Assembly: GCA_005877225.1 (NCBI GenBank)
Contig: VBPK01000002.1
Location: 1 to 36,805, forward strand
Reading direction: 5' to 3'
From: Nitrososphaerota archaeon
GTDB taxonomy: Archaea; Thermoproteota; Nitrososphaeria; Nitrososphaerales; Gagatemarchaeaceae
Length of the DNA: 36,805 nt
Shown here one piece after another: positions 1 to 36,805 of the stretch. How positions within the stretch are numbered: position 1 is the first letter of the stretch; every line of letters begins with the position of its first letter. A program made the position numbers and the translations under genes. The notes under the pieces were generated by a model that was not told where the DNA came from, made no database searches, and worked only from the letters and a program-made list of their open reading frames with translations.

Positions 1-452
1 TGGTTGACGCGACGGGCAGTCCGCTTCCCCTCCGGTCATCCAGCACATTCGCGCTGGGCATCATCGCTTTCATCATGATGAAACTGACTCCGGCGTAAGC
101 AGCTCACGTTTTGAGGGGGGGCTCCAAAACTCACCACCCGAGACTTCCTAGCCTGGTAGGCTGACACGATAATTCCGTCTCGGCTGGACAAAGAGCTGGA
201 CTGGTCGCTTTCAGTTCGTGGGAAGAGTCTCCGGCAGATTCTGCTCTCTGAAAAGATACCGTTAATACAGCCGAGCTCAGTCGTCCCGCTCGCACACGAT
301 TGCGGACACGAATCATAATTGAGATGCACCTTTCCAAACGGGAGATAATTACTTGAGCTCAGGAAGGACTGACGCACTCCTGTTCGACATTCATCGACAG
401 AAGCTTCATGTTCGGTCCTTGTGGACAGGACAGTAAACTAGGTATAGTGACG

Positions 453-1547
453 ATGACCAAGAAGAGTTATTCCGTCGTCGTCATGGATGGCGATGGGATT
501 GGGCCAGAGGTCGTCCATGAAGCCCTCCGCGTCCTCGATGCTGCAGCCGAGAAATTTCACTTCAGACTCGATTACCTTCACGTTCCAGCAGGAGACGCGT
601 CCTTGCAGCAGTTTGGAGACGCGCTCCCTGAGAAGAGCGTTGAGGCATTCGCTTCGAGCGACGCGTGTCTTAAGGGACCGGTGGGAGAAAGTGTCAGAAC
701 CATCAACGACAAGCTGAGGTTCGGCTTCGACCTTTACGCTAACTTGAGGCCAGCTAGGTCTTACCCGGGTATTTGTCCCCCGGCATTGCGACCAAACATA
801 GACATGACAGTGATTAGGGAAAACTCGGAGGGTTTCTACCGAGGTTTGGAGAGTCGATTAACTCCTGACCTCGCTACAACCACGGGAGTTTTCTCGACCC
901 GCGGTGCCGAGCGAATAGCGGAGTTCACGTTTAGATACGCCAAGAGCAAGGTTAGACGCCCAGGTCTTGAACCCAGTGTGGTCCTCGCGACCAAGGCCAA
1001 CATTTTCCCACAGACACATGGTATGTACCTTAGGGCTTTTGAGAAGCTCTCTCACCGTTACCCCCAGATTGGCTTTCAACACTATTACGCGGACGCGTTG
1101 TGCGCCCACCTAGTCAGGAACCCAGAAAAGTTTGACGTAATCGTCTCGGAAAACCTCCTCGCTGATTTGCTGAGTGACCTCGCTGGCCAGGTCGCTGGCG
1201 GTTTAGGCATGACTCCCGGCACGAACATCAACTACGAGACAAAGCATGCCTACTTTGAGCCTACACACGGATGTGCACCCGATATTGCGGGAAAGGGGAT
1301 AGCCGATCCAATCGGTCAAATTAGGTCGGGAGGTCTAATGCTTGAATATATCGGCGCCGTTCACGGAGACTCTGCTCTCAGACGGGCTGCGATCGCAATC
1401 GAGAAATCGATTGGTTCTCTGTTGAGTAAACCAAAGCGCTTACAACTGCCACAAGAGCTCGGGGGAGAAGCTGGGTCAAAGAAGGTGACCGACGTCTTGA
1501 TTTCCAAGTTGAAGGAGGACGGCGAAAGAAGGACGAGCTTCTCGTGA
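453..1547 (+). CDS. Isocitrate/isopropylmalate dehydrogenase family protein (3-isopropylmalate- or tartrate-dehydrogenase-like)
   Basis: Part of ORF 408..1547. Motifs VVMDGDGIGPEV, VIRENSEGFY and EPTHGCAPDIAGKGIADP are typical of beta-decarboxylating dehydrogenases. Start trimmed to ATG 453 (MTKKSYSVVV), because the upstream 15 codons have no family counterpart. Confidence 0.85.
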   Translation: MTKKSYSVVVMDGDGIGPEVVHEALRVLDAAAEKFHFRLDYLHVPAGDASLQQFGDALPEKSVEAFASSDACLKGPVGESVRTINDKLRFGFDLYANLRPARSYPGICPPALRPNIDMTVIRENSEGFYRGLESRLTPDLATTTGVFSTRGAERIAEFTFRYAKSKVRRPGLEPSVVLATKANIFPQTHGMYLRAFEKLSHRYPQIGFQHYYADALCAHLVRNPEKFDVIVSENLLADLLSDLAGQVAGGLGMTPGTNINYETKHAYFEPTHGCAPDIAGKGIADPIGQIRSGGLMLEYIGAVHGDSALRRAAIAIEKSIGSLLSKPKRLQLPQELGGEAGSKKVTDVLISKLKEDGERRTSFS

Positions 1548-1561
1548 GTGAGTCTTTTTGG

Positions 1562-2575
1562 TCAGACCACCATTCTCTTTTCTATCCCAACGCCTTTCTT
1601 GACGGCTCGTTTGTATTCCTCAAAGACGACCACCGAGTCCTGTAGGGCAATTCCCGTGGAGTCGAATACAGTTAGGTCTCGGTCCGAAGTTCTTCCGATC
1701 TTCTTTCCCACGATGACTTCTCCGAGGGTTCCAGCTATGTCTCCGAGCTTGATCTGCTTTTGGGCCAAAGGAACATTGATTTCGCCATCTCGGATGCATT
1801 GAGCCAAGTCATCGACATAGATCTTCGCCCGTTTGAGAATTGTGATTTCTAGTTCCTGTTTTCCTGTCATGTCGGCGCCCATCGCTGCGATGTGAGTGCC
1901 CTCGTCGACCCACGCATTCCTTACCACTGGAGAGGTAGCAGGTGTAGATGTTCCGATTATGTCCATGCCTTTCGTCGCTTCTTTTGCTTCCGCCACGGCT
2001 CGAATGTCGAGATCGTACTTTCGGCTGTTCTCTCTTACGAATCTCTTGGAAGTATCGGGAGAGCGACTCCAAACTCTGACCTTCCTAAGTCCAAAGAGAT
2101 CTTGGATGGAGGCAAGGAGCCCTGTTGCTACAAACCCTCCTCCCACGAGTCCCAGATTTTCGGATCCTTTCCTCGCCAGGTACTTGGCCGAAACACCGCC
2201 TGCGGCACCGGTGCGCATGAGTGTGTGGTAGGTTCCATCGCAGATTGCAAGGGGGAATCCAGTCCTTGGGTCGGTGTAGACGAGAGTCGAGAAAACGTTG
2301 GGGAGCCCAAATTTTTCTCGGTTTTCTTCTCGTATCGCCACCCACTTACACGCGGAGGTCTCAGGTTCTTCGCAGTAGGAGGGCATCGCTTCCCACTCAC
2401 CATGGTACTTTGGAATGACGATGTGCATCTTCGGATCCATCTTGTACTTGTGTAATCCGTGCGCGCGGAACGCTCTCTCGACGGCGTTGTTGTATTCAGC
2501 GACTGTTAGGAGGCCTTCGATGTCGCTCCTGCCAAGGATGAGAGTCTTGCGCGAGCTCCAGCTAGTCTTGGGCAT
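1562..2575 (-). CDS. Ornithine cyclodeaminase / mu-crystallin family protein (archaeal alanine-dehydrogenase-like)
   Basis: 337-aa ORF. It has MRTGAAGGVSAKYLA, then the NAD-binding LGLVGGGFVA, and a family-typical C-terminal GxD..G...D region. Convergent with the upstream dehydrogenase. Confidence 0.85.
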   Translation of the reverse strand: MPKTSWSSRKTLILGRSDIEGLLTVAEYNNAVERAFRAHGLHKYKMDPKMHIVIPKYHGEWEAMPSYCEEPETSACKWVAIREENREKFGLPNVFSTLVYTDPRTGFPLAICDGTYHTLMRTGAAGGVSAKYLARKGSENLGLVGGGFVATGLLASIQDLFGLRKVRVWSRSPDTSKRFVRENSRKYDLDIRAVAEAKEATKGMDIIGTSTPATSPVVRNAWVDEGTHIAAMGADMTGKQELEITILKRAKIYVDDLAQCIRDGEINVPLAQKQIKLGDIAGTLGEVIVGKKIGRTSDRDLTVFDSTGIALQDSVVVFEEYKRAVKKGVGIEKRMVV

Positions 2576-2745
2576 CCGGCCAGATATCTTTTCGTTCTCG
2601 TGATAAGGATTTTCTGATCGGTCCTATTAGGATTGAGGCCTAATGTACCGCGGTGACGCGAGAATGAACGTGTTGTTCGAGTACGCCCTCTCGACACTGA
2701 AACAGTGGGTATTTTACTGGAAGTTACCAACCCGCAGGGAAGGTC

Positions 2746-4023
2746 ATGCATCCGATGGGAGAGCAACGTTCAGGAAGGTACAGCTGGGCAGTTCTAACGT
2801 CAGCTACCCTCGTCGCCTTGTCAATGAATCTTACGCTGTTCAGCCCAGGACCTGTCCTCAATTCAATTCGCCAAGGACTTCACACGTCTTTCGCAGAAAT
2901 AGGCCTCATCTTCACCTTGCCCGCTGTCATTACATCGGTGTTCTCACTGATCGGCGGCGTTCTTGCGGACTCAATCGGCATCAGAAGGGTCGCAGGAGCG
3001 GGTGGGGTGTTGCTCGGATTAGGCGGACTGCTCCGAGGCACCACTGTTGACTTTCTTACGTTCCTCCTTTTCACTGGTCTCTTTGCTGTAGGCCTCGGAC
3101 TAGCTCTACCAAACCTGCCCAAGGCAATAAACGGTTGGTTCCCCAAGTCGACAGTTGGTCTCGCATCGGGAATCTACGTAATGGGTTTTCCTCTCGGAGC
3201 CTCACTCGCGTCGGGAGTGACCACGTATCTTGCCGAAGCAACTGGTGGCTGGCAGGGAGCACTGAGGTCATGGGGGTTGGTTGCATTGAGCTTTTCGGCC
3301 GTGTGGTTGATCGTCGTCAGGGAGCCAAGAGGGAGTAAAGACATGGTGAAGGGGTCTCTTGGACTGCCGGGATCCGTGGCACGCAATTTTCCCCTCTGGG
3401 TAGTGGCGGCGTCTCTCTTCATGAACACCTCAATCTTCTCGATAGAAGTGGGGTGGTTTCCCACGCTCTTGGCAGAGCGAGGCGCTTCTGGGCAGGAGGC
3501 GGGCTTGATGGTATCGATCTTCTCGATCGCGAATATGTTCACGGTGTTTGTCGTTCCCACCCTCTCCGGTCGGCTGGGCCTTAGGCGGCCTTTTATCTGG
3601 GCGTTCGCCGGAACGTCTGCTCTTGCGGTCACCTCACTCATCATTGCTCCGCCTTCGGCCGCATGGATAATCCTCCCTGTCCTGGGTGGCGCGGTAGCGG
3701 GTCCTTTCGCGATGGGGTTCCTGCTCCCCGCTGACTTGGTTGATTATTCACATCTGGGTTCTGCCAGTGGCATTGTCCTTTCCGTGGGTTGGCTTGGCAT
3801 TGGGTTTGGTTCGTGGCTGGCGGGATTGCTGAGAGACTTGTCAGGCAGCTTCTACACGACGCTTGTCGCCATTGTCATCAGCGCATTGCTTATTGTTGCG
3901 CTTGCGTTCGTTCTCCCTGAAACGGGCAGGAGAGGCAGGTACGCAAGGAGTTCGACGAAGCGGGAACCTCCTGCTCATGAGGATGATTTGACACCGACGG
4001 GGGAATCCATTCGAATCGTTTAA
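2746..4023 (+). CDS. MFS transporter (CynX/NarK-like architecture)
   Basis: 425-aa, highly hydrophobic ORF with about 12 predicted TM segments. It shares the LPNLPK..GWFP and GLLRD motifs with the paralog at 8250..9488. Confidence 0.85.
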   Translation: MHPMGEQRSGRYSWAVLTSATLVALSMNLTLFSPGPVLNSIRQGLHTSFAEIGLIFTLPAVITSVFSLIGGVLADSIGIRRVAGAGGVLLGLGGLLRGTTVDFLTFLLFTGLFAVGLGLALPNLPKAINGWFPKSTVGLASGIYVMGFPLGASLASGVTTYLAEATGGWQGALRSWGLVALSFSAVWLIVVREPRGSKDMVKGSLGLPGSVARNFPLWVVAASLFMNTSIFSIEVGWFPTLLAERGASGQEAGLMVSIFSIANMFTVFVVPTLSGRLGLRRPFIWAFAGTSALAVTSLIIAPPSAAWIILPVLGGAVAGPFAMGFLLPADLVDYSHLGSASGIVLSVGWLGIGFGSWLAGLLRDLSGSFYTTLVAIVISALLIVALAFVLPETGRRGRYARSSTKREPPAHEDDLTPTGESIRIV

Positions 4024-4558
4024 GGGGAGAGTTGCCCCCACCGTTCAGGTATCAAATCGTGCCTATCGTTGAAGTTCCGAAAAATCTTCACGCACCGGTA
4101 GACAGGCTTTTTTTCAATGGTGCACTGACTACAGCGAGAGGGATGCGTTGATAGCGGGAACACACGCTCCCGAAGAGTTGTTGAGTGAGAGGCAAGCACT
4201 GTGTATTCGGAGGACGAGTAGCTAGATCCAAGGATTCCAAAAAGAGGCGCACAGAGGTTACACTTCCGTCCACTAGAGAGAAGGTGGCGGGGTTTGAAGG
4301 AGGGTAGCCATTGGCAAGGGACGGGCACCTACACGCTGTGAAGATATGCCAGGGCTCAAAGCTGGGTGTACGCTTTGACATCAAGAGCATAGAGGGAGAC
4401 TTCGCCGGATAAATTGTGTGCACGAGTTAACGAGAGATGGGGAAGATACGGTGCCGCGCCGAAGTCTGAAGTAGGGTTCATTAATCACAGGCCCCGCCAG
4501 TTGCTCAAAGAGCCATATCGCCCGTCGCGCCCAAAAAATCCACTGGACTGAAATTGAA

Positions 4559-5674
4559 ATGATTCACGATGTCGCAATCGTTGGTGGGGGAATATGCGGC
4601 CTCTCCATCGGATGGAAACTCGCAAAAAGGGGACTGAGGGTACTGATTCTTGAGAAAGGTGAGGCTGGCCACGGAGCGACCTGGGCGGCTCTCGGCATTC
4701 TTTTTCCAAGGGTAGGTGATGACCCAAGAGGTCCCGCCTTCACAAAGTTGTGCGTCGAGAGTCACAGATTATGGCCGACTTTCGCCAAAGAGGTGGAATC
4801 AGAATCGGGAATTGAGATCGATTACGGCAGGGAGGGGACGCTGCTCCCCGCATTCGAAGCTCGTGAGGAAGACCAGTTAAGAAGGCAGTACGCACTACTG
4901 CGAAAATCGAGAGTTGGAGCGAAGTGGGTCAGCGGGAAGGAATTGCGGTCTCTCGAGCCTAACATGTCGTACGGCGTAAGGTCCGCCCTCTTCAATCCAC
5001 TCGTCCACCGGGTAGACAACCGGAAACTGGCGCTCGCTCTTAAGAAGGCATTTCTTGTCGTTGGCGACTTTCGGGAGAAAACCTCGGTAGCTAAAATCGT
5101 GATTCAGGGCGGCAGGGTAATCGGAGTAAGCGCAGGCGGGAGCACGATCCGAGCTCACAAGGTGATCATCGCGGCCGGAGCTTGGTCGGCAGGCATCCCC
5201 GGGTTAGAAGAAAGAATACGTCCTCCCGTCAGACCTGTCAAGGGACAGGTGATTTCCGTGAAGGTCCCTGAGGGAAGGAGATTGCTCTCTCACGTGATTC
5301 ATTACGCCGACACCTTCTTAGTCCAGAGAAGGGATGGAAGGCTACTGATAGGAGCGACTGTGGAGGAGAGAGGGTTCGACACAAAGGTCACGGCTGGCGC
5401 CATCTCCAAGCTTCTCACCGTTGCTCTAGCTGTCATCCCGGACATCGACACTCTTCCACTGGGAGAGGCGTGGGCGGGAACAAGGCCAGGTAGCCCGGAC
5501 GGCGCGCCAATCTTAGGTGGCACCAACGTCGAGGGCTTGGTAATGGCGACGGGGCACTTCAGAAATGGAATCCTCCTCGCCCCCATCACCGCCGATCTAG
5601 TTTCGGAGTACGTCATTTCGGACAAGTTGCCAGCGCTCGCCCAACCCTTCACCATGAATCGTTTCAGCAATTGA
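4559..5674 (+). CDS. FAD-dependent oxidoreductase, glycine oxidase (ThiO)/D-amino-acid-oxidase family
   Basis: N-terminal dinucleotide-binding motif DVAIVGGGICGLS. C-terminal ATGHFRNGILLAP motif is typical of glycine/sarcosine-type DAO enzymes. Confidence 0.85.
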   Translation: MIHDVAIVGGGICGLSIGWKLAKRGLRVLILEKGEAGHGATWAALGILFPRVGDDPRGPAFTKLCVESHRLWPTFAKEVESESGIEIDYGREGTLLPAFEAREEDQLRRQYALLRKSRVGAKWVSGKELRSLEPNMSYGVRSALFNPLVHRVDNRKLALALKKAFLVVGDFREKTSVAKIVIQGGRVIGVSAGGSTIRAHKVIIAAGAWSAGIPGLEERIRPPVRPVKGQVISVKVPEGRRLLSHVIHYADTFLVQRRDGRLLIGATVEERGFDTKVTAGAISKLLTVALAVIPDIDTLPLGEAWAGTRPGSPDGAPILGGTNVEGLVMATGHFRNGILLAPITADLVSEYVISDKLPALAQPFTMNRFSN

Positions 5675-5848
5675 CCGCAGATAATTCAGAGGAATCGGCA
5701 GTGGCTCTCATTCCACCCCGCCGTATTAAATCTTGGGAACTTTCGTTGTCGACACAAGTGGGTATCTCTTCGATGCGCAATAAACACGCTCATCTGGCAT
5801 CGACAGAATCCCAATCCCTGAGTAAAGCACTCCGACCGGACTCGGGTT

Positions 5849-7189
5849 CTATTCTATTTCTTTGTCAGAAATGTTCAGCGACTCGTCCAGAGCATCAATG
5901 CCCTGATCAATCTCGTTTCGACTTATTATCAATGGAGGCGCGATTACAAAATGACTCAACCAATTCAGGATGTATACGCCCCTAGACATCATCTCAGACG
6001 CCATCCTGTCAAGAACAGACGCCTTGCCAGACAGCTTGTCTTTGGGATTGGTGAAAGGTTCTTTTGTCTTCCTATTCTTTACTAATTCGACAGCCCAGAA
6101 GAGTCCTATCCCTCTGACGTCTCCCACAGATTCGTGTTTTTCTTTCAACTCGCTCAGTCTCTTCCCCGTGTAAGCACCTTTCTTTTTTGCTTCTGTGATC
6201 AGGTCCAGCCGCAAGTACTCCTTTATTGCGGCTACGGCAGGCGCCAACGTGAGCGGATGCGCTTCATACGTGTGTCCGTGCGCAAAGTAGTGGTCCTCAA
6301 AGTAATCGGCGATCTCTCTCGTTGTCGCTGTAAGCCCTAGAGGCGCGTATGCTCCGGTTATGCCCTTAGCAGTTGTGAGGATGTCGGGCTTGACCTTCCA
6401 GTGATTGACAGCGAACCATTCGCCCGTTCTGCCCCACCCAGACATTACTTCGTCGGCAATGAGTAGAACGTCGTTCTTGTCAGCAATCTCCCTCACCATA
6501 GGAAGGTATTCTTTTGGGGGAACCAAGACCCCGTTAGTTCCAACGACCGGCTCTAGCATTATGGCGGCAACATTGCCTTCGTTCTTTATCATGTAGTCGA
6601 TGTATTCAGCGCTTGCTATCCCCGGGTTAGGATGATCTGAGCCGAAGGGAGAACGATACGTGTCAGCGTCAGGTGCAAAGATCACTCCATCCATCTTGCC
6701 CACAGGTTCTGCGGTCCACCTGCGGAGGTCACCAGTCGCGGCGATCGAGCCCGCTGTGGAACCATGATACGAACGGTACCTCGAGATTATCTTGTGCTTT
6801 CCGGTGAATAGCCTCGCGATCTTGATCGCAGCTTCGTTGGCCTCAGTACCCGAAGTGGTGAAGAAGAATTTCTCCAGGCCCTCCGGCAGTAATTTCAGAA
6901 GTGACTTGCTTAATTCCGCTCGTACCGTGGTCGCGAATCCAGGAGAGATGTAGGGCAACTCCTTTGCCTGTTTACATATCGCATCGATTACCGCCTTGTT
7001 CTTGTGCCCCAGGTTTGAGCACATGAGCTGAGACGAAAAATCAAGGTACTTCTTCCCAGCGGCATCAAGGAAATAACAGCCCTCAGCATCGACAATGTGA
7101 AGAGGCTTCCATCCACGCTGATACCGCCACGTCCCGTACGTATGCCTGACAGTTAGATCCAATACCTCATCCGACTTCGGAACTAACAC
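5849..7189 (-). CDS. Class-III PLP-dependent aminotransferase (omega-amino acid / beta-alanine:pyruvate-type)
   Basis: 446-aa ORF with a GTG start. Motifs TTSGTEANEAAIK, ADEVMSGWGRTG and the PLP-lysine context DILTTAKG. Confidence 0.9.
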   Translation of the reverse strand: MLVPKSDEVLDLTVRHTYGTWRYQRGWKPLHIVDAEGCYFLDAAGKKYLDFSSQLMCSNLGHKNKAVIDAICKQAKELPYISPGFATTVRAELSKSLLKLLPEGLEKFFFTTSGTEANEAAIKIARLFTGKHKIISRYRSYHGSTAGSIAATGDLRRWTAEPVGKMDGVIFAPDADTYRSPFGSDHPNPGIASAEYIDYMIKNEGNVAAIMLEPVVGTNGVLVPPKEYLPMVREIADKNDVLLIADEVMSGWGRTGEWFAVNHWKVKPDILTTAKGITGAYAPLGLTATTREIADYFEDHYFAHGHTYEAHPLTLAPAVAAIKEYLRLDLITEAKKKGAYTGKRLSELKEKHESVGDVRGIGLFWAVELVKNRKTKEPFTNPKDKLSGKASVLDRMASEMMSRGVYILNWLSHFVIAPPLIISRNEIDQGIDALDESLNISDKEIE

Positions 7190-7213
7190 GATTCCGGAGA
7201 CTCAATGATGTTG

Positions 7214-7219
7214 TATAAA
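7214..7219 (-). promoter_or_regulatory. TATA-like box (TTTATA on minus strand) about 25 nt upstream of the GTG start at 7189
   Basis: Minus-strand reading is gaaagTTTATAcaacatcattgagtctccggaatcGTG. The spacing fits an archaeal leaderless or near-leaderless promoter. Confidence 0.4.
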
Positions 7220-7359
7220 CTTTCCCAACCTTGACCGAGCAGAAAAGCGACGACAGTCTCCCACAAAGAATGCAAGAGGGGCAGCCCCTCGCGAGGAGAT
7301 GTCATCGAACTTTTGGGAAGCATGCTTAAGAAAGAGACATATTTCTTCTTAACGAAGAA

Positions 7360-8253
7360 TTGGACTTCAAGATCGGTTTCATCGGATTAGGCAAGATGGG
7401 CGGGCCCATGGCTGCCAATCTCCTGAACGCGGGTTTCACCCTGGCGGTGTACGACATCGACAGAGACTCAATGGCTGCGGTTGCCTCGAAGGGCGCGCGC
7501 GTTTGTTCTGACCCGAAAGAGGTAGCATCAAATTGCAATGTCATCATGACATCTCTTCCTTCGCCAGAAAGTCTTGAGGAGGTGATTCTCGGGGAGAAGG
7601 GCGTCTTGGATGGAGTGAGAGACCACTCGATACTGATAACGACCGACACGATCCTGCCAGAAACAATTTACAGGATATCTGAGGAGGCGAAGGAGAAAGG
7701 CGTATCGGTTCTCGATGCTCCTGTCAGCGGTGGACCGCACGGCGCGAGAGCGGCCACCCTGACAATTATGGTCGGCGGAGACAAACAGATTTTCGAAGTG
7801 TGTACACCGATCTTCAGAGCGATTGCGAAAAATGTTCTCCACGTAGGTCCGTCGGGAGCGGGCTGCATTGCAAAACTCGTCAATAATCTCTGCTCCCTGG
7901 CAAATACGGCGGCGGCCTGCGAAGGATTCGTGCTCGGCGTAAAGGCAGGCATCGATCCGAAGATCCTGCACGAAGTCATCTCTACAGGGACCGGCAGGAG
8001 CTACGCTGTCGAGTATAAGATTCCGCATCAGATAGCCAAAGGCAACTTTGAGCCTGGATTCTCTGTTAGGATCGCAGCAAAGGACCTATCGCTCATAACC
8101 GCACTCGGAAGGGCTCACGGTGTCCCTCTCTTCCTGACGAGCGCCGTCGAACAGCTCTACCAGCTCGCGAAGGCGAAAGGTCTGAGCGAAAAAGATCACG
8201 TCGCAATCGTAACAGTCCTGGAAGAGATCGCCGGAGTCAAGGTGCGATTCTAA
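7360..8253 (+). CDS. NAD(P)-dependent 3-hydroxyisobutyrate dehydrogenase family oxidoreductase (beta-hydroxyacid dehydrogenase)
   Basis: TTG start. N-terminal IGFIGLGKMGGPMAANL Rossmann motif and DAPVSGG motif. Length 297 aa is typical for the family. Confidence 0.9.
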   Translation: MDFKIGFIGLGKMGGPMAANLLNAGFTLAVYDIDRDSMAAVASKGARVCSDPKEVASNCNVIMTSLPSPESLEEVILGEKGVLDGVRDHSILITTDTILPETIYRISEEAKEKGVSVLDAPVSGGPHGARAATLTIMVGGDKQIFEVCTPIFRAIAKNVLHVGPSGAGCIAKLVNNLCSLANTAAACEGFVLGVKAGIDPKILHEVISTGTGRSYAVEYKIPHQIAKGNFEPGFSVRIAAKDLSLITALGRAHGVPLFLTSAVEQLYQLAKAKGLSEKDHVAIVTVLEEIAGVKVRF

Positions 8254-9488
8254 AACCTCACCCGTGTGCTCGCTCCCTCGACCCTATCCCTTCCCACTCC
8301 TCCAGTTTCCCGAATGGGCGTGGCGATCGCCGCCGCGAAGACTGCTGAAATGACGAGAAGGATTATCACCCCAGCAAAACTCCGCGTCTCATCGCGGAGG
8401 AGCCCCGCTATGAATGGGCCAACGATCCCTCCCAGAAACCCGATTGAGACGATTATTCCAGATGCCCTACCCAAGGCCGACGGCGGGAATAACTCCACAG
8501 GAAGGATGTAGCAGATCACCATGATTCCCGAGGTTGCAAAGCCGAGGACAGCGGACAAGAACCATCCGAACCCCACTGGTGCGACCAAGAGCCCGTAGGA
8601 GGCTACAGCGGCGGCGAGTGCTAGGATCCACAGAAAGGGTTTACGGCGGCCCACGACGCCTGAAAGAAAAGGAATGATCAGCGTTGCTGGGACGGCCAGA
8701 AAATAAGCCATCGAAGCCATCAGGCTCCCAACATAAGCTGAGCTCCCGCGCTCCACGAAGATAGTTGGCAGCCATCCCCCGAGCGTGTAGAAGAAGACGT
8801 TCATGCTCGTGAGAAGGAGAGCAACCAGCCATACCTGACCCTTCGCCCAAACCCTGTCACCCTCCCCATGATTACCCTTTGTGCCGTTGAGCACGTTCGC
8901 CGAAGGCGGATCGCGGGCGCCGAGCCACCAAGCCGCAGCGACCAACGCGCTGATGGAGCCGGAGAACAGTAGAGTATTTCGCCAGGAGCTTGCAAGAATT
9001 GAGTAGATCGGAAGCGTTACTGAAATGGCGAAGGCCGCACCAGCGTACAGACTGGCCATGTAGACGCCCGTTACTACGCCTAGCTGCTTTGGAGGAAACC
9101 AGCCTTCGGCCAACTTGGGAAGGTTGGGGAGCAGGAAGCCATAGCCCAGCCCCACGAGAGCCATAAAGAGAAGCAGGCTAAGGTACCCAGTTGCAAGGCC
9201 CCTCAGCGGGGCGCCGACCCCGACTAACACCGCACCTGACCCCAGGGCTTTCCTTATTCCGAGTCTGTCGCCTGCATATCCGCCAATCAATGCCCCAACT
9301 ACGATCATCGCAACGAGAACAGAGAAGAGGAGGCCCCCTTCAGCGAATGTCAACGAGAGTTCGTCGATTATTGGCGTGAGTAGTGGTGACACGGTGAGAA
9401 TCGCAAAGAGTGTAAAGAATCCAACTATCGCAGCCAAACTCAACGTTATCCACGCTGCTGAATGAGTCAAGACTCGTTGGCCAGACAA
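8250..9488 (-). CDS. MFS transporter, paralog of 2746..4023
   Basis: 412-aa hydrophobic ORF. It shares LPNLPK..GWFP, RRKPF and AGLLRD blocks with the other MFS gene. Its stop overlaps the convergent dehydrogenase stop (CTAA). Confidence 0.85.
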   Translation of the reverse strand: MSGQRVLTHSAAWITLSLAAIVGFFTLFAILTVSPLLTPIIDELSLTFAEGGLLFSVLVAMIVVGALIGGYAGDRLGIRKALGSGAVLVGVGAPLRGLATGYLSLLLFMALVGLGYGFLLPNLPKLAEGWFPPKQLGVVTGVYMASLYAGAAFAISVTLPIYSILASSWRNTLLFSGSISALVAAAWWLGARDPPSANVLNGTKGNHGEGDRVWAKGQVWLVALLLTSMNVFFYTLGGWLPTIFVERGSSAYVGSLMASMAYFLAVPATLIIPFLSGVVGRRKPFLWILALAAAVASYGLLVAPVGFGWFLSAVLGFATSGIMVICYILPVELFPPSALGRASGIIVSIGFLGGIVGPFIAGLLRDETRSFAGVIILLVISAVFAAAIATPIRETGGVGRDRVEGASTRVRF

Positions 9489-9498
9489 GTCGGAGCGA

Positions 9499-9753
9499 CT
9501 ACCACCTAACCATGGTGACGGGGCAGGGGGCTTGCGCGACTACGCCCGGCGATACGCTTCCAAGGAGGGTGCGCTCAATAGCGCCTGAACCCATGGTGCC
9601 GATAACTATCAAGTCGACTCGCTGATCTTGTGCCTCCCGGACAATATGTTCGACTGTGGGCCCGTCAGAATTAACGGCTCTACAGCGAACTCCTGCGGCT
9701 TTCACTTTTTTCGCATCGGAACTCTTGAACAAATGCTCCGCCAGTCGACGCAT
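9499..9753 (-). pseudogene. Universal stress protein (UspA) domain, C-terminal half only; probable gene remnant
   Basis: The 84-aa ORF contains the USP ATP-binding motif region DLIVIGTMGSGAIERTLLGSVS....APCPV. The N-terminal half of the ~140-aa domain is missing. An in-frame TGA lies 10 codons upstream of the ATG, and the other upstream frames do not look USP-like. Confidence 0.5.
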
Positions 9754-10005
9754 GCACGCACCACCTATTTGAACCGCAAAACTTCAGTGAACGCTCAGCA
9801 GTATTCATCGGTCCGAAACCGCTTCGAAGGCGCGTAAGGATAAAGCCCACGTTTGATGAATTGCTTGTCGAGAGCTGGGTTCTTTGCAAAAACCAGTCTA
9901 TATGGTGAACCGGGGCATTGCAGCCTTCTTCGGGACCGCAGACCTCCGCATTCTCCACCTCAGCTTTATTAAAGAATGACAGCTCTCCCTCCCTGCGGGA
10001 CGAGT

Positions 10006-10398
10006 ATGAAATCGGCGGAAATAGTTCGCTATTTTGAGAAGAATCTGGGCTGGGTTCCTGACTTTGCAGATATTCTTTCAAGGTACAAGCCAGATACACT
10101 CGAATCATATTTTGCCATGCGAAGCTCTGTGATGAAGGACACTCCGCAAGGCGGAGCCTTGCCCTTGAAGTTCAAGGAGATTCTGTACGTGGTGTTGGAT
10201 TCAATCACCAACAACACCGAGGGAGCGATAGCTCACGCAAGGGCTGCGATAAAGGCGGGCGCGAAGACTGAAGAATTGGCTGAGGCGCTGATCATAATGG
10301 CCATGCTCACAGGTATGCCGAGACTCGAAGTCGTTGGGACAAAAGCGTTTAGAGCTGCGGAAGAGGAAGAGAAGAAGAAAAAGAAGAAAAAGAAATAG
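10006..10398 (+). CDS. Carboxymuconolactone decarboxylase (AhpD-like) family protein with an E4K8 C-terminal tail
   Basis: Part of ORF 9976..10398, start trimmed to ATG 10006 (MKSAEIV). CMD-like helical core (KEILYVVLDSITNNTEGAIAHARAAIKAGA). The usual Cys residues of the AhpD motif are absent. Confidence 0.75.
   Translation: MKSAEIVRYFEKNLGWVPDFADILSRYKPDTLESYFAMRSSVMKDTPQGGALPLKFKEILYVVLDSITNNTEGAIAHARAAIKAGAKTEELAEALIIMAMLTGMPRLEVVGTKAFRAAEEEEKKKKKKKK
10359..10395 (+). repeat. 37-nt uninterrupted purine tract (GAA/AAG/AAA codons)
   Basis: Sequence ggaagaggaagagaagaagaaaaagaagaaaaagaaa, read directly. It encodes the EEEEKKKKKKKK tail of the CMD-family protein. Confidence 0.9.
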
Positions 10399-10408
10399 AT
10401 CGGGGCTT

Positions 10409-11236
10409 CTACATCGACCTGGTCAGTTCGCCATAAAGGTCCGGTCGTCTGTCCCTTAAGAAAGGAGCGCTTTTCCTCCTGTCATTGACTTCTTCAAGGT
10501 TCAGGTCAGCAACGAGCACGGCTTCCTCTTCTCCCGCTCGAGCTATTATCTCTCCCTTCGGGTCGACTACAAGGCTCTTCCCGAAATATCTCGCGGGCTG
10601 CTCTGGGAACTCAACTCCGCATCGATTAAGTCCGGCGACGAAAATCGTGTTAAATGACGCGTGAGCCCTTAACTCTAACTCCCACAGCTCAGGGTAGGTT
10701 CCGGTGCAGGTGGGAACGAAGACAATCTGGGCTCCCTTGAGTGCCTGAATCCTCGGACCTTCTTCGAAATGCCTGTCATAACAGATGACTAGCCCGAATT
10801 TGAGGCCGGGAATTTCGAAGACGGGGTATCCCATGTTACCGGGCTTGAAGTAGAACTTTTCCTGATATCCTACCAGTTGCGGGATGTGCGTCTTCCTATA
10901 CTTGCCGAGTATTCTCCCCTTTCTATCGATTACTGCGGCACTGTTGTAGAACGTTCCTGGAACTTCTGTATCGGCCTCGAAGATCGGCGCGATGACAGCC
11001 ACAGAATTCTCTCTGGCGACCTCGGCTAACGTATTAATCGTTGGTCCAGGGACCGACTCCGCAAGATCGAAGTACTTGGGCTCCTGAAAGACACAGAAAT
11101 ACCGCGTCGAGAAAAGTTCTTGAAGGCAAACGATCCCGGCTCCTTTCTTGGCGGCTTCGCCGATAAGGTGAACAGCCCTCTCAACGTTCTTCTCCTTCTT
11201 GGAAGCCGCGGACGCTTGGACAAGGCCAATCTTCAT
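10409..11236 (-). CDS. Carbon-nitrogen hydrolase (nitrilase superfamily); N-carbamoyl-amine amidase / beta-ureidopropionase-like
   Basis: Glu-Lys-Cys triad contexts are present: CLQELF, YRKTHIP and GLVICYD. Start trimmed from 11287 to ATG 11236 (MKIGLVQ). A TATA-like taaata lies about 30 nt upstream, inside the longer ORF. Confidence 0.85.
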   Translation of the reverse strand: MKIGLVQASAASKKEKNVERAVHLIGEAAKKGAGIVCLQELFSTRYFCVFQEPKYFDLAESVPGPTINTLAEVARENSVAVIAPIFEADTEVPGTFYNSAAVIDRKGRILGKYRKTHIPQLVGYQEKFYFKPGNMGYPVFEIPGLKFGLVICYDRHFEEGPRIQALKGAQIVFVPTCTGTYPELWELELRAHASFNTIFVAGLNRCGVEFPEQPARYFGKSLVVDPKGEIIARAGEEEAVLVADLNLEEVNDRRKSAPFLRDRRPDLYGELTRSM

Positions 11237-11345
11237 TGCGTTTGGCCGGTCGAGTCGTGTAAGGTATTTAGATATTGCCCGCTTCATGGTTTTGCAAGAG
11301 TCAAATATGCATAAATTTGGTCGCTACCCTTAACGCAAGGGGAAG

Positions 11346-13085
11346 ATGAGCATCTTTACCACTCGTCCCCTGATCATGGGGACGAAGGCCGTAGTAGCAG
11401 CTGGTCATTATCTCGCTGCAGTTGCCGGGATGCGGATATTGGAACGCGGCGGCAACGCCATAGACAGCGCAGCGGCGATCGGACTCTCTTTAGCCGTCCT
11501 CGAAGCCCACATGAATAGCATCGGTGGAGAGGTCCCAATGCTAATCTATGTGGCGAAGGAGGAAAGAGTCGTTGCGGTGAGTGGCCAGGGTCCAGCTGGC
11601 CTTCAGGCCAAAATTGATTGGTTCAAATCGCGAGGAATAGAGATGATTCCGGGGGATGGATTCCTTCCTGCTGTCGTCCCGTCAGTCGTTGGATCATGGG
11701 TCGAAGTGCTCACCAGGTTCGGCACGATGAGTTTTGCTCAGGTTGCACAACCTGCAATAGAGTTGGCAGAGGATGGATATCCTTTGCAGCTCGCCCTCAG
11801 AGACCTGATCGCTGCAAATGCAGGGAGGTTCGTTAGAGAATGGCCCACCACTGCCAGGATTTTCCTCCCTAATTCGCAACTCCCGGAGGAGGGGTATGTC
11901 TTAAGACAACAGGAGCTAGCACAAACCCTAAGATCACTAGTAGGAGCAGAGAGGACCAGCTCTCATACAGATCGAGGCGGGAGACTTGACGCGGTGAGAA
12001 GGGAGTTCTACGAGGGGAAAATAGCAAGAAAGATTGAGGAGTTTATCAGCAAGAATGAGATAATGGATGCTACCGGACATCCACATAGGGGTCTCTTGAC
12101 CTACGAAGACTTCGCAAGGTACAAAACAAGGATAGAAGGGCCAGTATCTTGCGGGTATAGAGACTTCGAAATCTACAAGTGCGGTCCATGGACACAGGGA
12201 CCAGTCTTCTTACAACAGATAGGCATTCTAGAGGGCTTTGATCTGCCCAGTCTTGGGCACAACTCCTCCGACTACATTCACCTGTTTGTAGAGGCAGCAA
12301 AGATGGCATTCGCTGACAGGGAGAAATACTACGGCGATCCTGATTTTGACAGGGTACCTCTCGAGAAGCTCCTCTCCAAGGAGTATGCCAGAAAGAGAGG
12401 GCAGGAAATCGACATGAATCACGCTCGTCTGTCGGTTGAAGCCGGACTCGTCCCTGAGGCCGCCTCAAACGTGGCCGGAAAGACTCGACAGGGCGACACC
12501 ACTCACCTGGACGCGGTGGATAGGGAAGGGAATATGGTATCAGCGACACAAAGTGGGGGTTGGATAAACTCCTCCCCGATCATAGAAGGCTTGGGATTCG
12601 CTCTCAGTACGCGAGGCCAGATGTTCTTTCTGGATGCAAGAAGAAACAACGCCCTTGCCCCTGGAAAAAGGCCCAGGACGACACTAACGCCATCCCTCGC
12701 CTTTAGGAATGGGAAACCTTTCATGGTTTTCGGCACTCCTGGTGGCGACATGCAAGATCAGTGGTCACTCCAATTCTTTCTCAATTACGCCGAATTTGGG
12801 ATGAACCTCCAGCAAGCAATCGACGCCCCTTCTTTCCACACACTACACTTCCCGAGTTCATTTTATCCTCGGACCGCAGAGCCTGGCAAAATCATCGTTG
12901 AAGGAAGGATCCCCTCTCGGGTGACGGAAGAGCTGCGATCGAAAGGTCACATTGTTGAGGAGACTGGAGATTGGGAGAACGGGAGAGTTTCAGCCGTAAT
13001 GCGCGATTCGGAGAGAGGGATTATTGTAGGAGGCGCATCCCCCAAGATGATTTATGGAAATACCGCTTACGCCATAGGCTGGTAG
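11346..13085 (+). CDS. ggt: Gamma-glutamyltransferase family protein (Ntn hydrolase), no evident signal peptide
   Basis: 579-aa ORF. Autoprocessing/nucleophile motif QGDTTHLDAVD, GGWINS, and the C-terminal TPGGDMQ motif. Confidence 0.9.
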   Translation: MSIFTTRPLIMGTKAVVAAGHYLAAVAGMRILERGGNAIDSAAAIGLSLAVLEAHMNSIGGEVPMLIYVAKEERVVAVSGQGPAGLQAKIDWFKSRGIEMIPGDGFLPAVVPSVVGSWVEVLTRFGTMSFAQVAQPAIELAEDGYPLQLALRDLIAANAGRFVREWPTTARIFLPNSQLPEEGYVLRQQELAQTLRSLVGAERTSSHTDRGGRLDAVRREFYEGKIARKIEEFISKNEIMDATGHPHRGLLTYEDFARYKTRIEGPVSCGYRDFEIYKCGPWTQGPVFLQQIGILEGFDLPSLGHNSSDYIHLFVEAAKMAFADREKYYGDPDFDRVPLEKLLSKEYARKRGQEIDMNHARLSVEAGLVPEAASNVAGKTRQGDTTHLDAVDREGNMVSATQSGGWINSSPIIEGLGFALSTRGQMFFLDARRNNALAPGKRPRTTLTPSLAFRNGKPFMVFGTPGGDMQDQWSLQFFLNYAEFGMNLQQAIDAPSFHTLHFPSSFYPRTAEPGKIIVEGRIPSRVTEELRSKGHIVEETGDWENGRVSAVMRDSERGIIVGGASPKMIYGNTAYAIGW

Positions 13086-13161
13086 GGCCGGCCACCAAAC
13101 ATTCAGCTGAAAACGCACGCACGCGAAGGGGTTTCCCGGATCCCAAATCACAGTCACACAA

Positions 13162-14625
13162 CTACCTCGAAATGAGCCTAGCAGCCTCGTATGGTTCCGT
13201 GCGGGTCGCGACTCTCGCCGGCCACAGGGAGGCGAGAGTTCCCGTAAGCGCGGAGAGTGCAGTGGAGAGAGCCAGAAGCTCTGCGAGTTGTAGAGGAGGT
13301 GGGACGGAGAAAGGCAGGCCCACTGTCATGACTATCGAGGTCGAGAACCAGTTGAAGACGACCCAGGCCACCACGACGCCTAGGAGCCCCGATATCGTGG
13401 TTAGAGCAATCGTTTGAGCAATGATCAGCCTCGCTACGAACCGGCGAGGGGCTCCCACGGCTCTCATCAAACCTATCTCTCCCTTCCTCTCGTTTACCCC
13501 CAAGTAGGTCACGGCGCTGACCAAGAATAACGCGCCGAGCCAAACGAGGTTCCCCGAAATCGAAAAGGTGGAAAGAAGACCTGAGTACCTAATGCTAGCC
13601 GACTTGACAACGGAGTCGAGCGTGAAGGCATGAACATTGCCAATGGAGGACTGCACCCTTGTTGCGGCTGCGGTGGCACTCGTCCCGTCTTCAAGCTTCA
13701 CAAAGAAGGCGCTCGCCTGACCCGGCTGGAAGGAGAGGGGTGGTAGCCAGTAGTTGTAACCCTTCCCCGCGGACTGGGTAGCGCTGGCCGTCGTGTTCGT
13801 GGTCTGCCATGCCAACATGGCGTCCGCCGTGCTGAAAGAGATGAAAATCACATGGTCGATGAATGTCCCTGTCGCTGGTAACCTAGCCTGCACCGCGAGC
13901 TGGGTCCCATAGAACTTTCCCTGGTCCTGTAGAAGGTAGAAGGCGGGAACATTGAACCCAACCACCGCCCCGGTCCCGGTAAGAGGCTGGGTTACGTTCG
14001 CGGGAAGCCAGCTCTTGAGCATGAAATTGCTCTGAGGGTCGGCCGCAATCAAGTAGACCTTGTCTAGAGCGCCGCACCCGCCGGGACTGAATTCCGTGAG
14101 ATAAAGCTGCGGAGAAACCTCCTTGACCCCAGCCACATCGGAGAGAACGCTCACAAGACTACGGTTGATGTGCGTTGATTGCGGGGTGTAGACGAGAGTG
14201 TAGAATGGCTGTGGGGAGAGGCTGCTACCCTGCGGAAGCACTACCAGATCCGCCCCGAGCCTGTTCCTTACCTGATTTACGCTGTAGGCGGCGCCGCTCG
14301 TCAGGAGATTTGTCGCGAACAGCGCGCCAACAACGAGGGCTATTGCAGCTCCGGTTGCAAAAGTTCTCAAGAACCTTCCACTAGCCTCCCTACGTATGAG
14401 CGTCCTAATCCAGGGGGGGTTCTGCAGGTTCACGGGTGGCTTCCGCCACGATACCACAAGTACGAAGTACAATCCGATCAAGACTGCCAATCCTCCGATT
14501 CCTAGCTGGGCCTGCAGTAGAAATGGGTCCGTCGTCGAGAAGGCTGTCATTAACACAAGACCGGCGGCTCCGACCAGAAGACCCGCGGTGAGGGGCCCCC
14601 TCTTTAGGGTCATAAGGACGTTCAC
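13162..14625 (-). CDS. FtsX/MacB-type ABC transporter permease with extra N-terminal TM helices
   Basis: Large extracytoplasmic domain followed by the FtsX domain (NERKGEIGLMRAVGAPRRFVARLIIAQ) and three C-terminal TM helices. Confidence 0.8.
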   Translation of the reverse strand: MNVLMTLKRGPLTAGLLVGAAGLVLMTAFSTTDPFLLQAQLGIGGLAVLIGLYFVLVVSWRKPPVNLQNPPWIRTLIRREASGRFLRTFATGAAIALVVGALFATNLLTSGAAYSVNQVRNRLGADLVVLPQGSSLSPQPFYTLVYTPQSTHINRSLVSVLSDVAGVKEVSPQLYLTEFSPGGCGALDKVYLIAADPQSNFMLKSWLPANVTQPLTGTGAVVGFNVPAFYLLQDQGKFYGTQLAVQARLPATGTFIDHVIFISFSTADAMLAWQTTNTTASATQSAGKGYNYWLPPLSFQPGQASAFFVKLEDGTSATAAATRVQSSIGNVHAFTLDSVVKSASIRYSGLLSTFSISGNLVWLGALFLVSAVTYLGVNERKGEIGLMRAVGAPRRFVARLIIAQTIALTTISGLLGVVVAWVVFNWFSTSIVMTVGLPFSVPPPLQLAELLALSTALSALTGTLASLWPARVATRTEPYEAARLISR

Positions 14626-14770
14626 TTTCTTCAGGCTGCCTATTAAATGCTCTAGGAAGCTCGTGCACTCTACGCCCAGCGCTCAGATGCGCCCTAAGAA
14701 AGAATGAATGACCTTCTCATATCCCGCACGAAAGAACGAGGGTGCCTCGTGAGGTGCGAAAGCTTAGCGT

Positions 14771-15907
14771 CTACTCGCCCTTCCTGATTGCTTCGTACGG
14801 ATCAAGCCTTGCGGCCAGCAGGACAGGATAGGCTGCCCCCGCAGCACCCATTCCAACTCCTGTAAGGACCGAGATCACACCCAGGATATTCACTTCGAGG
14901 AGCGAAAGCGGCAATAGGGTTATGCCGAAGGCGCCTTCTACGTAGTTCCCAGCCAGGATGAGGACCACCTCCCCGAGTGCGAGGCCAAGCACACCTCCTA
15001 AGAGAGCCACCAGTGCCGCTTCCATGAAGACAGATCGAAAGACAAACCCCTTGGTGGCGCCGAGGGAGCGCAACAGTCCCAGGTGGCGCCTCCTTTCGTT
15101 CACTGTCATCGAAAAGAGCAATGAGATTAAGATTATCACGGACCCCCCCATAACTCCTGAGACTAAGAGCTCGTACGTCGCGATGCCGGCGGTTTCGACC
15201 TTCGTCTGATGAGCGAGCTCTGCTGGTTGTACAGTCGTGTACGGCGGGAGCGAGGCCCTCAGTCGCGGGTCTATATCCTGGAGTGTTGCGCCTCGTGCCA
15301 GCTTAATCATTAGCCCCGACACCTCGCCGCTGGTGAACCGAGTCTGCGTCGAGCGGTTCTCTGCCACTTCGTAGGCCGTCTTTATGGGAAAGAAGACCGT
15401 ATTGTCAGCGCTGCTGTTGGTCGGTTCCAATATACCAACCACCTTCAGAGCTACTCCGCTCCAGCTGACCCGGTCCCCGGGTTTAAGCCCGGTTGCTGAA
15501 CCAGCCAGCGCGGTGTCTCTGTCCAGGTTCGTGTTCGCGCTTGGTGAGAGCCACGGCTGAATCGTGAAGTCCGTCTGAGGATCAAATGCGACGAGTCGCA
15601 ACGGTGAAGTAAAGCCCTCTGACGCGTTCAACGTGGTCACGTATAGTTGCGCGGAGACGGCATCGACACCGCTAATCCTCCGTATCTCCAGCTGCGCGCT
15701 CCCATTAAGGTACTGATTTGAAGGCGGAACCACAAAGATAGGCGAGGCGACTTTCAAGTTCGTGTATGCCCCCGGGGTAGCCGTGGGCAAGACCATCAGA
15801 TCTGCCCCAAAGCGAGCCGCGCCCAGGCTGGTACTTCGGCTTACACCAATCGCCAGTGCAGTCGTCGAGAAGACAAGACTGACGACGACGGCTACGGCCA
15901 CCGTCAT
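14771..15907 (-). CDS. FtsX/MacB-type ABC transporter permease (N-terminus may extend upstream to about 15976)
   Basis: FtsX domain NERRRHLGLLRSLGATKGFVFRSVFMEA. The in-frame region upstream of ATG 15907 encodes the family-typical LLVLRNLRASPIRSA stub but contains no ATG/GTG/TTG. Confidence 0.8.
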   Translation of the reverse strand: MTVAVAVVVSLVFSTTALAIGVSRSTSLGAARFGADLMVLPTATPGAYTNLKVASPIFVVPPSNQYLNGSAQLEIRRISGVDAVSAQLYVTTLNASEGFTSPLRLVAFDPQTDFTIQPWLSPSANTNLDRDTALAGSATGLKPGDRVSWSGVALKVVGILEPTNSSADNTVFFPIKTAYEVAENRSTQTRFTSGEVSGLMIKLARGATLQDIDPRLRASLPPYTTVQPAELAHQTKVETAGIATYELLVSGVMGGSVIILISLLFSMTVNERRRHLGLLRSLGATKGFVFRSVFMEAALVALLGGVLGLALGEVVLILAGNYVEGAFGITLLPLSLLEVNILGVISVLTGVGMGAAGAAYPVLLAARLDPYEAIRKGE

Positions 15908-16155
15908 GGTTGCGCTGCGAATCGGGGATGCCCTGAGATTCCGAAGAACGAGTAGGGAGATTCGCGTGGAGACTATCGACCCCCGTCAATGGTAACCCGT
16001 GAGCACTCGGCGATTGTTGGAGACAAGGGTTTCTCGAGATTCCGTTGACAGGCCCATCCGAACGGGAAAACTGTCACACCAGGCATACCAAAACAGATGC
16101 CGGGGCTGACCAAATTGGCCTTCAGTGAGTCCTGTGTGGGCGCTGCGACGCCATG

Positions 16156-17214
16156 CTACTCGAAGTGGGGCAAGACCTTCTCTGCGAATAATCTTATGGC
16201 AGATAGGGCTTTCCCGTGACTCAGCCCGGGAAAGTGAATCCTGAAGATCACATGGTCCGTCTCGACATCCTTCTTGTATCTTTCTATCTGTGAGATGCAG
16301 GTATCGGCACCTCCTATGATGAACCGCTTCCTCAATAGCTCCAAGAACTGCTCGTAGCTGACGTTCTTCGGGTCAACCGGGTTGCCCTCCTCGTCCTGCA
16401 TGTGCCCCCAGAGGTAGTACTCTTTGTAGATGTGTAGAACCGGTTCCAGAGCATCTTTCCAGGCCTGTTCGTCTGTCCTGGCAACATAAGCTTCCCTGAA
16501 CAAGGGAACCTCACGGCGAGCTTGATCCCTCCCGAGTTTCTTCAACTCATCCTTGAACGCGAGCCTTCTCTGTTTGAGTACTAGCCGAGGCGTCACCGGG
16601 TCCATAAAGTAGGCGTCGCAGATTCGCGCTGCCCTTCGCACGGCAGCTTCGCTCTTCGCAGCGACCCATATGGGTGGCGAGGGCTTCTGCACCGGTTTTG
16701 GGCTCAGGGTTATCCCCGGGATGTCGTGGAACTTTCCATGAATCGCCACCTTGTCTTTCGTCCAGAGATCCCTTATCATCTTCACGTTTTCTTCGAGCAG
16801 CTCTCCGCGGTTGTGGAGTGAAACGCCGAAACCATTGAACTCCTCTGGCCTGTATCCTTGTCCTACACCCAATATCAAACGACCCTTCGACATGATGTCG
16901 ATGGTGGCCGCCATCTCCGCAACGTGCAGGGGATGGTAAAGCGGAAGTAACATTATTCCTGTACCCACTCTGATCTTCTTTGTTGCGGAGGCTAATCCGG
17001 CCACCGCAATCAAAGGCTGCGGAAAGTAACCAGCATCAGGGAGCAGGTGATGCTCGCAAACTAGGACGCTCTCGTAGCCAAACTTCTCAGCCAACAGTGT
17101 TTGTTCGAGTGTTTCCGCGAAGACAGCGGGCATGTGGTCAGAGGTCAAGCTCTGGTTGCAGAAAACGAGGCCAAACCTCAAACTGGGGGCTCTTTGGTCT
17201 ACCGTCGTGTGCAC
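16156..17214 (-). CDS. LLM-class (luciferase-like) flavin/F420-dependent oxidoreductase
   Basis: 352-aa ORF with a GTG start. Pattern FGLVF...AEKFGYESVLVCEHH...GRLILGVGQGY is typical of the bacterial-luciferase fold. Confidence 0.85.
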   Translation of the reverse strand: MHTTVDQRAPSLRFGLVFCNQSLTSDHMPAVFAETLEQTLLAEKFGYESVLVCEHHLLPDAGYFPQPLIAVAGLASATKKIRVGTGIMLLPLYHPLHVAEMAATIDIMSKGRLILGVGQGYRPEEFNGFGVSLHNRGELLEENVKMIRDLWTKDKVAIHGKFHDIPGITLSPKPVQKPSPPIWVAAKSEAAVRRAARICDAYFMDPVTPRLVLKQRRLAFKDELKKLGRDQARREVPLFREAYVARTDEQAWKDALEPVLHIYKEYYLWGHMQDEEGNPVDPKNVSYEQFLELLRKRFIIGGADTCISQIERYKKDVETDHVIFRIHFPGLSHGKALSAIRLFAEKVLPHFE

Positions 17215-17374
17215 TTAAGTCTTCAAAGAGAAGAGGATTCCTGCGTCTGGCAGATGGTTTCGCTCGATGGATTTGACGACCTGCGTAGCGAAGGAACCGG
17301 GTTTTTCCAGGTACCAACGCCGGGAGAATTATCGGAACAAACCTAAATAACTCAACCGTCAATAGTTGACCCCG

Positions 17375-18262
17375 ATGAAAGAGATTCTTTGCGGGTACGG
17401 TGTGGACATAGATGCTGTGGCTGGTTGGCTCGGTTCATACGGCGGGGAGGACTCTCCGAGCGATATTCAGCGCGGTTTGTTTGCAGGCGAGGTGGGCACT
17501 CCCAGGTTGTTAAAATTGTACGAAAAATACAAGATCAGGACGTCCTGGTTCATTCCAGGTCACTCGATCGAGACGTTCCCGAAGGAGTGCAAGGCGGTCG
17601 CGGAAGCGGGGCACGAAATAGGAGCTCATGGATACTCGCACGAAAACCCCATCGCGCTAACGCGAAAGCAGGAGGAGGACGTCATGGCCAAGTGTGTGTC
17701 TCTCATCAAAGAAGTTGCGGGAAAACCACCTCAGGGATACGTGGCCCCCTGGTGGGAGATGTCATCGGCTACGCCGGAGATACTCTTGAAGTATGGCTTC
17801 AAGTACGACCATAGTGAAGGACACCATGACTTTCTACCATACTACGCTCGTGTTGGCGAGAAGTGGACGAAGATCAACTACTCAAAGCCCGCCTCATACT
17901 GGATGAAACCACTCCAACGAGGGCGAGAGATAGACATCGTCGAGCTCCCGGGGAACTGGTACATGGACGATCTTCCCCCCATGATGTTCATCAAAAAGGC
18001 GCCCAATAGTCACGGCTGGGTCAGCCCTCGCGACATCGAGCAGATGTGGCGCGACCAGTTCGACTGGGTGTACCGTGAGTACGACTACGCGATCTTTCCT
18101 TTCACGATTCATCCCGACGTGAGCGGCCGCCCTCAGGTGTTACTTGTTCACGAGAGAATGATAGAGTACATCAACGGTCATGAGGGAATTCGTTGGGTTA
18201 CGATGTCTGAGATGGCGGAGGACTACAGACGACGTCGTCCGTTCCGAAAAGAACGTAAGTAG
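17375..18262 (+). CDS. Polysaccharide deacetylase (CE4/NodB-homology) family hydrolase, PuuE/PgdA-like architecture
   Basis: Motif-1-like GVDIDA and motif-2 AHGYSHEN, followed by GYVAPWW. Overall order resembles the PuuE allantoinase / HpPgdA subgroup. An alternative TTG start lies at 17366. Confidence 0.75.
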
Positions 18263-18390
18263 CTACCTAAGCCTTCGCTCGGCCCCACCCACTCTCGGGC
18301 ACTCGCGCGAGATAGTTCAAGCCAACGAGTCCTGCTATGCCTTGAACTAATCTGCATCTTACCGTGACGTAACCAGGTTACGTAAAGGTT

Positions 18391-18397
18391 CATATAA
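18391..18397 (+). promoter_or_regulatory. TATA-like box (catataa) 22 nt upstream of the TTG start of the binding-protein gene
   Basis: aaaggttCATATAAggggcaaccgttcgatattccgTTG. No Shine-Dalgarno sequence lies between, consistent with a leaderless transcript. Confidence 0.35.
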
Positions 18398-18419
18398 GGG
18401 GCAACCGTTCGATATTCCG

Positions 18420-20183
18420 TTGGTCGATTCTGAAGATATCGACATAGAAAACCTACAATTCTTCAATCGCAAGATTACTCGTCGCCAAGCCATTGCCAAA
18501 GCAACAGCCGCCGGAGCTGCCATTGGAGTTGCAATAGTAGCCGGGGCTGGTGGATACCTTGCGGGGACGTCAGTATCACCGGGCAAGTCGAGCACCACAA
18601 CCGTTACAACCACAGCGACCCAAGCCACGACTTCTGCGGCTGGCTTGGGTGCCACTCCTGCGGAGCGAGCCGTGAACGCCGTGAAGGCACTTAAGGCCGC
18701 AGGCAAGATTCCCGCCGGTGCAAAGATCAGGTTTCTCGAAGCCGCCTTCCGCGCGGGCAACATGACTCCGAAAGCGGGAGACGTGCGGACAGACCCCTAC
18801 ACAGGGAAGACAATACAGACCTCTATCAATATGCTGACGAAATGGGAAGACCTAACGGGGATACCTGTGGAGATCGATCTGCTCAATGACTTGCAGTTAT
18901 ACGACAAAGCTATCTCGGAGGCCACGACGAAGGCTGGAACATGGGACTTCCTGGGGCAGAGGATTGACTTCCTAGTCGACTTCATAAACGCAGGCGTTGC
19001 CCTAGATCTCACTGACTTCGAGACGAAATACCAGCCGGATATTAGAACTGGTAACTGCCAAGTGGTCCCTGTGTTTGCCCAAGGATACTACACCTCCGAT
19101 GGGAAGTACTGGGGATTCCCGGGTTGCGGGGACTGGTTCAGCTACTACAATCGGAGGGACTTGGTCACCAATCCCAAGTTGCAAAGCGCCTTCGAGACTC
19201 AATTCGGCTATCAGCTACCGGTGAATGGACCCGACACGTGGGATCAGGTCCTGGATATGGCCAGGTTCTTCGACGGCTACAAAGGTACGGAACAGACTCT
19301 CCCAGATGGGACGACCTCAACTCTCCGGGGAGCGTACTTCTTCAGGGATACGTGGTTCAGCAACATTGAATTCAGAATTCGCTTCCTCGAACTCGGAGGC
19401 CTTCTCTTCGATAGCAACAAGAACGTAACCCTGGACAACCAGATAACCAGGAAGGCGCTGCAGGACATGAAAGCCCTGGTGGCGTACCAGGCGAGAGACG
19501 CTTTCACATCTTCCTGGCCGACGATGTATCCAAACTATGCAAACAAGCAGGTCTTCCAGACCATCTCATGGGCTTCAGTCGCACAGTTCTCTGCAAGCGG
19601 TCCCGTAGGGGGACAGGGATTTGGCGTATACTTGACCCCGGGTTACAAGGTGGACAACAAGCTGATCCGAGTAACCGTGCTGTACGACCAGACATCCTAC
19701 ATCGTCGAGAAGTACGGGAAACTCACATCGGCAGTCCCCGACGTGCCGTACCTGTTTGGTCAGTGGCTGACCGACCCTGAGATCAGCACCCAAGAACTCG
19801 CGAATCCTGGCGCCATCTCGGACTACTTCAGGACGTGCCACGGAGTAGACGAAAGGATGATAGGGACCTTCTTTGCCGTGTGGCCACCCAATCCTGGTAT
19901 AGAACCCGGACGCCGAGGAGCGTCGGAAGCCTTCGATGTCCAGTTCCAAGCCTTGTGCGGCACCTGGCAGCTCGCCGGACTGCACGAGCTCCAGGACCTG
20001 TGGGGGACCCAGATGAATGCGTACTTCACGGATGTCCAAGACATAGATACAACGGTCAGGAAGATGCAGCAGGGCACGGATGGCGTCATGGACCGGCTCG
20101 GGCGAGATGCACAATATCAGCGATGGCAGTACGTAATGAAGACATTCCCGCCAGCACTCAAAACGCTTCACGGAATCAGTTGA
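18420..20183 (+). CDS. ABC transporter substrate-binding protein (family-1/CUT1-like) with Tat-like motif, membrane anchor and Thr-rich linker
   Basis: 587-aa ORF with a TTG start. N-terminus holds the twin-arginine motif TRRQAIAK, the hydrophobic stretch AAGAAIGVAIVAGAGGYLAG and the linker SSTTTVTTTATQATTSAAG. The remainder is a Trp/Tyr-rich periplasmic-binding-protein-like domain, directly upstream of two permease genes. Confidence 0.8.
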   Translation: MVDSEDIDIENLQFFNRKITRRQAIAKATAAGAAIGVAIVAGAGGYLAGTSVSPGKSSTTTVTTTATQATTSAAGLGATPAERAVNAVKALKAAGKIPAGAKIRFLEAAFRAGNMTPKAGDVRTDPYTGKTIQTSINMLTKWEDLTGIPVEIDLLNDLQLYDKAISEATTKAGTWDFLGQRIDFLVDFINAGVALDLTDFETKYQPDIRTGNCQVVPVFAQGYYTSDGKYWGFPGCGDWFSYYNRRDLVTNPKLQSAFETQFGYQLPVNGPDTWDQVLDMARFFDGYKGTEQTLPDGTTSTLRGAYFFRDTWFSNIEFRIRFLELGGLLFDSNKNVTLDNQITRKALQDMKALVAYQARDAFTSSWPTMYPNYANKQVFQTISWASVAQFSASGPVGGQGFGVYLTPGYKVDNKLIRVTVLYDQTSYIVEKYGKLTSAVPDVPYLFGQWLTDPEISTQELANPGAISDYFRTCHGVDERMIGTFFAVWPPNPGIEPGRRGASEAFDVQFQALCGTWQLAGLHELQDLWGTQMNAYFTDVQDIDTTVRKMQQGTDGVMDRLGRDAQYQRWQYVMKTFPPALKTLHGIS

Positions 20184-20204
20184 AGCACTGAATGAAAAGA
20201 GAGC

Positions 20205-20232
20205 GACTTGTCGCTTTCTTTTCTTCCCGATT
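20205..20232 (+). terminator. Near-perfect 12-bp hairpin with T-rich 3' arm between the binding-protein and permease genes (attenuator/terminator-like)
   Basis: aaaagagagcgac-tt-gtcgctttctttt, one G-U pair, followed by cttcccgatttt. Read directly. Confidence 0.4.
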
Positions 20233-20263
20233 TTGAGGAAGTTGCCGAGAGCTCGGTGTCCAG

Positions 20264-21169
20264 TTGGCTAACAAAGGTCGAACAAGCTGGCTGAGGCGGA
20301 AGTTCGGGTTTAACGTGTTGCTCGTTATGCCCCTTCAAGTGATCCTCAACTTCGTTCTCATCGTCCCATTTGCCCTGGCCATCTACTTGAGCTTGACCGA
20401 CTGGTCACCGATAACCGGACCGTGGTATGCTTCCCCAATAGTGGGAGCGCAGAACTACGTCTCCATACTGACGACGGAAAGGTTCCAGCAGGCGATCGTG
20501 AACACTCTCCTCATAGTGGGCGGCGCGGTCACCTTGGAGTTTGCTGTCGGATTGGTTCTTGCTCTCGCCTTCTTCTCCTGGGATTTTCGCGGCAAGGCGG
20601 TCTTCGCCTCAATCTTCCTCGTCCCTATGATGGTGATACCAGCAATCTCAGGTTTCACATTCCAGACGATTTTCTCTACTCAGGGGGCCATTAACGATGT
20701 GCTCAGCAGGGTCTCTGGAACGGTGGTGGCCGTCGATTGGTTGCACGTTCCGTGGAGCGCTTTATCGGCCGTCATCCTGGCCGACGCCTGGCAGTGGACA
20801 CCATTCATGTTCCTGCTGATGTACGCTGGCATGACGGCATTACCATCCGACCCGATCCGGGCGGCTAGGGTGATGGGCGCCTCCGAAAGGCAAATCTTTC
20901 TGAGGATAATGTTGCCAATGCTAAGACCCATCATAACGATAGCTCTGATAATCAGGAGCCTTGAGGCTTTCAAGATCTTCGATGTGCCATTTATCATGAC
21001 TCAGGGCGGCCCAGGGACCACGACCGAGACGATATCGATATTCCTCTATAAATTTGCGATTCAATTTGCAAGGGTCGCGTGGGCATCCGCCGGTGCGATA
21101 GTGATATTCATCGCCATTGTCATCGTGACTCTCTGGGCATCGAAGCCGCTGCTACCGAAGGCGGAGTGA
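20264..21169 (+). CDS. ABC importer permease, MalF/UgpA-like
   Basis: TTG start, 6 TM segments, EAA loop AARVMGASERQIFLRIMLPMLRP. Confidence 0.85.
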   Translation: MANKGRTSWLRRKFGFNVLLVMPLQVILNFVLIVPFALAIYLSLTDWSPITGPWYASPIVGAQNYVSILTTERFQQAIVNTLLIVGGAVTLEFAVGLVLALAFFSWDFRGKAVFASIFLVPMMVIPAISGFTFQTIFSTQGAINDVLSRVSGTVVAVDWLHVPWSALSAVILADAWQWTPFMFLLMYAGMTALPSDPIRAARVMGASERQIFLRIMLPMLRPIITIALIIRSLEAFKIFDVPFIMTQGGPGTTTETISIFLYKFAIQFARVAWASAGAIVIFIAIVIVTLWASKPLLPKAE

Positions 21170-22032
21170 GAAATTTGAAGGGTAAGAAGTTGATCTACTA
21201 CGCGACGATGCTTGTCGCGGCGCTCTTCGCACTGTTCCCCTTGTTCTGGCTTGTAACTAGTTCCCTGAAGAGCCCCTTCGAATGGTTCGCCCGACCGGTG
21301 GTGTGGATACCGGCACACCCGTCGCTCGACAGCTACGCGGCAATTTTTGGTTTGCCTGCTCCGAGCATAACGGTGGTGGGGGGAGTTCTCGTTCCTTCAT
21401 TCTACGCGTTCAGAAACAGCCTCCTCGCAGCGATCGGCACGACGGTGGCTGCGGTCGCCATAGGTTACATGGGGGCCTACAGCATATCTCGATACAAGAC
21501 TGGCGGCGCAGTGACCTACTTCTTCGTCTTGACCTCCCGCATGCTTCCCCCGGTGGCCGTAGTGATACCCCTGCTGGTTTTCTTTCAGACACTCTCGTTG
21601 GTTGACACCGTGGAAGGATTGGTCCTGATATACCTGGGTGTCAACGTCGCGTTTGTTATATGGATAGTGAGGGGGTTCATCGATGATGTTCCAAAAGAAG
21701 TTGAGGAGGCGGCGGCGTTGGATGGGGTCACCAAATGGTCCATTCCCTTTAGGATAATCCTGCCGTTAGTCAAGGGGGGCCTCGCTGCGTCGGCGCTCTT
21801 TGTCTTCATCTTGAGTTGGACTGAGTTCGGTATCGCCCTGATCTTAACTCAATACAATTCCACCACGATTCCTGTCCAGTTATTCAAGTACGAATTCGGT
21901 GGTGGACCCGCCCTCGGTCCTATGGCAGCACTCAGCACTTTGGCAGTGATACCAGTGATAATCTTGGGATACATTATCCAGAAACAACTGGTAAAAGGAC
22001 TCAGCATGGGTTCAATCAGAGGTAGACGCTGA
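21166..22032 (+). CDS. ABC importer permease, MalG/UgpE-like
   Basis: N-terminal LFPLFWLVTSSLK and EAA loop EEAAALDGVTKWSIPFRIILPLVKGG. GTG 21166 overlaps the upstream stop (GTGA). An alternative TTG at 21175 has GGAG 9 nt upstream. The longer ORF from 21079 is rejected. Confidence 0.85.
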   Translation: MRNLKGKKLIYYATMLVAALFALFPLFWLVTSSLKSPFEWFARPVVWIPAHPSLDSYAAIFGLPAPSITVVGGVLVPSFYAFRNSLLAAIGTTVAAVAIGYMGAYSISRYKTGGAVTYFFVLTSRMLPPVAVVIPLLVFFQTLSLVDTVEGLVLIYLGVNVAFVIWIVRGFIDDVPKEVEEAAALDGVTKWSIPFRIILPLVKGGLAASALFVFILSWTEFGIALILTQYNSTTIPVQLFKYEFGGGPALGPMAALSTLAVIPVIILGYIIQKQLVKGLSMGSIRGRR

Positions 22033-22080
22033 ATGATTGATCTCTAATCTCGATATCTCTTAGGGTCGGCTTCCCAGCCC

Positions 22081-22614
22081 TTACCTCAGACTTCCACGGA
22101 GCCCTTCAATCGAAATTAGGTTGAGCTCGTGATTCGCCGTCCCCCCCTCCGCGAGCCTAATGACGAGTATCTTCTCCAAGAATCCAGGCGCCTTAACCGA
22201 GACAGTGTGCGAGGTAGGAGCCAACCCACCAATCTTAAACGCGCCATCGGGTGCCCGTTCCAATTCTTGTCCATCTACGCTAACGCTGGCAGCGGTGACC
22301 AGCCTATTTTTCTCGTCGAGGAGTCTGATGACAAGCGTTGCAGGAGAAGCTGGTTCGGAAAGTTCCGGGGGTATTGGTTCACCCTCCGCCGCGTAGAGGG
22401 CTACCGCGCTACCTGAGAAGACGGCGGTCCCTTCGATCGCTGTTATCCTTAGAAGCGTTCCTGCCTCGGGAGCATCAACCCGAATTGTCGTCTTTGCGGT
22501 TTCAACCTCGAACATGGCCTCCCCTTTCTGGAACCGCGCGCCTTCCTTCTTCATCCACCTCACGACCGTCCCGTTCCCGCCGATATCGTTCGGGACATGC
22601 ATGGTCTTAACCAA
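22081..22614 (-). CDS. Lipoyl/biotinyl-attachment-like domain fused to a PEGA/carboxypeptidase-regulatory-like beta-sandwich domain; function unknown
   Basis: The N-terminal ~80 aa match the E2 lipoyl-domain pattern (VPNDIGGNGTVVRWMKKEG....GEAMFEVETAKTTIRVDAPEAGTL). A Pro/Glu linker follows (GEPIPPELSEPASP). The C-terminal region VSVDGQEL...GLAPTSHTVSVKAPGF is PEGA-like. Start is TTG 22614 or ATG 22602. Confidence 0.7.
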   Translation of the reverse strand: MVKTMHVPNDIGGNGTVVRWMKKEGARFQKGEAMFEVETAKTTIRVDAPEAGTLLRITAIEGTAVFSGSAVALYAAEGEPIPPELSEPASPATLVIRLLDEKNRLVTAASVSVDGQELERAPDGAFKIGGLAPTSHTVSVKAPGFLEKILVIRLAEGGTANHELNLISIEGLRGSLR

Positions 22615-22667
22615 AGAAATCCCCGCTCACAATCACTCTAGTGGGACGAGTTCATGATTTGTAGAGT

Positions 22668-23771
22668 TCAGACGGGTCGCGTCGCGAGTGCTTGAAGGGT
22701 TTCCTTGTCGAAGAGATGTAGCTTGTTCTTGTCAAACTCCAGCCAGACTTTACCGCCAGGTTTCAGATCGGACCCTCCATGGATCAATGCCTTTACCAGG
22801 TTCTTGCCTAGATGGGCAGACAAGAGCGCCCTGGAACCCATTGGCTCCACGACGTACACGGTTGCCTCCATGCTTTCGTCACTCCGATTATCGAGGTGAA
22901 TCGAGATATTTTCTGGACGAATCCCGAGAGTCAGGTCAGATGGTCCCCCGTCACTGGTGGAGAGCGGCCGCGAATTAGTGACATCCAGGCTAAAGGACTC
23001 CTGAGCGAGTATCGTCCTACCATTCTTGACTTCACACCTGCATTCGATAAAATTCATTCTAGGCGAGCCCATAAAAGAAGCAACGAATTTGTCCTTTGGT
23101 CTCTCATAGATCGCGGACGGGGCGTCGACTTGCCTTATCATCCCTCCATTTAGGATCGCGATTCTCTCACCCATCGAAAAGGCCTCAAGCTGATCATGCG
23201 TTGTGTAGATGATCGTTTGACCGATCTCCCTCACCAGCCGTTTGAGCTCCGACCTCATGTTTGCCCTGATAAGGGCGTCGATGTTGGCCAGAGGTTGATC
23301 AAGCAGGTAAACCTTCGGCCTCCTTACTATTGCTCTTGCCAGCGCCAACCTTTGGAGTTCCCCGCCACTGTAGGTCCTTGGGTACCTGTCGAGGATATGG
23401 TCTATCTTCAATAGACGAGCGACTTCGTTGACCCGCTCAGTGATTTCGTTTTCCGGAACTTTTTTCTGACGAAGTGGAAATGCTATGTTTTTGAAACCAG
23501 TCTTATTTGGGTACAGTGCGAGATTTTCAAACACCATCGCCACGTCCCTATCCTTTGGCTCGAGATCGTTCACCAACTGTTCCCCGATATAGACCTCTCC
23601 TGAGTCGGGGACCTCCAGACCTGCAACGATCCTGAGTATTGTGGTAGCGCCCGCACCGGGAGGCCCAGCAAGGACGAAGAACTCCTTATCTCTCACCTCT
23701 AGGCTAATGTTATCGAGCACCGTCTTTGAGCCGTACCGCTTAGTGATATTCACGAGTCTTATGTTTGCCAA
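22668..23771 (-). CDS. ABC transporter ATP-binding protein, MalK/UgpC-like, with degenerate Walker A, Q-loop and Walker B (predicted non-hydrolytic)
   Basis: TTG start. Walker A GPPGAGAT lacks Lys. Q-loop is FENLALYP, signature YSGGELQR, Walker B LLDQP, and the H-loop TTHD is kept. C-terminal regulatory (TOBE-like) domain starts at FMGSPRMNF. Confidence 0.9.
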   Translation of the reverse strand: MANIRLVNITKRYGSKTVLDNISLEVRDKEFFVLAGPPGAGATTILRIVAGLEVPDSGEVYIGEQLVNDLEPKDRDVAMVFENLALYPNKTGFKNIAFPLRQKKVPENEITERVNEVARLLKIDHILDRYPRTYSGGELQRLALARAIVRRPKVYLLDQPLANIDALIRANMRSELKRLVREIGQTIIYTTHDQLEAFSMGERIAILNGGMIRQVDAPSAIYERPKDKFVASFMGSPRMNFIECRCEVKNGRTILAQESFSLDVTNSRPLSTSDGGPSDLTLGIRPENISIHLDNRSDESMEATVYVVEPMGSRALLSAHLGKNLVKALIHGGSDLKPGGKVWLEFDKNKLHLFDKETLQALATRPV

Positions 23772-23778
23772 AGTTGGG

Positions 23779-23785
23779 TCACCTC
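23779..23785 (-). promoter_or_regulatory. Shine-Dalgarno-like GAGGTGA 7 nt upstream of the TTG start at 23771
   Basis: Minus strand reads TGActGAGGTGAcccaactTTG, which suggests translational coupling of the two ATPase genes. Confidence 0.5.
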
Positions 23786-23787
23786 AG

Positions 23788-24897
23788 TCAAATTATCGCA
23801 GGCTCCTCGCCATTCTTACTGAATACGTGAGCATGATCTTCGTCAAATGTTACCGAGACCTTCTCGTTGACTTCAAAGCTGGACGTGGCGGGTACGGTGG
23901 CCTTCAGCATTAGGCCATCCACCTGGACGGAGACGATGTTCTCGTACCCGAGGGGTTCCGTCATAAAAACACTCCCACTCAGGTGCGACCCCCTGGGCTG
24001 AGTGGGGAGGTCGGAAAGACTAGTCACGTTCAGGTGCTCTGGCCGGATGCCTAAAACTAGTTCAGGGCTGTTTGCGAATTCAGTCAGCCTGTCCCGACCG
24101 CTCGTTAGATCCAGAGTAAATCTTTCATTTACAAGATACGCTCGTTCATCGCTGAGCTTCAGGCTGCAGTCGATGAAGTTCATCGACGGGCTACCGATGA
24201 AGTTTGCTACAAACTTGTTCTCGGGATGATTGTAGACAGTTTCAGGAGTGTCGTACTGTTGCAGTCTGCCGGCGCTCATGACGGCAATTCTGTCAGATAA
24301 TGTCAATGCCTCCAGCTGATCGTGAGTCACGAATATCGTTGTCTGCTCAACCTCCTTCTGAAGTCTCTTCAATTCTGTCCTCATTACATTTCTTGATTCA
24401 GCATCAAGGTTGCTCAGAGGTTCATCAAGGAGGAGGACCTTTGGCCGAATGATCAGGGTTCTTCCGATGGCGGTCTTTTGCATGTTTGTAAGAGAAAGCT
24501 TGCCAGCCTTCTCGTGAAGCACCTCCTTAATATCGAGAAATTCCGCCATTCGTTCGACCTCCCTCTTTATTTCCAGTTGTGGGGTGCCCCTGATCTTCAG
24601 CCCAAAGGCGAGATTGTCGAACGTGGTCATGTGCGTGAAGATGGCGTAGCTCTGAAAGACGAGACCTATCCCTCTGTCTTTTGAAGGTATGTCATTGATC
24701 CGCTGGTCGTCAAAGAAGATGTCGCCCGTGGTGGGTGTCTCGAGCCCCGAGAGACAGTTCAGCGTCGTTGTTTTCCCACATCCTGAAGGACCCAGGAGAC
24801 TGACAAATTCCTTGTCCTTGACATCTAGGTCTAGGTTCTGCACAGCAGTCAGTTTTCCGAATTGCTTGGTAAGACCCTTTATGATGACTTTCGTCAT
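23788..24897 (-). CDS. ABC transporter ATP-binding protein, MalK/UgpC-like, consensus catalytic motifs but degenerate ABC signature
   Basis: Walker A GPSGCGKT, Q-loop VFQSYAIF, Walker B LLLDEP and H-loop FVTHD are consensus. The signature position reads LSLTNMQK instead of LSGGQRQR. C-terminal domain starts at FIGSPSMNF. Confidence 0.9.
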   Translation of the reverse strand: MTKVIIKGLTKQFGKLTAVQNLDLDVKDKEFVSLLGPSGCGKTTTLNCLSGLETPTTGDIFFDDQRINDIPSKDRGIGLVFQSYAIFTHMTTFDNLAFGLKIRGTPQLEIKREVERMAEFLDIKEVLHEKAGKLSLTNMQKTAIGRTLIIRPKVLLLDEPLSNLDAESRNVMRTELKRLQKEVEQTTIFVTHDQLEALTLSDRIAVMSAGRLQQYDTPETVYNHPENKFVANFIGSPSMNFIDCSLKLSDERAYLVNERFTLDLTSGRDRLTEFANSPELVLGIRPEHLNVTSLSDLPTQPRGSHLSGSVFMTEPLGYENIVSVQVDGLMLKATVPATSSFEVNEKVSVTFDEDHAHVFSKNGEEPAII

Positions 24898-24915
24898 TAC
24901 CGAGTAATCAACCGT

Positions 24916-32965: not shown

Positions 32966-33376
32966 GTGGTATTTGAGTCGCACTTACCAGCTGTCATAGG
33001 CGCTCGTGTCAGATTGATCTTTCCCAAGGTTCAAAACCACGCTGGACTTGAATTTTTCTTTAGAGACCTCTCGCTATCTCTGTTCGAAACGAGCAGCCTT
33101 CACGGTAAGCTCATCGGTCACATAAAACTATATGGAAAAGGAGATTCCAAGAGCATGATCCGGGCAAACGCGACTGGCTCGCGTGAAAGTGTCCAAGTTG
33201 AGATTCGAAACCCCCACCCGGAGACCGGGGTAGAGCTTTGGCTAAACATTATTGCGTACAAGATGTCGGAAGATGAACTTCGAAGAAACTTTCTAAGAAC
33301 ACTTATCCAGACGGCCAAAAGGCATGGAGTGAAGGTTCGGGGACTAGAAATTGAGGACGAGCACGGACAGCATTAG
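32966..33376 (+). CDS. Hypothetical protein (136 aa), no family recognised with confidence
   Basis: GTG-start ORF with protein-like composition and its own TATA-like box. No clear motifs. Confidence 0.5.
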   Translation: MVFESHLPAVIGARVRLIFPKVQNHAGLEFFFRDLSLSLFETSSLHGKLIGHIKLYGKGDSKSMIRANATGSRESVQVEIRNPHPETGVELWLNIIAYKMSEDELRRNFLRTLIQTAKRHGVKVRGLEIEDEHGQH

Positions 33377-33499
33377 GGTTTCGGCTCCCTCGTCCAGCTC
33401 ATTCGTGGATGAAGCCCTCTTCTCTGGACCCCTGAGCCGGTCACGCTTTCTTTTTTGTCGTCTCCCAGCCACTCTTCTCCTTTCCGAGGTCAGCCGCTG

Positions 33500-34699
33500 A
33501 TGGGCAGTTTGTCTCTCCCTCTCGAAGGGATAAGGATTGTTGCGATATCCCAATACGGCGCGGGCCCGTACGCTACGATGCACCTGGCAGACCTGGGTGC
33601 CGAGGTCATCAAGATCGAAGACCCTTCCACGCGCGGAGACTCGGCGCGTGAAGTCAGACCCTACACGCAACATAGTGACAGCCTCTTCTATCAGTCCTTC
33701 AATCGCAACAAGAAGAGCGTTACTCTCAACCTCCGAAATCCTTCTGCTCGAGATGTGTTCCACAGGCTTGTCAAGGTTTCCGACGTTGTATTCAACAACC
33801 TTCGCGGCGATCAACCTGCAAAGCTTGGACTCAACTACGGATCTTTGAGGTCGGTAAATCCGAAGGTCGTTTGCTCCGCTCTTTCGGGTTTCGGCACTAC
33901 GGGCTCCAAAGCTGTGGAGCCCTCGTACGATTACATGCTCCAGGCGTACTGCGGTCTTGAAGACATTACAGGAAACCCCGGTACGCCACCCACGAGAGCG
34001 GGTATCCCCGTCATCGACCTCGCGACAGGATTTGCGGCGGCCCTGGCGGTGATGACTGGCCTGTACAGAGTCAGCAAGACGGGGAAGGGCTGCGATGCCG
34101 ACGTCAGTCTGTACGATGTTGCAATCTCCATGATGAGCTATCTGGCGACATGGCACCTGAACAAGGGCTTCATCCCACAAAAGACTGAGGACTCCTCACA
34201 CCCGACCCTCGTACCGGTCCAGAACTTCCAGACGAAGGACGGGTGGATAGTGGTGATGTGCATAAAGGAAGAATTTTGGGATCGCCTCTGCCTCGAGTTA
34301 GGAGTGGGAGAACTTGCCAAAGACCCTCGCTTCAGGGACTTCGAAGCACGCACGCGCAATCGGCATATCCTCATCCCCTTATTGAAAGAGATCTTTAGAA
34401 CCAAGGGCACGGCCCATTGGCTGGAGAAGTTGAGAGGTAAGGTACCCTCAGCCCCGGTGCTCACCTTCTCCGAAGCCTTTGCGAGTCCACTGCTTGATGA
34501 ATGCCACATGATTTGGGAGATCGATGCGCCAGGATGGGGAAGGCTGAAGGAAGTAGCGTGTCCGATCAAGATTTCAGACTCCTCTTACGCAAGAAGGCCG
34601 GCACCACGCCTCGGAGAACACACGGAAGAGATTCTCAGTAACCTTCTCGGATACTCGAAGGAGGAGGTCGATTCGTTGAGGGAAAAGGGAGCGGTCTAG
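33500..34699 (+). CDS. Family III CoA-transferase (CaiB/BaiF/Frc-like)
   Basis: Motifs LEGIRIVAISQYGAGPYATMHLADLGAEVIKIE and FNRNKKSV, plus the catalytic Asp context IPVIDLATG. Start trimmed to ATG 33500, which has GAGGT 9 nt upstream. Confidence 0.9.
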   Translation: MGSLSLPLEGIRIVAISQYGAGPYATMHLADLGAEVIKIEDPSTRGDSAREVRPYTQHSDSLFYQSFNRNKKSVTLNLRNPSARDVFHRLVKVSDVVFNNLRGDQPAKLGLNYGSLRSVNPKVVCSALSGFGTTGSKAVEPSYDYMLQAYCGLEDITGNPGTPPTRAGIPVIDLATGFAAALAVMTGLYRVSKTGKGCDADVSLYDVAISMMSYLATWHLNKGFIPQKTEDSSHPTLVPVQNFQTKDGWIVVMCIKEEFWDRLCLELGVGELAKDPRFRDFEARTRNRHILIPLLKEIFRTKGTAHWLEKLRGKVPSAPVLTFSEAFASPLLDECHMIWEIDAPGWGRLKEVACPIKISDSSYARRPAPRLGEHTEEILSNLLGYSKEEVDSLREKGAV

Positions 34700-34730
34700 G
34701 GAACAGGTTAACTAACAGGAAATCATAAGT

Positions 34731-35465
34731 ATGGGGACAGTATACCCTGGCCCAATGCTAGAAGATTTAGAGTTCACAAAGAGAGACGAGAAGATTCTAT
34801 ACATTGCCGACGCCATGGAGAAGTACAAAAAGGCGGGAATTAGTGGGAAAGCCAATTTCGGGGAACGTCCGGTCGTCCTAATCGTGGACGTCCAGAAGGG
34901 GTTCACTTCAACAGAAAACCCGCTGGGCGGCAACATGGACAGCATGGTCGAGAACATAAAGAAACTGATAGGAGAAGCACGAAGGTACAAGGTCCCGATC
35001 TTCTACACGAGAGTCGCTTACCGAGAAGATGGCAAGGACTGCGGGGTCTTCGGGGAGAAGGTCCCAACATTGCCAAAATGGTTCAGGGACGGGGGCGGCT
35101 GGGACGGAATTGATGGAAGAATTGCGCCTAGACAGGATGACTTCATCATCACAAAGAAGATGCCCTCTGCTTTCTTCGGAACGGACCTCTTCCACCTACT
35201 GACCTACCTGAAAGCAGACACCGTGATCATCAATGGCTGCACTACGAGCGGTTGTGTCCGCGCCACAGTTGTCGATTCGATGTCCCATGGTTTCAGGACA
35301 ATCATACCGGAGGAGTGCGTCCAGGACAGGTCGCCCGGACCGCATAAGGCGAGCCTATTCGACATGGCAACCAAGTATGCAGACGTTGTGAAGCTAGCGA
35401 CTGTTCTTGACTATCTAAGAAGGCTTCCCAAGAGGGAAGTACTTCAGACCCCAACCGCGAGATAG
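34731..35465 (+). CDS. Isochorismatase-family cysteine hydrolase (N-carbamoylsarcosine amidase / nicotinamidase-like)
   Basis: Catalytic Asp-Lys-Cys contexts are present: VLIVDVQKGF, ITKKMPSAF and INGCTTSGCVRATVVD. Confidence 0.85.
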   Translation: MGTVYPGPMLEDLEFTKRDEKILYIADAMEKYKKAGISGKANFGERPVVLIVDVQKGFTSTENPLGGNMDSMVENIKKLIGEARRYKVPIFYTRVAYREDGKDCGVFGEKVPTLPKWFRDGGGWDGIDGRIAPRQDDFIITKKMPSAFFGTDLFHLLTYLKADTVIINGCTTSGCVRATVVDSMSHGFRTIIPEECVQDRSPGPHKASLFDMATKYADVVKLATVLDYLRRLPKREVLQTPTAR

Positions 35466-35582
35466 GCACCGGCACTCGTTCTCTCGCCACAGGATTCGAG
35501 CGGCCGGGGATGCCACGCAGGTTCTGCCTTGTTTGAAGACTAGACAGCAACCCTCCAGCGCCCTGCTTCTCTCTCCCTATGA

Positions 35583-35915
35583 TCAAGCTAGCTTGTCTTC
35601 GAGAGCCATCTTTGCGTACTCTATGAAGTCCGCGTGCGGATAGAGAGGGGTGATCTCAAGTTTGAGGCTATGGCCAGCCTCCCTTTGAAGGGTCAGCTTT
35701 GAAAGTGCCTCATCCAGTGCCTGATGCGAGTCGAAATCTAATAGCGCAACCACCTCCTGCTTTCCGGCCACCTTGTAGAGCCCCTTGACCCTCTCCCGCG
35801 GAATCACCTTCGGGGCTTCCTTCGATTCACGCGTCCAAGCTTCGAAGGCTTGCTTTTGACTCATCGTCTCAGATAGCCCCAGTTTGAACCAGACTAGAAA
35901 CAGCACAAAACCCAC
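35583..35915 (-). CDS. Small dimeric alpha+beta-barrel protein, muconolactone-isomerase-like (tentative)
   Basis: 110-aa GTG-start ORF. Hydrophobic N-terminal strand FVLFLVWFKL, then LYKVAGKQEVVALLDFDSHQALDEALSKL...EITPLYP, which parallels the ~95-aa muconolactone isomerase pattern. By-eye only. Confidence 0.45.
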   Translation of the reverse strand: MGFVLFLVWFKLGLSETMSQKQAFEAWTRESKEAPKVIPRERVKGLYKVAGKQEVVALLDFDSHQALDEALSKLTLQREAGHSLKLEITPLYPHADFIEYAKMALEDKLA

Positions 35916-35994
35916 CTACCCATCGGGTCCAGGTCTGAAGATATATACTAATTTGACGACTCTCAGAACGATTCGCGAGCTCGCCGGAGGGAGC

Positions 35995-36477
35995 CTATCT
36001 GCGCTTCGGACCCTTATCTCTCTTGTAGACCATGACTGTTCTCTTGAATTCTATGACAGTGGCAGAGTCCTGTTTGTAGCCTTTCGTCTTGACGGTAATT
36101 ATGCCGACGTCAGGATTTGATTTTGACTCTCGCTTACTAAGGACCTGACTTTCTGCGTAAAGGGTATCTCCAACAAACAGGGGGTTTGGGAGTCTTACCT
36201 CTTCCCAACCCAAGTTCGCGAAAGCGTTTTGACTTACGTCCCTGACACTCATCCCTGTTACAATTGAGAGAGTGAGCGCGCTGTTAACGAGACAGCGACC
36301 GAATTCAGTCTTGCTCGAATAATCGTTGTTGAAGTGGAGCGGGTTGGTGTTCATTGTAAGCAAGGTGAACCACACGTTGTCAGCCTCTATTATGGTCCTC
36401 CCAGGCGAATGCCTGTACAGATCTCCAACTTCAAAATCTTCGTAGAACCTCCCTTCCCAGCCGAGTCTTTCGGTCAT
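35995..36477 (-). CDS. MaoC-like (R)-specific enoyl-CoA hydratase / hot-dog fold dehydratase
   Basis: 160-aa ORF. Motifs FEVGDLYRHSPGRTI.EADNVWFTLLTMNTNPLHFN, then the hot-dog strand-helix pattern. Confidence 0.85.
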   Translation of the reverse strand: MTERLGWEGRFYEDFEVGDLYRHSPGRTIIEADNVWFTLLTMNTNPLHFNNDYSSKTEFGRCLVNSALTLSIVTGMSVRDVSQNAFANLGWEEVRLPNPLFVGDTLYAESQVLSKRESKSNPDVGIITVKTKGYKQDSATVIEFKRTVMVYKRDKGPKRR

Positions 36478-36607
36478 GATTTTTTCGAGCTGATACCTTA
36501 GTCCGAACCGACTAAATATTCTTGCCGTCTACAATCCCTCATACATAGCCCCTGCTCTGGCAAGTTGAAATAGGATTCCAGACGCTGACCTTAATCGGGA
36601 CTGTGGG

Positions 36608-36805
36608 ATGAAGGAAGGGAGCAAAACGAAGTTCGGACTCTTCGCACTATTCCAGGCCCTGCCGAAAGAGTCTGCTCCTGAAAAGTTAGACGAGCTCCTG
36701 GCCCAGGTTAGGGCGGCTAAGCGGTACGGTCTCGACTCAATTCTAGTCGGCCAACACTATCTCTCTACCCCATACCAGATGCTGCAGCCCATGCCGCTTC
36801 TCGGA
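36608..36805 (+). CDS. LLM-class flavin-dependent oxidoreductase, 5' fragment running off the window
   Basis: ATG 36608 opens a frame with no stop to the window end. MKEGSKTKFGLFALF....AKRYGLDSILVGQHYL resembles the N-terminus of the LLM gene at 16156..17214. Confidence 0.6.
   Translation, partial: MKEGSKTKFGLFALFQALPKESAPEKLDELLAQVRAAKRYGLDSILVGQHYLSTPYQMLQPMPLLG

What the first reader, a model, noticed from the sequence alone, without database searches (positions are those of the whole stretch)
22081..22614. Orphan lipoyl-like swinging-arm domain fused to a PEGA-like beta-sandwich at the end of the operon
**Seen in sequence.**
- The N-terminal ~80 residues reproduce the E2 lipoyl-domain pattern, including the W of ..VVRWMKKEG.. 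and the hairpin EVETAKTTIRVDAPEAGTL.
- The modifiable-Lys position is K41 (AAG, 22492..22494). The usual Asp before it is replaced by Ala, so the motif (TAK) sits between lipoyl DKA and biotinyl AMKM.
- A Pro/Glu-rich linker follows, then a ~90-aa region resembling PEGA / carboxypeptidase-regulatory domains (VSVDGQEL....SHTVSVKAPGF).
- There is no E2 catalytic core, no carboxylase subunit, no signal peptide and no TM segment.

**Inference.** A stand-alone acyl or carboxyl carrier, or a non-modified protein-interaction module, co-transcribed with hydantoinase, carbamoylase and ABC ATPases has no obvious role in known hydantoin or pyrimidine pathways. It could mark an undescribed step such as CO2/carbamate handling, or a regulatory adaptor docking on the ATPase C-terminal domains.
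Basis: partly seen in the sequence, partly recalled or inferred. Interest (0 to 1): 0.65.

Follow-up and report, generated by a model that had tools for sequence, protein, structure and literature searches.

The report
Lipoyl-domain accessory protein of archaeal ABC importer
A small cytoplasmic protein, built from a genuine lipoyl-type "swinging-arm" domain and an Ig-like beta-sandwich, is a conserved but unannotated companion of an orphan sugar-type ABC importer in non-nitrifying soil Thaumarchaeota; it follows the transporter, not the hydantoin enzymes next to it.

Summary
ORF 22081..22614(-), 177 aa, has three parts:
- an E2-type lipoyl domain (Pfam 39.6 bits, cut-off 22.1; PDB profile E 4e-21), with K41 at the hairpin tip and aligned to the lipoyl-lysine;
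- a conserved Pro-rich linker;
- a transthyretin-like (CarboxypepD_reg) beta-sandwich.

The AlphaFold model has pLDDT 90.

The gene is not an orphan. About 26 sequence clusters share the architecture. All come from metagenomes or Thaumarchaeota MAGs, and all show the same synteny: hydantoinase, then two MalK-type ATPases, then this gene, facing two permeases and an orphan binding protein. dN/dS is 0.14-0.33.

Tracing the orphan binding protein into diverged clusters gave the main new result. A lipoyl-domain gene is still present where hydantoinase and carbamoylase are absent. One version is a 113-aa lipoyl-only protein (SDK). The other, in Bathyarchaeia, is a lipoyl+thioredoxin-like fusion with K replaced by D. 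So the protein belongs with the transporter, not the hydantoin pathway.

My best reading, which is an inference, is an accessory or regulatory subunit of the importer's asymmetric ATPase dimer. Whether K41 is lipoylated remains open. CO2/carbamate handling has no support.

The parts
22081..22614 (-). LIP: 177-aa lipoyl-domain / beta-sandwich protein (whole ORF including stop)
   Evidence: ORF list. Pfam. About 26 homologous clusters. dN/dS 0.14-0.33.
22387..22614 (-). N-terminal E2-type lipoyl domain (residues 1-76)
   Evidence: PF00364 at 39.6 bits, above the cut-off of 22.1. PDB profile E 4e-21 to PDH E2 lipoyl domains. Foldseek rmsd 1.4-2.3 A to 2dnc, 1y8n_B, 1qjo and 2l5t.
22492..22494 (-). 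AAG codon of K41, the position equivalent to the lipoyl-lysine
   Evidence: Invariant in all 17 aligned family members while both flanking residues vary. Aligns to the lipoyl-Lys of E2. Lies in the beta-turn between strands 33-38 and 43-47 of the model. Replaced by Asp in the Bathyarchaeia lipoyl-thioredoxin variant.
22342..22386 (-). Conserved Pro-rich linker (residues 77-91, EGEPIPPELSEPASP)
   Evidence: G78, P82 and P88 are invariant; E79, P83 and P91 are nearly invariant. pLDDT dips to 78, with a short helix at 83-86.
22117..22341 (-). C-terminal transthyretin-like / CarboxypepD_reg beta-sandwich (residues 92-166)
   Evidence: PF13620 at 28.5 bits, below the cut-off of 32.3. Precomputed PF13620 hits in most homologues. 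Foldseek to the carboxypeptidase D/N transthyretin-like domain. The nearest sequence relatives are repeats of giant multi-repeat proteins.
22081..22116 (-). Short C-terminal tail (residues 167-177) plus stop; mostly net-basic in homologues, predicted helix 169-176
22612..22624 (-). TTG start codon (22612..22614) preceded by an SD-like GGGGA (22620..22624)
   Evidence: The TTG start is conserved in 9 of 10 lineages, with GGAG/GGGGA-like purines 3-8 nt upstream. This suggests an internal cistron of the ATPase transcript; that is an inference.
22668..23771 (-). ATP1: MalK/UgpC-type ABC ATPase with OB_MalK/TOBE regulatory domain and degenerate catalytic motifs (Walker A GPPGAGATT, Q-loop E, Walker B LLDQ); signature YSGGE intact
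23788..24897 (-). ATP2: MalK-type ABC ATPase with consensus Walker A/B, Q-loop and H-loop but a degenerate signature (LSLTNMQ). Together with ATP1 it gives one consensus and one degenerate ATP site.
18420..20183 (+). Orphan substrate-binding protein candidate: twin-arginine motif, membrane anchor and Ser/Thr linker; very diverged MalE-like fold
   Evidence: No Pfam or NCBIfam hit. Sequence features. Weak PDB profile hits to sugar SBPs 5ysb (E 0.015) and 5iai (E 0.11). The Foldseek top hits are all family-1 SBPs, but the model is poor (pLDDT 49).
20264..21169 (+). PERM1, BPD_transp_1 permease
21079..22032 (+). PERM2, BPD_transp_1 permease, convergent with LIP. This is the mechanical ORF; homologues match from residue 31-59 onward, so the real start is probably near 21170.
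24916..26373 (-). Dihydropyrimidinase / D-hydantoinase. A neighbour in Thaumarchaeota only, not part of the conserved core.
   Evidence: TIGR02033 at 514.9 bits, above the cut-off of 393. Absent from the held parts of L122, L123 and L124.
26412..27647 (-). M20 hydantoinase/carbamoylase-family amidase (allantoate amidohydrolase subfamily); a neighbour in Thaumarchaeota only

Best explanation
**Shown**
- LIP is a real, expressed-looking cytoplasmic protein under purifying selection.
- It consists of a complete E2-type lipoyl domain, a conserved Pro-rich linker and a transthyretin-like beta-sandwich.
- In the loci examined, which are Thaumarchaeota MAG contigs or unbinned metagenome contigs, it is a fixed member of a gene cluster for an orphan MalEFGK-like (CUT1-type) ABC importer.
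- That importer has a diverged binding protein, two permeases, and a heterodimer of MalK-type ATPases with one consensus and one degenerate ATP site.
- A lipoyl-domain gene stays with this transporter across three different architectures and with different catabolic neighbours.

**Inferred**
- LIP is an accessory or regulatory subunit acting on the cytoplasmic face of the transporter.
- Most plausibly it docks on the ATPase dimer or its C-terminal OB/TOBE regulatory domains and modulates the transport cycle, much as EIIA-Glc does on MalK.
- The invariant K41 hairpin would be the functional tip.
- The beta-sandwich (or, in Bathyarchaeia, a thioredoxin-like module) would be a second, exchangeable contact or effector domain.

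**Open**
- K41 is structurally competent for lipoylation. Whether it is modified is unknown; my estimate is about 50%.
For: **Domain identity**.

**Family and selection**
- About 26 clusters share the same two-domain architecture. A large score gap (153 to 84 bits) separates them from the next hits.
- dN/dS is 0.14-0.33 and both domains are constrained.

**Synteny**
- The order HYD-ATP2-ATP1-LIP, convergent with PERM2-PERM1-SBP, holds in every locus long enough to show it. That covers at least 9 lineages with LIP identity from 45 to 97%.
- The association follows the transporter. L123/L124 (SBP 52% identical, ATPase pair 59-61%) have no hydantoinase or M20, but carry a 113-aa lipoyl-only gene next to the SBP.
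- L122 (Bathyarchaeia, SBP 46-47%) has a lipoyl+Thioredoxin_3 protein convergent with the permeases, at the same position as LIP.

**Signs of common ancestry**
- Phe at position 28 is shared by all three architectures, where the E2-type domains have V/I. Position 74 is aromatic (Y or F), where the E2-type domains have I/L.

**Transporter features**
- The ATPases carry OB_MalK and TOBE regulatory domains. Their asymmetric degeneracy is conserved in all orthologues.

**Expression signals**
- A TTG start with an SD-like motif is conserved. This is consistent with a low-abundance internal cistron of the ATPase transcript.

**Precedent**
- EIIA-Glc binds the NBD and the regulatory domain of different MalK monomers and traps MalFGK2 in an inactive state (PMC6906923).
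- From my own knowledge, not tested here: EIIA-Glc and lipoyl domains both belong to the barrel-sandwich-hybrid fold class.
Against: - There is no direct evidence of a physical contact with the ATPases or permeases. No complex model could be computed here.
- In L123/L124 the lipoyl gene lies upstream of the SBP, not beside the ATPases. L122 shows no ATPase genes on the contig.
- An invariant Lys at the exact lipoylation position, a swinging-arm-like linker and a complete lipoyl-domain signature fit a cofactor carrier equally well.
- LIP has no PTS_EIIA_1 profile similarity, so the EIIA-Glc parallel is only an analogy.
- The SBP assignment rests on weak profile hits and a low-confidence model.
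- Only about a dozen independent lineages are available.
Confidence: 0.4

Rival explanations
1. LIP is a true lipoylated swinging-arm carrier. K41 carries lipoate, and the arm, anchored by the beta-sandwich to an enzyme, shuttles an acyl or redox equivalent in the catabolism of the imported compound.
For: - The lipoyl-domain signature is complete, with K41 invariant at the hairpin tip.
- The linker is Pro-rich like those of E2 enzymes.
- Mutagenesis of the B. stearothermophilus domain shows the D and A flanks are not needed for lipoylation; only the position of the Lys matters (PMC6270654).
- Non-ammonia-oxidising Thaumarchaeota are reported to carry PDH components and LipAB (PMC10773090).
- The 113-aa variant has a canonical SDK motif.
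Against: - No E1, E2 core, E3 or glycine-cleavage gene lies in the window or in any conserved neighbourhood.
- The catabolic neighbours change between lineages while the lipoyl gene stays.
- All substitutions of the Asp before the Lys lowered E1 reductive acylation, and here that position is A/R/P/T/V.
- The Bathyarchaeia variant has Asp in place of the Lys.
- Hydantoinase/carbamoylase chemistry needs no carrier; this is established pathway knowledge.
Confidence: 0.2
2. LIP is a redox-switch regulator, a special case of the best explanation. A dithiol/disulfide group reports the cell's redox or energy state to the importer. That group is lipoamide on K41 in Thaumarchaeota and the CxxC of the fused thioredoxin-like module in Bathyarchaeia.
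For: - The one variant that lost the Lys has gained a thioredoxin-like module with a CGSC motif.
- The LIP family has essentially no cysteine of its own. Any thiol chemistry would therefore have to come from lipoate.
Against: - This rests on a single Bathyarchaeia contig.
- Lipoylation is untested.
- No redox partner is encoded in the cluster.
- The fusion could be unrelated to function.
Confidence: 0.12
3. LIP is an assembly or scaffold factor for the neighbouring hydrolases (hydantoinase, carbamoylase), or a CO2/carbamate-handling carrier.
For: - It lies in the same strand block as the hydantoinase and M20 amidase in all Thaumarchaeota loci.
- A small single-domain beta protein of similar size, the Kuenenia hydrazine dehydrogenase small subunit 6hif_Y, is among the fold hits. 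Which LIP domain it matches is not known.
Against: - The lipoyl-domain gene persists where both hydrolases are absent.
- There are no carboxylase or carboxyltransferase genes.
- The domain is lipoyl-type, not biotinyl-type.
Confidence: 0.08
4. LIP is a functionless remnant of an E2 gene, or a mis-called ORF.
For: It evolves 2-3 times faster than the adjacent ATPases. One source annotates a homologue as 'E2 component'.
Against: - dN/dS is 0.14-0.33 over both domains.
- Length, architecture, start codon and position are conserved across at least 9 lineages down to 45% identity.
- The fold prediction is confident.
Confidence: 0.03

Closest known systems
Lipoyl domains of 2-oxoacid dehydrogenase E2 subunits (e.g. 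human E2p L2 1y8n_B, E. coli 1qjo, Thermoplasma acidophilum 2l5t)
   Same: - Same fold.
- Same sequence signature: GT.v.W.KKeGe...ET.K....v.aP..G.l.
- Lys at the tip of the same beta-turn.
- Followed by a Pro-rich linker.
   Different: - No peripheral-subunit-binding domain and no acyltransferase core.
- The Asp and Ala flanking the Lys are not conserved.
- No E1 or E3 nearby.
- Fused instead to a transthyretin-like sandwich and encoded inside an ABC importer cluster.
Single-domain biotin/lipoyl attachment proteins (B. subtilis BLAP 1z6h; the archaeal 'single domain' lipoyl proteins noted in PMC3904984)
   Same: A stand-alone carrier-type domain without a catalytic partner in the same polypeptide. 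The 113-aa variant in L123 is of this kind.
   Different: BLAP matches only weakly (E 0.013). LIP has a second folded domain and a fixed transporter context.
EIIA-Glc acting on MalK (inducer exclusion in MalFGK2)
   Same: A small cytoplasmic all-beta protein acting on a MalK-type ATPase dimer that carries C-terminal regulatory domains. This is the functional model I favour.
   Different: There is no sequence or profile similarity. Archaea of this kind have no PTS; that is from my own knowledge, not tested here. The contact itself is not shown.
Transthyretin-like / CarboxypepD_reg domains (carboxypeptidase D/N C-terminal domain; repeats of giant surface proteins)
   Same: The fold and the G.Y/F signature (SVKAPGF).
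   Different: These domains are usually extracellular or in repeat arrays. Here there is a single copy in a protein without an export signal, and the Pfam score is just under the cut-off.
ABC heterodimers with one degenerate ATP site (TAP1/2, CFTR and TM287/288 type; named from my own knowledge)
   Same: ATP1/ATP2 combine one consensus site with one site lacking the Walker A Lys, the catalytic Glu and the signature.
   Different: Those examples are exporters. Here the asymmetry is in a MalK-type importer ATPase pair, with an extra lipoyl-domain gene attached.

Membership tests
Lipoyl attachment domain (Pfam PF00364, E2 type) | Profile match above the curated cut-off | tested here: met
   39.6 bits against 22.1. 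PDB profile E 4e-21 to E2 lipoyl domains.
Lipoyl attachment domain (Pfam PF00364, E2 type) | [quoted passage not shown] | tested here: met
   AF2 model with pLDDT 90 and K41 between strands 33-38 and 43-47. rmsd 1.4-2.3 A to solved lipoyl domains. K41 aligns with the lipoyl-Lys.
Lipoyl attachment domain (Pfam PF00364, E2 type) | Conserved Asp-Lys-Ala motif | tested here: not met
   K-1 is A/R/P/T/V and K+1 is T/A/K/E/G. The literature says the flanks are not required for lipoylation but do matter for E1.
Lipoyl attachment domain (Pfam PF00364, E2 type) | Covalent lipoate on the Lys | not testable with these tools
   Needs mass spectrometry.
Lipoyl attachment domain (Pfam PF00364, E2 type) | Lipoate ligase, transferase or synthase in the same genome | not tested
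   None in the 36.8-kb window. The literature reports LipAB in non-AOA Thaumarchaeota and absence in AOA.
2-oxoacid dehydrogenase E2 subunit | Peripheral-subunit-binding domain (PF02817) and acyltransferase core (PF00198) | tested here: not met
   Neither is found; the protein ends at residue 177. The JGI label 'E2 component' for P0006 is therefore an over-annotation.
Biotin carboxyl carrier protein | A/V-M-K-M motif, best similarity to biotinyl domains, and a carboxylase partner | tested here: not met
   The motif is absent. Biotinyl carriers score 1e-5 or worse against 4e-21 for lipoyl domains. No carboxylase lies in the window.
CarboxypepD_reg (PF13620) | Profile match above the curated cut-off | tested here: inconclusive
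   28.5 bits against 32.3 for the window protein. PF13620 is listed for most homologues.
CarboxypepD_reg (PF13620) | Transthyretin-like seven-stranded sandwich | tested here: met
   Foldseek to 1qmu, 3mn8, 2nsm and 5aq0, rmsd 2-4.6 A over 82-86 columns.
PEGA domain (PF08308) | Profile match above the cut-off | tested here: not met
   E 0.23, 11.8 bits against 20.8.
Glycine cleavage H protein | GCV_H profile | tested here: not met
   No GCV_H hit. Only E 0.057 to 2ka7.
HlyD/RND membrane-fusion adaptors (barrel-sandwich-hybrid domain) | Membrane anchor or signal, coiled-coil hairpin, beta-barrel domain | tested here: not met
   No hydrophobic segment. HlyD_D23 scores only E 0.04, overlapping the lipoyl match. 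The model has no helical hairpin.
EIIA-Glc (PTS_EIIA_1) | PTS_EIIA_1 profile and phosphorylatable His | tested here: not met
   No hit at E up to 10. This family is used only as a functional analogy.

The most novel reading that the evidence does not exclude
The lipoyl domain has been co-opted as a regulatory subunit of an ABC importer. Its lipoyl-lysine (functionally replaced by a fused thioredoxin-like CxxC module in Bathyarchaeia) would act as a dithiol/disulfide switch. That switch would gate uptake through an asymmetric MalK-type ATPase dimer according to cellular redox or energy state. This would be a role for protein lipoylation outside the 2-oxoacid dehydrogenase and glycine-cleavage systems.
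Probability: 0.12. Interest if true: 0.8.

Novelty: new variant of a known kind. Interest (0 to 1): 0.55.

Why it matters
Lipoyl domains are known almost only as swinging arms of 2-oxoacid dehydrogenases, acetoin dehydrogenase and the glycine cleavage system.

**What is new here**
- A conserved, unannotated family pairs a complete lipoyl domain with an Ig-like sandwich.
- It is tied to an ABC importer rather than to any lipoate-using enzyme.
- The transporter itself is unusual: its binding protein is unrecognisable by sequence, and its MalK-type ATPase pair has one dead site.

**What each outcome would mean**
- If the protein proves to be a transporter subunit or regulator, it adds a new kind of accessory component to type I ABC importers.
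- It would also be a new use for a cofactor-carrier fold.
- If K41 is lipoylated, it adds a new class of lipoylated protein in archaea.

**Practical consequence**
- Source annotations such as 'E2 component' for this family are wrong. The gene should not be counted as evidence for a 2-oxoacid dehydrogenase complex in thaumarchaeal MAGs.

Tried and rejected
- **Wider search for the architecture.** A profile search of 1.84 billion representatives found only the family representative and one fragment among the 150 best hits listed. All other hits were giant repeat proteins matching the C-domain, or multi-lipoyl E2s.
- **GTDB genomes.** Only two species representatives carry the gene or the SBP: Thaumarchaeota MAGs TA_13 and nzgw5. 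The nearest ATPase relatives outside the family, at 48% identity or less, are single MalK-type genes without a lipoyl gene.
- **C-domain against PDB sequences.** No hit.
- **SBP structure.** The AlphaFold2 model was poor (pLDDT 49). The Foldseek result, all MalE-like SBPs, is suggestive only.
- **Relatives of the Bathyarchaeia lipoyl-thioredoxin fusion in GTDB genomes.** None found.
- **L139.** The contig is cut 39 nt upstream of the SBP, so it cannot show whether a lipoyl gene sits there.
- **Literature search for lipoyl domain + ABC transporter + hydantoinase.** Nothing found.
- **Membrane-fusion-protein reading.** Considered because of the weak BSH_RND/YhbJ/HlyD hits, and rejected: there is no anchor and no coiled coil.
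- **Trans-acting lysine.** I considered that K41 might replace the missing Walker A Lys of ATP1. This is unsupported: the L123 ATP1-like protein keeps its Walker Lys and still has a lipoyl gene.
- **Complex prediction with the ATPases.** Not attempted. The tool takes single chains and returns no contacts.
Full report
**1. The observation**

The ORF at 22081..22614 on the minus strand is real: 177 aa with a TTG start.

*N-terminal domain*
- Pfam places residues 15-71 in Biotin_lipoyl (PF00364) at 39.6 bits, above the 22.1-bit cut-off.
- The NCBIfam hits are led by the lipoyl domains of E2 enzymes: AcoC at 1.6e-13 and SucB at 3.6e-11. Biotinyl carriers are far weaker.
- A profile of the family hits PDH E2 lipoyl domains in the PDB at E 4e-21. 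K41 aligns to the lipoyl-lysine. Biotinyl carriers reach only about 1e-5.

*C-terminal domain*
- Residues 97-166 match CarboxypepD_reg at 28.5 bits, just under the 32.3-bit cut-off.
- PEGA is not significant (E 0.23).

*Structure*
- An AlphaFold2 model built on 17 homologues has mean pLDDT 90.1. It shows two all-beta domains joined by a linker, with K41 in the turn between strands 33-38 and 43-47.
- Foldseek superposes the N-domain on solved lipoyl domains at rmsd 1.4-2.3 A.
- It superposes the C-domain on the transthyretin-like domain of carboxypeptidase D/N.

*Localisation*
- There is no hydrophobic segment, and the family has essentially no cysteine.

**2. Not an orphan**

- Searches of 5.8 billion proteins found about 26 clusters with the same two-domain architecture, at 45-97% identity. 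A large score gap separates them from ordinary E2 fragments.
- A filter-free profile search of 1.84 billion representatives showed no further full-length match among the 150 best hits it lists.
- K41 is invariant in the family, while the residues on either side vary: A/R/P/T/V before it and T/A/K/E/G after it.
- dN/dS is 0.14-0.33 and both domains are constrained. The gene still evolves 2-3 times faster than the adjacent ATPases, whose dN/dS is 0.06-0.14.
- The only named genomes that carry it are two Thaumarchaeota MAGs, TA_13 and nzgw5.
- The window's other genes are organic-nitrogen catabolic enzymes, with none that is specific to ammonia oxidisers.

**3. Context**

In every locus long enough to show it, the order is the same:
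- (M20 amidase) - dihydropyrimidinase/hydantoinase - ATPase 2 - ATPase 1 - LIP,
- convergent with permease 2 - permease 1 - a roughly 590-aa membrane-anchored protein - (polysaccharide-deacetylase-family gene).

This holds.

*The enzymes.* The hydantoinase and carbamoylase-family assignments pass curated cut-offs.

*The ATPases.* Both are MalK/UgpC-type with OB_MalK and TOBE regulatory domains. They form a conserved asymmetric pair:
- ATPase 1 has lost the Walker A Lys (GPPGAGATT), the Q-loop Gln and the catalytic Glu (LLDQ), but keeps the signature (YSGGE).
- ATPase 2 has consensus Walker and Q/H motifs but a degenerate signature (LSLTNMQ).
- The dimer therefore has one working and one dead ATP site.

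*The 590-aa protein.*
- It has no Pfam, NCBIfam or significant PDB sequence match.
- It has a twin-arginine motif, a membrane anchor and a Ser/Thr linker typical of archaeal binding proteins.
- A profile gives weak hits to two sugar-binding proteins (5ysb at E 0.015, 5iai at E 0.11).
- Foldseek of a poor model (pLDDT 49) returns only MalE-like binding proteins.
- I read it as a very diverged family-1 binding protein, with moderate confidence.

**4. The key comparative result**

Searching with that orphan binding protein led to diverged versions of the cluster.

*L123/L124*
- The binding protein is 52% identical, and the permeases and the ATPase pair are present at 59-66%. The hydantoinase and carbamoylase are absent.
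- A 113-aa lipoyl-only protein with a canonical Ser-Asp-Lys motif is encoded just upstream of the binding protein.

*L122 (Bathyarchaeia MAG contig)*
- The binding protein and permeases are followed, in the same convergent position as LIP, by a 309-aa protein. It has an N-terminal lipoyl domain (38 bits) fused to a two-unit thioredoxin-like module (Thioredoxin_3, 52.5 bits, CGSC motif).
- A gapless alignment places Asp where LIP has K41.

*Shared characters*
- All three kinds of transporter-linked lipoyl domain have Phe at position 28. E2-type domains have Val/Ile there.
- All three have an aromatic residue at position 74. E2-type domains have Ile/Leu there.
- This hints at common descent.

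*Exceptions*
- No locus that covers the relevant positions lacks a lipoyl-domain gene.
- Contigs L127, L128, L131, L135, L136, L138 and L139 end too early to tell.

The gene therefore belongs with the transporter, not with hydantoin chemistry.

**5. How it most likely works**

*Shown*
- A complete lipoyl-type domain with a Lys competent in position.
- A conserved Pro-rich linker and a second beta-sandwich domain.
- Cytoplasmic location.
- Obligatory linkage to this importer.

*From the literature*
- In the B. stearothermophilus domain the flanking Asp and Ala are not needed for lipoylation. Every substitution of the Asp lowered reductive acylation by E1 (PMC6270654).
- LIP could therefore be lipoylated but is unlikely to serve a classical E1.
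- ETAK also occurs in E2-type fragments (P0020), so the TAK motif by itself is not exotic.
- Ammonia-oxidising Thaumarchaeota lack lipoylation genes (PMC3904984). Non-oxidising ones are reported to have PDH components and LipAB (PMC10773090).
- The window itself has no ligase.

*Inferred*
- The gene follows the transporter through changes of catabolic neighbours, of its own second domain, and even of the Lys.
- The function common to all versions is therefore most economically a protein-protein role at the cytoplasmic face of the importer.
- The MalK-type regulatory domains and the asymmetric ATP sites are the obvious target.
- EIIA-Glc on MalK is a worked precedent for a small beta protein locking such an ATPase dimer (PMC6906923).
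- The conserved TTG start with an SD-like motif fits a low-abundance internal cistron of the ATPase transcript.
- I give this reading 0.4.

*Rivals*
- A true lipoylated carrier in catabolism: 0.2.
- A redox-switch version, in which lipoamide or the fused CxxC is the sensing group: 0.12.
- A scaffold or CO2/carbamate role for the hydrolases: 0.08.
- A functionless remnant: 0.03.

**6. Comparison with known families**

- LIP is a member of the lipoyl-domain family by profile and fold.
- It is not an E2, because it has no PSBD and no core.
- It is not a BCCP, an H protein or a membrane-fusion adaptor.
- Its C-domain is a transthyretin-like/CarboxypepD_reg fold, with a borderline profile score and a met fold test. 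It is not demonstrably PEGA.
- I found no described case of a lipoyl-domain protein as a fixed companion of an ABC importer (and my own knowledge).
- I rate it a new variant of a known kind: a known fold in a new architecture and context, with function unresolved.

**7. Limits**

- No interaction, modification or expression data exist.
- The comparative sample is about a dozen lineages, nearly all metagenomic contigs.
- The thioredoxin fusion is seen once.
- The binding-protein assignment is weak.

Noticed in passing
window 22668..24897 (-): The two MalK-type ATPases form a conserved asymmetric pair. ATP1 lacks the Walker A Lys, the Q-loop Gln and the catalytic Glu but keeps the signature. ATP2 has consensus catalytic motifs but a degenerate signature (LSLTNMQ). 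This gives one consensus and one dead ATP site, which is unusual for a type I importer. The pattern is conserved in all orthologues; the L123 relative keeps the Walker Lys.
   Followed up: yes
window 18420..20183 (+): A 587-aa putative substrate-binding protein with a twin-arginine motif, a membrane anchor and a Ser/Thr linker. It has no Pfam, NCBIfam or significant PDB sequence match. About 20 homologous clusters exist, all labelled 'hypothetical'. Weak profile hits and (low-confidence) fold hits point to MalE-like family-1 binding proteins. Cys213, Cys236 and Cys473 are invariant.
   Followed up: partly
L122 10292..11221 (-) (Bathyarchaeia MAG GCA_046759885.1): A 309-aa fusion of a lipoyl-type domain, with Asp in place of the lipoyl-lysine, to a two-unit thioredoxin-like module carrying a CGSC motif. 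From my own knowledge it resembles archaeal protein disulfide oxidoreductases. It is encoded at the position LIP occupies next to the permeases. No relatives were found in GTDB genomes.
   Followed up: partly
window 22612..22624 (-) and orthologous loci: The LIP start codon is TTG in 9 of 10 lineages and ATG only in L039. It is preceded by an SD-like GGAG/GGGGA. This may indicate deliberately low translation.
   Followed up: partly
window 27685..31307: A CobW-family GTPase is followed by a second pair of BPD_transp_1 permeases (28317..29243 and 29382..30218) with no binding protein or ATPase of their own. Next comes an MtaA/CmuA-family methyltransferase (30282..31307; NF004889 at 323 bits, above the cut-off of 244). 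The same arrangement occurs in L130 and L134. These permeases might share the ATPase pair.
   Followed up: no
window 31600..32900 (-): Two overlapping ORFs together look like one amidohydrolase split by a frameshift or an assembly error. ORF 31971..32900 (309 aa) has no Pfam hit. ORF 31600..32013 (137 aa) matches only the C-terminal part of Amidohydro_1/3.
   Followed up: no
window 5849..7189, 10409..11287, 16156..17214; L122, L125, L002: A class-III aminotransferase, a CN_hydrolase (N-carbamoylputrescine amidase-like) and an F420-type luciferase-like oxidoreductase recur near the transporter in the window and in the Bathyarchaeia contig L122. The aminotransferase and the oxidoreductase also recur in L125, and the oxidoreductase in L002. 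They may hint at the imported substrate, for example a ureide, a beta-amino compound or an N-heterocycle.
   Followed up: no
window 22081..22614 versus L130, L129, L126: Between near-identical strains, LIP is the most diverged gene of the cluster. It is 97% identical in protein sequence, against 98-100% for the binding protein, 97-100% for the permeases and 98-99% for the ATPases. Most of the changes lie in the lipoyl domain (R20S, K24R, A35P, M36V), with one more (D116E) and an altered C-terminal tail in the second half.
   Followed up: partly
window 13162..15907 (-): Two FtsX/MacB-type permease genes lie side by side with no ABC ATPase gene next to them.
   Followed up: no

Follow-up and report, generated by a model that had tools for sequence, protein, structure and literature searches.

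How might two different ATPase subunits, each lacking another part of the consensus motifs, drive one importer? The question is raised by contig VBPK01000002.1 (GCA_005877225.1) of the soil archaeon Nitrososphaerota archaeon, of which we analysed a stretch of 36,805 nt (hereafter the window) that carries two adjacent genes for MalK-type ATPases, termed A and B. The initial annotation took the homodimer to be the norm for the ATPases of CUT1 importers and proposed that A and B form an obligate heterodimer instead. The norm agrees with the literature, in which the ATPases of CUT1 importers are said to be homodimeric, one gene product supplying both consensus sites (PMC11519228), and with the top matches in a tblastn search of B against plasmids, which were canonical one-ATPase CUT1 operons of Rhizobium and haloarchaea. 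No A/B pair from a model organism was present among the plasmid matches inspected. The control operons L174 and L175 likewise have a single ATPase gene with all-consensus motifs. The features of the locus are collected in Table 1.

Table 1. Genes and ATPase motifs of the A/B locus in the window
Feature	Position	Strand	Remarks
Binding protein (probable)	18420..20183	+	587 aa; N-terminal RR motif, then hydrophobic anchor, Thr-rich linker
Permease 1, MalF/GlcT-like (BPD_transp_1)	20264..21169	+	neighbour of the A/B pair conserved in relatives
Permease 2, MalG/GlcU-like (BPD_transp_1)	21079..22032	+	listed GTG start overlaps permease 1
177-aa protein, Biotin_lipoyl-like and CarboxypepD_reg-like domains	22081..22614	-	directly downstream of B
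NBD subunit B	22668..23771	-	367 aa, TTG start; MalK-type ATPase
Walker B of B, YLLDQP	23292..23309	-	catalytic Glu159 to Gln (CAA at 23295..23297); HMMER alignment and codon check
Signature of B, YSGGE	23358..23372	-	SGG kept in 18/18 partner subunits
Q-loop of B, VFENL	23520..23534	-	Gln82 to Glu; HMMER alignment and codon check
Walker A of B, GPPGAGAT	23643..23666	-	Lys42 to Ala (GCT at 23646..23648); HMMER alignment and codon check
A-B spacer, 16 nt	23772..23787	-	Shine-Dalgarno-like GAGGTGA 7 nt upstream of the TTG start of B
NBD subunit A	23788..24897	-	369 aa; MalK-type ATPase
Degenerate signature of A, S-L-T-N	24484..24495	-	TCT CTT ACA AAC at the S-G-G-Q position; signature half of the degenerate site
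Walker A of A, GPSGCGKT	24769..24792	-	codon-level check
Amidohydrolase	24916..26373	-	stop 18 nt from the start of A
M20 peptidase	26412..27647	-	upstream of A
CobW/UreG-type GTPase	27685..28452	-	upstream of A
Second BPD_transp_1 pair, first gene	28317..29243		no ATPase or binding-protein gene beside the pair
Second BPD_transp_1 pair, second gene	29382..30218

Both proteins are full-length MalK-type ATPases, consisting of an ABC_tran domain (PF00005; 103 bits for A and 95 bits for B, at a cut-off of 25) followed by OB_MalK (PF17912) and TOBE_2 (PF08402), and they share 38% identity. The G[IV]RPE motif, as defined previously (PMC11519228), reads LGIRPEH in A and LGIRPEN in B. Neither protein reached the NCBIfam cut-offs for UgpC (432; A 346, B 369), MalK (568; A 325, B 307) or GlcV (450; A 279, B 302). 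The pair thus has the OB_MalK and TOBE C-terminus, the G[IV]RPE motif and the linked binding-protein and permease genes of a CUT1/MalK-type system, but, as judged from sequence, not its homodimer with two consensus sites. No fused six-helix TMD of the type IV exporters (TM287/288-like) was found in either subunit, both being soluble proteins of 367-369 aa encoded apart from importer-type BPD_transp_1 permeases, nor are A and B halves of one polypeptide of ~500 aa like the CUT2-type fused ATPases (RbsA/NupO-like), since they are two ORFs in different frames, separated by a stop codon and the spacer with its own ribosome-binding site.

To place the motifs, A and B were aligned with HMMER to solved MalK-type ATPases (7x0q, 2d62 and 1v43). 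The alignments ran without gaps through all motifs (E = 3e-103 for B, 2e-95 for A), in the case of B from residue 1 on, and put the motifs of both proteins on the canonical columns. The ORFs, motifs and coordinates that the initial annotation had reported proved correct throughout on translation and codon-level checking, and its gapless alignment of A with B over the first ~160 residues extends further, the first gap appearing only after residue ~295. Subunit A has a consensus Walker A, which is the sole intact ABC-type P-loop among the window ORFs, as well as a consensus Q-loop (VFQSY), Walker B (LLLDEP), D-loop and H-loop (VTHD); its signature is degenerate, the LSLTN of the context LSLTNMQK aligning with LSGGQ. 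Subunit B has changes in Walker A, Q-loop and Walker B and an H-loop that reads TTHD. Its signature YSGGE ends in Glu, as does the LSGGE common among otherwise all-consensus homologues. The AF2 model of A (pLDDT 89) superimposes on MalK, SugC and MsmX structures with TM scores of 0.85-0.91. That of B has a pLDDT of 68.5, falling below 50 over the P-loop, the Q-loop and the stretch from Walker B to the H-loop. We do not take this as disorder, given an alignment of only 23 sequences and segments nearly identical to those of canonical ATPases; the shallowness of the alignment is the most likely reason for the poor model.

The substitutions are kept across orthologues and are not sporadic. Both signature glycines are absent from all 11 orthologues of A (67-100% identity), which all have Ser135, Leu136 and Asn138, with Thr, Ser or Ala at position 137. 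On the other side, Ala42 and Glu82 occur in 15/15 orthologues of B (68-100% identity), with G36, G39, G41, T43 and T44 of the altered Walker A equally invariant; position 159 is Gln in 14 of these 15 and Arg in the remaining one. The segment V80-K90 (VFENLALYPNK), which includes the altered Q-loop, is invariant across 23 B-type sequences of 52-100% identity.

Pairing of A-type with B-type subunits recurs in many uncultured archaea and some bacteria, and the two genes are adjacent in every sequenced pair (the window, L001, L002, L081, L083, L085, L091-L095, L097 and more distant pairs). Among 18 sequenced tandem pairs, counted irrespective of shared ancestry, the signature-degenerate subunit always keeps the K, Q, E and H residues and its partner always keeps SGG; the partner has at least one catalytic-residue change in 15. 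Sorting 236 cluster representatives by defect gave 81 in which the signature alone is degenerate, 55 in which catalytic residues alone have changed, 100 with neither defect and none with both, a mutual exclusion with a Fisher p of 1.7e-12 by a statistic that ignores shared ancestry. Peptide-pattern scans of genome and metagenome contigs returned mostly unrelated ABC ATPases of 26-36% identity, the informative loci from these scans being L001-L004, L090-L097, L100, L101 and L103 only.

Losses on the B side arose repeatedly (E to Q in at least two lineages, H to P in two, H to M once and K to A once), and always on that same side. The pairs can be arranged as a graded series, beginning with loss of the signature only (L088 and L173), to which Q to E is added in L003, L086 and L087, then E to Q in L083, L085 and L172, and finally K to A in the window, L002, L081, L092 and L097. 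Not every B-side change marks a dead site by itself. The Gln-to-Glu change in the Q-loop of B is present as the initial annotation had it, but it is weak evidence when taken alone, because the two L004 subunits both have Q to E, and the two L176 subunits both have H to P, along with consensus signatures. We therefore rejected both substitutions as general marks of inactivation.

Both genes are under purifying selection. Against relatives of ~90% identity, dN/dS is 0.19-0.22 for A and 0.10 for B, and the dN of A equals that of B at every divergence level. In a neighbour-joining tree, A and B each have a main clade that branches apart from the canonical single ATPases, and the two clades are roughly congruent. 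The L085, L101 and L089/L171 pairs fall outside these main clades, so the family may have had several origins or undergone gene conversion.

The surroundings of the pair are those of a binding-protein-dependent importer. The short spacer with its Shine-Dalgarno-like sequence suggests that A and B are expressed together. The 587-aa protein had no Pfam match, but it aligns over its full length with the SBP_bac_1 protein of the related operon L087 (30% identity, E = 2e-54), and it is probably the substrate-binding protein. A protein of 574-585 aa lies beside both permease genes in L081 and L083, and one of 543 aa directly upstream of A in L085, so that the closer relatives (L081, L083 and L085; B 54-68% identical) combine the tandem A-B genes with a binding-protein homologue of 543-585 aa and two BPD_transp_1 permeases. 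The binding protein has an SBP_bac_1 domain in the distant L087, L088, L089, L172 and L173. The best matches of the permeases were GlcT/MalF and GlcU/MalG, with scores under the equivalog cut-offs. The listed GTG start of permease 2 is probably too far upstream, as the homologues of the two permeases in L081 do not overlap. A homologue of the 177-aa protein also follows B in L081 and L082, and in L083 and L084 a Biotin_lipoyl protein lies near the binding protein. Upstream of A, the distance from the amidohydrolase stop to the start of A makes it likely that the amidohydrolase, M20 and cobW genes form an operon with the A/B pair; these three genes are near the pair in L081 as well.

A head-to-tail NBD dimer is established for MalK, and our assignment of the defects to sites rests on this arrangement. 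In such a dimer, the non-identical NBDs that are encoded together here would place both losses on the same composite site, as in ABC heterodimers with one degenerate site. Adjacency, roughly congruent clades, purifying selection and strict complementarity point the same way, and we agree with the initial annotation that A and B probably form an obligate heterodimer, serving one CUT1-like importer (A, B, the binding protein and permeases 1 and 2) and having one site that is catalytic and one that is not. We infer the following geometry of the dimer, asymmetry of catalysis and stoichiometry of ATP. Site 1, composed of Lys42, Gln82, Glu159 and His192 of A and YSGGE of B, would be the only hydrolysis-competent site, while site 2, composed of GPPGAGAT, Glu82 and Gln159 of B and LSLTN of A, would be incapable of ATP hydrolysis. 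The heterodimer would be obligate because both sites of an A2 dimer would be without a glycine-containing signature, and both sites of a B2 dimer without Walker A Lys and catalytic Glu; A with B is the only combination expected to give a working motor, which would consume one ATP per cycle.

How far site 2 still engages a nucleotide is a question within this heterodimer. It is possible, if on balance somewhat doubtful, that site 2 binds ATP, ADP or another nucleotide tightly without hydrolysing it and serves for regulation or as 'glue', as in CFTR and TM287/288. In the clade with K to A, the P-loop glycines, Thr43 and Thr44, the A-loop Tyr/Phe13, Asp158 and His192 are invariant, which would allow residual binding, and the altered motifs GPPGAGAT, VFENLALYPNK and LSLTN are themselves invariant, suggesting selection for a defined site 2 rather than decay. 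Moreover, the L083, L085 and L172 proteins, which keep Lys and have E to Q, resemble classic ATP-trapping E-to-Q mutants. However, with the Walker A Lys and both signature glycines gone, main phosphate contacts of textbook ABC ATPases are lost from both faces of the site, and the residues that remain may be conserved only for the stability of the fold and for the dimer interface. With less certainty than for site 1, we would expect site 2 to hold ATP without turnover in the relatives that keep Lys, and to bind nucleotide weakly or not at all in the thaumarchaeal lineage without Lys, where it would be a fixed structural interface.

Other readings dispense with the heterodimer of A and B. That B is a pseudo-ATPase regulator, acting for example through OB/TOBE, with A homodimeric or paired with a canonical MalK-like ATPase encoded elsewhere, would fit the presence in both subunits of MalK-type C-terminal domains, which are known regulatory modules, and our evidence on partners covers the window, so another partner ATPase could be encoded elsewhere in the genome. 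Yet an A2 dimer would carry LSLTN at both sites, SGG is never regained by A-type proteins (81/81), in each of the 18 sequenced pairs another MalK-type ATPase gene adjoins the signature-degenerate one, dN is equal for the two genes, and SGG and the D-loop Asp, which B would need only if it completes the site of A, are present in every B-type protein; we regard the regulator as improbable. Very improbable, in our view, is that A and B form separate homodimers for different permease pairs or, as the initial annotation had suggested, that one A/B dimer is common to all four permeases of the window. The second permease pair has no ATPase or binding protein of its own, and one of its members is 44% identical to permease 2; but both of its proteins are MalG/GlcU-like, the first without similarity to the MalF-like permease 1, and homodimers of A or B would have no complete site. 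Permeases 1 and 2 (20264..22032) and the binding protein are the only ones to travel with A/B in relatives of 54% identity or more, and L081, a relative of 68% identity, has retained cobW, M20 and amidohydrolase but has MFS genes in place of the second pair. That B is a decaying duplicate, or its substitutions assembly or sequencing errors, has several 'inactivating' substitutions and nothing else in its favour, and we give it next to no weight: B has an uninterrupted, full-length frame and a ribosome-binding site, its dN/dS of ~0.10 is below that of A, K to A requires at least two base changes, and 15 orthologues of different origin, assembled independently, share the substitutions. Orthologue conservation and low dN/dS all but rule out a pseudogene or sequencing error.

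If the heterodimer is as proposed, nature has already built a 'one-site' version of a binding-protein-dependent importer, and such a CUT1 importer would give a direct handle on the long-standing question of whether one or two ATP are required per transported substrate. The intermediate stages (signature loss, Q to E, E to Q and K to A) make the order and cost of each step testable. Automatic annotation names both genes 'multiple sugar transport ATP-binding protein', so the stoichiometry and energetics derived from Bathyarchaeia and heterotrophic Thaumarchaeota metagenomes may be wrong for A/B systems. Going further, we offer as a speculation, rather unlikely as a whole, that A/B pairs are an unrecognised, widespread class of one-site type I (CUT1-like) importers. 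The family may have kept the natural steps that lead from a motor in which both sites are potentially active to one whose second site is fully gutted; the invariant GPPGAGAT and VFENLALYPNK motifs of B in the thaumarchaeal end-member may have gained a new role, such as fixed asymmetric coupling to one permease or sensing of a non-ATP ligand; and the one-site family may be adaptive in energy-limited archaea, in that uptake would cost half as much ATP.

Compared with known systems, A and B have the domain architecture, fold and OB/TOBE C-terminus of the ATPases of CUT1 and related type I importers (MalK2, SugC2, MsmX, GlcV and PotA), and the MalF/MalG-like permeases and SBP_bac_1-related binding protein of MalK-type systems; they differ in being two diverged paralogues with complementary defects instead of one consensus gene product. 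One consensus and one degenerate composite site are also found in TM287/288, TmrAB, BmrCD, TAP1/2, CFTR and MsRv1273c/72c. Loss of the catalytic Glu from one NBD and a non-consensus signature in the other are described for heterodimeric exporters (PMC3971661; PMC7544095; PMC12038006), and reviews present this arrangement as an exporter feature (PMC3971661; PMC7756269). Such exporters are type IV proteins with the NBD fused to the TMD and no binding protein, whereas A and B are separate soluble importer subunits with C-terminal regulatory domains. In exporters such as TM287/288 and CFTR, the degenerate site retains its Walker A Lys and has ATP tightly bound, whereas B has lost this Lys too. In this respect A/B may resemble the Pdr5-type PDR exporters, in which both faces are degenerate and the Walker A Lys, the catalytic Glu and the partner signature are lost; Pdr5 is a eukaryotic full-length exporter of type V fold, with homology to A/B limited to the NBD.

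Among importers, OppDF and DppDF resemble A/B in having two distinct, adjacent ATPase genes for one binding-protein-dependent importer, but belong to the PepT family and have C-terminal extensions other than OB/TOBE. Both of their sites are regarded as consensus. DppD/DppF of E. coli have been aligned with both consensus-site and degenerate-site ATPases (PMC12136057). A literature search that reached few subscription journals returned no account of a MalK/CUT1 heterodimer that has a degenerate site, which is absence of evidence only, and reports of degenerate sites in importers for the fused RbsA and NupO alone. The co-variation that the initial annotation ascribed to heterodimeric exporters is well founded for these, but it is not theirs alone, since RbsA and NupO, ATPases of B. 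subtilis importers grouped with type II, are reported to have one degenerate site, in which the signature is deviant and the second Walker A lacks Lys (PMC11466899). Unlike A/B, each of these is a single fused double-NBD polypeptide without OB/TOBE, from another importer family with another permease type. A similarly deviant signature, LPISK, is present in a CUT2-type ATPase at L035.

An ORF check confirmed the two adjacent MalK-type ATPase genes proposed in the initial annotation, A (upstream) and B (downstream), and the codons of their altered residues were all recovered at the positions it had given (see feature table); the translations gave the motifs in the second table. PF00005, OB_MalK and TOBE_2 are matched by A and B alike, and in pairwise alignment the two proteins are 38% identical and gap-free until residue ~295. 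Because full-length alignments of A to the solved MalK-type ATPase 1v43 (E = 2e-95) and of B to 7x0q (E = 3e-103) run without gaps through all motifs, the proposed column assignments are secure. The AlphaFold2 model of A (pLDDT 89) gave TM values of 0.85-0.91 to MalK, SugC, MsmX, AlgS and PotA, and that of B was poor across the nucleotide-binding core, which we attribute to a shallow alignment. The Walker A motif of A is the single intact one of ABC type across the 36.8-kb window, which also holds two FtsX/MacB-type permease genes with no ABC ATPase nearby.

Positions of genes and codons in the window and in loci from other assemblies
Locus	Feature	Coordinates	Strand	Remark
window	FtsX/MacB-type permease	13162..14625	-	
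window	FtsX/MacB-type permease	14771..15907	-	
window	large protein	18420..20183	+	587 aa
window	permease 1	20264..21169	+	
window	permease 2	21079..22032	+	listed GTG start
window	small lipoyl/biotinyl-like protein	22081..22614	-	downstream of B
window	B	22668..23771	-	367 aa, TTG start
window	B, Gln159	23295..23297	-	CAA
window	B, Ala42	23646..23648	-	GCT
window	A	23788..24897	-	369 aa
window	A, S-L-T-N	24484..24495	-	
window	amidohydrolase family	24916..26373	-	
window	CobW/HypB/UreG-type GTPase	27685..28452	-	
window	second permease pair	28317..29243	+	listed TTG start
window	second permease pair	29382..30218	+	
window	URO-D family	30282..31307	+	
window	amidohydrolase family	31971..32900	-	
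L004	tandem MalK-like pair	1129..3419		Aenigmatarchaeota MAG
L176	tandem MalK-like pair	2097..4287		
L081	small lipoyl/biotinyl-like protein	9275..9859		
L083	small lipoyl/biotinyl-like protein	13092..13433		
L088	URO-D family	8638..10520		
L171	URO-D family	2047..3731		
L173	URO-D family	10119..11101		
L170	RadA/Rad51 with intein	7360..9600		directly 3' of A/B pair

Nucleotide-binding motifs of the two ATPases, from translations
Motif	A	B
Walker A	GPSGCGKT	GPPGAGAT
Q-loop	VFQSY	VFENL
Signature	LSLTNMQK	YSGGELQR
Walker B	LLLDEP	YLLDQP
D-loop	SNLD	ANID
H-loop	VTHD	TTHD

In the head-to-tail dimer of MalK nucleotide-binding domains (NBDs), each ATP site is formed by Walker A/B, Q-loop and H-loop of one subunit and the signature of the other. 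In an A/B dimer, site 1 would unite the catalytic residues of A with YSGGE of B and be complete, the glutamate of this signature not counting as a defect because LSGGE is a frequent variant among otherwise all-consensus homologues, and site 2 would combine GPPGAGAT, Glu82 and Gln159 of B with LSLTN of A, leaving both faces defective. Since neither an A2 nor a B2 homodimer would contain any complete site, the heterodimer should be obligate, and each cycle of its motor should involve hydrolysis of one ATP.

Sequencing error or gene decay can be ruled out as the origin of the substitutions, because they are kept in orthologues of independent assemblies and dN/dS is low. Among 15 B orthologues (68-100% identity), which were assembled independently and come from a range of public sources (NCBI, JGI, ENA and Logan), Ala42 and Glu82 are present in all, and position 159 is Gln in 14 and Arg in one; the signature L/Q-S-L-(T/S/A)-N occurs in 11/11 A orthologues (67-100% identity). 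Comparison with ~90%-identical relatives puts dN/dS at 0.19-0.22 for A and at about 0.10 for B, and dN is equal between the two at each divergence level. The altered motifs are themselves invariant, and V80-K90 of B (VFENLALYPNK) shows no variation in 23 B-type sequences, the most distant of them 52% identical. The nearest genome record, 99% identical, belongs to a MAG from soil, 'Thaumarchaeota archaeon TA_13'.

We read the motifs of each tandem pair with retrievable DNA and found 18 pairs with one signature-degenerate subunit (LSLTN, QSLTN, LSLPE, LSMSQ, LSLSD, MNQSE, LGLSE, LSIND, LSVND, LRLDE, LSLSA, LTPGE, LTAGE, CHPSE and LNPNQ being among the degenerate forms). In all 18, this subunit retains Lys42, Gln82, Glu159 and His192, and its partner retains S-G-G; the partner is altered at one or more of positions 42, 82, 159 and 192 in 15. 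Of 236 cluster representatives, comprising everything returned by two protein searches, 81 show a degenerate signature alone, 55 catalytic changes alone, 100 neither and none both (Fisher p = 1.7e-12, uncorrected for shared ancestry). The main proposal of the initial annotation, a heterodimer with one consensus and one defective site, gains support from the complementarity in 18/18 pairs and the lack of double defects in 236 representatives.

The losses are graded: the signature alone is lost in loci L088 and L173; Q-loop Q->E is added in L003 (a bacterium), L086 and L087, Walker B E->Q on top of these in L083, L085 and L172, and finally Walker A K->A in the window, L002, L081, L092 and L097. 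Other lineages have instead lost the H-loop His (H->P in L170 and L171, H->M in L101), and each of these independent losses sits on the subunit facing the degenerate signature. A neighbour-joining tree separates the main A and B clades from canonical single ATPases and shows them as roughly congruent (exceptions, L085, L101 and L089/L171), a pattern consistent with an ancient duplication after which A and B diverged together. The source-named taxa include Thaumarchaeota, Bathyarchaeia, Pacearchaeota and [Eubacterium] cellulosolvens. From these sequences, we conclude that the A/B pairing is not unique to the window and represents a family of considerable size that has gone unannotated and in which degeneration is graded.

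Not every substitution marks a dead site equally well. The L004 pair has LSGGQ twice together with a VFETY Q-loop (Gln->Glu) in both subunits, so that Glu is probably tolerated by activity in some lineages, and the otherwise consensus L176 pair carries ATPD (His->Pro) in both H-loops, a symmetric loss of the 'switch' histidine also seen as His->Pro in proteins P0034, P0057 and P0198. Because they occur symmetrically in these consensus-signature pairs, neither Q->E nor H->P is more than a weak marker when present alone; the robust markers are a missing Walker A Lys, a missing catalytic Glu and missing signature glycines, and in the window all three fall on site 2. The missing Walker A Lys and both missing signature glycines argue that this site would bind nucleotide weakly or not at all, but the P-loop glycines, Thr43/44, A-loop aromatic, Walker B Asp and H-loop His are invariant in the K->A clade and would speak for binding. 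Our best estimate is that site 2 in the window's lineage is mainly a structural, non-catalytic interface, and that in Lys-retaining E->Q relatives it is expected to hold ATP.

A and B share fold, domains and partners with CUT1/MalK-type importer ATPases, yet their motifs depart from the two consensus sites and homodimeric NBDs stated for CUT1 importers (PMC11519228), in agreement with the initial annotation; both score below the NCBIfam cut-offs for UgpC, MalK and GlcV, and the best plasmid matches are typical CUT1 operons with a single all-consensus ATPase each. The same site logic is known from heterodimeric exporters with one degenerate ATP site (PMC3971661; PMC7756269), which differ in transporter type, and in B even the Walker A Lys is missing. 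Among importers, a degenerate site has been reported for the fused ATPases RbsA and NupO (PMC11466899), each a single polypeptide from a different family, whereas A and B are separate proteins. Our full-text literature search, of incomplete coverage, brought up no account of a MalK-type heterodimer in which one site is degenerate. Judged by its motifs, A/B is probably a degenerate-site heterodimer within a type I, CUT1-like importer.

The A-B pair of relatives is accompanied by a pair of BPD_transp_1 permeases and by a protein of 543-585 aa, the five genes all pointing in the same direction in L085. The large protein, an SBP_bac_1 carrier in more distant relatives, has no Pfam match in the window, but aligns along its entire length with the SBP_bac_1 protein of L087 (30% identity, E = 2e-54) and contains an RR motif and a membrane anchor as well as a Thr-rich linker; of the permeases beside it, one is MalF/GlcT-like and one MalG/GlcU-like. 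This context, homology and permease typing together indicate that the system consists of the large protein as its probable binding protein, permeases 1 and 2, A and B. Amidohydrolase, M20 peptidase and deacetylase genes nearby suggest that the substrate of the large protein may be N-acylated or an amide. With 18 nt ahead of A and a 16-nt A-B spacer containing a GAGGTGA ribosome-binding site, A and B likely lie in an operon downstream of cobW, M20 peptidase and amidohydrolase genes. The permease ORFs overlap by 91 nt in the mechanical ORF list; their L081 homologues do not, so the listed GTG of permease 2 is probably not its true start.

The initial annotation suggested that A/B may serve all four permeases of the window, for which we found no comparative support, as the second pair is absent from the ATPase neighbourhood in relatives. 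Both of its members are BPD_transp_1 proteins of MalG/GlcU type with no adjoining binding-protein or ATPase gene; the downstream one is 44% identical to permease 2, and the upstream one has no similarity to the MalF-like permease 1. For this upstream gene, the listed start overlaps cobW by about 135 nt, and the true start is probably further downstream.

The small protein encoded downstream of B, which recurs beside the transporter in L081 and L083, combines lipoyl/biotinyl-like and CarboxypepD_reg-like domains, reads ETAKT where an ETDKA-type motif is usual, and has no obvious signal peptide. URO-D family genes adjoin A/B-type transporters in the window and three distant relatives, with a B12-binding protein gene alongside in L088 and L171; these neighbours may point to corrinoid-dependent methyl transfer or demethylation of an imported compound. 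The CobW-type GTPase gene, also near the cluster in L081, lies close to two amidohydrolase-family genes, one of which weakly matches the urease alpha N-terminal domain, and its product may help to insert metal into a metallo-amidohydrolase acting on the imported substrate. In L170, the RadA/Rad51 gene is split by an intein that carries a LAGLIDADG endonuclease domain.
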